Below, one piece after another: positions 1 through 64,000 of a DNA stretch of 64,000 nucleotides. Each line of letters opens with the position of its first letter. Position 1 is the first letter of the stretch. The position numbers and the translations under genes are program-made. The notes beneath the pieces were generated by a model, which was not told where the DNA came from, did not search any database, and was given only the letters and a program-made list of their open reading frames with translations. Location of the stretch: assembly GCA_036746695.1 (NCBI GenBank), contig DAIODP010000001.1, positions 1,642,787 to 1,706,786 on the forward strand. Direction: 5' to 3'. The DNA comes from Ilumatobacteraceae bacterium. GTDB lineage: Bacteria; Actinomycetota; Acidimicrobiia; Acidimicrobiales; Ilumatobacteraceae.

Positions 1-7801: not shown

Positions 7802-10642
7802 ATGCCCGTCAATCTCGGAGCTGAATCGGATGATGCTATTGATGCTCTCATTAACACGTGGAGCGTCTGGGAAAGTTATGAGACTTATTACCTTGATGAA
7901 CTAATACCTACAATTATCAACGAATACCCAAACAACGAGAAACTTACGCTTGTAGAAACCGCCCTAGTAGCAAAAATCAAAGGAGTGTTGACAAATGAGC
8001 AGTGGTTAAATCTGAGGGAATTAGTCAGTGCGAGGATCCAATACAAGCGAAATAAGATTGTTCGTGAAGAACAGCAAATTCGTGCTGAAAAAGAACAGCG
8101 CGAGAAGGACGAAGTGAGGCTGCTGGAGAAGGAGAGAGTAAAACTAGAAGAGTTGGAGTTGGAAGAGAGGAATAAAAGAAATCATCTTAAAGAATATACA
8201 GAATTCTGCAAAAATCTAGATTCACAACTCAATGATCAATACATGGAGACATTAACGATTCTGCAAAATTTCGTAGATCAAAAAGTCGTTAAACAATCCG
8301 AAGTTGATGCGCTTGTGTCAAGATTTGTTCAAAATTGGTCACGAGCAAACCTGAGCATTTCACTCGATAAGCAGCAAGCACTAGCTGTCGGTGAAATAGG
8401 CGGGGATATCCGATTGACCGCAAGGGCAGGAAGTGGGAAGACTACAACTCTTGTTACTCGAGCAGTATTTCTCATTCAACATTGCAGATTTGAACCCAAA
8501 TCAATTTTGCTTCTTGCATTTAACAGAAAAGCTGCTGAAGAAATGCAAAAACGAATCAAGGAATATCTTGGCGATCAAAGTCCATATGTCATGACTTTTC
8601 ACGCGCTTGCCTATGCACTGGTGCATCCAACAGAGGAAATCATGATGGATGTTGGAAACTCAAAGACATTAAGCCGCTTCGTTTCGGAGATTGTTGATCA
8701 AAAGATTCGACATCCAGTTATGTTTATGCGAATTCGCTCATTCATGCTGCGGTATTTTCGAGATGAGTGGAATGCGAGAATTGAAGCTGGGTACAACCTT
8801 GAAAAAGACGAATTTTTGAAAATGAAACGAAACCAACCATCGGAAACACTGAATGGGGAATACGTAAAGTCATTTGGCGAACGCTTAATTGCTAATACTC
8901 TCTTTGAAAATAACATTGAATACCGGTATGAGATGAATTTTTTCTTGAATGGCAAGCCCTATCATCCAGATTTTACAATTAGTTTTCCTAACGGGGGTGG
9001 GATCATTCTCGAATATTTTGGTATGTCTGGAGACAAAGATTATGACAAAACTTCTGAAGATAAGCGGAAGTATTGGAAGCGCCAGGCCAAATGGAAACTA
9101 ATTGAGAGAAACCAATTTGATATTCATCAAGGCGACAACGAGTCTTTTTGTTCTGGATTAGTGGATGAACTCAAAACTTTAGGAGTCAGAACGAGAAAGT
9201 TATCAGATGATGAAATTTGGAGCCGAATAAGCAAGAGAGCAATAACCCACTTTGACGAACTATCTAAGTCCTTTGTTGCTCAAGCGAGGAAGGCACAACT
9301 CTCTGGTGATGGGCTGACGGAACTGATTAGTAGGCACCAAACTGATTCTGATGTGGAAGAGAAATTTCTAACGATACAGAAATCTATTTTTTCATCATAC
9401 TTGAGTGAGCTTGAGAAAAATCACGTTGACGATTTTGACGGGTTGATGCAAAAGTCAATTGGCTTAGTAAACAGCGGATCAACTATTTTTTCGCGTATTA
9501 AGGAAACACAAGTTGGTGACTTATCTGATCTTCGATTTATCATGATCGATGAATTCCAGGATATTTCTCCAATGTTCTATGACCTAGTTAATGCTGCTAG
9601 ACAGAAATCCGAAGATCTTGAATTCTTCTGTGTGGGAGATAACTGGCAGGCAATTAATTCATTCGCTGGTTCGGATCTTGTCTATTTCGAACGATTTGAG
9701 AATTACTTCAGACAGATCAAGCAACTGGAGATATCAACTAATTATCGATCAGCAAAAACAGTCGTGAAACTAGGTAATTGCATAATGCAAGGCAAGGGAT
9801 CTCATGCTCTGCCACATCAAGATGAAAGTGGGTCAATCGCGATTTTTGATCTTCAAGATTTTCAAGTATCGGGAATTGAGAAGGAAGAACATGGCGGGGA
9901 TGTGATTACACCGGCACTTTTAAGGATTTTAAGTACATTGTTGCAAAGAAATAGCAATAATAAAGTTGTATTACTGAGTCGAAGCAATTCGGTCCCTTAT
10001 TTTGTTCGTTACAAAGAATCTACAGTTACGATAGATCAGGGTCTAGAGAAATTTCTCAAACATTTGAAGAGCTATTTGTCTATAGAAGATTCTTCAAGGG
10101 TGTCTATTTCTACAGCGCATGGATACAAAGGTCTTGAAAACGACGCAGTGATCATAATGGACGCTATTGAACGACGGTATCCACTTATTCATCCAGACTG
10201 GAGGTTCAATCAAGTGTTTGGAAGCAGTATGGAGAAGATCATTGAAGAAGAACGGCGTCTTTTTTACGTTGCAGCTACGCGATCAAAGGAATTGACTTAC
10301 ATTATTACGTCAAGCGATCAACCCAGTGATTTTCTATCTTGCTTGAGACATCTTCCTGAATTGGAACACATTTCGTTGTCTGAATTGCCATATAGTCCTG
10401 TTGGCAAAATAGATCACCATGTAATTCGAGTGTTTAATTCGTACTCAATAAAAGAAGAGCTGAAAACCGACGGATATCGTTGGGATCCGACAACAAAATC
10501 CTGGTACAAGCAAGTTCCCAAAGCTGCGTTTTCAATAAAAGAAATCCAAATGAAAGATTGGAATAGCGGAAAATTCAATATCAAGGTTTACTCAGATAAC
10601 TTTGAATTGTTTTGGGAGCAGATCGCGAGCAGTTCCACTTGA
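7802..10642 (+). CDS. UvrD/Rep-type SF1 helicase with N-terminal coiled coil, internal PD-(D/E)xK/Vsr-like insert and a small C-terminal domain
   Basis: Motif I ARAGSGKTT, Ia LLLAFNRKAAEEM, II IMIDEFQD, III VGDNWQAINSFAG, V/VI TAHGYKGLEND / FYVAATRSKE. The insert reads SFGERLIANTLFENNIEYRYE...YHPDFTISFPNGGGIILEYFG. The C-terminus reads DGYRWDPTTKSWYKQV. Confidence 0.8.
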   Translation: MPVNLGAESDDAIDALINTWSVWESYETYYLDELIPTIINEYPNNEKLTLVETALVAKIKGVLTNEQWLNLRELVSARIQYKRNKIVREEQQIRAEKEQREKDEVRLLEKERVKLEELELEERNKRNHLKEYTEFCKNLDSQLNDQYMETLTILQNFVDQKVVKQSEVDALVSRFVQNWSRANLSISLDKQQALAVGEIGGDIRLTARAGSGKTTTLVTRAVFLIQHCRFEPKSILLLAFNRKAAEEMQKRIKEYLGDQSPYVMTFHALAYALVHPTEEIMMDVGNSKTLSRFVSEIVDQKIRHPVMFMRIRSFMLRYFRDEWNARIEAGYNLEKDEFLKMKRNQPSETLNGEYVKSFGERLIANTLFENNIEYRYEMNFFLNGKPYHPDFTISFPNGGGIILEYFGMSGDKDYDKTSEDKRKYWKRQAKWKLIERNQFDIHQGDNESFCSGLVDELKTLGVRTRKLSDDEIWSRISKRAITHFDELSKSFVAQARKAQLSGDGLTELISRHQTDSDVEEKFLTIQKSIFSSYLSELEKNHVDDFDGLMQKSIGLVNSGSTIFSRIKETQVGDLSDLRFIMIDEFQDISPMFYDLVNAARQKSEDLEFFCVGDNWQAINSFAGSDLVYFERFENYFRQIKQLEISTNYRSAKTVVKLGNCIMQGKGSHALPHQDESGSIAIFDLQDFQVSGIEKEEHGGDVITPALLRILSTLLQRNSNNKVVLLSRSNSVPYFVRYKESTVTIDQGLEKFLKHLKSYLSIEDSSRVSISTAHGYKGLENDAVIIMDAIERRYPLIHPDWRFNQVFGSSMEKIIEEERRLFYVAATRSKELTYIITSSDQPSDFLSCLRHLPELEHISLSELPYSPVGKIDHHVIRVFNSYSIKEELKTDGYRWDPTTKSWYKQVPKAAFSIKEIQMKDWNSGKFNIKVYSDNFELFWEQIASSST

Positions 10643-11085
10643 TTAAAGTCGTTTTCGACAAAACTGTTTGGCCAATTGAACAACTTGATTTCATGGTCCC
10701 ATAACAAGCGAGCCATTGCTGCTCCGAAAGACGGATTCCTAAGCCAGAGTTTGTATGTTTAATTGAGGCGGGGGCGCCAAAGAAATAGAGGTGAATGCTT
10801 TAACTGACTTTGTTTGAAGCCTTGACGTATGCCCAACTTTTCACATCTGTTCTCAAGCATCCGTGTGTTGGTCATTTGTCACGACGGTGCGTTGAATAGA
10901 CAATCCATCATGCTGACAGGGTGCCAGTTGGCTAGATACCGTGAGTTCTTTGTTTCTAGCACGCGATCCAACATCCGCAAGCCCTGATGGAACCAGAAAG
11001 CACCCGTTGGACCCCTAAATTAGAGGTATGCCACTTTCAAACTCTGGGTTTGTGGCTTGCTCTTGGGGTTGTGTGCAATCCTTGA

Positions 11086-12276
11086 GTGATGAAGAGCTTT
11101 AAATTTGATGATCTCACTACGTCACCCCTTGTAATTGATGCCATCTACGAAGGTGGGACTATCGGAAACTTGAAGTCCGAAGTCATAAGCAAAGTGCTCT
11201 CGGTTGAGAACGACAGAGGTGAAGTTCTGAAAGTTCACACGACTGGGGGGTTTCGTTATCGGGGGTCACTACCTAGTCCGCTTGTTGTTGCACTTACGTC
11301 AAACTCAAGCGAGCCAGCCTGGCCAGACTCAATAAATCCGTTCACGGGGCAATTGACCTATTTCGGTGATAATCGAAGCCCAGGCGAACTTCATGACACA
11401 CATCTTGGAGGTAACCAAATCCTCGCGGACTCTTTCGCTCGTTATGGAGATGGGAGTAAAGCCAGAGAATCTCTGCCAGTTTTCTTTTACTTCACGAAAT
11501 GGAGTGGCTTCAGTCAACAGTTTCGAGGCCTAGTTGTGCCGGGTGGAATCGGTGTGACATCGGATGATCAACTCAGTGCGATTTGGAGAACCAAGAGTGG
11601 TTCTCGGTTTCAGAACTACAGGGCCATCTTCACTGTTCTCAATATTCCTGAAATATCACGTCAGTGGATATCGGACCTAATGCTCGGTAAAGACAAGCTG
11701 ATCAATGCTCCTGAAAACTATAGGCGGTGGGTGGCATCTGGAAGATATGAACCACTCGTGTCCGAAAACGTCGTTCAAGTTCGTACCAAACAGGAACAAC
11801 TCCCACAGGACGAGGCAGGGTTTAAACTCATCGCACACATTCATAGTCGCTTTGAAGATAAACCGCATGATTTTGAACCAGTGGCGCTTGCGCTTTGGGG
11901 GTTGCTCAGCAAGTTACCGATGGATGCAGAAGTTACGCGTCAAGCGGTGGATGGAGGTCGTGATGCCTTCGGGGTTGTGCGCATTGGACCAACTAGTGAT
12001 CCCCTCAGGTTGGATTTTGCGCTTGAAGCAAAGTGTTATGCGTTAAAGAATTCAGTCGGAGTAAAAGAGACCAGCCGATTGATAAGTAGATTACGTCGCC
12101 ATCACTTTGGTGTACTTGTCACAACTTCGTATATCGGGAATCAGGCTTACGAAGAGATTCGTGAAGATGGCCACCCCGTGGTTTTGATGACGGGCGGAGA
12201 TATCGCTAACGTCCTGCAAGCGAACGGACATGATACCGAGAAAAAACTTGACGACTGGATCAACACAATCGTTTAG
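11086..12276 (+). CDS. Mrr/MspJI-like modification-dependent (type IV) restriction endonuclease (putative)
   Basis: The C-terminal catalytic core is GGRDAFG-x-LDFALEAKCY, which gives D-X20-EAK spacing as in the MspJI/AspBHI family D-X20-(Q/E)AK, followed by GVLVTTSYIG. The ~250-aa N-terminal domain is unassigned. Confidence 0.55.
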   Translation: MMKSFKFDDLTTSPLVIDAIYEGGTIGNLKSEVISKVLSVENDRGEVLKVHTTGGFRYRGSLPSPLVVALTSNSSEPAWPDSINPFTGQLTYFGDNRSPGELHDTHLGGNQILADSFARYGDGSKARESLPVFFYFTKWSGFSQQFRGLVVPGGIGVTSDDQLSAIWRTKSGSRFQNYRAIFTVLNIPEISRQWISDLMLGKDKLINAPENYRRWVASGRYEPLVSENVVQVRTKQEQLPQDEAGFKLIAHIHSRFEDKPHDFEPVALALWGLLSKLPMDAEVTRQAVDGGRDAFGVVRIGPTSDPLRLDFALEAKCYALKNSVGVKETSRLISRLRRHHFGVLVTTSYIGNQAYEEIREDGHPVVLMTGGDIANVLQANGHDTEKKLDDWINTIV

Positions 12277-12409
12277 TTGGTTGCGCAGGTCTTTGGGGTT
12301 TCATAAATCACAAATGTGTCAACTGAACCACCAAAATCAAAAATTCAATTACAGCGAGCCATTGAAGCGCTTACATAACGGTGTCCTAAAATTCATGTTT
12401 AAAGAGTGC

Positions 12410-14200
12410 TTAATTTAGCGAACTCTCCAGAGCATCTAGCGCAGTTGCAAGTTCGCTTGGCAGGCGGTCACCGAAGGCGGCGTAGTGGTCGCGGATTTGG
12501 GGGACGGCCTCGCGCCAGCCCGGGACGTCCACCGAGGTGATGGCCTCGAGATCTTGGGCGTTGATGTGGAGGCCGTTTGTATCGAGGGAGTCGGTGGTGG
12601 GGAGGTAGCCGATGGGGGTTTGTTTTGCTTCGGCGGTGCCGTTGAGGCGGTCGAAGACCCATTTGAGGACACGGCTGTTTTCGCCGTAGCCCGGCCACAT
12701 GAAGTTGCCCGCTTCGTCGCGGCGGAACCAGTTGACGAAGAAGATTTGGGGGAGTTTTTCTTTATCGGTCTTTGTTCCTACTTGGAGCCAATGCTTGAAG
12801 TAGTCGGCCATGTTGTAGCCGCAGAAGGGGAGCATGGCCATTGGGTCGAAGCGGAGCTTGCCGACAGTGCCGCCGGCGGCGGCGGTGGTTTCGGAGGCCA
12901 TGATGGAGCCGAGGAAGACACCGTGGTTCCAGTCGAAGGCTTGGGTCACGAGTGGGACAGTGGTGCGGCGGCGGCCACCGAAGAGGATTGCAGAGATGGG
13001 GACGCCATTTGGGTCTTGCCATTCGGGGGCAATGCTGGGGCACTGGCTGGCGGGGGTGGTGAAGCGTGCGTTGGGGTGGGCTGCGGGTGCTTCGTTGTCT
13101 TTTGTCCAGGCGTTGTTCTTCCAGTCGGTGATTCCGGATGGAGTTTCCTTGGTCATGCCTTCCCACCAGACGTCGCCTTCAGATGTGAGGGCGGTGTTGG
13201 TGAAGATGGAGTTGCCCCACATGGTGCGCATGGCGTTGAGGTTTGTTTCGTCGCTGGTGAAGGGGGCGACGCCGAAGAAGCCGGCCTCGGGGTTGATGGC
13301 GTAGAGCTGGCCGTCGGGGCCGTACTTCATCCAGCAGATGTCGTCACCAATGGTTTCGGCTTTCCAGCCTGGGATGGTTGGGACGAGCATGGCGAGGTTG
13401 GTTTTGCCGCAGGCGGATGGGAATGCGGCGGCGATGTATTTGGATTCGTTTTGTGGGTTGGTGAGTTTGAGAATGAGCATGTGCTCGGCGAGCCAGCCGT
13501 TGTCGCGGGCCATGACGGAAGCAATGCGAAGAGCGAAACACTTTTTGCCGAGGAGGGCGTTGCCGCCGTAGCCGGAACCGAAGCTTTGGATTTCGCGGGT
13601 TTCGGGGAAGTGCACGATGTATTTGTTGTCGGGGTTGCATGGCCAGGAGACATCTTTTTGGCCGGGTGCAAGTGGGGCGCCGACGGAGTGCACGCAGGGA
13701 ACCCACTGATTGTTGCCGAGGGCATCGAGTGCGCCTTGGCCCATGCGGGTCATGATTCGCATGCTGACGGCAACGTAGGCGCTGTCGGTGAGTTGCACGC
13801 CGATGTGTGCGATGGGGGAACCGAGTGGGCCCATGCTGAAGGGGACGACGTACATCATGCGGCCGCGCATGGCGCCGGTGTAGAGCTTCTTCATTTCGGC
13901 GCGCATCTCGTTGGGGTCGCGCCAGTTGTTGTTGGGGCCTGCATCGATTTGGTTTGTTGAGCAGATGTAGGTGCGGTCTTCAACGCGGGCGACATCGCCC
14001 GGATCGGAGTGTGCCCAATAGGAGTTGGGGCGTGTGGATTCGTTCAGTTTGGTGAAGGTGCCTGCAAGGACCAAGTCTTCGCAGAGATCGTTGTATTCCT
14101 TTTCGCTGCCGTCGCACCAGTAGACGTCGTCGGGCTGCAAGATGTCGGCCCAATCGTTTACCCATTGTTTAAGTGCTGCGTTTTGTGTTTTGCCGCTCAT
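12410..14200 (-). CDS. pckG: Phosphoenolpyruvate carboxykinase (GTP)
   Basis: 596-aa ORF with typical GTP-PEPCK length and motifs ([10 protein letters not shown]-loop, [17 protein letters not shown]). Confidence 0.93.
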
Positions 14201-14202
14201 GG

Positions 14203-14436
14203 TTAGTAGCCCGGAGTTTTCATGTCGATTTCGGAGCCAAGGCTGAGCTGTGTTGCTTGCTTGTTGGCATTGAGTTGGAAGATGACGCGTTGGCCTTGGC
14301 GAAGCATGCGAAAGATGGAGCCGTCGAGGGCGTTTGGTGCAAGTTCATAATCGTTCATGTCGGAGTCGCACATGATGACGCCATCACCACTTGTTGGGTC
14401 GTAGGCCTTGACTACACCTTGCATTGCTGCCTCCAT
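14203..14436 (-). CDS. Small cold-shock-domain-like protein
   Basis: 77 aa counted from ATG 14436 ([24 protein letters not shown]...). The GxVKxYDxxxGxGxI pattern resembles the CSD N-terminus. The longer 132-aa ORF start was rejected. Confidence 0.5.
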
Positions 14437-14600
14437 TTGGCCTGCCGGTTGGCTGGCTTTTTGTCTGTCTGAAATTGTGTCAGAAAGGAGGGGCTGGAGA
14501 CATATTGACAGGGGCGATTTGGGGGTATATCTGGGAAGGTGATGACAGCCATCACACGGCCCGATCTTGGCTGGGGGCGCCGATTCTGTACGATTTGTCA

Positions 14601-16286
14601 ATGCCCGTACTCGAGCAATTTGGGGCTGACGCCTTACGTGAAACGGTGATCACCTTTCGTGACACCATGCGCGCGCACCAAGAGGGCATCAACCGACTGA
14701 ACGTGTACCCAGTGCCCGATGGCGACACGGGCACCAACATGACCCGCACGTTGGATGCGGTGGTGGCCGAGCTTGAAGGGGCCGACGCGGGGTTGGAGAC
14801 AACATGCGAGGCAATTAGCCACGGGTCGTTGATGGGGGCGCGTGGAAATAGTGGTGTGATCCTGAGCCAGATTTTGCGGGGGCTTGCAGCAACGATGCGC
14901 ACGAACACGCCGCCAACGGCAACCAAGTTGGCCGATGCGTTGAAGGCAGCAAGTGTTGCTGCATACGAAGCGGTGTTGAAACCGATTGAAGGAACGATTT
15001 TGACGGTGGTGCGCGAGACGGCCGATGCGGCGCAACGTGCGGCGCACGATGGTGCAACGTTGGCAGCAATGTTGCATGTGGCGCGGGCAGCGGGGCGCAC
15101 AGCGCTTGCCAACACGCCAGAGCAATTGCCGGTGTTGAAGGATGCGGGCGTTGTTGATGCGGGTGGTGCGGGGTTCTTGTTGTTGATGGACTCGGCGTTG
15201 CATGTGGTGGACGGCGAGCCGTTGCCGGAGCCTGAAGATGTTGCGGGGCCAACGTCGGAACAGTTGGAGCGCGTGATGCAGCGTGCGGCAAACGATGGCG
15301 TGGTGGACGTGAGCGAGTTGCGTTACGAAGTGATGTTCTTGTTGAACATTGAAGACGCGAAGTCGAAAGCGTTTATGGAGGCGTGGGGCAAGATTGGCGA
15401 CTCGATCGTGGTGGTTGGTGGCGACGGGCTATACAACTGCCACGTGCACACCAACGACATTGGTGCGGCAATTGAGGCGCCGTTGGAGTTGGGTGGAAAG
15501 CCGTTCAAGATTCGCGTAACGGATTTGTTTGAAGAAGTTGCCGAAGAGCATGCGCAACGCGAAGCCGAGTTGGGTGTAGAGCACACAGCGCCGGTGCGAA
15601 GGCCGGCAGTGAAGCAACTGCCGCCAGTGAACTGCGCGGTGGTGGCGGTGTGTAGTGGCGACGGGTTGGCCGAGTTGTTTGGGCAGATGAATGTGCAAGG
15701 TGTGGTGACAGGTGGGCAAACAATGAACCCATCGACAGCCGAGTTGTTGGACGCTGTTGAACACATGAATGCGCAGCAAGTGGTGATCTTGCCGAACAAC
15801 AAGAACATCATTCCTGTTGCTAATCAGATCAATGCACTGACGAAGAAAGATGTGCGCGTGGTGCCAACGTGCTCTATGGCCGAGGCTTTGGCGGCGTTGG
15901 TGTTTTACGACCCAGAGGCTGATGCGGCAGTGAACGCTGAGGCGATGACGGGTGCGGCCGAGGCGGTTGCGACGGGTGAAATCACGCAGGCAGTGCGCGA
16001 CACGAACACCGATGTGGGGCCAGTGAAGAATGGCGACTGGATTGGTTTGGTGCGCGGCGACGGCGTGGTTGCGGTGGGCGGCACGATGGTGGCTGCAACA
16101 ACGCAATTGCTGGACGCGTTGATAACGCCGGGGCGCGAGTTATTGACCATGATTACGGGCGACTTGGCAACATCACGACAGATTGAAGAAGTGATTGCGT
16201 ACTTGTCGGAGAATCACCCCGATGTAGAAGTTGAAGTGCATGCAGGCGGGCAACCGCTGTACCCATTTTTGTTTGGTGTTGAATAA
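14601..16286 (+). CDS. DAK2 domain fusion protein YloV
   Basis: Starts at ATG 14601 (MPVLEQFGADALRE...). It has DGDTGTNM and a DAK2-type N-terminus, and sits in the conserved position upstream of recG. Confidence 0.85.
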   Translation: MPVLEQFGADALRETVITFRDTMRAHQEGINRLNVYPVPDGDTGTNMTRTLDAVVAELEGADAGLETTCEAISHGSLMGARGNSGVILSQILRGLAATMRTNTPPTATKLADALKAASVAAYEAVLKPIEGTILTVVRETADAAQRAAHDGATLAAMLHVARAAGRTALANTPEQLPVLKDAGVVDAGGAGFLLLMDSALHVVDGEPLPEPEDVAGPTSEQLERVMQRAANDGVVDVSELRYEVMFLLNIEDAKSKAFMEAWGKIGDSIVVVGGDGLYNCHVHTNDIGAAIEAPLELGGKPFKIRVTDLFEEVAEEHAQREAELGVEHTAPVRRPAVKQLPPVNCAVVAVCSGDGLAELFGQMNVQGVVTGGQTMNPSTAELLDAVEHMNAQQVVILPNNKNIIPVANQINALTKKDVRVVPTCSMAEALAALVFYDPEADAAVNAEAMTGAAEAVATGEITQAVRDTNTDVGPVKNGDWIGLVRGDGVVAVGGTMVAATTQLLDALITPGRELLTMITGDLATSRQIEEVIAYLSENHPDVEVEVHAGGQPLYPFLFGVE

Positions 16287-16298
16287 ACGAGGCGGGGC

Positions 16299-18425
16299 GT
16301 GACCGAGCCAATCACGCTGCGCGAACTTGAGGGGCTGGATGTAGAGATCCTCAAGGGCGTAGGAGAAAAGCGCAAGGCTGCGCTGCACGAATTTGGTATC
16401 GACAACGTGTTGGAGTTGTTGACCACGTACCCGAGGCGATGGGTAGACCGCACCGCAGAGGCGCGAGTGAGCGACTTGGTGCCGGGGCAAGAAGCGTTGG
16501 TGTTGGTGGAAGTGCGCAGTGTGAGCAAGCGGCCGATGAAGGGTGGGCGCACCATGGTGTCGGTGTCGGTAGGCGACGGCACGGGCAGGTTGACCGCAAC
16601 ATTTTTTAATCAGCCATGGCGAGCGAAGCAGATGTATGAGGGGTTGCAGGTGGCCATGTTTGGCAAAGCCGACATGTACAAGGGCGCGTTGCAAATGACG
16701 AACCCGATTGTTGATTTGATTGGCGACCGCACGGGGCGCATTGTGCCGATTTACCCGCAAAGCGATAAGGCCAATGTGAGCACGTGGGAGTTGGCGGGTT
16801 GGATAGAAAACGCACTGGAGCGATGCAAGGTGCGGGGGTTGCTCGACCCGGTGCCGCAGCAGGTGTGCGAAACCTATGGGCTTGTGGATCGAACCACTGC
16901 GTTGTGGGGCATACACCTGCCCGACACGTTGACGAGGAAGGACGACGCGCGCAAACGATTGGCGTTTGACGAACTGCTGCGCGTGCAGTTGGTGTTGGTG
17001 GCGCGCAAGCGTGCGTTCGAGCGTGACAGCACGGGCATTCTCCATGTGGTTGGTGGCGAATTGCAGAAACGATTTGTTGCGGCGTTGCCGTTTCCCTTGA
17101 CTGGTGCGCAAGCGCGAGTGATTGGCGAAATAGAAACCGACCTTGCCGGCCCGCACCCCATGCACAGGTTGTTGCAAGGCGATGTGGGTAGTGGAAAGAC
17201 AGTGGTTGCGGTGGCGGCAATGTTGGCAGCGGTGCAAGGCGGGCATCAAGGCGCGTTGATGGCGCCAACCGAAGTGTTGGCCGAACAACATTTTGTTGGT
17301 GTGTCTCAGTTGCTTGACGGGCTGCAGGTGCCAGATCCAAACAACTTGTTTGGCGACAGGCAGTTGCGAGTGGAGTTGCTGACAAGCCGTGTAACAGGCG
17401 AGAGGCGAAGGCAACTATTGAGTGATTTGGCTAGCGGGCAAATAGACGTACTTATAGGTACACACGCACTGATTCAGGACGGGGTGCAGTTTGCCAGCCT
17501 GGGTGTGGTGGTGATTGACGAGCAGCACCGGTTTGGTGTGGAGCAGCGCGCGGCGCTTGGCAAGAAGGGAGCCGATGCTTCAACGCCCGATGTGTTGGTG
17601 ATGACGGCGACACCTATTCCGCGAACAGCAGCAATGACGGTGTACGGCGACTTGGACGTGAGTGTGTTGGACGAACTGCCGCCAGGGCGAACCCCGATTG
17701 TGACGAAGTGGGCGGCGGGGCCGTTGTTGGAGCAAATGATGTGGGGCGAAATGCGCGACGCGGTTGCGGCGGGGCAGCAAGGTTTTGTGGTGTGCCCGTT
17801 GATTGAGGAAAGCGACAAGTTGGAAGTTGCGTCGGCCGAGCAAGTGTTCGAACGCTTGGGCCAAGAAGAGCTGCAGGGTTTGCGGTTGGGGTTGTTGCAC
17901 GGGCGCATGTCGTCGAGCGACAAAGAGCTAACGATGAACAGGTTTCGCGACCGCGAGTTAGACGTGTTGGTGGCAACCACAGTGATTGAGGTGGGTGTCG
18001 ACGTGCCGAACGCAACGATGATGGTGGTGCTGGATGCCGACAGGTTTGGCATTGCGCAGTTGCACCAATTGCGTGGGCGAGTAGGGCGCGGAAAGATTGC
18101 GTCCAAATGTTGGTTGCAAACAAGCGACCCCGAGACGTCGTCGCCACGGGTGGATGCGCTGGTGGATTCGACCGACGGGTTTTATTTGGCCGAGGTGGAC
18201 TTGGAGTTGCGCGGAGAAGGAACGATTATGAACACGGCGCAGAAGGGTGCAAGCGATTTGAAGCTGGCATCGTTACGACGCGACCGCGACTTGATTGACA
18301 TGGCCCGCGAGGCTGCGTTTTCCATAGTGGATAGCGACCCAACTTTGGGCGGGCATGCCGGCCTGCGTGACGAACTGGAGTTGCTGCTTACCCCTGAGGA
18401 AGAGGAATTTCTCTTTAAGAGCTAA
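16299..18425 (+). CDS. recG: ATP-dependent DNA helicase RecG
   Basis: 708 aa with a GTG start; GDVGSGKT, DEQHRFG, QLRGRVGRG. Confidence 0.93.
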   Translation: MTEPITLRELEGLDVEILKGVGEKRKAALHEFGIDNVLELLTTYPRRWVDRTAEARVSDLVPGQEALVLVEVRSVSKRPMKGGRTMVSVSVGDGTGRLTATFFNQPWRAKQMYEGLQVAMFGKADMYKGALQMTNPIVDLIGDRTGRIVPIYPQSDKANVSTWELAGWIENALERCKVRGLLDPVPQQVCETYGLVDRTTALWGIHLPDTLTRKDDARKRLAFDELLRVQLVLVARKRAFERDSTGILHVVGGELQKRFVAALPFPLTGAQARVIGEIETDLAGPHPMHRLLQGDVGSGKTVVAVAAMLAAVQGGHQGALMAPTEVLAEQHFVGVSQLLDGLQVPDPNNLFGDRQLRVELLTSRVTGERRRQLLSDLASGQIDVLIGTHALIQDGVQFASLGVVVIDEQHRFGVEQRAALGKKGADASTPDVLVMTATPIPRTAAMTVYGDLDVSVLDELPPGRTPIVTKWAAGPLLEQMMWGEMRDAVAAGQQGFVVCPLIEESDKLEVASAEQVFERLGQEELQGLRLGLLHGRMSSSDKELTMNRFRDRELDVLVATTVIEVGVDVPNATMMVVLDADRFGIAQLHQLRGRVGRGKIASKCWLQTSDPETSSPRVDALVDSTDGFYLAEVDLELRGEGTIMNTAQKGASDLKLASLRRDRDLIDMAREAAFSIVDSDPTLGGHAGLRDELELLLTPEEEEFLFKS

Positions 18426-19032
18426 CAGTTCTTTGGGCCGAATTGCGAATTTGGTTGACCAGCATTGCTCGGTAATCGTCGGCCGAGATCTTGTCTTCAT
18501 CCACCAAGTCGTAATAGACGAACATCAAGTTGAACATGATGATGGTCATGAAGCGGGCGTCGAAACCGCGCTCTTCTGCCGGCAGTTTGTGGCGGTTTGC
18601 TTCGATGGTGTCGCGCATCCAGCGATAGGTAGACGTGGTGACGGCTTTGATGCGTTCGTTCAACTCGGGGTTTTCGAGTGCGGTTGCAAGCACTTGCAAG
18701 CGAAAGTCTCGTGCATGTTTTGTTTCTTCGGCAGGGTTTGGCATGAGTCGTGCAAAGTCTTCGAGTGAGAGCGAATCGTTAACGGCAAGCCATGCTTCTA
18801 CTTTGGTTTGAAACGACAGACGGAAATCGTCGTACATGTCGCCCAAAACACGGGCGAGTACACCATTACGGTCGACGAAGTAGCGGTAGATGAGTGTGAT
18901 GGAAGTGTCGGCGCCCTTTGCAACATCTTGCACGCGCATGCCGATGATGCCTTTTTCAAGAATTTCCTTGCGAGCGCTGTCCAAGATTCGCTTCTTGGAA
19001 TCGGTCCCATTATTAAAATTGTTTACGCTCAT
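18415..19032 (-). CDS. TetR/AcrR family transcriptional regulator
   Basis: 205 aa with an N-terminal HTH (GIIGMRVQDVAKGADTSITLIYRYF). Confidence 0.8.
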   Translation of the reverse strand: MSVNNFNNGTDSKKRILDSARKEILEKGIIGMRVQDVAKGADTSITLIYRYFVDRNGVLARVLGDMYDDFRLSFQTKVEAWLAVNDSLSLEDFARLMPNPAEETKHARDFRLQVLATALENPELNERIKAVTTSTYRWMRDTIEANRHKLPAEERGFDARFMTIIMFNLMFVYYDLVDEDKISADDYRAMLVNQIRNSAQRTVSS

Positions 19033-19098
19033 ATAACAAATATAGAGAGCGGGGAGGCCTTGGGTGGTCTGGAGAAATAAATTAACTTAACTTTTTGT

Positions 19099-19701
19099 CT
19101 ACGTCAGTAAATAGCGATTCAGGAAGTCAGCCATGAACGCCCGGTAGGCGGTATCGCTCAGGGGCTTGTCGGGGTTGACGTCGTGGATGCTGAATGAGAA
19201 CCCCATGGCCTGCACAGCAAAGGCAACGACTTCCTCGTCAACTTGGATCTTGGATCCAGATCGTTCTCGAACGAGGTGAATCAACTCCCGAGTTGCATGT
19301 TGGATGGTTTGCTGGGCTTTACCTACTGCCTTGCGCAGTTTTGGGCTCTCGTAACTGGAAGCGAAGATCAGTGTGCGCAACTTGCGCTGCCTCAAACGAA
19401 AGGCGTCTGAAGGCATGGGTAGGGCCTGTAGCAGTACATCAACGGTGATGTCGGTTTTGGTGGCTTCGACAAGCGCGCGAATGTTGTTGATGTCGTTGAG
19501 GTAGAAGTCTTCGATTGTCTCGCTCAGCACCGTTGCCAGCAACTGCTCGCGGTCGCCAAAAAGTTTGTAAATAAGAGGAACAGAAACTTCGGCTTTCTTT
19601 GCGATGTTGGCGACGCGCATGCCGACGATGCCGTTCTTTTCAATTTCCGCAATTGTGCACGCACGAATGCGCTTCTCTGCGTCTGCAACTTTTGCTGGCA
19701 T
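19099..19701 (-). CDS. TetR/AcrR family transcriptional regulator
   Basis: Start taken at ATG 19701 (MPAKVADAEKR...); HTH GIVGMRVANIAKKAEVSVPLIYKLF. It lies 20 nt downstream of the large surface-protein gene. Confidence 0.8.
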   Translation of the reverse strand: MPAKVADAEKRIRACTIAEIEKNGIVGMRVANIAKKAEVSVPLIYKLFGDREQLLATVLSETIEDFYLNDINNIRALVEATKTDITVDVLLQALPMPSDAFRLRQRKLRTLIFASSYESPKLRKAVGKAQQTIQHATRELIHLVRERSGSKIQVDEEVVAFAVQAMGFSFSIHDVNPDKPLSDTAYRAFMADFLNRYLLT

Positions 19702-19721
19702 GACTTCCCCCGAGGGAAAGT

Positions 19722-22700
19722 CTAAATCAGTTGTGGCGGTGGAGGTGGCGGCAGCTGGTCGTCTTTCCTGCGGCGCCTCATAATGAAGATGAACATCCAC
19801 ATGGCGCCCAGGCCGCCGAAGAACACCAGCGCAAGTTGCACCCAACTAGTTCCGCCCTGTCGGCCAGAGAGGGGGACCGAGTACTTGATGGGCTCGGCGC
19901 CATTAGCAATGAACTCGATTTCGAGTGCGCTTGATGTGGCATTCACCGGAAGTCGTATATCGGTCAGATTCTCGATGTTGTGGCTGGACCATGTTCCACC
20001 TGATGTTCGAACGCGAACGAGGCCAGTAGTGATGTTGATGTTGCGAGCAATGCTCGAGATGGAGTCGGCCGTAATCACGAATTCGGTTGTATCGCTATTG
20101 ATCACGATTTGAGAGTCGACCATCACCTTGACAGTTGGAGTGGTGGTGGAAGGGCTGAACGGTGCGAGCGAAGCGCCGGGCCCTTTCAGCGTTGTAGGTG
20201 ATGCAGGCGTTGTTGTTGGGGCGACAACGGGCTTGATGGAAACCGTGAAACTTAGTGGCGTGGCGGCCGCTGCCGAATAGTTGATGGTTGCTGGAACCGA
20301 GGCGTACACGGTGCAAACACCAGTAGCGAGCACGGTGAGCTTGCCACTTACGCGATCGATCGTGCAGACGCTGGTTGTAGAAGAAGCATGCGATATTTCA
20401 CCCTCGGAAGCACCAGCGCTGACGCGTGCCGTAATGGTCATGCCATTGAAATCGGTTGGTGAAATACTTCCGATTGTGGTGCTTTGCGGAAACGACAGCG
20501 TTCGGGTGGCCGCAGTCAGCGTGGCCTTCGCGGTGCTGGTTGGCACTGCGCGTGTGCGTTGGGAGTTGGTGGGAAGCAGTAGGTCTACTTCGCACACTCC
20601 GCTTGAGAGGAAGGTGGCGTAGGCGCGCTTTCCAAATGGCTCCTTCGTGGGCTCGCTTAACGAGCACACCGTTGGAGTGAGATTGACGAATCGCACATCG
20701 TCGTTTGCTTCGGTAACAAGCTTTTTTGTTCCGAATGGCATTGAAACAGTTGCCCAAAACGAAATGGTCTCGCCTTCAACAGACGACCAGGTGCTTGCGG
20801 CTCGAAGTGGAGTGTTGTTGATCTTTCCGCCAACTTTGATGCCAACGCGGGCAATTAACTTCGTCACTTCGAAACTGACGCTGGCTGTTGCAGCATCGTG
20901 TGTGTCGGTTGCGGCGATTGAGGCGGACATTGTGCAGGTGCCCGCCGAGTTGAGATAGCCAACACGAAACACGGTGTTGGATGCCGATGTTGCGCTGAGG
21001 CCGGTGACGTTAAGCGCCGAACAAATATCGGGCGTGTTGGTTGTCCACGTAACTACGCCGCCACCCGAAGATGGTGTTGCAAGTAACGACGGCCCGATGG
21101 CTAAGACGGGGTACGACGCGGCGGCACCAGTAATGCTCAGTGTGCGGGTGCGAGCAACTGTTGTTGTAGTTGTGGTTGTGGTTGGAGGTGCAACGGTGGT
21201 TGTTGGTGCAGGAGCAGGTGGTGCGGTTGTCGTTGTCGTTGTCGTTGTTGTTGGAGATGCAACGGTGACAACAACAGTCTGTGGCGAACCAACAAGGGTG
21301 GTTTGGGCATTGCCGACGGTATCGGTCATGGAAAACCCGGCTGCAGCAGTGAGGGTAGAACTGACTGGCACATCATCGGCCAGAGCGGTGGATGTTGCAG
21401 TGATTGTGCACACCGTGCCAGAGGTTTGAGCGATTGAGTTGATTGCAGAAATGTTGGTCAGTGTGAAGTCGGTGCCTGCCGAAGTCGACAGCGTGGAACA
21501 TGTGATGGCTTCGTCGCCAGTGACGGTGAAAGTGATGGTGGTGGATGTTGAAGTGGATGGGCTTGCGGCCAACGTGATGGTTGGTGCTGTGGTATCGATG
21601 ACGAGGGCCTTGTTTGCACCAAGTGAGTTAGCTGCACTAGGCGAAGCAAGCGTGAGCGTTGCGTTATTGCCAGCCGCGTCTCGGATGGTGCCAGAGTTGA
21701 GGGCCAGCGAAGTGGTTCCTACATAGTCCAAGTCGTTGCTGGTGTCGCCAGCCTGCACGGTGTACGTGAATGTGAGGGCAGTGGTGCCGCTGCCGGATGC
21801 ATAGTTGACAACACGGTCGGTTGTGCCGGTTTCGAGGGTGAGTTGTGGCGTGCCAGTAACCGTGACGGCTTCGTTGAAGTTGACTTGAATAGAGATTGTT
21901 GAGGTTGCCTTATACGAACCATTTGTTGAGGATGAATTGACCGACGAAACAGTTGGTGGGGTGGTGTCGGATGACGAGATGGTGACTATGGTTGATTGCG
22001 GTGAGCCGATTAATGTGGTCTGTGCGTTGCCTGGGGTTCCCGTGTCGGTGATTGAGAAGGTCCCTGCTGCGGTCAATGTGGAAGTTTTTGGGCCGCCACC
22101 AGAAGTGGCTGTGGATGTTGCGTTGATGGTGCACACCCTGGCCGATGTTTGAACGATCGAAGCAATTGCAGAAATGTTTGTGTACGTAAAGTCGGTGCCT
22201 GAAGCAGTGGACAGGGTGGCACAGTTGATGTCTTCGTTGCCCGTGATGGTGAACGAGATGGCGGTAGAAGTTGACGTGGCTGCGGATGCGGCCAATGTGA
22301 CAGTTGGGGGCATGTCACTTGTTTGGTAAGTGGCCTTTGTCGCGTCGTACTTGGCTAGGGCGTCGGCCAACGTGATTTCGCTGGCATAGATTCGAACCTC
22401 GCCAAGTTTGCCTTTTGCATTCCACACGGGTGACGAATAATCGTTGTCCATAAGCAGGAAGTTGCCACTGCTGTTAAACACACGCTGGTCATTGCTATCG
22501 CTGCAGGCGCCCGTTCTGCACAGCAAGCTTTGGGCGACACCGTCGACGTAGATTTTTTGACCGGTTTGTGAAGTGGTGCTGTCGTTCATGACAAATACGA
22601 AGTGGTGCCAGCCAGTTTTTAGGGTTGTGGCGTTAATTCCATAGACCTCGCTGCCAAACGTGTTGAAACCGAGGTAGTCGCTGTAGTGATACACGTTGTA

Positions 22701-23114
22701 GTTGAAAGAGCTGGGTTCACTCCACGAAAAGAGCATCGAGCCATAGGTGTTCTGTGTAGAACCATTGTCGTCCATGTACAGCCACATCTCGATAGACACG
22801 AAGTCGGTGCTTGCGGTTGAGCCGATGGTGCCCGTGACGCGGTCGCTGTTCGACGATTCTTTTCCCGCAAATACCACTTGAGCCGGCGATGCTGCGGTGG
22901 TCATACCGCCAGTTGGTGCGGTGCCGTTGCCTGTTGCGCCATTAGAGCCCGTGTTGGTCCAGGTAGTTGCACCGCTGGTGTAACCGCTTGCAAGGTATTC
23001 GACAACAGGCGTTGGAGCGGTGGCCAGCGACTGGGGTGTTGGGGGCACCGCTATGACAACAACAGAAAGAGTAAGCGCGGTAATCGCGAAACGATTTATG
23101 TGAAGTTTCATCAC
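19722..23114 (-). CDS. Large surface protein: signal peptide, LamG/ConA-like domain, repeated Ig-like domains, poly-Thr linker, C-terminal TM anchor
   Basis: 1130 aa. N-terminal [22 protein letters not shown]. LamG-like block (WHHFVFV...KIYVDG...LGEVRIY). Two ~110-aa repeats (PPTVTLAAS... and APTITLAAS...). T8[12 protein letters not shown] linker. The end reads [27 protein letters not shown]. Confidence 0.85.
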
Positions 23115-23182
23115 AAAAACATAGCGCAGGTGTGAGGAATATTTACATCAGGTGGGCAATGTGTGCCTTTAGTCGTAAAGGG

Positions 23183-23398
23183 TTATTCGCCCAAAGGGGC
23201 AAGCACCAGATCCCAGCGGTCGAGGCAATCCGAGCAGCGGTAGGCAACCACGTCGCCAACTTGCCAGAGGTTGTCTTCCGGTGGGTGAGTGAGCAGGTGG
23301 CAGGTGCCGCCGCAATCCACGCAGGTAATCGACTCGGACGGTGGCTCGGCTGGGCCGAACGACTCGTGGTCCTCGTCGTTATACACGTGTTCATTCAA
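23183..23398 (-). CDS. Small Zn-ribbon protein (hypothetical)
   Basis: This is the C-terminal 71 aa of a longer antisense ORF: ...CVDCGGTCHLL...YRCSDCLDRWDLV. The TTG 23398 start is tentative, and the upstream part of the long ORF is antisense to rsmD. Confidence 0.4.
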   Translation of the reverse strand: MNEHVYNDEDHESFGPAEPPSESITCVDCGGTCHLLTHPPEDNLWQVGDVVAYRCSDCLDRWDLVLAPLGE

Positions 23399-23438
23399 CC
23401 ACTGATGAACGAAGGATGTTGGCAATAGCGTGAACGCC

Positions 23439-23969
23439 ATGCGAGTGGTAGCGGGAGAGTTGCGAGGCAGGCGAATTGACGCCCCCGAGGGAACGAAGAC
23501 AAGGCCCACCACCGACAAAGCGCGCGAGGCAACGTTTAATGCGCTGGGCAGTTTGGGTGTGGTGGTTGGTGCGCGAATGGTGGATGCGTTTGCGGGAAGC
23601 GGTGCGCTTGGCATTGAGGCGTTGTCGCGCGGGGCAGCACACTGCACGTTTATCGAACGAGATCGTGACGCACTGGAAGTGTTGCGCAACAACCTTGCAA
23701 CGTTGGGTTTGGAAGACCGATCCACCGTGGTGCGTGGCGATGTGATGTCGAACATTGGGTTGGTGCGCGACGCAACCGTGGTGTTGGCCGACCCGCCATA
23801 CGACTTCAAGAAATGGAATGCGTTGCTGGCCCAGATCGATGCCGACTTGGTGGTGGCCGAAAGCGACCGCGACATGACGCTGGAAAACCCACCTATCGCA
23901 GGCTTTGAGGTGACCAGGGTGAAGCGATACGGGCGCGCGTACGTCTCGTTCCTGCAGCGGTTAGCGTAG
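23439..23969 (+). CDS. rsmD: 16S rRNA (guanine966-N2)-methyltransferase RsmD
   Basis: MRVVAGELRGRRIDAPEGTKTRPTTDKAREATFNAL, FAGSGALGIEALSRGA, LADPPY. Confidence 0.9.
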   Translation: MRVVAGELRGRRIDAPEGTKTRPTTDKAREATFNALGSLGVVVGARMVDAFAGSGALGIEALSRGAAHCTFIERDRDALEVLRNNLATLGLEDRSTVVRGDVMSNIGLVRDATVVLADPPYDFKKWNALLAQIDADLVVAESDRDMTLENPPIAGFEVTRVKRYGRAYVSFLQRLA

Positions 23970-23977
23970 AAGGCGTT

Positions 23978-24475
23978 ATGGCCGTTGCGTTTTACCCCGG
24001 CAGTTTCGACCCCTTTCATTTGGGGCACCTCGACGTGGTCGAGCAGGCTGTGGCGCTGTTTGGCGACTTGGTGATTGGCGTGATGCATAACCCCGACAAA
24101 GACTCATCCATGTTTACGGCCGACGAACGAGCCGAGCTCATTCGCCAGTCGGTAACGCACCTGGGCAAGAAGGTGTGCGTCGAGAAATATGTGGGCCTCA
24201 CGGTGGATGCGGCAGCCAAGATTGAAGCCAGCCTGATTGTGAAGAGCGCCCGCTCCGGTGCCGACTTCGATATCGAGCAGCAAATGGCGCAGATGAACCA
24301 TGCGGCCAGCGGGGTAGAGACCGTGCTGCTGTTTTCGCGCCCAGAGCACTCCTATATAAGTAGTAGGTACATTCGCCAGTTCACGCTGTCGGGTGGCACC
24401 ATCAAGACGCCAATGGTGACTGCACCAGTGCAGCAGGCGTTGCTAGCAAAGAAAAACAAGGGAGCAAAGTCATGA
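23978..24475 (+). CDS. coaD: Phosphopantetheine adenylyltransferase
   Basis: MAVAFYPGSFDPFHLGHLDVV..., 165 aa. Confidence 0.93.
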   Translation: MAVAFYPGSFDPFHLGHLDVVEQAVALFGDLVIGVMHNPDKDSSMFTADERAELIRQSVTHLGKKVCVEKYVGLTVDAAAKIEASLIVKSARSGADFDIEQQMAQMNHAASGVETVLLFSRPEHSYISSRYIRQFTLSGGTIKTPMVTAPVQQALLAKKNKGAKS

Positions 24476-25059
24476 GTTACGACGACAGCGGAACGATCGA
24501 CGAACCAGTACAAGTTGAATTGGGCGACACCGAATCCATTTTGGAAGACGTGATTCACACCATTGCATCGGCACCCAACGTGCCGTTGTCGAGCACGCCG
24601 CGTATTGACCGCGACCACGTGGTGGCATTGTTGCAAGATGCGCAGGCCTGCATGCCAGAAGAAATTCGCCAAGCGCGTTGGATGTTGAAGGAGCGCGCCG
24701 AATTTATGGCCAAGACGCAGCGCGAAGCCGACGAGATTGTTGAAGCAGCGCGCGTGCAAGCCGAGCGCATGGTGCAACGCACTGAAGTGGTGCGTGCTGC
24801 CGAGTTGCGAGCACGTCAAATTCTTGAAGCAGGCGAAGCCGATTCGCGTCGTTTGAAGAACGAAACCGAAGACTTCCTGGATCAGCGATTGGGCAGTTTT
24901 GAAATCTTGCTCGACAGGCTCACACGCACGGTTGCGCAAGGCCGCGAGCGTTTGCGCATTGTTGGTGCGGCACCAGAAGTGCCAGCACAGGTTGACAACA
25001 CCAGCGGTGATGTTGATGGCGCGACGTTTTTTGATCACGCCGAAACCGATTTGTACTAA
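24472..25059 (+). CDS. Conserved coiled-coil protein (DivIVA / ATP-synthase-B-like annotation class)
   Basis: 195 aa with an ATGA overlap with coaD and a charged heptad-rich centre (AEFMAKTQREADEIVEAARVQAERMV). Confidence 0.6.
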   Translation: MSYDDSGTIDEPVQVELGDTESILEDVIHTIASAPNVPLSSTPRIDRDHVVALLQDAQACMPEEIRQARWMLKERAEFMAKTQREADEIVEAARVQAERMVQRTEVVRAAELRARQILEAGEADSRRLKNETEDFLDQRLGSFEILLDRLTRTVAQGRERLRIVGAAPEVPAQVDNTSGDVDGATFFDHAETDLY

Positions 25060-25085
25060 ATCGGTTTCAAGCGGTCGGTGTAGTT

Positions 25086-25595
25086 ATGGCAAGCCCACTT
25101 CTCGTTAACGTTGTCGAGCTCACGCGGCGGCAAGGCACGCTGAAAGACATTCAGCTGATTGTTCCCGCAAGCGTGTTTGCGTTTGATGATGCGCGCATTG
25201 CCGACACCGACCAGATCGATGTTGATTTGCATTTGGAAAGTGTGAGCGGCGGAATTGTGGTGAACGGGACCGTTGCCGGCAAGTGGGCAACGGCATGCAG
25301 GCGCTGTTTGCGCGAGTTGCACCTGGTGGCCACCGCCGAAGTGGACGAGTTGTATCAGCAAGTTGTGGACAACCCAGATGCGTACCCAATGACGGGCGAA
25401 CAACTGGATCTCACGGGCATGGCGCGGGAAACACTGTTGCTGGCTATGGCCGATGCGCCCCTGTGTCGGCCAGATTGCCCAGGGCTGTGCCCGCAATGCG
25501 GGGCCGACCTAACCACGGCACCCTGCGGGTGTCAGGCTCAGCGCACGGATGAGCGGTGGGCCATTCTCGACCAACTACGGGGTGAGCTCGACTAA
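25086..25595 (+). CDS. YceD/DUF177 family protein
   Basis: 169 aa containing CRRCL...PLCRPDCPGLCPQCGADL, immediately upstream of rpmF as in most bacteria. Confidence 0.85.
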   Translation: MASPLLVNVVELTRRQGTLKDIQLIVPASVFAFDDARIADTDQIDVDLHLESVSGGIVVNGTVAGKWATACRRCLRELHLVATAEVDELYQQVVDNPDAYPMTGEQLDLTGMARETLLLAMADAPLCRPDCPGLCPQCGADLTTAPCGCQAQRTDERWAILDQLRGELD

Positions 25596-25673
25596 GAGCC
25601 GATATCCTAAACAGCCGGCGAATTGTTGATCGTTTCGCCGACCAAGTTTTAACGAGCGAAAGACGAGTGCGCT

Positions 25674-25853
25674 ATGCCAGTACCAAAGAAGAAAAAGTCC
25701 AAGATGAAGGGCCGCAGCCACATGGCAGGCGCCTGGAAACTCGGCACCCCAGCGCGCAGTGTTTGCCCACGATGCAGCACCTCCAAGATGCCACACACAG
25801 TGTGCGGCAATTGCGGTTGGTACAAGGGTCGCGTCGCTGTCGACGTTGGCTAG
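25674..25853 (+). CDS. rpmF: 50S ribosomal protein L32 (Zn-ribbon form)
   Basis: Hand translation gives MPVPKKKKSKMKGRSHMAGAWKLGTPARSVCPRCSTSKMPHTVCGNCGWYKGRVAVDVG. At 59 aa it falls below the ORF-track cutoff. Confidence 0.9.
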   Translation: MPVPKKKKSKMKGRSHMAGAWKLGTPARSVCPRCSTSKMPHTVCGNCGWYKGRVAVDVG

Positions 25854-25874
25854 TAATTACTGAAGGGCTCAACC

Positions 25875-26840
25875 ATGTTGCCCGTTGCAGTTGATGCGCT
25901 TGGTGGCGATAAAGCCCCAGCCGAAATAGTTGCAGGTGCCAAGCAGGCCGCGGCCGAAGGCATTCCCGTATTGCTTGTTGGCCCTGCCGATTTACAAGAC
26001 ATTGGCGAACTGCCGTTGCATGTTGCAACCGAATTTATTGACATGCACGAAGACCCAGCGTCGTCCGTGCGCAACAAAAAAGATTCCACGCTTGTGGTCA
26101 GTGCCGAGTTGGTGCGCGACGGCAAAGCAAGCGCAATGATTTCTGCCGGCAACACCGGCGCAACCATGGCCAGCGCGTTGTTGCGCATGGGCCGCATTAA
26201 AGGCGTGAAGCGCCCAGCAATTGCAACACCCATTCCCGTGCCTGGCAGCACGCCAACAGTGATGTTGGACGCGGGTGCAAACGCCGAAGTAGAGGCTGCA
26301 TGGATGACGCAGTTTGCGTTGATGGGCACGGTGTATGCGCGTGCACGTTTTGGTATTGAAAAACCACGCGTTGGTTTGTTGTCGATTGGTGAAGAGCCAG
26401 GCAAGGGCGACACGTTGCGCAAAGAGACGTTTGAGTTGCTCAGTGTTGCAAGTGGCATCAACTTCATTGGCAACGTTGAAGGCCGCGACATAATGACGCC
26501 CGATGTCGACGTGGTGGTTACCGACGGTTTCACGGGCAACGTTGCGCTGAAAACACTTGAAGGCACCATGCGCATGATTGTGAAAGAACTATTTGCCTCT
26601 ATCGGCGAGCCGCAATATAAAGAGCACACCGAGGCGTTGATGCCGGCTCTTTTGAACTTGTATGCAAAGTTCGACCCCGACTCCACAGGTGGCGCAATCT
26701 TGTTGGGAGTAGATGGCGTGTGCATCATTTCGCACGGCTCATCGAGCGCGCGCGCAATGTTGAATGGCATCAAAGTGGCCAAGGACATGGTTGATTGCAA
26801 CATGGTCTCGTTGATATCCGAGGCGCTGAGCACCCAATGA
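25875..26840 (+). CDS. plsX: Phosphate acyltransferase PlsX
   Basis: MLPVAVDALGGDKAP..., 321 aa. Confidence 0.92.
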   Translation: MLPVAVDALGGDKAPAEIVAGAKQAAAEGIPVLLVGPADLQDIGELPLHVATEFIDMHEDPASSVRNKKDSTLVVSAELVRDGKASAMISAGNTGATMASALLRMGRIKGVKRPAIATPIPVPGSTPTVMLDAGANAEVEAAWMTQFALMGTVYARARFGIEKPRVGLLSIGEEPGKGDTLRKETFELLSVASGINFIGNVEGRDIMTPDVDVVVTDGFTGNVALKTLEGTMRMIVKELFASIGEPQYKEHTEALMPALLNLYAKFDPDSTGGAILLGVDGVCIISHGSSSARAMLNGIKVAKDMVDCNMVSLISEALSTQ

Positions 26841-27541
26841 CGCAACCGCTGCAGGCACTTGCCCGCCGAGTGGGGCACACGTTTGCCGACGAAGCGTTGT
26901 TGGCAACGGCCATGCGTCATCGTTCATGGATTTCGGAACACGATGGGTTCGAGTCCAACGAGCGGCTGGAGTTTTTGGGTGACGCAATTGTTGGTTGGGT
27001 AGTTGCCGACATTGTGTACACGCAACACAGCGACTTGCCAGAAGGAAAACTGACCGACTTGCGCAAGAGTGTGGTGAACGCCATTGCGCTTGCCGAGATG
27101 GCCGTTGATTTGGATATTGGTTCGTGCATCATGTTGGGCAAGGGCGAGGCCGCTGCGGGTGGCAATGAAAAGACATCGATTTTGTCGGATGCATTTGAGG
27201 CCGTTATTGGTGCCGTGTATTTGGATGCGGGCCCAACCGTTGCGCACAGCGTTGTCAGTGCGTTGATGGCGCCGCGCATTGCAGATGCGGTTGGCGGGCT
27301 TGATCGGTTGGATGCAAAGACACGGTTACAAGAGCTTGCTTCCAGGTTGTTAGACCAACACGTGCACTACCGAGTCGTTGATGAAGGCCCCGACCACGAG
27401 AAGATGTTTTATGCAACCGTCATTATTGGCGAGCGCGAACTAGGTAGCGGCGAGGGCCGTTCCAAAAAAGCAGCAGAGCAAATCGCTGCCGAAATTGCGT
27501 GCGACACGCTGCAACGCGAATACAGCCAACAGCTGCAATAG
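26837..27541 (+). CDS. rnc: Ribonuclease III
   Basis: Start ATG 26837 overlaps the plsX stop (ATGA). Contains NERLEFLGDA and a C-terminal dsRBD (GEGRSKKAAEQIAA). Confidence 0.92.
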   Translation: MTQPLQALARRVGHTFADEALLATAMRHRSWISEHDGFESNERLEFLGDAIVGWVVADIVYTQHSDLPEGKLTDLRKSVVNAIALAEMAVDLDIGSCIMLGKGEAAAGGNEKTSILSDAFEAVIGAVYLDAGPTVAHSVVSALMAPRIADAVGGLDRLDAKTRLQELASRLLDQHVHYRVVDEGPDHEKMFYATVIIGERELGSGEGRSKKAAEQIAAEIACDTLQREYSQQLQ

Positions 27542-27544
27542 CCA

Positions 27545-28396
27545 ATGCCCGAGTTGCCGGAAGTAGAAACGGTTCGGCGAGGCATTGCTCGGCACGTTGT
27601 TGGCAAGCGCATTGCCCGTGTTGAAGTTGGCCGCGAACGAACGGTGCGACGCACCAGCAAAGAAGCGCTGATCGATGGCTTGTCGGGCGTGCGCATCACG
27701 CATGTTGGAAGGCGCGGAAAGTATTTGTTGTGTTCGCTTGATTCGGGCGAGCAGATGATGATTCATTTGCGCATGAGTGGGCGAGTGTTGGTGGCAGAGG
27801 CAGGTGCAACGCGCCCGCCGCACACGCATGTGGTGATGCATTTGGATGCAGACGACAACGGGCCCGCAAGCGAGATGTGGTTTGTGGACCCCCGAACGTT
27901 TGGCGAAGTGGTGGTGTTCGACCCGCAGCAGGCCGCGACACAAATGCCCGAACTTGCCAAGCTTGGTATCGACCCGATTGAAGACGAGCTGACGCCGCAA
28001 ATACTTCGCGAGCGATTGAAAGGCAAGCGGGGAAGCCTGAAAGCAACGTTGCTCGACCAACATGTTGTTGCGGGCATTGGCAACATTTATGCCGACGAGA
28101 TTTTGCACCGTGCGCGCCTTAGCCCGCGGCGCATTCCTGGCGTATTGACTCTTGCCACATGCACGCGGTTGTGCGAGGCAATCACGCATGTGCTGAATAA
28201 GGCCATCGAGGCTGGGGGCAGCACGCTTGAAGACACGCAATATGTAGACATCGAAGGCGATACCGGCTGGTTTCAGTTGGAGCACCGGGTGTATGGGCGG
28301 GCAGGCCTGCAATGTCTCACCTGTAAAAAGGCACGGATTTCTCGGACGATTATTGCTGGGCGCACCACCTGTTATTGCCCTGTTTGCCAGCGTTAG
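27545..28396 (+). CDS. mutM: Formamidopyrimidine-DNA glycosylase
   Basis: MPELPEVETVRRG... with a C-terminal zinc finger CLTC...CPVCQ. Confidence 0.93.
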   Translation: MPELPEVETVRRGIARHVVGKRIARVEVGRERTVRRTSKEALIDGLSGVRITHVGRRGKYLLCSLDSGEQMMIHLRMSGRVLVAEAGATRPPHTHVVMHLDADDNGPASEMWFVDPRTFGEVVVFDPQQAATQMPELAKLGIDPIEDELTPQILRERLKGKRGSLKATLLDQHVVAGIGNIYADEILHRARLSPRRIPGVLTLATCTRLCEAITHVLNKAIEAGGSTLEDTQYVDIEGDTGWFQLEHRVYGRAGLQCLTCKKARISRTIIAGRTTCYCPVCQR

Positions 28397-28450
28397 GCCG
28401 GTTTCAAATGCCTTGCAGGGGCACGTTTTCAAGTATTCTCGCCGATTGAC

Positions 28451-31400
28451 GTGTTCCTTAAATCGCTAACCCTCAAGGGCTTCAAGTCCTTTGCAGATAC
28501 CACGGTGATGGAGCTCGAACCAGGTGTCACCGTTGTGGTGGGGCCAAACGGTTCGGGCAAATCCAACGTGGTGGATGCCATTGCGTGGGTGCTTGGCGCC
28601 CAGGCACCAAGTTCGGTGCGCAGCCAAAAGATGGACGACGTTATTTTCGCGGGCACGGCGAAGCGCCCGGCACTTGGCCGTGCGGAAGTAATGCTGACCA
28701 TCGACAACTCGGCCGGTTTGTTGCCAATCGAATTTACGGAAGTAACCGTCAGCCGCATTTTGTTCCGCAGCGGCGAAAGCGAATATGCGATCAATGGCGT
28801 GGAGTGTCGTTTGCTCGACGTGCAAGAACTGTTGTCGGATGCAGGCGTTGGCCGCCAGCAACACGTCATCATCAGCCAGGGCCAAATCGATGCGGTGCTG
28901 AATGCACGCCCAGAAGACCGACGCGGAATTATTGAAGAAGCAGCGGGTGTGTTGAAGCACCGCAAGCGAAAAGAAAAAGCAGAACGCCGCCTTGAGGCAA
29001 CCGAAGGCAACTTGATGCGCGCGCAAGACTTGCTGCGCGAAGTGCGACGCAACTTGCGGCCGCTAGAACGACAGGCCGATGCCGCGCGCCGTCACGGTGC
29101 ATTGATTACCGAAATGCGCTCGTTGCAAATGTTCTTGGCTGGTCGCGAAATTCAGGGCTTCACTTCGCGCCTGAAGAACCTTGCAGCCGACAAACTGGCT
29201 GGCGAAGAAGCCGAGCGCGGCTTGCGTGCCAAGTTGTCGGCGCTGGACACCACGGTGATGGCGGCAGAAGCACAACTGAGTGCGCGCGGCGACAGCGGTG
29301 TAAACGACGAGTTGGTTCGCATCGAGCAATTGCGCGGGCGTGCACGCGGCTTGCTGGCCGTGCTTGCCGAGCGTCATCGCTCGACCGAGCGCGACCGCGG
29401 ACAACTGATGGACTCGGGCGTTATTGCAACACTGGAAGCCGACGCAGCGCAGTTGCGTAACGAACTTGGCACTGTGTCTGAACAGATTGCTGCAGTTGCC
29501 GCGGTGGATGCCGAAGGAACACTTTCCGGCGATCACGTTTCCACATTGGAAGAAGCCCGACGCGCAACACAAAAAGTTGGCGAACTTACAGCGCGCGGCC
29601 GCGGGCTGAACGAAGACATCGACCGTTTGCGCAATGTTGTTGAAGCCGACGGGCGCAACGAAGGCGAACTTGCGCAACGCTTAAGCGAAGCCGACACCGC
29701 GCGCGCATCGGCCGAAGCCGCGCTGGATTCGGCAATGGCGCTGTTTGGCACCGCGCAATCCGACGCCAACATTTCGGCTGCACGCGCAGAAGCGCTGCAG
29801 ATGGCAATGGACGCAAACCGTTCCAGCGCAACGGTGTTGCGCGATGTGGAGGGCGCCATTGGCTCGCTTTCTGAACTGATCGAGATAGACGCCGAGCGCC
29901 GTGTTGCTGTGCAGGTAGCACTTGGCGACGCGCTGTCGGCAATGGTTGCGCGCAACGTGGACGCAGCCCGCCGGGCCTTGCAAGAGTTGCGACAAAGCGG
30001 CCGGGTTGGGGCTGTGCTTGCACTGAATGCCATTACCACTGTGCCTTCCACGCCAACGATCAATAACGGTTCAAGCCTGCGCACAAGTGTGCGAGCAAAG
30101 GCTGGCGAGCACGAAACACAAGTCAATCGTTTGCTCGACGTGTTGTTAAGCAGGGTGGTGTTCGTTCAGTCGTGGGCTGATGCTGTGGATGCTGCACTTG
30201 CGCACCCGGAAGCAGTGGTGATTACGGGCGAGGGCGACAAGTTCGCGTCGTCGGGTCTGCGCATTGGCGCAAGCGGCGTAACTGCTGCTGCGCTGGAAGA
30301 AGCGCAATTGCGAGCCGAGCGCGCAGCCGATGCGTTGAAGCGCACACAGACAGATTTGCAAGCAGCACGCACACGCATGTCGCAAACACGTGACGCGCAT
30401 GCATCGTCGCTTACGTTGCTCGAGCGTCACCGTGCATCGGCTCTGCAAAACAACCAGAAGCTTTCGAGTGCATACGACGCGCTGCGTTTGGTGCAAGCCG
30501 AGTTGCAGGGTTTGTTGTCGGTATTGCGCAACGACTTGGAAGTAAAGACTGCAGGCTTGCAAGAGCGCCGACAATTCCTAGAGTCGCGCCTCGCCGATGT
30601 TGAAGCCCGCCTCAATGCCGACGTGGAGGCTCGCGTTGTTGCAGCCGAACGACGCACCAAGGTTGAGGCAAGCCTCACTGCACTGAACCGACTGACGAAG
30701 GTGGCAGCAGACAACGCAAGGTTGTTGGATGCACGCCAGGCCGAGTTGCAAGAAGTGCGCCGCAGGCAAAGCGACGAAGTGCGTGCAATCTCGCAGCGCC
30801 TAGACGAAGCACGTAAAGAGCGCACCACGAACGAGCAAGGCCTCGAGGAGCGCCGCGAAAGAAACCGCCGTATTGAAGTAGAAGAGGCCGAAGTAAAGAT
30901 GCGCCTCGAGGGAACGGTGGAGGCGCTGCGCCGCGACCACTCGTGCGAACCACAAGCGGCAATCGATACGCCAATGCCCGAGTTGCCAGAAAACGTTTCG
31001 CCGATTTCGCGTGTGCGCGAGTTGGAGCGCGAGCTTCGCTTGATGGGCCCAATTAACCCGCTGGCTCTCGAGGAATACGACGAGTTGCAGAAGCGTCACA
31101 CGTTCTTGGAAGAGCAGTTGGAAGACGTGAAGAACACGCGACGCGAATTGATCAAGGTGATCAAGCAAGTAGACATGGAAATTCAGACGACGTTTGCTTC
31201 CGCATTCAGCGACGTGAGCGACAACTTCGAGAAGTTGTTCGGCATGTTGTTCCCTGGCGGCCAGGGCAAACTGACGCTGACCACGCCAAACGATTTGCTG
31301 AACACCGGTATTGAAGTAGAGGCCAAGCCAAGCGGCAAGAACGTGAAGAAGCTGTCGCTGTTATCGGGTGGCGAGCGTTCGCTCGTTGCTCTTGCGTTCC

Positions 31401-31648
31401 TTTTTGCCGTGTTCCGCAGCCGCCCTTCACCGTTCTATGTAATGGACGAAGTGGAAGCCGCGCTCGACGATGTGAACTTGCACCGATTCCTCAGCCTTGT
31501 GCACGAATTCCGTCAAGACGCGCAGCTGCTGATTGTCAGTCACCAGAAGCGCACCATGGAAGCGGGCGACTGCCTGCTTGGTGTGACAATGCAGCCGGGC
31601 GGTTCGTCGCGCGTAATTGTCGAGCGCGCGAGCAAAGCCTCCGCCTAG
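28451..31648 (+). CDS. smc: Chromosome segregation protein SMC
   Basis: GTG start, MFLKSLTLKGFKSF, GPNGSGKSN, long coiled coils, LSGGERSL, YVMDEVEAALD. It is 1065 aa. Confidence 0.92.
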   Translation: MFLKSLTLKGFKSFADTTVMELEPGVTVVVGPNGSGKSNVVDAIAWVLGAQAPSSVRSQKMDDVIFAGTAKRPALGRAEVMLTIDNSAGLLPIEFTEVTVSRILFRSGESEYAINGVECRLLDVQELLSDAGVGRQQHVIISQGQIDAVLNARPEDRRGIIEEAAGVLKHRKRKEKAERRLEATEGNLMRAQDLLREVRRNLRPLERQADAARRHGALITEMRSLQMFLAGREIQGFTSRLKNLAADKLAGEEAERGLRAKLSALDTTVMAAEAQLSARGDSGVNDELVRIEQLRGRARGLLAVLAERHRSTERDRGQLMDSGVIATLEADAAQLRNELGTVSEQIAAVAAVDAEGTLSGDHVSTLEEARRATQKVGELTARGRGLNEDIDRLRNVVEADGRNEGELAQRLSEADTARASAEAALDSAMALFGTAQSDANISAARAEALQMAMDANRSSATVLRDVEGAIGSLSELIEIDAERRVAVQVALGDALSAMVARNVDAARRALQELRQSGRVGAVLALNAITTVPSTPTINNGSSLRTSVRAKAGEHETQVNRLLDVLLSRVVFVQSWADAVDAALAHPEAVVITGEGDKFASSGLRIGASGVTAAALEEAQLRAERAADALKRTQTDLQAARTRMSQTRDAHASSLTLLERHRASALQNNQKLSSAYDALRLVQAELQGLLSVLRNDLEVKTAGLQERRQFLESRLADVEARLNADVEARVVAAERRTKVEASLTALNRLTKVAADNARLLDARQAELQEVRRRQSDEVRAISQRLDEARKERTTNEQGLEERRERNRRIEVEEAEVKMRLEGTVEALRRDHSCEPQAAIDTPMPELPENVSPISRVRELERELRLMGPINPLALEEYDELQKRHTFLEEQLEDVKNTRRELIKVIKQVDMEIQTTFASAFSDVSDNFEKLFGMLFPGGQGKLTLTTPNDLLNTGIEVEAKPSGKNVKKLSLLSGGERSLVALAFLFAVFRSRPSPFYVMDEVEAALDDVNLHRFLSLVHEFRQDAQLLIVSHQKRTMEAGDCLLGVTMQPGGSSRVIVERASKASA

Positions 31649-31660
31649 CGTGGAGCATTC

Positions 31661-32773
31661 ATGAACAACATTTCGCTTCCCATCATCTTTTTGGTGTTGG
31701 CCGTTGTTGTCTTGGTCTTTGGCTTTGGCGTTGTTTGGCTGAATCGCCGCAAGCCGGCCGCGCCATTGGTGCAGCGCGCCACACCGATTACTAAAACCGC
31801 CGTTGTTGAGAAATTAGTAGCTGAGAAAGTGGTAGTTGAAGAAGCGGTAGAAGAAGTAGTCGCTGTCGTAGAGAAGGCGAGTGTTCGAGACAGGTTGTCG
31901 AAAGCGCGAAGCGCATTTGGTGGCGCCGTTACGTCGGTACTTACGCGCAGCGAGATTTCGGACACCACGTGGGACGAGCTGGAAGAGGCGCTGTTGCGAG
32001 CCGACGTTGGCGTGCGCGTGGCGCAAGAACTGATGCAACCGTTGCGCACCCGAGTGAAGAGCAAAGAGATTGTGTCGCCGCAGCAACTGATTGATGCCTT
32101 GCGCCAAGACATGAGCTCGCATCTTGTTTCAACCGATCGCGAACTGCGATTCGACCCAAGTGTTGATGGCCCAAACATCTGGTTGATGGTTGGCGTTAAC
32201 GGTGCGGGCAAGACCACCAGCATTGGAAAGATTTCGGCGCAACAAATTGGCATTGGTCGCACGGTGTTAATGGCTGCGGGCGATACCTTCCGCGCCGCAG
32301 CAGGCGAGCAGCTTGCAACATGGGCCGAGCGCTCTGGTGCCGAAATTATTCGAGGCGCTGAAGGCGGCGACCCATCGTCGGTCATATTCGATGCGGTGCA
32401 GGCAGCAAACGCGCGCAACATCGACTTGGTGCTGGCCGACACGGCGGGCCGGTTGCAGAGCAACACCAACTTGATGGAAGAGTTGCGCAAGGTTCGCCGC
32501 GTTGCTGAAAAGGGCGCGGGCACGGTGACCGAAGTGTTGTTAGTGATTGATGCAACAACCGGGCAAAACGGTTTGAGTCAGGCGCGAGTGTTTGCCGAGG
32601 CTACGCAGGTGACGGGAATCGTGCTCACCAAACTGGACGGCTCGGCAAAGGGCGGCATTGTCTTTGCAATCGAGACCGAGTTGGGTATCCCCATCAAGTT
32701 GGTGGGGCTTGGCGAAACCATCGACGACCTAGTGGCGTTTAACCCCATCGAATTCGTCGACGCGCTGTTCTAA
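31661..32773 (+). CDS. ftsY: Signal recognition particle receptor FtsY
   Basis: N-terminal TM segment, GVNGAGKTTSIGK, DTAGRL, TKLDGSAKGG. Confidence 0.93.
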   Translation: MNNISLPIIFLVLAVVVLVFGFGVVWLNRRKPAAPLVQRATPITKTAVVEKLVAEKVVVEEAVEEVVAVVEKASVRDRLSKARSAFGGAVTSVLTRSEISDTTWDELEEALLRADVGVRVAQELMQPLRTRVKSKEIVSPQQLIDALRQDMSSHLVSTDRELRFDPSVDGPNIWLMVGVNGAGKTTSIGKISAQQIGIGRTVLMAAGDTFRAAAGEQLATWAERSGAEIIRGAEGGDPSSVIFDAVQAANARNIDLVLADTAGRLQSNTNLMEELRKVRRVAEKGAGTVTEVLLVIDATTGQNGLSQARVFAEATQVTGIVLTKLDGSAKGGIVFAIETELGIPIKLVGLGETIDDLVAFNPIEFVDALF

Positions 32774-32784
32774 GTCGACGCGCT

Positions 32785-34782
32785 GTGAAGACCGAGGCGT
32801 CGCACCACAGAAGTGATGTGCAGGTATTGCGTGCTGTTGCCGTGCTTGCCGTCATCGCGTATCACGCAGGGTTGCCCGTGCGCTCGGGCTTTTTGGGTGT
32901 CGACATGTTTCTGGTCATTTCGGGTTACGTGATTTGTGCAACGTTGTTGCGCGAAGGCGAGCGCACGGGCACCATCAGCATTCCCAAGTTTTATGTGCGG
33001 CGCGTGCGGCGTTTGTTCCTGCCGCTGCTGACAATGCTTGCAGTTTCGATGCTGCTGTTTTGGCTGTTTGGCCCGTTCATTGCGCACCGCTCCGTTGCTC
33101 AACAAGCATTTTCTGCGCTTGGGTTCTTTGCGAACTTCCATTACTTCTCTGGTGTCGGTGGGTACTTCGATCCAGAGAAGTCGGCGTCGTACTTCTTGCA
33201 CACGTGGTCGCTTTCGCTGGAGGAGCAGTTCTACGTGGTATTTCCAGTATTCATCGCACTTATCGTGGTTCTGTCGAAACGTTCAACGGTAAAAGTACGA
33301 AGCCGAAATGTGTTTATTGGGGTGGTGGCACTTGCCGCAAGCAGCTTGGCGTTTACTTGGTGGCTCGTTACCTCGTTTCCAGTCACACAGGTGTTTACCC
33401 AATCTGGCACTTCGTTTATCGACCAAATCAAAAATGATGCGGAGTCGTTTGCATTTTTCAGCCCGCTCTCTCGCGCCTGGCAGTTTTTGGTTGGTGCGGC
33501 ATGCGCAGTCGGTACGGCCCGTAAATGGCAATTGAAAAACCGCCAGTTGCGTGCGGCATTTGAACTGGCGTTACTTGCGCTGCTTCTAGCGCTGTTAGCA
33601 GTTGATGGAGGTGCGTCCACCAACTTTTTCGCACCAAGCCGCGTTGGTGTAACTGTGGTTACCGGCCTCTTGGTGCTTGTCGGTTTCGATGGGCTGAAAG
33701 TGCTTACGGCCATAGGAAACCGTTCGTACTCGCTCTATCTCTGGCACTTTCCATTGCTATCGTTCGCGGCTCTCAAGTTTGACTCCTCGGTAGCGAGCAG
33801 AACAATTGCGGTATTGGTCTCTATCGGGTGCACCGAGCTGTCGTATCGGTTCATTGAAACTCGTTCACTTGCTATTGATGTCGAACAGTTTATGAAGCGT
33901 GCGCGTGTGGCACTTGGGGCGTCGGTTGCCGTGTTTGCGCTCGTCGCCGCAGTTGGTGTGTTTGGTGTTGCACAAACTGTTGCTAACGATGTGCTGAAGC
34001 GCGAAGTGGTTGCTGTGGCCACTGCACCGTGGGATGCGCCAAGCGACAGGTGCGCAGCGAACGGCGATGGTTTTACGTACAGCTGTAACAATGGCGAAGC
34101 TTCGGATAGCCAGCTGATACTTGTTGGCGACTCGCATGCTCGTGGGCTCGCGTTTGGGTTCGGTGCTGCAGCCGATTCGCTGGGGCTGTCGTGGTCGGCC
34201 GATACGGGGGCTGGATGCACGTTCGCCCGCTTCAAGGTAGGTAGGCAGTTCGATTTTTGCGATGCATGGGTGGAAACAACGTTGCAGCGCGCCCTTGCAC
34301 TGCAACCGAAGTTGGTGGTGTTATTTCAGTGCTACCGAGTGGGTGCTGGCTGTCCTCAGCCGCAGATGAGCGAAGCCGAACGTAACGAGTATGTGTCTGG
34401 TGTTGCTGCAATCATTAACGAACTGAACGCAGCCGGCATCTCGGTATTGCAGGTGCTGGATACGCCTGCGGTGTCGCCCGAGCAGGCAAGCCCAAGTTTG
34501 TTGTTGAATTCTCCTCGTTTACCCATCCAGCGCGGTGCGACACAAACAAATGCCGAGGTTGCAAAGCAATTGGACAAGATCGCTCGGTCGAGTGAGGGTC
34601 GTTACCATTTGGCCGAGATCACCACTGGCTTGTGCACGGCCGACACCTGCCGTTATGTAGACGACGACAACAATCCGCTGTGGTTCGATACTGACCACCT
34701 GTCGCCATTTGGAGTGGCCGATCGCACCGAGCCCCTGCGTAGCGCAATAGAAAAAGCCCTTTCGCAAACTGTGTCACCGTGA
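32785..34782 (+). CDS. Acyltransferase-3 family membrane protein with C-terminal SGNH-like domain (OafA/YrhL-type)
   Basis: 665 aa. VQVLRAVAVLAVIAYHAG...GVDMFLVISGYVI, multiple TM segments, then a soluble domain with LVGDSHA. Confidence 0.8.
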   Translation: MKTEASHHRSDVQVLRAVAVLAVIAYHAGLPVRSGFLGVDMFLVISGYVICATLLREGERTGTISIPKFYVRRVRRLFLPLLTMLAVSMLLFWLFGPFIAHRSVAQQAFSALGFFANFHYFSGVGGYFDPEKSASYFLHTWSLSLEEQFYVVFPVFIALIVVLSKRSTVKVRSRNVFIGVVALAASSLAFTWWLVTSFPVTQVFTQSGTSFIDQIKNDAESFAFFSPLSRAWQFLVGAACAVGTARKWQLKNRQLRAAFELALLALLLALLAVDGGASTNFFAPSRVGVTVVTGLLVLVGFDGLKVLTAIGNRSYSLYLWHFPLLSFAALKFDSSVASRTIAVLVSIGCTELSYRFIETRSLAIDVEQFMKRARVALGASVAVFALVAAVGVFGVAQTVANDVLKREVVAVATAPWDAPSDRCAANGDGFTYSCNNGEASDSQLILVGDSHARGLAFGFGAAADSLGLSWSADTGAGCTFARFKVGRQFDFCDAWVETTLQRALALQPKLVVLFQCYRVGAGCPQPQMSEAERNEYVSGVAAIINELNAAGISVLQVLDTPAVSPEQASPSLLLNSPRLPIQRGATQTNAEVAKQLDKIARSSEGRYHLAEITTGLCTADTCRYVDDDNNPLWFDTDHLSPFGVADRTEPLRSAIEKALSQTVSP

Positions 34783-34818
34783 CGTTATGAAGCTTGTTCG
34801 GTAGCCTTCGGCAGCACG

Positions 34819-36189
34819 ATGTTTGATTCACTTGGCGACCGATTAGGCGGGGTCTTTAAGCGCCTACGCGCAAAGGGGCGGCTGACCGAGGCCGACGTAA
34901 ACGAGATGCTGGCCGAGATTCGCACGGCATTGCTGGAAGCCGACGTCAACATTGGTGTTGTTCGCAATGTTGTCGAACGCATTCGGGTGCAGGCCATTGG
35001 TGCAAAGGTTGCCGAGGCGCTCGACCCGGGCCAACAGATCATCAAAATTGTTAACGCCGAATTGGTGGCGATGCTTGGTGGCGAAACACTGAAGATTGCG
35101 TATGCGTCGCAACCTCCAACGGTGGTGTTGATGGCGGGCTTGCAGGGTTCCGGTAAAACCACCAGTGCTGCAAAGTTGGCCGCATGGTTTAAGGCGCAGG
35201 GGCGCAACCCAATGTTGGTTGGTGCCGACTTGCAACGCCCCGCTGCAGTGGAGCAATTGAAAGTGCTTGGCGCACAAATCAATGTTCCTGTGTTCTCCGC
35301 ACCGGGCGACCCGGTCGCAACCGCGGCCGCAGGTTTGGCAGAAGCAAAACGCATTGGCCGCGATGTGTTGATTGTGGACACCGCGGGCCGCTTAGCTATC
35401 GACGCCGAAATGATGCAGCAAGTCAGCGACATCTCTGCCGCCGTGAAGCCCGACTACACGTTCCTCGTTGTGGATGCAATGACGGGGCAAGACGCAGTGA
35501 CGGTTGCGAAAGCTTTTGACGAAACGTTGTCGATCAGCGCCGTGATTCTTTCCAAGTTGGACGGCGATGCGCGCGGTGGTGCGGCGCTGTCGGTGAAAGA
35601 AGTGATTGGCAAACCAATTGCGTTTGCGGCAACCGGCGAAAAGATGGACGCCTTCGAGCAGTTCCACCCCGACCGCATGGCAAGCCGAATCTTGGGCATG
35701 GGCGACGTGCTCACGCTGATCGAACAAGCCGAAAAAGTCTTTGAAAAAGAACAGGCCGAGGCCGCAGCGGCGAAAATGTTTGAGGGCGAATTTACGCTCG
35801 ACGACTTCCTCGATCAGTTACAACAAATCAAGAAGATGGGCTCGCTCACCAACGTGATGGGAATGTTGCCCGGCGTGACGAAAGAAATGAAGAACGCCCA
35901 GATCTCGGATGACATGTTGACGGTGACCGAGGCAATCATTTACTCCATGACCAAGGAGGAGCGACGCAAGCCCGAGATCATCAACGGCTCGCGGCGCACG
36001 CGCATTGCGAAGGGCAGTGGAACCCAGGTTTCCGACGTCAACAAGCTGGTGAAGCAATTCTCCGAGATGCAAAAGATGATGAAGCGCATGGGGGGCATGG
36101 CTGGCAAGGGCGGCAAGAAGGGTGGCCCCATGGCAGGAATCCCTGCCGATCTGGCTGCGGCGTTGGGCTCGCGGCCTGGTTCCCGATAG
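34819..36189 (+). CDS. ffh: Signal recognition particle protein Ffh
   Basis: MFDSLGDRL..., GLQGSGKTTSAAKLA, DTAGRL, and a Met-rich M domain. Confidence 0.94.
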   Translation: MFDSLGDRLGGVFKRLRAKGRLTEADVNEMLAEIRTALLEADVNIGVVRNVVERIRVQAIGAKVAEALDPGQQIIKIVNAELVAMLGGETLKIAYASQPPTVVLMAGLQGSGKTTSAAKLAAWFKAQGRNPMLVGADLQRPAAVEQLKVLGAQINVPVFSAPGDPVATAAAGLAEAKRIGRDVLIVDTAGRLAIDAEMMQQVSDISAAVKPDYTFLVVDAMTGQDAVTVAKAFDETLSISAVILSKLDGDARGGAALSVKEVIGKPIAFAATGEKMDAFEQFHPDRMASRILGMGDVLTLIEQAEKVFEKEQAEAAAAKMFEGEFTLDDFLDQLQQIKKMGSLTNVMGMLPGVTKEMKNAQISDDMLTVTEAIIYSMTKEERRKPEIINGSRRTRIAKGSGTQVSDVNKLVKQFSEMQKMMKRMGGMAGKGGKKGGPMAGIPADLAAALGSRPGSR

Positions 36190-36199
36190 CCTGACCGCC

Positions 36200-36472
36200 A
36201 TGTCCGTAAAGCTTCGCCTCACCCGAGTAGGTAAAACAAAGCAACCGCATTACCGCATCGTTGCTGCCGATACGCGCTCTGCGCGCGATGGCCGTTTCCT
36301 CGAAATCGTTGGTAACTACCACCCACAGTCCGAGCCATCAGCGCTCACTGTTGATAACGAGAAGGCCATGAAGTGGCTGAAGCAAGGCGCATTGCCAAGC
36401 GATCGTGTCAAGAAACTGCTCGAAATTTCGGGCGTCTGGGCAGAGTTCACCGCATCCAAGAAGTCCAAGTAG
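36200..36472 (+). CDS. rpsP: 30S ribosomal protein S16
   Basis: ATG 36200: MSVKLRLTRVGKTKQPHYRIVAADTRSARDGRFLE. Confidence 0.92.
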   Translation: MSVKLRLTRVGKTKQPHYRIVAADTRSARDGRFLEIVGNYHPQSEPSALTVDNEKAMKWLKQGALPSDRVKKLLEISGVWAEFTASKKSK

Positions 36473-36487
36473 TTCTTTCCATTACTC

Positions 36488-36757
36488 GTGACTGATTCTG
36501 CAAATCTCGTTCCTGCTCCTGTAGCAACCGCCGTGCTCGATCACGTCGTTCGTTCCATCGTCGACAACCCAGAGGCCGTCAAGGTTGAAGGTTTCCCCGA
36601 TGGCGACAAAATTCTGCTCGAAGTTCGCGTTGGCGAAGGCGACTTGGGCCGCGTTATCGGCCGTCGCGGTCGCACCGCAATGAGCATCCGCGCAGTTGTG
36701 CGCGCAGCCGCAGTTCGTGACGGCGTAGAAATTGATGTCGACTTCGTCGACGACTGA
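36488..36757 (+). CDS. KH-domain RNA-binding protein (UPF0109/YlqC)
   Basis: GRVIGRRGRTAMSIRAVV, in the conserved rpsP-KH-rimM-trmD order. Confidence 0.85.
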   Translation: MTDSANLVPAPVATAVLDHVVRSIVDNPEAVKVEGFPDGDKILLEVRVGEGDLGRVIGRRGRTAMSIRAVVRAAAVRDGVEIDVDFVDD

Positions 36758-37235
36758 TCAACAGCCACCAACTGGTTTGCTGCATGTTGGCCGCATTGGC
36801 CGACCCCACGGTGTTCGTGGCGCAATGTATGTCGACTTCTTCTCGAGTCATCCGCAACGCACCTCGCCAAAATCCAAATTGTGGGTTGCTGGCACGTGGT
36901 ACGAAATTGCAACAGCGAAACCGCAAGGCGAGCGTTGGCTGTTGTCGTTTGCCGGCATGGACGACCGCAACATTGCCGAGCGCTTAACTAATAGCGATGT
37001 GTATGGCGAAGCAATTGACGACCCAAGCGTGGTGTGGGTGCACCAACTTGTTGGCAGCGTCGTGACCGATGCAAGCGGCACGCAGTTCGGTACATGTGTT
37101 GGCGTGATCGACAACCCCGCGCACCCAATCATGGAACTTGATAATGGTTTCCTTGTTCCAACGCCGTTCATTGTGTCCAACGAAAACGGCCGAATTGTGA
37201 TCGATGCTCCTGAAGGGCTTTTCGATGCGGATTGA
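36735..37235 (+). CDS. rimM: Ribosome maturation factor RimM
   Basis: LLHVGRIGRPHGVRGAMYV and a PRC-barrel C-terminus. The start is uncertain (TTG 36732, ATG 36735 or TTG 36777). Confidence 0.85.
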   Translation: MSTSSTTDQQPPTGLLHVGRIGRPHGVRGAMYVDFFSSHPQRTSPKSKLWVAGTWYEIATAKPQGERWLLSFAGMDDRNIAERLTNSDVYGEAIDDPSVVWVHQLVGSVVTDASGTQFGTCVGVIDNPAHPIMELDNGFLVPTPFIVSNENGRIVIDAPEGLFDAD

Positions 37236-37974
37236 TGTCTTCACATTGTTCCCCAACTTGGTGGACGCATTTTGTTCCGAGAGTTTGTTGGGCCGTGCGC
37301 GCAATGAAAAGATTGTGGATTTGCGCTGCCACGATTTGCGCGAACACACAACAGACGTGCACCACAGCGTGGACGACGCGCCGTTCGGTGGCGGTGCAGG
37401 CATGGTGCTGTCGGCCGAGCCCGTGTTTACCTCGGTAGAAAAAGCCAACCCGCCGCGCCCGCTGTTGTTGCTGTCGCCGGGTGGGCGCCCATTTGATCAA
37501 CACTTTGCCAACTCGTTGTCTGCACTCGACGGCTTCAGCCTGTTGTGCGGCCGCTACGAGGGCATCGATCACCGCATTCGCGAACATCTCATCGACGAAG
37601 AAGTATCGGTAGGCGACGTAGTGCTGGCCGGCGGTGAAGTTGGCGCGTGTCTCATCATCGAAGCCGTCACTCGGTTGCTGCCCGGCGTGATGGGCAACGC
37701 GGTGTCGCCAATTACTGAAAGTTTTGGGCAATCGGGTCTGCTCGAAGAGCCGCACTTCACGCGCCCAGCCGACTTCCGCGGCTTCGGCGTGCCCGAGGTG
37801 CTGCGCGGCGGCAACCACGCGCAGATCGAGCGCTGGAGGCTTGCTCAGGCCCTCCATCGCACCATTGCCAAGCGCCCCGACCTGATGGCCAAAAGGGGTC
37901 CGCTAACCCAAACAGAGCAACGCCTGTTGGAAGAGTTCCCGCCTCTCCCGTATCCTTCACACTTCACTATTTAA
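37225..37974 (+). CDS. trmD: tRNA (guanine37-N1)-methyltransferase TrmD
   Basis: ATG 37225: [16 protein letters not shown]..., [15 protein letters not shown]. Confidence 0.93.
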
Positions 37975-37985
37975 AGGAAATCCTC

Positions 37986-38336
37986 ATGAAGAGCACCGAC
38001 CTCGTCGACAACCAATACAAGCGCACCGATATTCCAAAGATCGGCCCTGGCGACGAAGTCAAGGTGCACGTGCGCGTTGTTGAAGGTGGCAAAGAGCGCA
38101 TCCAGATTTTCCAAGGCAACGTAGTTTCCATTGCCGGCTCGGGCATCTCCGAGGCATACACCGTTCGCAAGTTGTCCTACGGCGTGGGTGTCGAGCGCAC
38201 CTTCCCAATGCACAGCCCATCAGTTGCCAAGCTCGAGTTGGTGAAGCGCGGAGACGTTCGTCGCGCCAAGCTCAACTACTTGCGCGACCGTAAGGGCAAG
38301 GCTGCCAAGGTCCGCGAAAAGCGCGACGACCAATAA
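37986..38336 (+). CDS. rplS: 50S ribosomal protein L19
   Basis: 116 aa containing [23 protein letters not shown]. Confidence 0.94.
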
Positions 38337-38364
38337 TTGCCAACACTGCAATTTTTGGTACACA

Positions 38365-38658
38365 TTGAACACTGACGATCTCGAAAATTTCGAGGCCGAG
38401 CGCGAGTTGCAGCTGGCTCAGGAATATCAAGACGTTGTCAGCATGTTCAAGTATGCAATCGAAACTGATCGCCGGTTTTACCTGGCCAACAATGTTGATG
38501 TGAAGGTGTTGTCCGACGGGCCGCGCCCAATTTTGGAAGTGGTCTTAAGCGACGCGTGGGTGTGGGACATGTACCGAAAGAGCCGGTTCGTGCCGAGAGT
38601 GCGCGTGCTCAGTTTCAAAGACCTCAACGTCGAAGAACTTCCGCCACTCGACATCTAG
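38365..38658 (+). CDS. DUF2469 family protein
   Basis: TTG start; DLENFEAERELQLAQEYQDVVSMFKY, as in the actinobacterial DUF2469 downstream of rplS/lepB. Confidence 0.75.
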   Translation: MNTDDLENFEAERELQLAQEYQDVVSMFKYAIETDRRFYLANNVDVKVLSDGPRPILEVVLSDAWVWDMYRKSRFVPRVRVLSFKDLNVEELPPLDI

Positions 38659-38678
38659 CCGCTTCGGCACAAGCGCGC

Positions 38679-39029
38679 GTGGCGCGCGGCCAGTGGGCCG
38701 AACAACACGTTGCACGTTGGTATCAACAACACGGTTACTTGATTGTTGCGCGCAACTGGCGAAGCAAGCGCGGCGAACTGGATGTTGTTGCAACGCTTGG
38801 CGGCGTGTTGGTGGTGTGCGAAGTGAAGGCGCGCGCAACAAACGCGATGGGCACTCCAGCCGAGGCAGTGACAGTTGCCAAGCAACTGAAGATTCGTAGA
38901 GCAACCGCCGACTATCGGCAAGCATTGCGCGACGCCAACGACCCTCTCGCGCATCAAGTACAGTGCGTGCGTTTCGATGTGGCGTGCGTGCTTGGCACGC
39001 AACTCGACATGCTGCTCGACGCGTTTTAG
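38679..39029 (+). CDS. YraN family (UPF0102) endonuclease-like protein
   Basis: GTG 38679: VARGQWAEQHVARWYQQHGYLIVARNWRSKRGELDVVA...VVCEVKAR. The longer track ORF starts inside the upstream gene. Confidence 0.8.
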   Translation: MARGQWAEQHVARWYQQHGYLIVARNWRSKRGELDVVATLGGVLVVCEVKARATNAMGTPAEAVTVAKQLKIRRATADYRQALRDANDPLAHQVQCVRFDVACVLGTQLDMLLDAF

Positions 39030-39256
39030 TTTTGCGACACCACGCGATTGTCCCAGCACCCGTAGTGCCAGTGGCGACGCAAGTCGGCCGCGTCGCTCGG
39101 CACGCACACGTAGTGGCCCATCCCTTCGGGAATGTCGCGGTTGCAACCAGGGCACACATACACCTTCAACGCTTCGTACGGCTGCACACGGCGCACTTCC
39201 ACTTCGCCAAACTGGCCGTCCCAAATACCCACGATTGTTAGCCGGCCAAAGCCCAT
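39026..39256 (-). CDS. Small Zn-ribbon protein (hypothetical)
   Basis: 76 aa from ATG 39256 (MGFGRLTIVGIWDG...CPGCNRDIPEGMGHYVC...HYGCW). The longer 108-aa start is less likely. Confidence 0.45.
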   Translation of the reverse strand: MGFGRLTIVGIWDGQFGEVEVRRVQPYEALKVYVCPGCNRDIPEGMGHYVCVPSDAADLRRHWHYGCWDNRVVSQN

Positions 39257-39369
39257 GCAAGCAGGGCAACAATGGCCACCATTGCCGAGGCAACAATGAT
39301 GTAGTCGCTTGCGCGGCGTACATGCTTGCGATGCGGATTGAATCCCATCCACTCAGTATCGTCTGTGTG

Positions 39370-40146
39370 ATGGAGACACTCGAGGTTTTGCGCCAAGACG
39401 GCATTGTGACCGTGACCATGAACCGCCCATCGAAAAAGAACGCGGCCAACGGCACCATGTGGGCCGAACTGAAACAGACATTCTTAGAAATCGGATCTAA
39501 CCCCGACGACCGCGTGATGGTGCTGACAGGCGCAGGCGGCGAGTTTTGCAGCGGCGCCGACTTAAGCAGCGGCGACGCCCGTCGGGCCGAAACACATGCG
39601 CTGGCGTCCATGCGCAACATCACCGAGGTGTGCATGTCGCTTGCCCGCATTCCGCAACCCACCATTGCCAAGGTTCGTGGCGTTGCCGTTGGTGCGGGCT
39701 GCAACATGGCCCTCATTTGCGACTTGGTGGTTGCCTCCGACACCGCACGCTTCTCCGAGATATTTGCCAAGCGTGGCCTGTCGCTGGACTTTGGTGGCAG
39801 CTGGGTTCTTCCACGCCGCGTTGGCATGCATCGTGCAAAAGAGTTGGCGCTACTTGCCGAGATCATTGGTGCGCAGGAAGCCGAGCGCATTGGTCTTGTC
39901 AATCGCGTGGTGGCTGATGCCGACATCGATGCTTTCGTTGCCGACTGGGCCAAGCGCCTTGCCGCAGGCCCACCCATTGCACTTGCGCAATCGAAGCGCA
40001 TGCTCAACAATTCGTCCAACGTCACGCTCGAGCAGGCACTTGAAGATGAAGGCGCCGCGCAAGCACTCAACTTCGGCACCAAAGACACCGCCGAAGCAAT
40101 GGCCGCATTTCTCGAAAAGCGAGAGCCACGTTTCATTGGTAGGTAA
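39370..40146 (+). CDS. Enoyl-CoA hydratase/isomerase family protein
   Basis: ATG 39370: METLEVLRQDGIVTVTMNRPSKKNAANG...LTGAGGEFCSGADL...FLEKREPRF. The upstream part of the 389-aa track ORF was rejected. Confidence 0.88.
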   Translation: METLEVLRQDGIVTVTMNRPSKKNAANGTMWAELKQTFLEIGSNPDDRVMVLTGAGGEFCSGADLSSGDARRAETHALASMRNITEVCMSLARIPQPTIAKVRGVAVGAGCNMALICDLVVASDTARFSEIFAKRGLSLDFGGSWVLPRRVGMHRAKELALLAEIIGAQEAERIGLVNRVVADADIDAFVADWAKRLAAGPPIALAQSKRMLNNSSNVTLEQALEDEGAAQALNFGTKDTAEAMAAFLEKREPRFIGR

Positions 40147-40150
40147 ACCC

Positions 40151-40885
40151 GTGGTTCGTCTTGCGTTTCGTGCATGCATCGCCGCATGCACCGCACTGTT
40201 TGTTTTGGCAGCGCCAACTGTTGTTGGTGCAACGGTGCCGCCATCAACCGATACCATCCCGTTAACCGACGAGGTGCCCGACGAGCAGGGCATTGTTGTC
40301 GACGCACCACTCGTTACGTTGCCCAACACGTTGTCGGCCGTCACCACTATCCCTACGGGTTGCGCAATACCGCCCGTGCCGCAAATGGTGTTTGCTGGCG
40401 AAATTATCAAGATTGAAGATGCAACCGCAACGTTTCGTGTCGACAAATTGTTGGCCGGCACGCCTGCCGGTTACATCACCGAAAACCTTGTTGATGTTCG
40501 GTACGGGCAGGACACCAAGTTTTTGGATGTTGGCACCCGCTACATCGTCGGTGCTGCAAGCGACCCATTCTCGCCACTGCTCGTTTCGCGCGTGCGGCAA
40601 GATTCGCCACTATTCGGCGGCAACGCCGTCGTTGGCGTCAACGACTCGGCTGCAGTGTGCCCAAACTTTGAAGACCCAATTCGTACCTTGCGCGAAGACG
40701 GGGAGCCCATCGATACAGGGGTGTTGTCGCCGCTGCTGAACAACAAGTTGCTCATTGTTTTCGTGGTGTTGTTCTCGGTTGCCTTTGTGGTTGCAGGCCT
40801 GTTCGGCGTGGTGCTCTACCGCAAATCGCTTATTGGTGCCCAGCGGGGGATAAGCCGCACAAAAAAGAAAACGAAACGGCGTTAG
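40151..40885 (+). CDS. Hypothetical secreted protein with C-terminal TM anchor
   Basis: GTG 40151: VVRLAFRACIAACTALFVLAAPTVVGA signal-like N-terminus. The C-terminus is LLIVFVVLFSVAFVVAGLFGVVLY followed by a K/R tail. Confidence 0.6.
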   Translation: MVRLAFRACIAACTALFVLAAPTVVGATVPPSTDTIPLTDEVPDEQGIVVDAPLVTLPNTLSAVTTIPTGCAIPPVPQMVFAGEIIKIEDATATFRVDKLLAGTPAGYITENLVDVRYGQDTKFLDVGTRYIVGAASDPFSPLLVSRVRQDSPLFGGNAVVGVNDSAAVCPNFEDPIRTLREDGEPIDTGVLSPLLNNKLLIVFVVLFSVAFVVAGLFGVVLYRKSLIGAQRGISRTKKKTKRR

Positions 40886-40914
40886 GAAGAAAAGAAAAGT
40901 TTTTGTTTCCTAAA

Positions 40915-40965
40915 GTTCACCTAAAAATCGCATCTTTTTTGCTCTAGCGAAAATCACCATTCACT
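40915..40965 (+). promoter_or_regulatory. PHO-box-like direct repeats upstream of phoX (tentative)
   Basis: GTTCACC at 40915, AATCGCA at 40926 and ATTCACT at 40959 are in 11-nt phase. An extra AATCACC at 40952 is out of phase. Confidence 0.25.
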
Positions 40966-41012
40966 TGGCTCGTTTACCTTGCGTGCAACAACCACATCAA
41001 GGGAGAACAACA

Positions 41013-42836
41013 ATGAGCGAAGAATTCAGCAATCATTCAGATAACCGCGAGTTCGAAGATGTTTTGAACACCTACATGTCGCGCCGCAAACTTATTGTTG
41101 GCAGCCTCGCAGGCGCAGCACTCACCTTTATGGGTGGCTCGGCCGCATCGGCATCAGCTTCAAAGGGTGCAGCCGTTGGCGCAAAAGTTGCAGCCAAGGC
41201 ACCAAAGATCGGCTTCACCTCGATTCCGCTGCAGAACAGCGCAATGCCAACCATCGCACCGGAGTACACCTACAGCGTGCTCATCCCATGGCGCGAAAAG
41301 CTTGACGGCAGCGGCACGTCATTTGATTACGTTGGTTTCAATGCCGCGCAGCAAGAAAAGAGCATCGGTATCGGCCACGACGGCATGTGGTATTTCGGCG
41401 ACGATAAGAAGGGCTTGCTCTGCATCAACCACGAATATGGCACAACACCGCACGTTATGGGCAAGAGTGTTCCAACCAGCCTGGCCGACGTTCGTCTTTC
41501 GCAAGCCGCACACGGCATGTCCGTTGTAGCTATCGAGAAGTCTGGCAAGAAGTGGAAGATTGCGAAGAGCGCCAAGAACCGTCGCATTCACGGCAACACC
41601 GTTGCCAAGATGAGCGGCCCTGCAGCAACGAGCGCGTTGCTTGTCAATGCCGCCGGCAACAAAATTCAAGGCACGCTGAACAACTGTGCAAACGGAAAGA
41701 CACCATGGGGCACGTACCTCACCTGCGAGGAAAACTTCAACGGTTATTTCGGTACGACATCAAAAACATGGAAAGCAAGTGCGGAACAAGCTCGCTACGG
41801 CGTCAGTGCCGGCGGATTTGGCTATGAATGGCACAAGTTTGATCCACGATTCGACTTGGCAGACGCCTCGTACGCAAACGAAATCAACCGTTTCGGTTGG
41901 GTAGTAGAAGTGGACCCGAACGATCCGAAATCAGCACCAATCAAGCGCACCGCATTGGGTCGCATCAAGCATGAAGGCGCCGAATTGGTCATCGGAAAAG
42001 GTGGCCGCGCAGTTGTTTACATGGGAGACGACGAGCGTTTCGACTACGTGTACAAGTTTGTTTCGCGTGCTAACTGGAAGACGATGATCAAAGAAGGCGT
42101 GAGCCCACTGGACGAAGGAACGCTATATGTTGCTCGCTTCGACGACAACGGAACTGGTGTTTGGATCGAACTGAGCCCAAAGACCGCACAGCTTTCCTCG
42201 TGGACGCTGGACAAGATTCTTGTTCACACCCGCTTGGCAGCCGACCTTGTTGGCGCAACGAAGATGGACAGGCCAGAGTGGATTGCTGGTGCGCCAACAG
42301 GCGAAATGTACGTCACGCTCACCAACAACACGCAACGCGGCACCACCGGTAGGGCAGGTGTCGACAAGGCAAACCCAGTTGCAGCGAACACCTACGGCCA
42401 CATCATTCGTTGGAAAGATGCCAACGATCACCTGGGTGGAACGTTCACGTGGGAAGTGTTTGCACTTTCCAAGGACGTCACCGACGCAGGCGGCCAAATG
42501 TTCGGTTCGCCAGACGGCATCTGGGTAGACCCAGACAACCGCGTGTTCGTTCAGACCGACGGAGAACAACCAGGCAAGCAAAACGACCAGATGTTGGTAG
42601 CAAGCGGAGTAACGAAAGAATTCAAGCGCTTGTTCACCGGTGTGAAGGGCTCTGAAGTAACTGGCGTGACGGTGACCCCCGATCGTCGCACCATGTTTGT
42701 CAACCTGCAGCACCCTGGCGATGGAGACCCATCAATCAGCAACTTCCCAGCGGAGTACCAAGGCTTGGGCGGCCCAGTTCCACGCGACTGCACCATTGTG
42801 ATCACACGCAAAAACGGTGGAGTAATCGGAAGTTAG
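41013..42836 (+). CDS. phoX: PhoX-type alkaline phosphatase (DUF839) with Tat signal
   Basis: ATG 41013 follows a GGGAGA SD. Twin-arginine-type signal MSRRKLIVGSLAGAALTFMGGSAASASA. The beta-propeller DUF839 body includes NHEYG and RPEW. Confidence 0.8.
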   Translation: MSEEFSNHSDNREFEDVLNTYMSRRKLIVGSLAGAALTFMGGSAASASASKGAAVGAKVAAKAPKIGFTSIPLQNSAMPTIAPEYTYSVLIPWREKLDGSGTSFDYVGFNAAQQEKSIGIGHDGMWYFGDDKKGLLCINHEYGTTPHVMGKSVPTSLADVRLSQAAHGMSVVAIEKSGKKWKIAKSAKNRRIHGNTVAKMSGPAATSALLVNAAGNKIQGTLNNCANGKTPWGTYLTCEENFNGYFGTTSKTWKASAEQARYGVSAGGFGYEWHKFDPRFDLADASYANEINRFGWVVEVDPNDPKSAPIKRTALGRIKHEGAELVIGKGGRAVVYMGDDERFDYVYKFVSRANWKTMIKEGVSPLDEGTLYVARFDDNGTGVWIELSPKTAQLSSWTLDKILVHTRLAADLVGATKMDRPEWIAGAPTGEMYVTLTNNTQRGTTGRAGVDKANPVAANTYGHIIRWKDANDHLGGTFTWEVFALSKDVTDAGGQMFGSPDGIWVDPDNRVFVQTDGEQPGKQNDQMLVASGVTKEFKRLFTGVKGSEVTGVTVTPDRRTMFVNLQHPGDGDPSISNFPAEYQGLGGPVPRDCTIVITRKNGGVIGS

Positions 42837-43528
42837 CCAACAAATGCGGCTGTAGCAGCCGCACGCAATTCGCTGACAGCGTGCTTCAAACCTTTTGGTT
42901 CTTTGAACAATGCGCTGCCGGCGATGAGCACGTTGGCACCAGCCTTGGCTGCGCCAGCAATGGTCTTGTTTGAGATGCCGCCGTCAACTTCAACGTTGAC
43001 GGCGTCATCCAAGCCAGCGTCACGAATCATGTTGCGCACTTCACGAATCTTTGGTTCCATCGTTTGGATGTAACTCTGGCCACCGAAGCCAGGGTTCACC
43101 GTCATGACCAACACCATGTCGATCAAGTCGAGCACGTTGGCAATTTCACTTGCGGGCGTTGATGGGTTGAGTGCCACTGCAGCAGTTGCGCCAAGTTCGC
43201 GAATGTTGCCAAGTGTGCGATGCAGGTGAGTGCAAGCCTCGACATGCACAATCAAGCGTTGGCAGCCGGCTTCGACATAACGCTTGGCCATCACATCGGG
43301 CGTCAGCACCATCAGGTGCGCCTCAAACGGCAACTTGGTGAGCGAACGGGTTGAGGCAATGACGTCGGGGCCAAACGTGAGGTTAGGAACAAATTGTCCG
43401 TCCATCACATCCCACTGAATGAGGTCGACACCTGCTTCGTCGAGCGCAACAACGGCTTCACCCAATTTGGAGAAATCGACGGGAAGCACCGAAGGCGCAA
43501 TCTGAATTGGCAGCGTCACGACGATCAT
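42833..43528 (-). CDS. rpe: Ribulose-phosphate 3-epimerase
   Basis: ATG 43528: MIVVTLPIQIAPSVLPVDFSKLGE...DVMDGQFVPN...HLMV...VMTVNPGFGGQ. Confidence 0.92.
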   Translation of the reverse strand: MIVVTLPIQIAPSVLPVDFSKLGEAVVALDEAGVDLIQWDVMDGQFVPNLTFGPDVIASTRSLTKLPFEAHLMVLTPDVMAKRYVEAGCQRLIVHVEACTHLHRTLGNIRELGATAAVALNPSTPASEIANVLDLIDMVLVMTVNPGFGGQSYIQTMEPKIREVRNMIRDAGLDDAVNVEVDGGISNKTIAGAAKAGANVLIAGSALFKEPKGLKHAVSELRAAATAAFVG

Positions 43529-43566
43529 CCTAGTTGCCCAACATTTGGCTCGTAGAGTGAGATGCA

Positions 43567-44766
43567 GTGAATAACGAGCATGTGCGTTTCGAGCGGTTGG
43601 TTGCTGGCGGAGACGCACTTGGGCACCTGGCCGATGGCCGTGTGGTGTTTGTGCCGGGCGCGCTTCCAGGCGAGTTGGTCGACGTACAGATCACCCAAGC
43701 CAAGAAAGACTTCGCGCGTGGCGAAGTGGCCGCCATCATCGAGCCCTCTGCCCATCGTGTGACGCCCCCATGCCCAAACGTCGAGCGCGGCTGCGGCGGT
43801 TGTTCGTGGCAACACCTTGATGTTTCGCAACACATGGATGCAAAGGTGCAGATCGTTCGTGAAGCGCTCAAGCGCACCGCAAAGATCAACGACGCCGACA
43901 TCACCGTGGGCGGGCAAGTTGCCTCGGCCGGCACCCGCACCACCGTGCGCATGGCTGTCAATGCCGAAGGAAAGTTGGGCTTCCGCCGCGCCAACTCGCA
44001 CGACGTCATCGACACACCAACCTGCCTCATCGCGCATCCGCTGTTAAACAGCTTCATTGCCGACGTGCGCGTGAAGGGCGCAACCGAAGTAACGCTTCGT
44101 TGCGCAGTAGCCACGGGCGAAATTGGCGCCTGGTTGCACAACGAAGACGGCGAAGAGGCCCAGGGAGCAACCATCACCGGCCTGCCAAAACACACCGAGA
44201 TTGGCCGCATGGCAGTGGTGCACGAACACGTGCACGACGTTGCGCTGCAAGTTTCAATGTCTGCGTTTTTTCAGGCGTCTCCGCAAGCAGCAGAAATGTT
44301 GGTGTCGGCAGTAAACGATGCAGCCGGCGAAGAAGCACTCACCGGGCAACTTGGCTTAGTTGTCGACGCATACGGCGGCGGCGGTTTGTTCACCGCAACG
44401 CTTGTCGACAACGATGTGCCCGTCACCATTGTCGAATCAAGCCCGTCGGCTTGTGCAGATGCACGGCGCAACTTGCACGAGCACGCCGTCAACATTCAGC
44501 AAATTGCATTCGAACAATGGAGCCCCCAGGTTGCCGGCCTCGTCATTGCCGACCCGGCCCGTAACGGCCTTGGTGCCGCTGGGGTAGAAAACCTTGCACT
44601 CACCGAAGCAAGCAAAGTGGTGCTGGTTAGTTGCGACGCGGTAGCGGGAGCACGCGATATTCGACTGCTCATGAACGCGGGCTACACCTGCGACAGCATC
44701 ACGGTGCTCGACTTGTTTCCGCACACACCTCACGTTGAGGTGGTCAGTGCCTTTACACGCACTTAG
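43567..44766 (+). CDS. TrmA/RlmD-family SAM-dependent RNA (uracil-5) methyltransferase with TRAM domain
   Basis: TRAM-like N-terminus (GDALGHLADGRVVFVPGALPGELVDVQI), Cys cluster CPNVERGCGGCSWQH, and a C-terminal MTase ending VLDLFPHTPHVE. Its stop TAG 44764-44766 forms the first bases of the attL repeat. Confidence 0.8.
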   Translation: MNNEHVRFERLVAGGDALGHLADGRVVFVPGALPGELVDVQITQAKKDFARGEVAAIIEPSAHRVTPPCPNVERGCGGCSWQHLDVSQHMDAKVQIVREALKRTAKINDADITVGGQVASAGTRTTVRMAVNAEGKLGFRRANSHDVIDTPTCLIAHPLLNSFIADVRVKGATEVTLRCAVATGEIGAWLHNEDGEEAQGATITGLPKHTEIGRMAVVHEHVHDVALQVSMSAFFQASPQAAEMLVSAVNDAAGEEALTGQLGLVVDAYGGGGLFTATLVDNDVPVTIVESSPSACADARRNLHEHAVNIQQIAFEQWSPQVAGLVIADPARNGLGAAGVENLALTEASKVVLVSCDAVAGARDIRLLMNAGYTCDSITVLDLFPHTPHVEVVSAFTRT

Positions 44767-44788
44767 TGCCCCCCCTCGGATTCGAACC
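44764..44788. repeat. attL: 25-bp direct repeat (3' end of tRNA-Lys)
   Basis: tagtgccccccctcggattcgaacc is identical to 48469-48493. Confidence 0.85.
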
Positions 44789-45083
44789 AAAGTCAGCACG
44801 GCGCAAACCCAATAAAGATAAGTAAGCGCGCACCAAACGCGCACGGTGTTGCGGTTTCTTTATGCAAAACCAAGTTTGACCCCGACCCAAGTTGAATCTC
44901 TATCCGCGATTATTGGTGCATTATTGAAATATAGGAAAAGAAGCTTGCGGGGGCTTTGCCACGCCAAATAAAAAAACGGGCTTTGCGTATATAGAAAAGC
45001 GCGAGACGGGGGCTAGAGATGAACGCCCAAAAAATTGGTGCTTGGTAAAGAGTTGCAGGGGGCTCGGGGGCGTATCGATTGGC

Positions 45084-45740
45084 CTATAAAGAATCGGGAT
45101 TACGGCACTTACATCGGATTACTCCAAGCCGACCATCGGCGGGTTGAACCCAACCGGTACTTGCGCACGCATCGCATTGGGGCGTGGTTTGAAGCGCATT
45201 GCCTATAGCGCCGCTATCGAGCGCGTTGGCTTTGCGCGTTACTTGGTAAATATCTTGGTTACTTATTAGAGGTGCGGTATCAGCACCGCGCATATCGGGC
45301 ATCATTCCGCGCTTATTGCGCCATATTCCGCCCCAATCCTCATCGGTTAGGTGCGGATATTCCGCGCATAACTCATTCAACAGAACCTGCATTTGGTGTA
45401 GGTCAATAGTGCGCTTGGTGGCCGTACCTTTGCCGCCGCGGCTAACTGTTCGCACTACGCCAACCTCAGTTGCCAACCAAAGCACATCGCGCACCGCACC
45501 GACCTTGTGGCCGGTGGCATCGGCTAATTGTTCAAGTGTTGAATCGCACCAATGTCCAATCGGTTTGCCCTCACGATTTTTCTGAATCCGATCGCGATGG
45601 CCAACCTCGCCAACAATTGAACGAAATGCGCGATGCGATACTTTATGAAGCTTTGGCGATTGCTTGTAGGCGTATTCAATAATCGCGGCGCATTGGCCTT
45701 TGGTCAAGTCTGAAATTGCATTTTTCTTTTCGGTGGTCAT
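45084..45740 (-). CDS. Element-encoded hypothetical protein with wHTH-like segment and C-terminal Cys cluster (possible replication/regulatory protein)
   Basis: Start taken at ATG 45740 (MTTEKKNAISD...). Contains STLEQLADATGHKVGAVRDVLWLATEVGVV, and ends CDACASTGW...CKC. Confidence 0.5.
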   Translation of the reverse strand: MTTEKKNAISDLTKGQCAAIIEYAYKQSPKLHKVSHRAFRSIVGEVGHRDRIQKNREGKPIGHWCDSTLEQLADATGHKVGAVRDVLWLATEVGVVRTVSRGGKGTATKRTIDLHQMQVLLNELCAEYPHLTDEDWGGIWRNKRGMMPDMRGADTAPLISNQDIYQVTRKANALDSGAIGNALQTTPQCDACASTGWVQPADGRLGVIRCKCRNPDSL

Positions 45741-45828
45741 CGGTGTTGCATCGATTCGGTAGAGTTTGGGTAATCCGCGGAATAGCGCGCCACGGTCATC
45801 ATCGGTTGGCCGTGGTGACGCGAATTCC

Positions 45829-46128
45829 TTAGATTTGGTTATTGCGCCCCAATGCGGCGCGTAGGGCGGCTGTAGAGACGACACAGCGGCGGCCACAGCG
45901 AATGACGCGCACACCGGCAATCAATTCACCTGTGCGCTTGTGTGCGTTGTGTGCGGTTGCGGCTGAAACGCCGATGATCGCGGCCGCTTGGGTGACCGTA
46001 ATCGTGATAATGCTTGGGTCATCAAGCAGATTCACGGCGCTGATTGTCGGTAATTGACCATCAAGCAAGTCAGAAACGATGGATTCGCGGCTTGCTGTGC
46101 TTTCTAGATTATTGGTGGTAGTTGTCAT
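45829..46128 (-). CDS. Excisionase-family (MerR-like) HTH DNA-binding protein
   Basis: 99 aa containing ITVTQAAAIIGVSAATAHNAHKRTGELIAGVRVIRCGRRCVVSTAAL. Confidence 0.6.
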   Translation of the reverse strand: MTTTTNNLESTASRESIVSDLLDGQLPTISAVNLLDDPSIITITVTQAAAIIGVSAATAHNAHKRTGELIAGVRVIRCGRRCVVSTAALRAALGRNNQI

Positions 46129-46218
46129 AGAACCAATAATGCGCTACGGTGCGCTAGTACGCAATAGATAACTTGCGTATAAACCGATAACCGACCAATA
46201 ACCCAAAGTAGGCAACCG

Positions 46219-47070
46219 ATGGCCTCGCAACCAAGCAACACATTTCGCCACGATGGCCACGCTTACACCGTGACGATGATTGAACCAAGGTTTGGCGCAT
46301 CGGGGCAACCATCAGCCGAGGCACTAAAGCGCACAATTGTTGAACGCCCCAAAGTAACCAAAGCGAATCGGGGCAAAACGGTTACGGTCACCGGATATTT
46401 CGCGCCTGCAAGGTTTGAAATCAAAGGATTTCGCCACCCAATCGAAATTGAAACGGCGCAAACCCCGATCACCGGTGCACCCCTCACAATTCAATGGATT
46501 GGCATAGGTACGCGCGGAACATTGGCCTCGATTACCGATTGGATTACGCAAGGCCAAATATCGCTAGACAATTTGCCAATGCGCAAAATCCTTATGGCGG
46601 CCATAAAGGCAAGCGCGTTTACTGCAACCACCACGGCAGTTGATGAAATTACGGAAACAATTGATTTGGGTGGCGGTAAGTCAAAAACCCTAACGATGAA
46701 AATTGGTGACGCGCCACGATTTATGAAATTTAGAAATTCGCCCGATGTTGTATTTACGCGCATCGGCGGCGAGGCAATGCAAGTAAAGAAAACCGCCAAA
46801 GCTCTTAGCGCGCCAACGCAAGTGGAAGCAATCCATCGCGCTGATGCCGCACCAATGAAATCACCGCAAGCATTGAAGCGCATTGCCGACCTATTCACCA
46901 TTGCAGATCAATTGGGCAAAGTCGGCCGCGGTTATAAGCCAATTGCGGAATGGATTGAAATTCAAACCAACGGCCAACGGCCTGCAACTACCGCACAGCA
47001 AATGATCTCGATGGCACGCAAAGCCGGATACCTACCGAAAATCAAAGCAAAGAAACGGGGCACTAAATGA
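46219..47070 (+). CDS. Element-encoded hypothetical protein
   Basis: 283-aa ORF whose stop overlaps the integrase start (ATGA). No family recognised. Confidence 0.55.
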   Translation: MASQPSNTFRHDGHAYTVTMIEPRFGASGQPSAEALKRTIVERPKVTKANRGKTVTVTGYFAPARFEIKGFRHPIEIETAQTPITGAPLTIQWIGIGTRGTLASITDWITQGQISLDNLPMRKILMAAIKASAFTATTTAVDEITETIDLGGGKSKTLTMKIGDAPRFMKFRNSPDVVFTRIGGEAMQVKKTAKALSAPTQVEAIHRADAAPMKSPQALKRIADLFTIADQLGKVGRGYKPIAEWIEIQTNGQRPATTAQQMISMARKAGYLPKIKAKKRGTK

Positions 47071-48539
47071 GTCAGCAACGCGGCACGATTACCAAACGCA
47101 ATAACGCTTGGTGCTATCGATTTAGTTACTTAGACAGCAACGGCAACCGGCGTTGGAAATCCGCGCAAGGTTTCAAAACCAAAGCCGATGCGCAACGGTT
47201 TATGATTTCGCACATTGCCGAAATTGACAGCGGCAAAGGCATCAACCCCGCCAAAATTTCGCTTGCTGATTACTTGACGGCGTGGCTAGATGAATATCGG
47301 CGGGCAAATAGTGGCCGCAAAGCAACCACCATCGCCGAAACGCGCACCAACATCAATGCCTACATTCTGCCGATGCTGTGCAACCAATCTGATCGGCCGC
47401 TGATGCTTGCAAAATTGAAACCCGAAACGGTTGCCCGATTCGCCGCCGATTTACTTGACCACGGCCGCCGAGGCGTAAACGGCAATGCAGGCGGGGCGCT
47501 ATCGCCTAAGAGTGTGCGCAACATCGTTGCCACTTTGCGTAATGCGTTGGAAACGGCGCGTAGGCGTGGGCACATACCAAGCAACCCCGCCGATCACATC
47601 GAATTACCAAAATGGGTGCGGCGAGATTTGCAGGTTTGGGAGTCGGCACAATTCGCACATTTCTTGACCGTTGCCGCGGCCGCTGATGACTATTGCTATG
47701 CGCTTTGGCGCTTGGTCATCGCTACCGGTATGCGCCGCGGTGAGTTGCTTGGCTTGCGTTGGGCTGATGTCGAATTGGTTGATTTGGAACGGGGCGCAAC
47801 GGTGACCATTCGGCAGGCGCGGGTATCTGACGGGTACACCGTCACCACCACCACACCGAAAACCAAAGCGGGTAGGCGCACCATCGCGATTGATTCCGGC
47901 ACGGTGATCGCGTTGGCATTTCTAAAGAATCAGCAAGCCGCCGCCGCCGAAGCTTTGGGTTTGCCAAATTTCGAATTTGTGGCCACCGACCTAGACGGCC
48001 GACTAATCAAGCCCGCCACATTGCTTGACCGATTCCACGCCGCCACACAGCGCGCCGACCTACCGAAATGCCGCTTGCACGATTTACGCCACAGCGCCGC
48101 CGCCTACCAATTGGAAATCGGCACACCGGTGCACATCGTTGCAGGGCGCTTGGGGCACGCATCGCCCGCAACCACTTTGAACATATATGCCGCATTTCTG
48201 CCAACGGCCGACCGAGGCGCAAGCAATGAAATCGGGGCGACCCTTGACCGGCTAATGGCAAATGACCAAACGCGCACATTGCAGGCCATTGGCGAAAACC
48301 AAAACGGCGGCACGGCCAATGCCGCTAAGGATTTGATTCAAAGCAAAGCGCGCACCAAACGCGCACCGAATTTAGAAAAGCACAGCGATTTAGGCACTAC
48401 TAGCGCACACCACGCAAACATAGAACCCAATCAAAATAACGGAAACACTTCTAGCGGTAACGCCGAAATAGTGCCCCCCCTCGGATTCGAACCGAGGACC
48501 TGCGGATTAAGAGTCCGTTGCTCTAACCAACTGAGCTAG
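47067..48539 (+). CDS. Tyrosine recombinase / phage-type integrase
   Basis: N-terminal SAM-like domain, then the catalytic region ATGMRRGELLGLRW...HDLRHSAAA...GRLGHASPATTLNIYAAF. The ORF continues ~115 aa past the catalytic Tyr, across attR and antisense into the tRNA. Confidence 0.88.
   Translation: MSQQRGTITKRNNAWCYRFSYLDSNGNRRWKSAQGFKTKADAQRFMISHIAEIDSGKGINPAKISLADYLTAWLDEYRRANSGRKATTIAETRTNINAYILPMLCNQSDRPLMLAKLKPETVARFAADLLDHGRRGVNGNAGGALSPKSVRNIVATLRNALETARRRGHIPSNPADHIELPKWVRRDLQVWESAQFAHFLTVAAAADDYCYALWRLVIATGMRRGELLGLRWADVELVDLERGATVTIRQARVSDGYTVTTTTPKTKAGRRTIAIDSGTVIALAFLKNQQAAAAEALGLPNFEFVATDLDGRLIKPATLLDRFHAATQRADLPKCRLHDLRHSAAAYQLEIGTPVHIVAGRLGHASPATTLNIYAAFLPTADRGASNEIGATLDRLMANDQTRTLQAIGENQNGGTANAAKDLIQSKARTKRAPNLEKHSDLGTTSAHHANIEPNQNNGNTSSGNAEIVPPLGFEPRTCGLRVRCSNQLS
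48469..48493. repeat. attR: 25-bp direct repeat inside tRNA-Lys
   Basis: Identical to 44764-44788. Confidence 0.85.
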
Positions 48540-48545
48540 AGGGGC
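48472..48545 (-). tRNA. tRNA-Lys (anticodon CTT)
   Basis: The reverse complement GCCCCTCTAGCTCAGTTGGTTAGAGCAACGGACTCTTAATCCGCAGGTCCTCGGTTCGAATCCGAGGGGGGGCA folds as a cloverleaf. Anticodon loop is CTCTTAA. CCA is not encoded. Confidence 0.85.
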
Positions 48546-48628
48546 AACTACTAACCCCGAGAGCATATAACACCGTATGACCCAGCGAAAATTGACGAAA
48601 AGGGGCGCCCGTGAGCATCGCGAGAAAT

Positions 48629-48660
48629 GAAAATGGTGGCACCTAGGTGCCACCATTTTC
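48629..48660. terminator. Bidirectional terminator-like hairpin, repeat copy 1
   Basis: gaaaatggtggcac-ctag-gtgccaccattttc, a 14-bp perfect stem with an A-tract before and a T-tract after. Confidence 0.6.
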
Positions 48661-48739
48661 ATATTGCAGGGTTTGTCTGGAATTTCCAGAGTGCATTTCG
48701 CCAAATCAAAGGCTACCGCAAGTGTGTCCGTGGAAATAA

Positions 48740-48767
48740 AAATGGCGACACCGAAGTGTCGCCATTT
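48740..48767. terminator. Bidirectional terminator-like hairpin, repeat copy 2
   Basis: aaatggcgacac-cgaa-gtgtcgccattt, a 12-bp stem. Confidence 0.6.
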
Positions 48768-48856
48768 CTAACCACGAGGTTTCTGGAATTATCCAGCGTG
48801 TTTCGTCACTCGTAAGAGTACCGAATACCTGTACTTCCGGGAACCCTAAAGATTTA

Positions 48857-48908
48857 CGGGGCGGACGATCGACCTCAAACCCCGGCATCTAGGACCGCAA
48901 CTTGGCGC
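48857..48908 (-). pseudogene. Partial, diverged copy of the tRNA-His 3' portion
   Basis: cggggcggacgatcgacctcaaaccccggcatctaggaccgcaacttggcgc aligns with 49265-49316 of the intact tRNA-His. The anticodon position is changed (GTG to GCG), the T-arm is broken, and the 5' half is missing. Confidence 0.65.
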
Positions 48909-48932
48909 AGGCAGGCACGGCAAGAAATGAAC

Positions 48933-48960
48933 AAGACCGACAGGTTGCCCTGCCGGTCTT
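48933..48960. terminator. Hairpin (12-bp stem, one mismatch)
   Basis: aagaccgacagg-ttgc-cctgccggtctt. Confidence 0.4.
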
Positions 48961-49032
48961 GACTACTTGATGTTTTCCTGATTCGTCATTTCCAGGTAAG
49001 AAGCTTCGCGACTACTTCATCGTTCGTTTTGT

Positions 49033-49107
49033 TGGAGCCATGAACTGGAATCGAACCGGCACCACGTGGCTGACGAGGCACGCATGCTGCCGTTACACCA
49101 TCAAGGC
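49033..49107 (-). pseudogene. Degenerate tRNA-like sequence (anticodon loop would read CGT, Thr)
   Basis: The reverse complement has a canonical GGTTCGATTCC T-loop and an encoded CCA. However, it has a T:T mismatch in the acceptor stem, a C:A mismatch in the T-stem, a one-base bulge in the anticodon stem, and a pyrimidine at position 37. Confidence 0.4.
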
Positions 49108-49147
49108 ACCAGTGAAATGTGTACTGGAAAGTGCGAGTGTGGAAATA

Positions 49148-49177
49148 AAAATGACGGCACATAAGTGCCGTCATTTT
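49148..49177. terminator. Bidirectional terminator-like hairpin, repeat copy 3 (downstream of tRNA-His)
   Basis: aaaatgacggcac-ataa-gtgccgtcatttt, a 13-bp stem. On the minus strand it is followed by TTTTTATTT. Confidence 0.65.
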
Positions 49178-49264
49178 CAACCACGCGGTTTTATTCTGTA
49201 CTTTTGTGCCTCGTCACTGATAAGAGTACCGAAAACCTATATTTCGGCAAACCCTTGAGATTTA

Positions 49265-49342
49265 TGGGGTGGACGAGGGGTCTCGAACCCCCGGCCTCCA
49301 GGACCACAACCTGGCGCTCTAACCAACTGAGCTACGCCCACC
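49265..49342 (-). tRNA. tRNA-His (anticodon GTG)
   Basis: The reverse complement GGTGGGCGTAGCTCAGTTGGTTAGAGCGCCAGGTTGTGGTCCTGGAGGCCGGGGGTTCGAGACCCCTCGTCCACCCCA has the extra G-1 typical of tRNA-His, anticodon loop TTGTGGT, and an encoded CCA. Confidence 0.88.
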
Positions 49343-49395
49343 ACGACGGAATCAGTGTAGGCTGACAATGACGAAATTTACTGGAGTTGATAACC

Positions 49396-50769
49396 ATGTC
49401 AGCGATGGATTCCACGCTGCGAGGCTCGTTAGCCGATAGGGCTAAAGAGATAACACAACGAGAATTGGCCAAGTATGCCGAGCGAACGGCTGGATCACAG
49501 CGAGCCAACGCCCGAGCTCGAAAAGTGCTGCCGCTCGGTGTTCCTTCCAGTTTCCAGGCGTACGACCCGTACCCGGTAGTTATTGCTTCGGCCGACGGCT
49601 CGAAGATGTTCGACGTAGACGGCAACGAATACACCGACTTCGACATGGGCTTTGGAGCTCTCTTCGTCGGTCACCGACACCCAGCAGTGTTGGCTGCAGT
49701 GCAGCAGCAGCTTGGTGAAGGAACGTTGTTTGTTAACCCATGCGAGGCCAATGCCGATGTAGCCGAAATGTTGGCTGCTCGTTACGGCTTGCCCATGTGG
49801 CGTTTCACCAACTCGGGCACCGAATCCACCATGGACGCCATTCGCGTTGCACGCGCCGCAACAGGCCGCGACAAGATCGTCAAAGTAGAAGGCGGTTATC
49901 ACGGCCATCACGACGAAGTAATGGTGAGCATGAAGCCACCACTGCATTTGGCAGGCCCTGCCGACGCACCTCATTCTGTTCCATCGTCTGCTGGCATTTC
50001 TTCCACTGTTGTTAACGACACCATCGTCATTCCGTACAACAGCCCAGAGGCTCTGGAGCGCGTGTTAAAGAGCCGTGAAGTTGCATGCTTCATTGTCGAG
50101 CCGGTCATGGAAAACATCGGCATCTGCTTGCCCGACGAGGGCTACTTGCAACAAGTGCGCGAGATCACTCAGCGCTACGGCACGTTGCTTATTTTTGACG
50201 AAGTGAAAACTGGCATCACAGCCAGCTGGGGCGGCGCAACTGGGGCAGTGGGTGTCACGCCCGATTTAGTTGCACTAGCAAAATCAATTGGTGGAGGTTT
50301 GCCACTTGGCGCATTTGGTGGCAAGCAAGAACTGATGGACTTGATTACCGAAGGCAAAGTGGTGCACCTGGGCACGTACAACGGCAACCCGTTGTGCATG
50401 GCCGCTGCAAAAGCGGTGTTGTCCGAAGTGTGCACACCAGCCACAACTGATTTGACGATTGCACGAAACACATTGTTGGTCAATGCGGTGTCCGAGATCA
50501 TCAGCGATGCATCGTTGCCTGCTCATGTTGTGAAGTTTGGTGCCAAGGGTTGTGTCACGTGGGCCGAAAAACAGATTCGCAACTATCGCGACTACAAAGC
50601 AACCGATTTTGATCTTGCGTTTGCGCAATGGATTCACGGAATTAATCGTGGTGTGTTGTTGCCGCCAGGACTAGATGAGCAGTGGCTCATTTCGGTCATG
50701 CACACTGATGCCGACGCACTGCATTACGCAGATGTGTTCGATGCATTCGTGCAAGAATTAACTGCGTGA
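49396..50769 (+). CDS. Class-III PLP aminotransferase (glutamate-1-semialdehyde aminomutase-like)
   Basis: ATG 49396 lies 9 nt after GGAG. Contains NSGTESTMDAIRVARAATGR, LIFDEVKTG, and LAKSIGGGLPLGAFGG (PLP lysine). Confidence 0.85.
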   Translation: MSAMDSTLRGSLADRAKEITQRELAKYAERTAGSQRANARARKVLPLGVPSSFQAYDPYPVVIASADGSKMFDVDGNEYTDFDMGFGALFVGHRHPAVLAAVQQQLGEGTLFVNPCEANADVAEMLAARYGLPMWRFTNSGTESTMDAIRVARAATGRDKIVKVEGGYHGHHDEVMVSMKPPLHLAGPADAPHSVPSSAGISSTVVNDTIVIPYNSPEALERVLKSREVACFIVEPVMENIGICLPDEGYLQQVREITQRYGTLLIFDEVKTGITASWGGATGAVGVTPDLVALAKSIGGGLPLGAFGGKQELMDLITEGKVVHLGTYNGNPLCMAAAKAVLSEVCTPATTDLTIARNTLLVNAVSEIISDASLPAHVVKFGAKGCVTWAEKQIRNYRDYKATDFDLAFAQWIHGINRGVLLPPGLDEQWLISVMHTDADALHYADVFDAFVQELTA

Positions 50770-51182
50770 ACAACGCTTCGCGCTCTGCCGGCCTGCCAAA
50801 AATGTTGTTGAGGGGAGTATTCCGTCGCTGCGCGCATTGCGGTGGCAAAGGCGCATTCTTCACTGGGTGGATTGCACGACAAGATCGTTGCAAAACATGC
50901 GGCTTCAAATGGGAGCGCAACTTAGAAGGTTTCCAACTTGGCGCAGCCGCAATGAACATCATGCTCACCGGTGGATCGTTGTTGTTCGTGATGGGAGTCG
51001 GTGTTATTGCTACGTATCCAAACATTCCAACATGGCCGCTTGTTGCTGTCGTGTGTTCTGTTGCGCTCATCGTTGGCATCGGTGGTTTCCCCACCAGTTA
51101 CACCGTGTGGCTGGCGGTGGATTTGCGCATGAATCCACTCACTGACGAAGAACTGGCCGACGCTGCCGCACACGCTAAATAG
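50766..51182 (+). CDS. DUF983 family membrane protein
   Basis: RCAHCGGKGAFFTGWIARQDRCKTCGFKWER followed by two TM segments. The GTG start overlaps the upstream stop. Confidence 0.75.
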   Translation: MNNASRSAGLPKMLLRGVFRRCAHCGGKGAFFTGWIARQDRCKTCGFKWERNLEGFQLGAAAMNIMLTGGSLLFVMGVGVIATYPNIPTWPLVAVVCSVALIVGIGGFPTSYTVWLAVDLRMNPLTDEELADAAAHAK

Positions 51183-51220
51183 CGCTCAGCAATTGGGTTT
51201 TATACAACCCTCAAGTATCG

Positions 51221-51283
51221 AGTGAGAGATAAAAAGATTCAGTTGAGAGATAAAAATATTCAATTGAGAGTTTGAAAAATGTC
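51221..51283 (+). repeat. Three tandem ~21-bp direct repeats in an AT-rich leader
   Basis: agtgagagataaaaagattc / agttgagagataaaaatattc / aattgagagtttgaaaaatgtc, located 120-180 nt upstream of the giant ORF start. Confidence 0.7.
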
Positions 51284-51400
51284 TTTCCGACCCTCGACCA
51301 ACAGTTGAGTTTCGAAGCTGCAAAATCTTTTTGGAATTTCGTCTGGTTATAACACTTTTAGATTTGCGTTAATTTTTTTTAGATTCTTAAGTTTCATTCC

Positions 51401-54400
51401 ATGCGCGGAGTGCTTGGAATCAATCGTTTTTGGTGCGCGCGCGCACTCAGGCGTCTCGGTTCCCTTATCGCGTCATTTGCTGCGATTGTTGCATTGTTTC
51501 CTGTCGCTCAGGCAAGCGCCGCGGAGCAGTCTGAGCCCGTGCGCGTATGCACCGAAACGCCAATCGTCGAGGAGCCTCCGACCGAGTCAACAACGTCGAC
51601 TTCCTCAACGTCAAGTGTTCCGACGTCGAGTACTTCCAGCACTTCAACTTCTTCGACCTCGAGTGTTCCAACGTCGAGTACTTCCAGCACTTCAACTTCT
51701 TCGACCTCGAGTACTACCACCACGGAGGTAGTTGAGACTCTGTCGGTAACGAGGCTTGCGACCGAAGATTCAAGCACATCGAGCACATCGAGCACATCGA
51801 GCACATCGTCTACTTCGACCACGTCGACGACTACTCCAACGACCTCCACTTCGAGCACTTCGTCTACGTCGTCTACGTCGTCTACGTCGTCCACTTCGTC
51901 TACGTCGTCCACTTCGTCTACGTCGTCCACTTCGTCTACGTCGTCCACTTCGACAACTACTCCAATTTCTTCCACGACGAGCACAACGGTGCCAACCGAG
52001 GAATCCGATGTTGTCACCACCAGTTGTCCAGCAACTCCGCGCAACGTGGTTGCTACTGGTGGTGACAATTCAATCGTTCTGACTTGGGACGAACCCGAAG
52101 AAGGGACCCCACAGCCCACTGCCTATTTGGCGCTGGTTTCTCCGGGCGAAGTCGAGTTTCGTATTGATGCCCCCAAGACCACAGCTGTCTTGGGCGGTCT
52201 GCTGAATGGAAAGGTGTACGAGGTTCGATTCTTTGCCGAGAACGAATCAGGGCTGAGTGAGTTGGCAGGCCCATTCGAGGTTGCACCGACCAACGGTCTT
52301 GACGGGGTAGTCGGGCGTTTGGTTGTGCAGTACGAAGACGGTGTTGCCTCAACCGAGGCGCCGGGTGTGGCAACCGGATCCAGTTCGGTAAGTGGCATAG
52401 AACTGGTGCCCGAGGTGGACTTGGGCGATGGCCTGCGCACTGTAGAACTCAGCGAGCCAGTATCCGTTGCAACCGCTGCTCAAATTGTGGCCGAGCTTGA
52501 AGCTGACGAACGGGTGAAATGGGCAGAAGTCGACCAGGTGGTCACCACTGCCAGCGCCGAGCCAACAGCCGAGAATCTTGACCCCGATTACCTCGACCGA
52601 CAGTGGAACATGTGGTCTGAATTCGGCGTTGGCGGATCAAAACTATTTCCCTCAACCTTTGGTCGAGGCCCAAAGGACTTGGGCAAGGGCGTAACGGTTG
52701 CAGTAATTGACACTGGCATTACTCGCCATTCGGATTTTGGATCCCGTGTGTTGCCTGGATACGACTTCGTGTCAAGCAGGGCCGAGTTGGCGGCAGCACG
52801 GCAAGCAGATGGTGATGAGGTCGCATTCGATGGTGACTATGTCGACGAAGATGAGTACGGCCCCGTGGGTTGGGACAACAACGCACTTGACCCCGGTGAT
52901 TGGCGCGAAGTAGCGCCAGTGCGCAACAGCAGTTGGCACGGAACCCACGTTGCAGGAATCATTGGCGCGGAAGTAAATAACGCAAACGGAATTGCAGGCT
53001 TGGTTCCACTCGTCGACATTCTTCCCGTGCGCGCACTGAGTTGGCGCGGTGGTTTGTCTTCAGATATTGCTGCCTCAATTATTTGGGCGTCGGGTGGAAG
53101 CGTCGAGGGTGTTGAAGACAACCCAAATCCAGCTCAAGTAATCAACCTGTCGTTTACGACTAAGGCCGCTTGCAGTGAAACATTTCAAAAGGCGATTGAT
53201 GCAGCAGTTGCCAATGGCAGTGTTGTTGCCGTTGCTGCAGGTAACGCCAACAGTGATGTGCGCGACTATGCGCCTGCCAATTGCAATAACGTTGTTGCGG
53301 TTGGTGCAACCGATGCAACCGGCAAGCGCGCCGCGTATTCAAACTTCGGTGAAGGTATCGACATCTCTGCTCCTGGCGGCGACGTCAACGCAAGTGGAGA
53401 CCTTGGTGTGTATTCACTTTCCAATTCGGGAGAGCGCGAACCAGGCGATGATTCGTATGCCTATCGACAAGGAACATCGATGTCGGCGGCACACGTTACG
53501 GCTGCACTTGCCCGCTTGTCGGCTTTGCATCCGAACGCGAAGCCGCTTGAACTCATTTCGATGCTCACGAACAAAGCATCAGTTCGGCCGTTTGCTGATG
53601 ATTCGTGTGACGCCGAACAAGAAAAACTGTGCGGAAGCGGCATCGTTGAAATCGCCAGCAACCCACTCAGCCCGGGTTCGCTCACTGCCGCTGCTGGAGT
53701 GCGCTCGGTTTCGTTGAAGTGGCCTTTGCCTGTCGACGCATCGATCACCGGAGTGTCGATCAAGTGGGGCACCGATGCAAGTGCGCTTACAAACCAGTTC
53801 ACCGTTGCTGGCAGAACAGTAAATAGCTTTGTGCATTCGGGTTCGCCGGTGCGGGTGACCAATAAGGCACTTGCATCGAATATCGCAACGCTCACCACCG
53901 GCACTGCGCACGGTTTGGTGGTTGGCGATTCGGTCGCTGTTTCGGGGGTGGACGCAACATTCAACGGAACACATGTAATCCGTACAGTCACCTCAACAAC
54001 GTTTACGTACTCACGAACTGCAGCAAACGTAACTTCGGTTGCGCTGACCACTGCAGGAAATGCGCAACGAGCAGAGTCGCTCACGATCGGTCAAACGTAT
54101 TACTACCAAATTGCGTATATCTACACCAATAACGCGCAGTCGTGCACCACTGCCTGTATTAGCGACTATGCATCGGTTGTTTCGGCACAAACGCAATTCT
54201 TGGCAAGCACGAATTTTGCAAACACAGGCGCAATTCAGACCTACACAGTTCCAACAGGAGTCACATCAATTCTTGTGGATGCTGTTGGTGCTGCAGGTGG
54301 TTCCACTGCAACAATCACCGGCGGATTGGGTGGTCGCGTACAGGCATCCATTCCCACCACGCAGGGTGAAGTGTTGTTTGTTTTCGTCGGTGGTACTTCC

Positions 54401-57400
54401 GGCACGAATGCGGTGGGTTGGAACGGTGGTGGTGCCGGAACTGCGCCGGGCATGGGTGGTGGCGGAGCATCCGACATACGTCGAGGTTTTTCTGTAACGA
54501 AAGCTTCGATGTCGGGCACCACTGCAACATTGACGACTACAACTGCGCACGGCTTTGCTGTTGGAAATGCAATTCTTGTGGCGAATATCGGCACAACCTA
54601 CGACGGCACCTACACCGTTTTGGCTGTTCCAACGACCACAACTTTTACGTACACAAAAACGGGTGGATCAACCACGAGTGAAACGACTGGATTGTCAGGT
54701 GCGGTAATTCAAACGTTGCCATCACTCGGTCTGGCTCGCCGAATTTTGGTTGCTGGTGGCGGTGGCGGTGCGGGTTCGCACGCCAAGGCGGGCGGTGGCG
54801 GAGAACTCATTGGAGAAACGGCAACAGGCTGGGGCGTTGCGGGTGCTGCTGGCGGCACGCAATCAACTGGCAATGCACTTGCCGTTGGTGGCAATGGAAC
54901 AACCAATGCTGGCGGTGGCGGTGGCGGTTATTACGGCGGTCGAGGTGGAGCCGATTATGGCGGCGGCGGCGGTGGGTCCTCATTCGTTGATGCAGGTGTA
55001 TTCGGCGTGGTGCACACCCAGGCATATTCGCTAGCAACGGGAAATGGTTCGTTAAAGATTTCGCTTCCAAACGCTGCCACCATGCCGACACCCACTTCAT
55101 TTGCGGGCACCGCGTGGTCGAGGACGACAGAACTTACTTGGGCCGCTCCAGTCGTGGATGGCGTAACGGGCTATCGAATTAAATGGGGTACCGACAACAC
55201 AACTGTCAATCAGATCGATGTTGCTGGCGGAGACGTTCGCTCGTTTACGCATTCCAGCCGACCATTTGCCGTTAGTTCAAAGTCAATGACCACAACGGTT
55301 GCAACACTGACAACTTCGGTTGATCATGGATTAGCAATTGGTCAACAGGTTTCGGTAACAGGTGTTGACGCTGTGTTCAACGGCATCTACACCATTGCGT
55401 CAGTTCCAACAACGAAGACATTTACTTATGCACGAACGGGAACGGCCGTGTCTGCAACTGCGGTCTCACCAACTGGTTTGGTGCAACGAACAAACAACTT
55501 GGTGCTTGGGCAGAACTACTTCTACAAGATCGCTGCCATTTATACCGACATCACTCAGCCGTGCGGAACGTCATGTCTTTCGTCGTACACATCGACAATC
55601 ACGGTTGATGGAAAAGTGGGCAACTCGCAAACTTTCGAGTTCAACGACGGCACGCACACCTACAAAGTTCCACCCGATGTAACCAAAATTCAGGTTGACG
55701 CGCAAGGTGGTGCTGGCGGATCTTCCGGTGCCATTGCCGGTGGTTTTGGCGGGCGATTGCAAGCAACGGTTCCCGTAACACCTGGCGAAACACTGTTTAT
55801 TTATGTTGGTGGTGGTGGTGGCAATCACTACCCATTTACGTACAAAGTGCCAATCACTGGTGGGCGAAATGGCGGTGGTGCGGGAGTAGGTAACGGCTCT
55901 GGTGGCGGTGGCGCAACCGATATTCGTCGCGGGTTTACCGTCACGAATGCGGCGCTCACCAGTAATTTTGCAACACTCACCACGTCTGTTGCTCACGGCT
56001 TTGCAGTGAGTAACTATGTTGTGGTTGCAGGTTTAAGTGACACCTTTAATGGCAGTTACATCATTACTGCAGTAACCACCAACACGTTTACTTACGCGAA
56101 AGAAGCTGCCAACGTAACTTCTTCCACTGTTGATGGTGCGGTGTTCTACTTAAACCCTGCCCTCGGGCTTTCGCAGCGAGTGTTGGTTGCCGGCGGCGGT
56201 GGCGGCGTTGGGCACGCTGCATATGTAGGCGGTGCAGGTGGCGGGTTGGTTGGCGGTGTGGGTGGGTCGCATTCGTGTGGCACCTATTGCGGTGGTTTGG
56301 GTGGTTCGCAAACATTCGGAAATGCTTTTGGTGTTGGTGGAAACGCAACGACAACTAATTCTGGTGGTGGCGGTGGCGGTTATCGCGGCGGCTATTCCGG
56401 TGGTCAATCCGGTCAGCCAGATGCTCGCGGTACTGATGGGTATTCGGGTGGTGGCGGTGGTTCAAGCTGGACAGCGTCCGACATTGTGTTTGCGACGCAT
56501 ACCCAGGGCTTCCGCAATGGCAACGGTTTGCTCACCATTACTACTGCGCAAACCGCAGCAGTTTCCACGCCAGTAGACCTCGCTGCTTATGGTTGGAACA
56601 CTCGTGTTCATGTTTCGTGGGCTGCGTCGACAAATCAGGAAACCACTGGTTATCGAATTAAGTGGGGCACTGCATCGGGCGCACTCACGAATGTGATCAA
56701 TGTTGCTGGCCGCGATGTCGTGGAATATGTTCATACCAGCCGCGCCATGGGTACGCGCTATTTCTATTCCATCGCTGCTGTGTTCACGGATATGAATCAG
56801 GATTGCTTGGCGGAATGTCTTTCAGATTTTTCTGCAGAGGTGTCGGACACTCCGCGGTTTACTGCAGCAACAAGTTTCGACTTCACAGAAACCATTCAGT
56901 CGTACACCGTGCCGGCGGGTGTTAGCCGTATCAATGTCAGCGCGCAAGGTGCGCAAGGTGGCAGTGCTTCGGCGGTAGGTGGTCTGGGTGGCATTGTTTC
57001 TGCCACGATGCCGGTGACAGCAGGTGAAACCCTATTTGTGTTCGTTGGCGGTGGTGGCGGTGACAATCATCCTGCGAGGTACCAAGCGCCAAGTGTGGGC
57101 GGATGGAACGGTGGCGGAACAGGAAACAGTTCTGGAGGAATTGGTGGCGGTGGTGGTGGTGCGACAGACATTCGCAGAGGCACTTCGGTAACAAATGCGG
57201 TGCTGACGTCACGAGTAGCAACGTTGACAACATCTGTTGCTCATGGCTTTGCTGTTGGCAACTCGGTTGTCGTCGCTGGCGTCGGTGCTCTCTACGACGG
57301 GACATATTCAGTAACGGCAGTTACCTCAACAACTTTTTCGTATGCGAAGGTCGAACTCGATCAGGCATCTTCAACAGTGAATGGTGCAGTCATTCGCAAC

Positions 57401-60400
57401 CTGACCACTGCAAACCTCGATCGACGAGTGGTAGTTGCTGGCGGCGGCGGTGGTATTGGCCACAACGTGCGTGTGGGAGGTGCCGGTGGTGGGCTGACTG
57501 GCGGTGAAGGTGCAAACCACGGTTGTCCTTCATACTGTGCTGGCCTTGGTGGTTCGCAAACGTATGGCAATGCCTTAGGGGTTGGTGCTTCGGCAACGGT
57601 GACGGGGGCCGGTGCAGGTGGCGGCGGTTATTGGGGTGGTTATGCCTCTGGACAAAGCCCGCAGCAGTGGCGCTCGGAAACGGGTGGTTACTCCGGCGGT
57701 GGAGGTGGCTCAAGTTGGACTGCCAGCAACCTCAGTTTTGTTACGCACTCTCAAGGTGCAAAGTCGGGCAACGGAAAACTAGAAATTTATGCGCAACAAG
57801 GCGGCTCGATTAGCGCTCCTACCAATTTCGATGCCTATGGCTATCAGGCACAGGTGGTGTTGAGTTGGACGCCTTCACCGCAACCCATCGTTTCGGGGTA
57901 CAGAATCTCGTGGGGTACTTCACAAGGCGTGCTGACGAACAACATTGATGTACCTGATCGTCTGGCACAAAGTTTTGTACACCACGGAAACACATTTTCA
58001 GTAACAACAAAATCACTCGCCACAAATGTGGCAACGCTTACGACGAGCTCTACGCATGGAATCGCTGTTGGCAACGAATTCATTGTGCAAGGTGCCGGCG
58101 AACCGTTCGACGGCACTTATACGGCCACAACAGGCACGACGGGAACAACCATTAAGTACGCGCGAACAAACGCGAACGTGGCGTTGGCATCCATAAGCCC
58201 TGCCGCTGTTGTCTCGCGCACGAAACAACTTGCCATTAACACCACCTACTACTACGAAATCTCTGCGTTGTATACCGATGCCGCACAGACATGCAACACA
58301 ACATGCGAATCGGGTTCTTCCACGCAGCGTTATGCAACTCCAATTTTTACTCAGGACACAACGTTTGATGCAACTGGTGGAGTGCAAACCTTCACGGTGC
58401 CGGCTGGCGTGTCGTGGCTGCAGTTTGATGCGCAAGGTGCTGGTGGTGGCAGGGGTGGGACTGGTATCGGCGGTTTCGGTGGTCGCGTGCAGGGCGCAAT
58501 TCCGGTTACGTCTGGCGAAGTGTTGTATCTGTATGTAGGTGGCAGGGGCGGAGGTTCGCTCAATGCCACGCAACACGTTGGTGGTTGGAACGGTGGCGGT
58601 AACGGTTCCGCTGTGGGGCAGGGCGGCGGCGGTGGTGGCGCTACTGATATTCGTCGCAACAAGCTTGTTGTAACGAACAAAATTATTCAGTCAAGTACTG
58701 CAACGTTGACGACTGCAGCGACTCATGGACTGAGTGTTGGTGATTCGGTCATCGTTTCTGGTGTTGGTACCGAATTCAATGGAACATTTACCCTGACCGC
58801 AATCAACGCCACAAACAAGACCTTGTCGTATGCGGTGTCGACATCTTCATTTACTGCTGCTTCGTCTTCGGGAACAGTTTCTGGTCCAAGTGCTTGGGAC
58901 ACTGCAGCGTCACTTGCCACTCGCGTAGTGGTTGCCGGTGGTGCGGGCGGTGGCGGCAACGACAAGGTTGGTGGTATTGGTGGCGGGCTCGTTGCTGGTC
59001 AGGGTGGAAGCAATAGCTGTGCAAATGGTGCTGCAAGTGAAAACTGTTCCGGTCTTGGTGGCTCCCAAACGTATGGCAATGCTCTTGGTGTTGGTGGAAA
59101 CGCGGCAGCAACTCATTCGGGTGGCGGTGGCGGTGGTTATTGGGGCGGTTGGGGTGCGGCTCAATCGCCGCAACTAAGTCGCGTCGCAACGGGCGGCTAC
59201 TCCGGTGGCGGTGGCGGATCCAGCTTCACTTCTGCTGCAGCGCTGTCGTCACTTGACCAACGCACGATTTCTGGAATAACTCACACCAGTGGCTTCAATC
59301 AATCCGGTGGAGTGCTCACGCTGTCGGTGCCAACTCGCGCATACCCAACTGGTGTTGAAGCACTGGGTTGGGGTGGATATAACTCAATTAGTTGGGATGC
59401 TTCGAACATTACAGGTGTAACGCAATACAAGGTGTACGGCGGCACGACACAGAACCCCACCACGTTGCTAGCAACACTGCCTGTCGGAATAAATGCTTTC
59501 GACCATCATCTTGCAACACCAATTGTGGTCTCTCAAAAGGCCCTCACCAGCAACGTGGTAACACTGACAACAGCTTCAGCGCACGGATTTTCGGTTGGCA
59601 CAGTTGTTTCCGTAAGCGGAGTCGATCCTGCGTTCAACGGGCTTCGAACAATTACCGCAGTTGCCAATACCACCTTGTCGTTCGCATTCACCGCTGCAAA
59701 CATTGCGTCAACTGCAATTCAATCTGGCGTCGTTCAGTCGGCAAACAGTTTGACGTACGGAACCGCCTATTACTACCGAGTTTCGATCATGACCGGCTCA
59801 ATCGAGTCGCAACGTTCGACAGAGGTTTCTGCGACGCCCGCTTTGAGCAGTTCAACTTCGTTTGAATCGACTGGTGCTGTGCAAACATTTACGGTTCCTG
59901 TCAACGTCAACAAGATATTCATTGATGCACTTGGTGCTGGAGGCGCAAGAGGTACGACAGGTGTCGGTGGCGCGGGTGGTCGCGCGCAGGGCGCAATTCC
60001 GGTTACTCCTGGCGAAGTGTTGTATCTGTATGTGGGCGGCAAGGGCGGCGGTTCGCTCACTTCCACGCTGAACATTGGTGGTTGGAATGGCGGCGGTAAC
60101 GGTTCTGGCGCGGGTGCTGGTGGTGGCGGTGGTGGTGCAACTGATATTCGTCGCAACAAGCTTGTAGTTACGAACAAAATTATTCAGTCAAGTACTGCAA
60201 CGTTGACGACTGCAGCGACTCATGGACTGAGTGTTGGTGATTCGGTCATCGTTTCTGGTGTTGGTACCGAATTCAATGGAACATTTACCCTGACCGCAAT
60301 TGACGCCGCAAACAAGAAATTGTCCTATGCGGTTTCAACTGCAACGTTTGCAACTTCTACCTCTTCGGGAACAGTGTCAGGGCCGAGCGCATGGAACACA

Positions 60401-63400
60401 GCCGCATCACTTGCAACACGCGTGCTCGTTGCTGGTGGCGGCGGTGGAGGTGGAAACAATAACTTTGGTGGTGTAGGCGGAGGCTTGATTGGCGGCGAAG
60501 GTGGAAACCACAGTTGCTATCAGGGGTATTGCGCTGGTTTTGGTGGTTCGCAAACGTATGGCAACGCACTTGGTGTTGGTGGCGCAACGGGCCAAACCAA
60601 TGCCGGTGGCGGCGGCGGTGGTTATTGGGGTGGTTGGGCCTCGGGCCAGGCGCATCTCGACCGAACAGGAACTCTTGGCTACTCCGGCGGCGGTGGCGGA
60701 TCTAGTTTCACGAGCGCTGACGTTACGTCTGTTTTCCATGCCCAAGGGATGAATTCTGATGCGGGCAGCGCGGTCATCTCGTGGACTTCTACGCCCATCG
60801 TTACTGGAGTTCAAGCCACTCCACTGAATGCTTCTATTGCTGTCAGCTGGAATGCGTCAAACCTTGGGTCGTTGTCCGGATATCGCGTGTACGGCGGTAC
60901 GACTGCGGCACCAACAACATTGTTGGCAACGGTTGGTGCTGGTGTACTGGGCTACACGCACACCGGGTTAACAAATGGAACGACTTACTTTTACCGAATT
61001 TCGGCCATAGTCACCGAAAACGGTGTAACTACAGCGACCCCGCTATCGGGTGATGCTTCGGCAACGCCAACGACACTTACGACAACAGACTTTGCATCCA
61101 CTGGTGCGGTGCAAACTTTTGTGGTTCCTGCTGGCGTGTTGTGGCTGCAACTCGATGCATCTGGCGCGCAAGGCGGCACTGGTAGCACTGGCGTCGGTGG
61201 TCGTGGTGGGCGAACGCAGGGCGCTCTTGAAGTAGTGCCAGGAGAAACGCTGTATTTCTATGTTGGCGCAGCAGGTGCTCAAAATATTGGTGGTTTTAAT
61301 GGCGGAGGTAACGGTTCTGGCGCGGGTGCTGGTGGTGGCGGTGGTGGTGCCACTGATGTTCGTCGTAACAGGCTTGTTGTCACGAACAAAGCACTTGCAT
61401 CAAATGTTGCAACGCTGACAACTGCATTTGCTCATGGATATAGCGTCGGCAATACGATCATTGTGCAAGGTGTTGGCGAACCGTTTGATGGCACGTACAC
61501 AACTATTACTGGAACAACGGGATCAACCATTAAGTATTCGCGAACAAATGCGGATATTTCTTCAACAGCGGTAAGTGGAACCGTGTCGGGTCCAAGTACA
61601 TGGAACACAGCCGCATCACTTGCAACGCGCGTGCTCGTTGCTGGTGGTGGCGGTGGAGGTGGAAACAATAACTTTGGTGGTGTAGGCGGAGGTTTAATTG
61701 GCGGCGAAGGTGGAAACCACAGTTGCTATCAGGGGTATTGCGCTGGTTTTGGTGGTTCGCAAACGTATGGCAACGCACTTGGTGTTGGTGGCGCAACGGG
61801 CCAAACCAATGCCGGTGGCGGCGGCGGTGGTTATTGGGGTGGTTGGGCCTCGGGCCAGGCGCATCTCGACCGAACAGGAACTCTTGGTTATTCCGGTGGT
61901 GGTGGCGGTTCCAGCTTCACGGCAAGCGACGTTGCCGTTCCGGTGCACACTCAAGGATTCAAGTCGGGTGCAGGGTCGCTAACAGTTTCGTATTCGGTAG
62001 ACAACACGCCACCAGTGGTGACCGGTATTTCATCGCCGAATCCATCTGGTAACTACATCGTGGGGAGAGAAATAACGGTCAACGTTGCGTTTTCAAAAGC
62101 CGTAGTAGTTACTGGTACACCAACATTGCTGCTGGATGCTGGCACGCGCGATGTAACAGTCAACTACGTGTCGGGCAGCGGTACTTCTACGTTGACATTT
62201 ACTTATGTGGTTGCAACTGGAGACTTGAAGGACGAACTTGATGTCAAGAGCACGACTGCGCTCGCTCTTCCAACTTCTCCAGCCGGCACCATTAAGGACC
62301 GTGCAGGAAATAATGCGGTGCTCACATTGCCGGAAGTTGCTAGTGCGGCATCATTAAGCGGAAGTAAATTGTTAGCAATCGATGGAGTGGTTCCAATAAA
62401 GCCAACCGTACTTACGGCAGCCGGTGTAGATGGAATCACGCTCGATTGGGCGGACAACCTGGAAACAGATTTGAAGGAGTACCGAATCTATTCCTGCTCT
62501 GGCCTTGTGGCGTCAAGTTGTTCATCGCTGTCTTCGTTCAGCGTGCTCAGCAGTGTTGTTTCGGGTGTAAGTACGTTCGAGCACATTGCAGTGGGCCGCG
62601 GTATTTCGTACTACTACTACGTAACAGCAGTAGACCTTCGCGGCAACGAGAGCCCTGCATCAGACCGCATTTCGTGGATGTTGCCGGTGCCGGTGCTGGT
62701 TGCCACTCCAACTGTGGTGGTTGCAACGCCAACAAATGACCTCACACCCCAAGTGACAGGTGCAGCCGACGCGGGCGCGACGGTGTACGTGTATCTCGAT
62801 GGAAGCTCGACGCCACTCGGTTCAACGGTTGCAACTAGTGAAGGCGCGTACGCATTTTCTCCGCCATCGAACATTTCGGCGGGCACGCACACCTTTAGGG
62901 CGCGCGCAGTTGTCACAGGCGTAAAAACAGGAACATCTGGATTTTCAAATTCGGCTTCTGTCGACATCGATACGACGGCGCCATCGCTCTCCAGCATTTC
63001 GCGATTTGCTCCATCATCGGAAACCACAGGTTTGGATGCGTTGACTTTCAGGTTGATCTTTACGGAGGCAGTAAGCGGGTTGTTGGCAGATGATTTTGCG
63101 ATTTCTGGGTCGACGGCCACGGTTTCCCGAATTGCAATGCTCAGTGGATCAACGGGAACGTACGACGTAACCGTTTCTGGAGGCAACCTCGCTGATCGCA
63201 ACGGAGTAATCGGGCTGACGCTTGCTACGGGGGCAACAGTCACCGATATTGCAGGAAATGCGCTATCGAGCACTACGTCATCAACAACGCCACAAACATA
63301 CACATTGGACAACCGAAACCCTGTTGCAACAATTACTTCGTCTGCAACAACATTGGGCGGGGCGAATACGGCGACCATTACCTTTACGTTGGATCAATCA

Positions 63401-64000: not shown

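Follow-up and report, generated by a model that had tools for sequence, protein, structure and literature searches.

Six tandem ALK/LTK-type glycine-rich modules with nested beta-barrels in a giant predicted surface protein of an Ilumatobacteraceae bacterium

The 64-kb stretch of DNA analysed here (the window) encodes the N-terminal part of a giant predicted surface protein, in which six fibronectin type III-like (FN3) domains alternate with six glycine-rich domains (GRDs). All six GRDs are true homologues of the TNF-like plus glycine-rich unit of the animal receptors ALK and LTK. The GRDs contain nested beta-barrels of a family that, judged by sequence, otherwise appears mainly in phage tail proteins. 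Strains that are nearly identical differ mainly through the exchange of these GRD-embedded barrels. We suggest that the protein could be a multivalent adhesion fibre holding a protease on a planktonic freshwater actinobacterium, a reading that draws on analogy and that we hold with evenly divided confidence. Bacterial and phage members of the GRD family are already known; the fibre architecture appears to be undescribed.

The gene occupies a stop-free frame on the + strand (51383-64000; 4,206 codons in an open reading frame analysis of the window). As it continues past the end of the window, it is absent from a program-made list of open reading frames. Translation likely starts at the ATG at 51401. 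A 96%-identical orthologue (L083) indicates about 2,881 further codons to the stop, and joining the window part to the orthologue-supplied C-terminus would give a full-length protein of about 7,090 residues. Tandem repeats of 9, 18 and 48 nt make up the coding sequence of the Ser/Thr-rich linker. For the domain ahead of the protease, which has no Pfam match at E<0.01, we infer an FN3-like identity. The subtilase retains the catalytic Asp (52709-52711), His (52937-52939) and Ser (53477-53479) in DTG, HGTH and GTSMS motifs, and read from this triad the enzyme is predicted to be intact. Subtilases commonly cleave off their own prodomain, which bears on which parts stay on the fibre. Stalk domains in the window match PF19078 (E 6.2e-21) and PF19077 (E 3.9e-6). 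From the window end onward, the orthologue stalk adds seven Big_13 domains as well as Big_12 and Big_6. In orthologues, the C-terminal part runs from some 15 Ig-like domains through roughly eight helical repeats and a Pro/Thr/Val-rich linker to a multi-pass membrane domain. The membrane domain lies beyond the window end, and its hydrophobic segments come from a hydropathy scan of L083. The subtilase is therefore placed at the distal tip, given the C-terminal membrane domain in orthologues. A protease-tipped surface fibre, as proposed in a previous sequence-only reading, is borne out by the signal peptide, the N-terminal S8 triad and the multi-pass domain. A search of the upstream gap for a sigma-70-like promoter found none.

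Table 1. Features of the giant surface-protein gene and its upstream gap (window positions). Frame-correct module boundaries are 53660, 55091, 56540, 57800, 59330, 60770 and 61994.
Feature	Position	Strand	Details and evidence
21-nt direct repeat, 2.3 copies	51223..51270	+	AT-rich upstream gap; possible regulatory site
Giant surface-protein gene, 5' 12.6 kb	51401..64000	+	Stop-free frame and translation; open at window end
Sec-type signal peptide, predicted	51401..51520	+	MRGVLGINRFW...FPVAQASA, ends AQASA; read from translation
Ser/Thr-rich low-complexity linker	51584..51997	+	85% S+T; translation
N-terminal FN3-like domain ahead of protease	52028..52297	+	Motif pattern; conserved in orthologues L001, L002, L004
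Peptidase_S8 (subtilase) domain	52682..53638	+	PF00082 E 2.7e-50, full-length profile match
Module 1	53660..55090	+	FN3-like with barrel 53846-54064; GRD 54185-55063 with barrel 54482-54703; PF12810 E 7e-14
Module 2	55091..56539	+	FN3-like with barrel 55259-55483; GRD 55607-56539 with barrel 55928-56149; PF12810 E 6.8e-10
Module 3	56540..57799	+	FN3-like without insert; GRD 56849-57790 with barrel 57176-57397; PF12810 E 6.5e-17
Module 4	57800..59329	+	FN3-like with barrel 57989-58213; GRD 58334-59326 with barrel 58658-58885; PF12810 E 1.2e-14
Module 5	59330..60769	+	FN3-like with barrel 59519-59737; GRD 59831-60778 with barrel 60155-60382; PF12810 E 2.8e-14
Module 6	60770..61993	+	FN3-like without insert; GRD 61061-61990 with barrel 61367-61591; PF12810 E 1.8e-13
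Ig-like stalk start	61994..64000	+	Pfam; Big_13 62732-62974, Big_12 63308-63595 and a second stretch, FN3-like domain

The six in-register modules extend from 53660 to 61993, in agreement with the earlier placement at 53660-61995. An alignment of 534 columns gives 43-50% identity to module 1, and the DNA itself shows six in-register copies spaced 1209-1509 nt apart; modules 4 and 5, and likewise modules 5 and 6, share stretches that are 91-97% identical. The motif string quoted earlier holds for four glycine motifs (GGGGA[TS]D[IV]RR, GG[ST]Q..GNA..VG, GGGGGGY.GG and Y[SG]GGGGGSS[FW]), which occur exactly six times each, but its HSC...C motif is missing from module 1 and present in the other five. 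The FN3 label stands mainly on fold; by sequence it remains under the Pfam cut-off, as for the fn3 match in module 3 (E 0.0018).

Kinship with ALK and LTK is evident from both sequence profiles and structure. All six modules exceed the curated Pfam cut-off of 24.5 bits for PF12810 (ALK_LTK_GRD), the family named in the sequence-only reading, with scores of 39.8-62.8 bits (E 6.8e-10 to 6.5e-17). A 114-sequence profile aligns collinearly with human ALK/LTK chains over the whole domain (E 3.5e-13) and reproduces the ALK motif order given in that reading, including DMLYILVGQQGE, GGGGGGYIGG and GVSFISP on the ALK side. The structural check that had been proposed for a single module was done on an AlphaFold2 model of module 6 (pLDDT 90.3), for which the top 12 PDB matches in Foldseek are all TNF-like plus glycine-rich structures of LTK/ALK (E 1.1e-7, probability 1.0). 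The TG/GRD structures of ALK/LTK (PDB 7NX1, 7N00, 7LRZ, 7NWZ) are the best fold match, with the same motif order and an HSC...C cysteine pair in common with the five modules carrying it. Unlike the receptors, the fibre repeats its GRD six times in tandem, each copy behind an FN3-like domain, and has no EGF-like, transmembrane or kinase context around them. The ALKAL-type ligands are animal proteins and the ALK ligand mode is therefore not transferable to the fibre; we know of no bacterial counterpart of the cytokines ALKAL1/2.

Glycine-rich folds of this kind could alternatively bind ice or another crystal surface through flat polyglycine-II lattices, in the manner of snow-flea antifreeze protein. 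Cells in seasonally frozen lakes would then hold on to ice much as other bacteria do with large ice-binding adhesins. PMC13243192 counts the snow-flea antifreeze protein, ALK and S16 gp38 among glycine-rich PPII bundles, and the closest relatives of the fibre come from temperate lakes and rivers. We regard ice binding as very improbable: GRD relatives are spread over soil, gut and wastewater bacteria and cyanophages, PDB searches detected no sequence similarity to antifreeze proteins, and functionally described GRD relatives bind proteins or cell-surface receptors.

A domain of about 73 residues is nested within all six GRDs, between ..ATDIRR and RVLVAGGGG.., and also within the FN3 of modules 1, 2, 4 and 5, for ten copies in total. 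The FN3 and GRD units had been correctly described before, but these inserts were overlooked, as were the barrel exchange between strains and the C-terminus known from orthologues. The insertion point in the GRD is a beta-hairpin alignable with ALK. An insert of about 27 residues after ..VGQQGE in ALK is missing from the window GRDs, which instead carry the barrel in the ATYVF hairpin. The insert is modelled as a six-stranded beta-barrel (pLDDT 96.5), with best PDB fold matches to the E1 FCCH domain and the phage K1F/phi92 endosialidase barrel (TM 0.63-0.70; weak by E-value, at 9e-3 or worse). These barrels and those of phage Dit/Mtd proteins share with the window copies six strands, adjacent termini and nesting in another domain. 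The endosialidase barrel sits in a beta-propeller, whereas the window barrels sit in GRD and FN3; the former has a lectin role. The FN3 insert of module 5 has a Pfam match to E1_FCCH (E 1.5e-4), and the window barrels remain below the PF16190 (E1 FCCH) cut-off, with a best E of 0.0025 in a dedicated comparison. In PHROG the barrels match tail fibre, major tail and virion structural families, and tblastn matches fall on major tail proteins of Microbacterium phages. The sequence family comprises 5,204 representatives, and its top members bear SPP1_Dit or Mtd_N. Multi-copy relatives with these domains pass the PF16190 cut-off, unlike the window copies.

Phages and giant viruses also carry the GRD fold, with many matching proteins in BFVD (E down to 8e-13). 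The solved tail fibre gp24 of cyanophage Pam3 has a TNF-like and glycine-rich tip similar to C. elegans ALK and was assigned to host recognition (PMC9608196). The earlier statement that bacterial homologues have no known function thus holds in the searchable literature but not for this phage homologue. Pam3 gp24 and the viral glycine-rich proteins resemble the fibre in having a non-animal TNF-like plus glycine-rich unit at the far fibre end. Pam3 gp24, though, is short and homotrimeric, docks through an alpha-helical domain and has its own dedicated chaperone, while the fibre is cellular rather than part of a virion, combines its domains in cis on one polypeptide and nests barrels within them. 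GRDs and barrels being common in phage tail proteins, and with a tyrosine integrase and tRNA cluster 2-4 kb upstream, the gene might be read as a relic of a prophage or tail fibre instead of one for a surface protein of the cell. Such an origin is hardly credible for a protein with a Sec signal peptide, subtilase, Ig-like stalk and C-terminal membrane domain, an architecture shared by several Actinomycetota lineages. The tRNAs stand between the integrase and the fibre gene. The upstream neighbours encode an aminotransferase and a DUF983 protein, and no gene for phage structure or replication is adjacent.

Orthologues with six modules are present in freshwater Actinomycetota. The window protein, L085 and L087 (64% identical) have six positionally orthologous modules with an identical insert pattern, and L004 (Nanopelagicales) has six modules with a different pattern. 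Window and L085 proteins are 90-100% identical over most of their length, and the GRD inserts of modules 2, 4 and 5 are precisely where identity drops to 42-50%. Among the FN3 inserts, those of modules 1, 4 and 5 retain 93-96% identity and that of module 2 retains 73%. The barrel type of the window GRDs 4 and 5 is found in GRD 2 of L085, whose own GRDs 4 and 5 carry the GRD 6 type.

This pattern bears on two further explanations. The array could be a structural spacer, with rigid, side-chain-poor and protease-resistant rods keeping the subtilase off the cell and barrels as ligandless decoration. The glycine content of the GRD cores (29-32%), the stalk types of the other repeats (Big_12, Big_13, Big_6) and a module count that stays at six even in distant orthologues, as would suit length-setting, point in this direction. 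We consider a spacer possible but unlikely, as barrel replacement between strains is unexpected of a pure spacer, both domain types sit at receptor-binding ends of phage tails, and length is already supplied by the cheaper Ig-like repeats. A protective coat or decoy, in which dense fibres shield a tiny cell from phages or flagellates and module shuffling reflects phage escape instead of binding, seems distinctly doubtful. Near-identical strains do vary at exposed cassettes, and PMC12817590, citing Tarao et al. 2009, reports high microdiversity of cell-surface genes in freshwater Actinobacteria and surface structures aiding grazing resistance. A coat would leave unexplained both the catalytically intact-looking subtilase at the tip and the upkeep of six distinct, positionally orthologous modules. 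We also know of no phage that uses the fibre.

We favour an adhesion fibre that positions a protease. The window would then cover the distal shaft of a giant fibre on the cell surface, anchored in the cytoplasmic membrane by the C-terminal domain, with the Pro-rich linker crossing the wall and the Ig-like and helical repeats forming the stalk. Directly beneath the protease head, the six GRD modules and their ten exposed barrels could form a rigid multivalent binding region, a role we infer from analogies to phage tail fibres and other giant surface proteins. This region might hold the cell to a polymeric ligand, with glycan-bearing particles or other cells as the likeliest candidates, and the bound material would become the target of the protease. 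Intragenic gene conversion may swap GRD-embedded barrels between modules, which could explain why co-occurring strains show different barrel sets. If so, these sets might alter binding specificity or allow escape from phage or grazer recognition.

Comparable proteins are giant adhesins with an N-terminal S8 domain (bioRxiv 10.1101/2023.11.21.568195), which share Ig-like/FN3 repeats running to thousands of residues, transmembrane segments, a protease on the N-terminal side and a big share of a small genome. The text of this preprint contains neither 'glycine' nor 'ALK'. In contrast to this class, the fibre is anchored by a C-terminal multi-pass domain with no match in Pfam, NCBIfam or PDB, and LPXTG and RTX/T1SS signatures are absent from the protein parts examined. 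Apilactobacillus Giant1-5 (PMC12863079) appear to share the same likeness to the fibre.

The array of glycine-rich modules belongs to a single giant gene of the forward strand, which the ORF listing lacks because it extends past the window's 3' end. Translated in six frames, the window shows a single stop-free frame of 4,206 codons up to position 64000, in which the ATG at 51401 opens a putative signal peptide read from the translation (MRGVLGINRFW...FPVAQASA). Downstream follow a 138-residue Ser/Thr stretch (85%), an FN3-like domain, a subtilase and the repeated region. The sequence-only reading had placed six tandem modules, each an FN3 domain plus an ALK/LTK-type glycine-rich domain (GRD), at 53660-61995. 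Translation, module alignment and DNA repeats confirm them at these coordinates, with the module boundaries used here set at 53660, 55091, 56540, 57800, 59330, 60770 and 61994. In an alignment of 534 columns, the modules are 43-50% identical to module 1. The DNA shows the repeat as well, as six in-register copies spaced 1209-1509 nt apart, with stretches of 91% identity between modules 4 and 5 and of 97% between modules 5 and 6. The motifs quoted in that reading, a ten-residue string together with strings of the GGSQTYGNALGVG, GGGGGGYWGG and GYSGGGGGSSF types, exist and occur exactly six times each. The HSC...C string has five occurrences in the array. After module 6, Pfam detects the Ig-like domains Big_13 and Big_12.

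By score, profile collinearity and predicted overall fold, the GRDs are members of PF12810 (ALK_LTK_GRD), the family named in the sequence-only reading. In the Pfam scan, the six modules score 39.8-62.8 bits against a gathering cut-off of 24.5, each match consisting of two stretches split by an insert. A profile of 114 bacterial GRDs, the six modules included, matches the PDB chains of ALK (7mzw/7n00/7nx3, E 3.5e-13 to 6e-13) and LTK (6e-11). The match is collinear over the whole domain (profile positions 58-290, chain positions 51-315), and the alignment reproduces the motif correspondence to human ALK given in that reading. This deeper profile was needed, the six-module profile alone reaching ALK at E 0.36 among PDB sequences. 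An AlphaFold2 model of module 6 on the 114-sequence alignment (mean pLDDT 90.3, pTM 0.77) predicts a TNF-like beta-sandwich interwoven with a glycine-rich subdomain. The top 12 Foldseek matches of this model in the PDB are all LTK/ALK TNF-like plus glycine-rich structures (E 1.1e-7 to 6.6e-6, probability 1.0). The TM scores are modest (0.35-0.47 on target) because the query also contains two further domains, the FN3 domain and a barrel. DSSP assigns the glycine runs of the model, with pLDDT above 90, to neither helix nor strand, which is consistent with the predicted polyglycine-II helices in hexagonal packing. Ice binding by such a polyglycine lattice is one conceivable use of these runs and a highly improbable one. 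No NCBIfam model matches the GRD modules or the Ig-like stalk. In the ALK/LTK receptor kinases, which bind ALKAL cytokines, the GRD is followed by an EGF-like domain, a single transmembrane helix and a tyrosine kinase, whereas each GRD here precedes the next FN3-like domain or the Ig-like domains. Pfam found no kinase or EGF-like match in any segment of the giant protein scanned, and we reject a receptor kinase in favor of a domain homologue only.

A barrel domain, unremarked in the sequence-only reading, is nested within the modules. In most other bacterial GRD proteins, ..A[ST]D[IV]R leads through a short hairpin to R..VAGGGGG, whereas about 80 residues intervene here. This comparison explains the two-piece Pfam matches of the GRDs, as the insert interrupts the hairpin. 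The inserted unit spans ~73 residues (..VTNKAL.SNVATLTT..AHG..VG..V.V.GV...F[ND]GTY..T.V...TF.Y..). It is also found inside the FN3-like domains of modules 1, 2, 4 and 5, between the ..SFVH[ST] and L..G..Y[YF]Y strands, making ten copies in total (every GRD and four FN3-like domains). Modelled alone, the barrel is six-stranded (pLDDT 96.5). In the PDB, the closest folds are the inserted barrel of the endosialidases from phages K1F and phi92 and the FCCH domain of ubiquitin E1 enzymes; TM is 0.63-0.70 at a probability of about 1, with E at best 9e-3. The endosialidase barrel has been described as lectin-like, with a sialic-acid site. Against E1_FCCH (PF16190), which has a cut-off of 29.5 bits, the best window copy scores 22.2; four of the ten copies give matches, none better than E 0.0025, and relatives with multiple copies do pass the threshold. 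In its modelled fold the barrel resembles FCCH, but its sequence does not qualify it for PF16190. Pfam seems to lack a model dedicated to the barrel family, whose profile retrieves nothing meaningful among PDB sequences (uL30m at E 0.57).

Relatives of the barrel are found largely outside GRD proteins. An exhaustive profile search at E<=1e-3 retrieved 5,204 representatives, many of which hold 10-23 copies in tandem. The PHROG matches of the giant protein, which are limited to the 73-aa barrel, fall into tail fibre, major tail and virion structural protein families. Searches of phage genomes by tblastn recover only the barrel, in major tail proteins of Microbacterium phages; the low-complexity filter of that search masks glycine-rich parts. 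A domain scan of nine top profile hits shows barrels decorating phage distal tail proteins and fibres, with the SPP1_Dit distal-tail domain in three, the Mtd_N tropism-determinant domain in one, and the E1_FCCH cut-off reached by summed score in three. A GRD is also present in only 4 of the 150 best barrel-family hits, so that nesting of the barrel in a GRD is a specific trait of this protein family. The top barrel-family members comprise phage Dit- and Mtd-type tail proteins as well as several giants of 4,000-7,600 aa without GRDs (P0151-P0300).

The FN3 assignment is weaker by sequence and supported by the modelled strand pattern and fold matches. PF00041 scores reach 18.9 bits in module 3 and 20.4 bits in module 6 against a gathering cut-off of 25, and the Pfam scan gave no PF00041 match in the FN3-like domains interrupted by a barrel. 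A PDB profile match to fibronectin has an E of 0.0047. The N-terminal part of the module 6 model is a seven-strand sandwich, for which Foldseek lists fibronectin FN3 tandems at ~E 1e-5, after LTK/ALK. The subtilase is recognized by Peptidase_S8 (PF00082, E 2.7e-50) over profile positions 1-287 of 288, with the catalytic triad in order at D443 (DTG), H519 (HGTH) and S699 (GTSMS). A more specific assignment as mycosin was rejected (112 bits against a cut-off of 279). Giant proteins with an N-terminal S8 domain have been noted earlier, raising the question of self-processing versus other substrates (bioRxiv 10.1101/2023.11.21.568195).

The C-terminus was recovered from orthologues. With the final 336 residues encoded in the window as query, a metagenome scan retrieved 96%-identical orthologues, one of which (L083) continues for 2,881 residues beyond the window end to a stop codon. 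The full protein is thus about 7,090 aa. Pfam detects seven Big_13 domains, Big_12 and Big_6 in this tail, which also contains a Pro/Thr/Val-rich linker and an Ig-like domain; its last ~330 residues, before the stop codon, consist of repeated hydrophobic segments. The tail region of L083 (11283-15719) additionally shows about eight helical ~100-aa repeats (..SELEALAATVAGIFETAAGG..LTPEALAAIGISGVNSDNLAAVIAALAAT..) before this ~330-aa multi-pass C-terminal domain. Neither part is convincingly matched in Pfam, NCBIfam or PDB; the only hits, VKOR (37.5 bits against 182) and GxPGS_dom (21.9 against 45), lie far below cut-off. An N-terminal signal peptide combined with a C-terminal membrane domain would place the subtilase and the GRD array at the far end. 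The earlier description as a protease-tipped surface fibre is hence a fair one, given the signal peptide, the subtilase and the hydrophobic C-terminus of the orthologue, which a hydropathy scan predicts as the anchor. Two known types of giant adhesin, sortase-anchored (LPXTG) and RTX-type, were considered and rejected. The orthologue C-terminus, read by eye, consists of ~330 aa of hydrophobic segments and not of an LPXTG motif with a single anchor helix, and the Pfam scan of the orthologue tail found no RTX family.

The six modules are paralogues of long standing, each conserved individually, and not the product of a recent expansion, as shown by diagonal-dominant GRD-to-GRD identity matrices of the window protein with either L085, from the same population, or L087, which is 64% identical. 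All three proteins have six modules and an identical pattern of insert presence, and a Nanopelagicales relative (L004) has six modules too, with a slightly different insert pattern. Along most of the protein, sliding identity between the window and L085 is 90-100%; in modules 2, 4 and 5 it falls to 42-50%, precisely where the GRDs hold their barrels. An all-against-all barrel comparison attributes these drops to cassette types that differ by position. In the window, the GRD-embedded barrels of modules 4 and 5 are of one type (88% identical to each other), which is located at module 2 in L085 (79%) and at positions 4-6 in L005 and L087. L085, L083 and L084 carry the module 6 type at modules 4 and 5 (92% and 89%). 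The FN3-embedded barrels of modules 1, 4 and 5 are 93-96% identical between those strains, and that of module 2 is 73% identical. Based on this distribution, GRD-embedded barrels behave as exchangeable cassettes, and intragenic gene conversion would most simply explain the exchange. Strain-level swapping of exposed cassettes fits selection on the binding target of the fibre or on its recognisers. Under escape selection, the fibre could instead be a protective coat or phage decoy. Such a role is compatible with the surface microdiversity and grazing resistance reported for freshwater Actinobacteria (PMC12817590), and we consider it rather unlikely.

We suggest, at roughly even chances, that the GRD array is the multivalent binding region of an adhesion fibre. 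The C-terminal membrane domain would anchor the fibre, the proline-rich linker would cross the wall, the Ig-like domains and helical repeats would form the stalk, and six GRDs with ten barrels would be displayed beneath the protease. Such a fibre, if extended, could reach a length of about 200 nm or more. The proposed binding role stems from the use of these domain types in the Pam3 tip, the ALK/LTK cytokine unit and phage distal-tail barrels. In the tail fibre of cyanophage Pam3, a TNF-like plus glycine-rich pair is the host-recognising tip, which was described as similar to ALK of C. elegans (PMC9608196). The same pair is the cytokine-binding unit in PDB complexes of ALK/LTK. The functional suggestion of the sequence-only reading is reasonable and its identification of the domain correct. 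The array might alternatively be a purely structural, protease-resistant spacer, a reading that is unlikely and still deserves some weight. A bolder extension of the adhesion reading is a long shot, namely that the array is a cellular counterpart of the phage receptor-binding apparatus, a barrel-swapped, six-headed device targeting partner or prey cells for digestion by the subtilase. If so, very small planktonic actinobacteria would latch onto cyanobacteria or algae, for example, and digest their surface proteins, and gene conversion of barrel cassettes would re-target the device. The ligand-binding domain of animal ALK/LTK would then have its origin in an ancient module with which microbes and viruses recognise cell surfaces.

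The GRD is usually treated as a peculiarity of animal receptors, and we know of no experimental study of its bacterial homologues. The domain itself is not new, as bacterial and viral members are catalogued (databases name them 'glycine-rich domain-containing protein') and one phage example is solved. The surprise expressed in the sequence-only reading is overstated, given how common the domain is across bacteria and phages. Single GRDs occur in Bacteroidota, Eremiobacterota, Solirubrobacterales, Myxococcota, Gammaproteobacteria and Streptomyces. Among GTDB species representatives, the closest relatives of the giant protein are from freshwater Actinomycetota MAGs, including one from the Umpqua River (88% identity), Acidimicrobiales (73%), Candidatus Nanopelagicales from Lake Mendota (48%) and also Ilumatobacteraceae. 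The architecture FN3-S8-(FN3-GRD)n-Ig recurs in five such relatives (L001-L005). Giant multi-GRD proteins without the barrel were also seen in unrelated lineages, with eight N-terminal GRD halves in a Bacteroidales MAG ORF of at least 6,280 aa (L059 1481-20320) and five in an ORF that spans at least 6,015 aa in an Actinomycetota MAG from Lac Pavin (L006 4049-22093). In the searchable literature, we found no description of bacterial multi-GRD proteins, of a fixed six-module FN3-GRD array, of a barrel nested in the GRD hairpin or exchanged among strains, or of such an array combined, in the abundant freshwater Actinomycetota, with a subtilase at the tip and a C-terminal multi-pass domain. Freshwater Actinomycetota dominate lake bacterioplankton, and pressure from grazers and phages bears on their surface biology. 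With a genome of roughly 2 Mb, the gene would account for ~1% of the total, which suggests a function that repays its cost. The giant protein provides a defined bacterial test case with six diverged copies per polypeptide and a confident structural model, as well as a natural experiment in the embedded barrels exchanged among closely related strains. It connects three separate bodies of literature, on the structures of the ALK receptor, on phage tail-fibre tips rich in polyglycine and on giant surface proteins of bacteria.

The genes around the giant gene are of an ordinary chromosomal kind. The window contains fakA, recG, smc, ftsY, ffh, trmD and phoX, with aminotransferase and DUF983 genes directly preceding the giant gene. 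At 2-4 kb upstream there are a tRNA cluster and a tyrosine integrase, and the end of the integrase ORF within a tRNA gene suggests an integrated element left of the cluster. That the giant gene is itself a prophage remnant is hardly credible. A phage tail fibre or receptor-binding protein was rejected on the cellular neighbors, the putative signal peptide, the predicted membrane domain and the confinement of PHROG matches to the barrel. A 21-nt repeat just upstream of the giant-gene start may be an operator or promoter element; a simple scan found no sigma-70-like promoter or terminator upstream of the gene. Further away, a 1,130-aa ORF is similar by phmmer (3e-25) to the giant protein in its Big_12-type region and probably encodes a second surface protein.

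Coordinates of the giant gene, an example barrel and neighboring features in the window
Feature	Coordinates	Strand	Remarks
ORF of 1,130 aa	19722-23114	-	no Pfam match at E<1e-3
ORFs near the 1,130-aa ORF	23183-24088, 25850-26920, 27440-28432	-	no Pfam match
ORFs beside integrase	45084-45920, 46219-47070		no Pfam match
Tyrosine integrase ORF	47067-48539	+	Phage_integrase and Arm-DNA-bind_4; 3' end inside tRNA-Lys gene
tRNA-Lys(ctt)	48471-48545	-	
tRNA-like gene, four-base anticodon (cgtc)	49033-49107	-	ARAGORN; between tRNA-Lys and tRNA-His
tRNA-His(gtg)	49265-49341		
21-nt repeat unit (TGAGAGATAAAAAGATTCAAT)	51223-51270		2.3 copies; in AT-rich 218-nt gap
Stop-free frame of giant gene	51383-64000	+	
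Example barrel copy	61367-61591		

The base composition of the window is uneven, with a G+C content of about 0.39-0.47 in 1-12000 against about 0.52-0.59 in 12001-64000, and GC skew is strongly positive at 12-24 kb.

Follow-up and report, generated by a model that had tools for sequence, protein, structure and literature searches.

The giant open reading frame and its modules

The last part of the window, i.e., the whole 64,000-nucleotide stretch of DNA analyzed here, is occupied by a giant open reading frame (ORF) for a secreted or surface protein, which contains no stop from 51383 to past the window end and comprises 4,206 codons (Table 1). The encoded protein starts with a signal peptide, a Ser/Thr-rich stretch, an FN3 domain, and an S8 subtilase, followed by six modules, each consisting of an FN3 domain and an ALK-type glycine-rich domain (GRD), and by Big_12/Big_13 Ig-like repeats. 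The Pfam domains found in the ORF are Peptidase_S8, ALK_LTK_GRD, fn3, Big_12, and Big_13.

The GRD of the modules is the same domain as that of ALK/LTK by both Pfam (PF12810, 118.4 and 131 bits for two halves, cut-off 24.5) and Foldseek, in which the fold of the module model matches ALK/LTK structures (7nx1, 7lrz, 7n00) with a probability of 1.00. The fn3 family (PF00041) is reached with 25.9 and 28.7 bits (cut-off 25) through the uninterrupted FN3 domains of modules 3 and 6, the former of which scores 21.7 bits when taken alone. The interrupted FN3 copies are not detected by Pfam fn3 in the ORF; in the AlphaFold2 (AF2) model, strands A–G of such a copy are arranged around the insert, and the top Foldseek match is the FN3 array 6tpw. 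The model of the whole of module 1 has a pLDDT of 79.4. Its confident parts are the FN3 domain, both barrels, and the N-terminal half of the GRD, while the glycine-rich half of the GRD is poorly predicted (pLDDT 37–48). Its Foldseek matches are FN3 arrays, the ALK/LTK GRD, and endosialidases (1v0e, 3gvj, 4hiz).

Ten cassettes in two host domains

A cassette of ~73 amino acids occurs ten times in the ORF: each of the six GRDs has one, and so do four FN3 domains out of six, those of modules 1, 2, 4, and 5. The HMM search and the module alignment returned the same ten copies that the original prediction had listed, whose positions agree within a few bases, as for FN3-1 (Table 1), the variant part of FN3-4 (~58073–58186), and that of GRD-6 (~61451–61564). 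A search for xxTL(T/S)T with HG..VG after it yields the ten sites and one unrelated match. An HMM made from the ten copies recovers exactly these in the ORF with 85–100 bits each, a circular score given that the same copies were used for building and scoring; independent support is given by matches to PHROGs and to 5,101 outside protein clusters. Pairwise identity among the cassettes ranges from 31 to 56% at the amino acid level, except for GRD-4/GRD-5 (88%), GRD-2/GRD-3 (62%), and FN3-4/GRD-6 (61%).

In all six GRDs the cassette lies at the tip of a hairpin, between ATD(I/V)RR and R(V/I)(L/V)VAGG, which corresponds to the site predicted between ATDIRR and RVLVAGGGG. In FN3 it follows strand E and precedes strand F, which carries L..G..YYY. 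The FN3 domains of modules 3 and 6, also predicted to be uninterrupted, show a clean gap of ~80 residues in the six-module alignment.

Table 1. Positions of the ORF, of selected modules, and of the cassettes in the window.
Feature	Positions	Strand	Basis
Giant secreted/surface protein ORF (>4,200 aa)	51401..64000, runs off window end	+	Stop-free frame, first ATG at 51401; Pfam
Module 1: interrupted FN3 + interrupted GRD	53669..55066	+	Module alignment, AF2, Foldseek
Cassette FN3-1	53846..54070	+	HMM envelope aa 822-896; between strand E (SFVHS) and strand F (TYYYQIAYIY)
Cassette GRD-1, in GRD hairpin	54485..54712	+	HMM envelope aa 1035-1110; module model pLDDT 91-95
Cassette FN3-2	55262..55489	+	HMM envelope aa 1294-1369
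Cassette GRD-2	55931..56149	+	HMM envelope aa 1517-1589
Module 3: uninterrupted FN3 + interrupted GRD	56546..57793	+	~80-residue alignment gap; fn3N directly followed by fn3C
Cassette GRD-3	57179..57397	+	HMM envelope aa 1933-2005
Cassette FN3-4, subtype VQGAGEPFDGTYT..TGTTGTTIKY	57992..58219	+	HMM envelope aa 2204-2279
Cassette GRD-4	58661..58885	+	HMM envelope aa 2427-2501; best E1_FCCH match of the window
Cassette FN3-5	59519..59740	+	HMM envelope aa 2713-2786
Cassette GRD-5	60158..60382	+	HMM envelope; 88% aa, 89% nt identical to GRD-4
Module 6: uninterrupted FN3 + interrupted GRD	60788..61993	+	Sliding-window identity, repeat family D3
Cassette GRD-6, chimera	61370..61591	+	HMM envelope aa 3330-3403; informative-site run
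GRD-6 core tract	61462..61575	+	Informative sites; independent ungapped repeat D5

Nested insertion of a separable fold

When folded alone by AF2, cassette FN3-1 yields six strands with a pLDDT of 96.9 and a pTM of 0.85. The same six strands are found in the module model (61–69, 72–77, 88–92, 100–103, 111–115, and 121–134), where the strand pattern is identical at both insertion sites and the FN3 strands flanking the cassette have a pLDDT of 84–96; cassette and module structures are predictions throughout. From the long, probably paired first and last strands, the ends of the cassette appear to lie close together, with the barrel protruding like a knob.

The behavior of the hosts complements the models. 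In all six GRDs the PF12810 match is split at the cassette into two HMM stretches rather than forming one continuous domain, and removal of the cassette from GRD-6 in silico turns two stretches totaling 53 bits into one contiguous match (profile positions 12–203) of 79.7 bits. Among the fetched relatives, 23 GRD junctions carry a hairpin of 5–7 residues and 25 carry one cassette; at the FN3 junctions, 8 are without a cassette and 17 have one. The profile of uninterrupted bacterial GRDs, which reads ...GGGasDiRiggasladRvvvAgGgGG, reaches ALK with E=2.6e-6 and aligns a short hairpin of ALK (chain 7mzy_A) with the cassette site, in agreement with the β-hairpin given for ALK in the original prediction. 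In the window protein, unlike in ALK, a barrel of 73 residues together with a ~10-residue linker interrupts the hairpin. In tblastn searches, matches in other phyla mostly end at query residues 240–273 and none extends past 288, the cassette starting at ~273. Judging by these models and comparisons, the cassette is very probably a nested, separable domain.

Fold identity

The original prediction could not place the cassette in a named family. It is assignable to the FCCH-like six-stranded β-barrels (Pfam E1_FCCH, PF16190), the fold seen in Uba1/Uba6 and in phage endosialidases. The best E1_FCCH score in the window is 28.7 bits, obtained for GRD-4 within a three-module stretch, against a gathering cut-off of 29.5; as single cassettes, only four of the ten match at all (best E=0.0024). 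In the tested relatives with the same cassette family, scores of 43.6, 41.1, and 38.9 bits were obtained, with 32.7 and 25.1 bits in two others. A match to a known Pfam family, which the original prediction had named among its grounds for refutation, is thus partly given, just under the cut-off in the window and above it in three relatives, and novelty is lowered to that extent. The fold is already known and common on phage tails, and the new part is the nested placement only.

Structural comparison points in the same direction. The best PDB matches of the cassette model in Foldseek are the FCCH domains of Uba1/Uba6 and the endosialidases 4hiz, 1v0e, and 3ju4 (probability 1.00, TM 0.64–0.69, rmsd ~3.0 Å). 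For the FCCH structures 6dc6, 9qim, 7sol, and 2v31, the predicted model gives probabilities of 0.99–1.00 and TM values of 0.59–0.69, and for the endosialidase barrel TM is 0.65–0.68 with an rmsd of 3.0–3.1 Å and an identity of only 22–24%. The sole solved relative reached by the cassette sequence profile (A5) is the φ92 endosialidase 4hiz_A, whose residues 197–259 are matched with a marginal E=0.013 and share HG..VGD.V; no E1 chain in the PDB was found with the profile at E up to 10.

The FCCH domain of E1 enzymes (PF16190; 2v31, 6dc6, 7sol), the first catalytic cysteine half-domain, is likewise a six-stranded closed β-barrel of similar size and is itself nested within another domain. However, the cassette ORF is extracellular, and no E1 adenylation or ThiF context was found in it with Pfam, so the likeness is one of fold and not of function; the name implies no ubiquitin link. 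In E1 enzymes, the FCCH fold is not known to act as a lectin. The barrel of the phage endosialidases (K1F endoNF, 1v0e/3ju4; φ92, 4hiz) is small too and attached to a larger catalytic domain. Its host is a GH58 β-propeller, into which it is reportedly inserted (Stummeyer et al., 2005), and not FN3 or GRD. No propeller or sialidase domain was found in the ORF with Pfam.

Spread of the family in phages

The cassette family is large, with 5,101 matching protein clusters. The window cassettes match PHROGs 9998, 19630, 529, 701, and 584, and the phage contexts comprise Dit-like (PF22768), baseplate, and fibre proteins. The phage tail protein P0114 has copies with up to 66% identity to the window cassettes, and models in BFVD match with TM values of up to 0.96. 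In phages, cassettes are either fused to a protein terminus or repeated in tandem, whereas those described here are single copies nested in domains of a cellular protein.

Probable exchange of cassettes between hosts

Of the ten copies, FN3-4 and GRD-6 are each other's best match (61% aa, 66% nt). Their likeness had been noticed in the original prediction, and a repeat finder independently aligned 58001–58174 with 61379–61552 at 72% identity without gaps. The likeness is not uniform along the cassette. While the core of GRD-6 is 74% identical to FN3-4 (58084–58197) and 41% to GRD-5 at the nucleotide level, its edges are GRD-5-like at informative sites; in 2,000 shuffles, a segmentation score as high as the one observed never occurred. 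On both sides, the DNA flanking the GRD-6 cassette is 90–100% identical to module 5 in sliding windows, and the repeat family D3 extends over 300 nt at 97%. In module 6 orthologues the host parts are mostly 80–88% identical (71% for the C-terminal half of the GRD in one of them) and the cassette 49–53%, while the FN3-4 orthologue in the relative P0043 occupies the same FN3 position with 88% identity.

The chimeric structure of GRD-6 argues for gene conversion as the likely means by which cassettes are exchanged between host domains. The earlier idea that the cassette had moved between hosts is therefore to be narrowed to a partial conversion, in which the core was exchanged and the edges were kept. 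In relatives, a cassette as a rule keeps to its host position, with 97% of nearest neighbors having the host context in common.

Proposed function and alternative explanations

The explanation favored here, with somewhat better than even chances as a whole, is that of an autonomous FCCH-like barrel which is nested in two hosts, recombines, and binds outward. Within one giant secreted protein of a freshwater actinobacterium, a six-stranded barrel of ~73 residues interrupts two unrelated folds at surface loops, namely at the tip of the ALK-type GRD β-hairpin and in the FN3 E–F loop, and the hosts retain their own folds. Recombination among cassettes probably accounts for part of the diversity of the copies, one conversion tract having placed an FN3-type core in a GRD-hosted copy. 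The knobs may bind ligands on their outward-facing side, with glycans of cell surfaces as the most likely targets. Carried tenfold on a rigid scaffold of FN3 and GRD, they could allow multivalent adhesion or direct the N-terminal S8 protease to its substrates.

The separate nature of the domain and the exchange between copies have each to be weighed against another reading. The segment might be an enlarged, lineage-specific strand set of the FN3 and GRD folds, as its long outer strands continue the host strands without a flexible linker in the module model. This is highly improbable and contradicted by the folding of the cassette alone, the occurrence of its sequence family in tandem, with as many as 23 copies, where a protein has neither FN3 nor GRD, the existence of both hosts without it (in the same protein, in relatives, and in ALK), and the better PF12810 match after its removal, so that the loop-inserted separate fold of the original prediction stands. 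The likeness of FN3-4 and GRD-6 could also mean that both acquired one subtype independently from elsewhere, for instance from a phage or a different gene, or could be an assembly artefact. The subtype ...FDGTFTTITGSTGTTIKY... is found in a GRD of another relative as well, cassettes of unrelated proteins are 50–66% identical to the window copies and thus often above the paralogue level (median 39–47%), and with just 74% nucleotide identity in the core the event must be old or indirect. Near-identical tracts between modules moreover invite misassembly. Nevertheless, the closest context-labelled neighbors of GRD-6 are FN3-4 and its P0043 orthologue, no outside cassette exceeds 58% identity to it, and its edges match the neighboring module of the same gene, which makes such an origin unlikely. 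The tracts of 96–100% identity among modules 4, 5, and 6 could in part have arisen when short reads of a repetitive gene were assembled; this would touch the mosaic picture and not the 66–74% relationship between FN3-4 and GRD-6.

With regard to binding, the cassette is probably a surface-exposed knob with a glycan-binding or adhesive role. In favor of this, the K1F endosialidase β-barrel carries a sialic-acid binding site (PMC12632334), the FCCH domains of siphophage tail tubes (gp39/gp13) face outward (PMC13576161), and among the phage proteins that contain the cassette are Dit-like, baseplate, and fibre proteins. It is also found in a tail-gene cluster, beside a tape-measure gene and an H_lectin gene. 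Actual binding of a glycan or another ligand is suggested more tentatively, at a little under even chances. The cassette might instead be a structural decoration, a rigid knob that braces or spaces FN3 and GRD or thickens the fibre without a specific ligand. For decoration domains of phage tail tubes, a structural role is often assumed. The tail-tube FCCH domains are described as outward "petals" only, with no ligand shown (PMC13576161), and the positions conserved in the family (T, L, T, T, H, G, V, G) resemble core or turn residues rather than a pocket. A dN/dS of 0.03 in one orthologue comparison indicates that an FN3-hosted cassette is constrained like its host (0.04); together with the 0.26 of a GRD-hosted cassette (two comparisons), it places the copies under purifying selection. 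A purely structural role is still somewhat unlikely, given that the same fold binds sialic acid in an endosialidase, that phages carry the family mainly in the parts that recognize the host, and that two of the six FN3 domains lack the cassette, so that module geometry does not need it.

A broader and quite unlikely extension of the binding role would see the cassette as a portable glycan-binding module common to freshwater actinobacteria and the phages that infect them. Through it, the tail proteins of the phages would dock on the host envelope, and the ten copies of the host would bind glycans of its own or neighboring cell walls, or act as decoys or competitors for phage receptors, with gene conversion re-tuning specificity by swapping cassettes. 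As a barrel tolerated by no fewer than four hosts of unrelated fold (the adenylation domain of E1, the propeller of endosialidases, FN3, and GRD), it would be a natural general-purpose "insertable" domain.

Placement of the Cassettes

All ten cassette copies originally predicted in the giant protein, named here by host domain and module number (FN3-1, GRD-6), were recovered by a motif search together with one unrelated match, and an HMM built from the ten and run on the open reading frame returned the same ten and no others. In an alignment of the six modules, a block of about 80 residues interrupts the FN3 domains of modules 1, 2, 4, and 5, as had been claimed, and is cleanly absent from those of modules 3 and 6. 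The same block is found in six of six ALK/LTK-type glycine-rich domains (GRDs, PF12810), between ATD(I/V)RR and R(V/I)(L/V)VAGG. The short ALK hairpin given in the original prediction for this insertion point proved correct by a profile of uninterrupted GRDs that reaches ALK; a phmmer search of the PDB with spliced GRD-6 gave no match, and the route to ALK in that database needed this profile. The observation behind the original prediction is confirmed, and its interpretation is supported.

A Nested, Separable Domain

Structure models and sequence comparison provide four independent tests, all of which agree that the cassette is a nested, separable domain. Modeled alone from an alignment of 44 family members, it is predicted to form six β-strands (pLDDT 96.9, pTM 0.85), and the same six strands reappear in both cassettes of a model of the whole module 1 (pLDDT 79.4). 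In that model, the FN3 strands A, B, C, C′, and E precede the insert and F and G follow it, with high confidence throughout; the cassette therefore lies in the E–F loop. When the cassette of GRD-6 is removed in silico, PF12810 gives one contiguous match (profile positions 12–203, 79.7 bits), compared with a match of 53 bits split into two stretches when it is present. A reading of the cassette as integral strands of the host fold is rejected on the isolated fold, the module model, and the in silico removal. The models show a self-contained barrel predicted to project from two rigid host folds at the tips of their loops. Its first and last strands, both long, would pair and so bring the two ends of the cassette together. 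Such an arrangement agrees with the settings in which the fold is otherwise known, as these are also insertions: it interrupts the E1 adenylation domain and the endosialidase propeller.

Junctions in the fetched relatives include both forms. Among the GRDs, 23 have only a hairpin of 5–7 residues (e.g., SDIRRGGQTLSDRILVAGGG) and 25 carry one cassette; among the FN3 domains, the counts are 8 without a cassette and 17 with one. In other phyla, tblastn matches to the module end mostly at query residues 240–273 and never past 288, the cassette starting at about residue 273 of the query. The interrupted forms come from a limited set of freshwater actinobacterial proteins. A related actinobacterial protein, P0049, has a half-deleted cassette in a GRD (residues about 87–136): the 48-residue insert retains TVTLTTSAAHGFTVG and then continues into the post-cassette linker, which suggests internal deletion as a possible route of cassette decay.

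A Known Fold under a Misleading Name

The cassette had been described as not assignable to a named family, yet it can be named after all, as the E1_FCCH/endosialidase-barrel fold. The best copy in the window scores 28.7 bits against Pfam E1_FCCH (PF16190; cut-off 29.5), and three tested relatives with cassettes of the same family score 38.9–43.6 bits. Foldseek searches with the cassette model returned only two kinds of top match (probabilities 0.99–1.00, TM 0.59–0.69), namely the FCCH domains of Uba1/Uba6, among them the isolated domain 2v31, and the β-barrel of phage endosialidases (4hiz, 1v0e, 3gvj, 3ju4; rmsd about 3 Å). By sequence, a broader cassette profile (A5) reached residues 197–259 of the phi92 endosialidase (E=0.013), with the HG..VGD.V motif in common. 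Its match to the tail-tube chain 9n71_B was at chance level (E=0.4), and its PDB search found no E1 chain. With the ten-copy profile (A1), PDB matches did not rise above chance level, the endosialidase surfacing only with A5.

The fold and family are already known. Although it resembles E1 FCCH in fold, nothing in the giant protein relates to ubiquitin, and for this reason the name E1_FCCH is misleading here. The novelty lies in where single FCCH-like barrels are nested, namely an FN3 loop and an ALK-type GRD hairpin, together with the sequence evidence for cassette conversion between these two sites. Literature searches found no paper linking E1_FCCH with phage, none on the endosialidase β-barrel domain together with the β-propeller, and no relevant paper on bacterial ALK-type GRDs.

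Exchange and Selection among the Copies

In most cases a cassette keeps to its own position, the nearest neighbor being in the same host type for 97% of 60 context-labeled cassettes, and sequence comparison indicates that exchange between copies does occur as well. GRD-6 had been named as the copy most similar to FN3-4, and the two are indeed reciprocal best matches (61% amino acid and 66% nucleotide identity); a repeat finder independently recovers them. Other pairs share 31–56% of their amino acids, except for the recent GRD-4/GRD-5 pair (88%) and GRD-2/GRD-3 (62%). In a three-way comparison, the edges of GRD-6 match GRD-5 (70% and 86% nucleotide identity) and its core matches FN3-4 (74% against 41%), a segmentation reached by none of 2,000 shuffles. 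A partial conversion, limited to the core of GRD-6, describes this pattern more closely than the claimed move of the cassette between host domains.

Between modules 5 and 6, DNA identity is 90–100% in the sequence flanking the cassette and only 35–66% within it; between modules 4 and 5, it is 96–100% over the first two-thirds of the cassette. Across modules 4, 5, and 6, tracts of 100–300 nt that are 96–100% identical alternate with diverged tracts. This mosaic points either to intragenic gene conversion or to a chimeric assembly, since short-read assembly can mis-join long near-identical tracts of a repetitive gene. The caveat bears on the recent mosaic; the older FN3-4/GRD-6 link is independent of it.

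In other MAGs, module 6 has orthologues that are 80–88% identical in most host parts (71% in the C-terminal half of one GRD) but only 49–53% in the cassette. One orthologue comparison gives a dN/dS ratio of 0.03 for the cassette in FN3, and two comparisons give 0.26 for the cassette in the GRD; the host parts range over 0.04–0.20. The cassette copies are therefore under purifying selection, and no positive selection on them was found by dN/dS.

Family Size, Phage Relatives, and Possible Function

At E≤1e-3, the cassette family numbers 5,101 clusters among 1.84 billion representatives, of which 1,682 remain at E≤1e-10, and single proteins contain up to 23 cassettes. A homologous-protein search with the cassette profile returned only fragments of about 100 residues without context. 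In PHROGs and BFVD, the family occurs in virion proteins (tail fibre, baseplate wedge, baseplate J, major tail, and Dit-like), and outward-facing "FCCH domains" have been described on siphophage tail tubes (2026; PMC13576161). In P0074, a phage Dit-like protein whose seven-cassette array was examined for nesting in the SPP1_Dit C-terminal domain, splicing the array out lengthens the alignment from profile positions 42–97 to 2–97 without a gain in score (34.4 vs 35.7 bits).

P0114, whose three cassettes share up to 66% identity with those of the window, is encoded downstream of the tape-measure gene in a phage tail-gene cluster. This cluster (JGI contig Ga0673007_000276, 1–14078) also encodes the tape-measure protein, a 305-residue protein with a weak E1_FCCH match, proteins of 1,523 and 412 residues, and a small H_lectin protein. 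A recent horizontal transfer from phage to the giant gene was considered, but none of the outside cassettes compared exceeds 66% identity, and no recent donor was found among them. Cassettes also occur in P0117, which has an N-terminal TadE/G-like pilus-assembly domain, and in P0113, alongside a CBM_5_12 carbohydrate-binding module, so the family extends beyond phage tails and the giant protein.

By analogy, the cassette would serve as an exposed knob for binding, with glycans as the likeliest ligand: a sialic-acid site lies in the endosialidase β-barrel (PMC12632334), and the phage parts that recognize the host are where the family concentrates. The main rival is that it serves as a purely structural decoration. 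As glycan-binding knobs, the ten copies could provide multivalent adhesion or targeting for the N-terminal S8 protease. Cellular surface and phage tail proteins of the same habitat have cassettes 50–66% identical, and these common cassettes offer a testable lead on host–phage recognition in freshwater Actinomycetota. Bacterial and phage "E1_FCCH" matches should be annotated as extracellular decoration or adhesion barrels rather than ubiquitin chemistry. In the giant protein, two unrelated folds tolerate the same small barrel inserted in a loop, a clean natural example whose uninterrupted controls adjoin the interrupted domains, which helps the understanding and engineering of domain insertion in FN3 scaffolds. 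Bacterial ALK-type GRDs are shown to be able to bear an accessory module on the tip of their hairpin.

The Giant Gene and Its Surroundings

Features of the giant gene and its surroundings in the window
Feature	Position	Remarks
Low-GC block	1–12300	39–47% GC vs 52–59% elsewhere; rich in defence-type genes
Open frame	19725–23147	− strand; 1,141 residues; no Pfam match at E≤1e-5
Integrase/tRNA stretch	47067–49341	~2 kb upstream of giant gene
Tyrosine integrase	47067–48536	3′ end overlaps tRNA-Lys(ctt)
tRNA-Lys(ctt)	48471–48545	strand opposite to integrase
Odd tRNA-like call	49033–49107	four-base anticodon
tRNA-His	49265–49341	
Stop-free frame of giant gene	51383–window end	+ strand; 4,206 codons; first ATG 51401
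N-terminus		signal-peptide-like
Ser/Thr-rich low-complexity run	51600–52000	TSSTSS... repeats; between signal peptide and first FN3
FN3 domain		after Ser/Thr-rich stretch, before S8 subtilase
S8 subtilase		after first FN3; 171.7 bits
Six FN3 + ALK/LTK-type GRD modules (PF12810)		after S8 subtilase; 118 and 131 bits (two halves)
Mosaic of modules 4, 5, 6	58400–61900	
GRD-6 cassette core	61462–61575	
Big_13 and Big_12 Ig-like repeats		after six modules

Judging from its composition, the Ser/Thr-rich run is probably an extended stalk, possibly glycosylated. The nearest genomes to the giant protein by tblastn are freshwater Actinomycetota MAGs, led by a river MAG (88% identity) and followed by Acidimicrobiales (73%), Ca. 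Nanopelagicales (47%), and Ilumatobacteraceae (40%). The genes around it are chromosomal (SMC, Ffh, PhoX, RecG), and the integrase/tRNA stretch could mark the border of an integrated element. The low-GC block encodes a MrfA Zn-binding-domain protein, a NERD+SF1 helicase, an HpaII-type restriction enzyme with a C5 DNA methylase, a UvrD-like helicase, and an AspBHI_N/Mrr-type restriction enzyme; it resembles a defence island gained by horizontal transfer.
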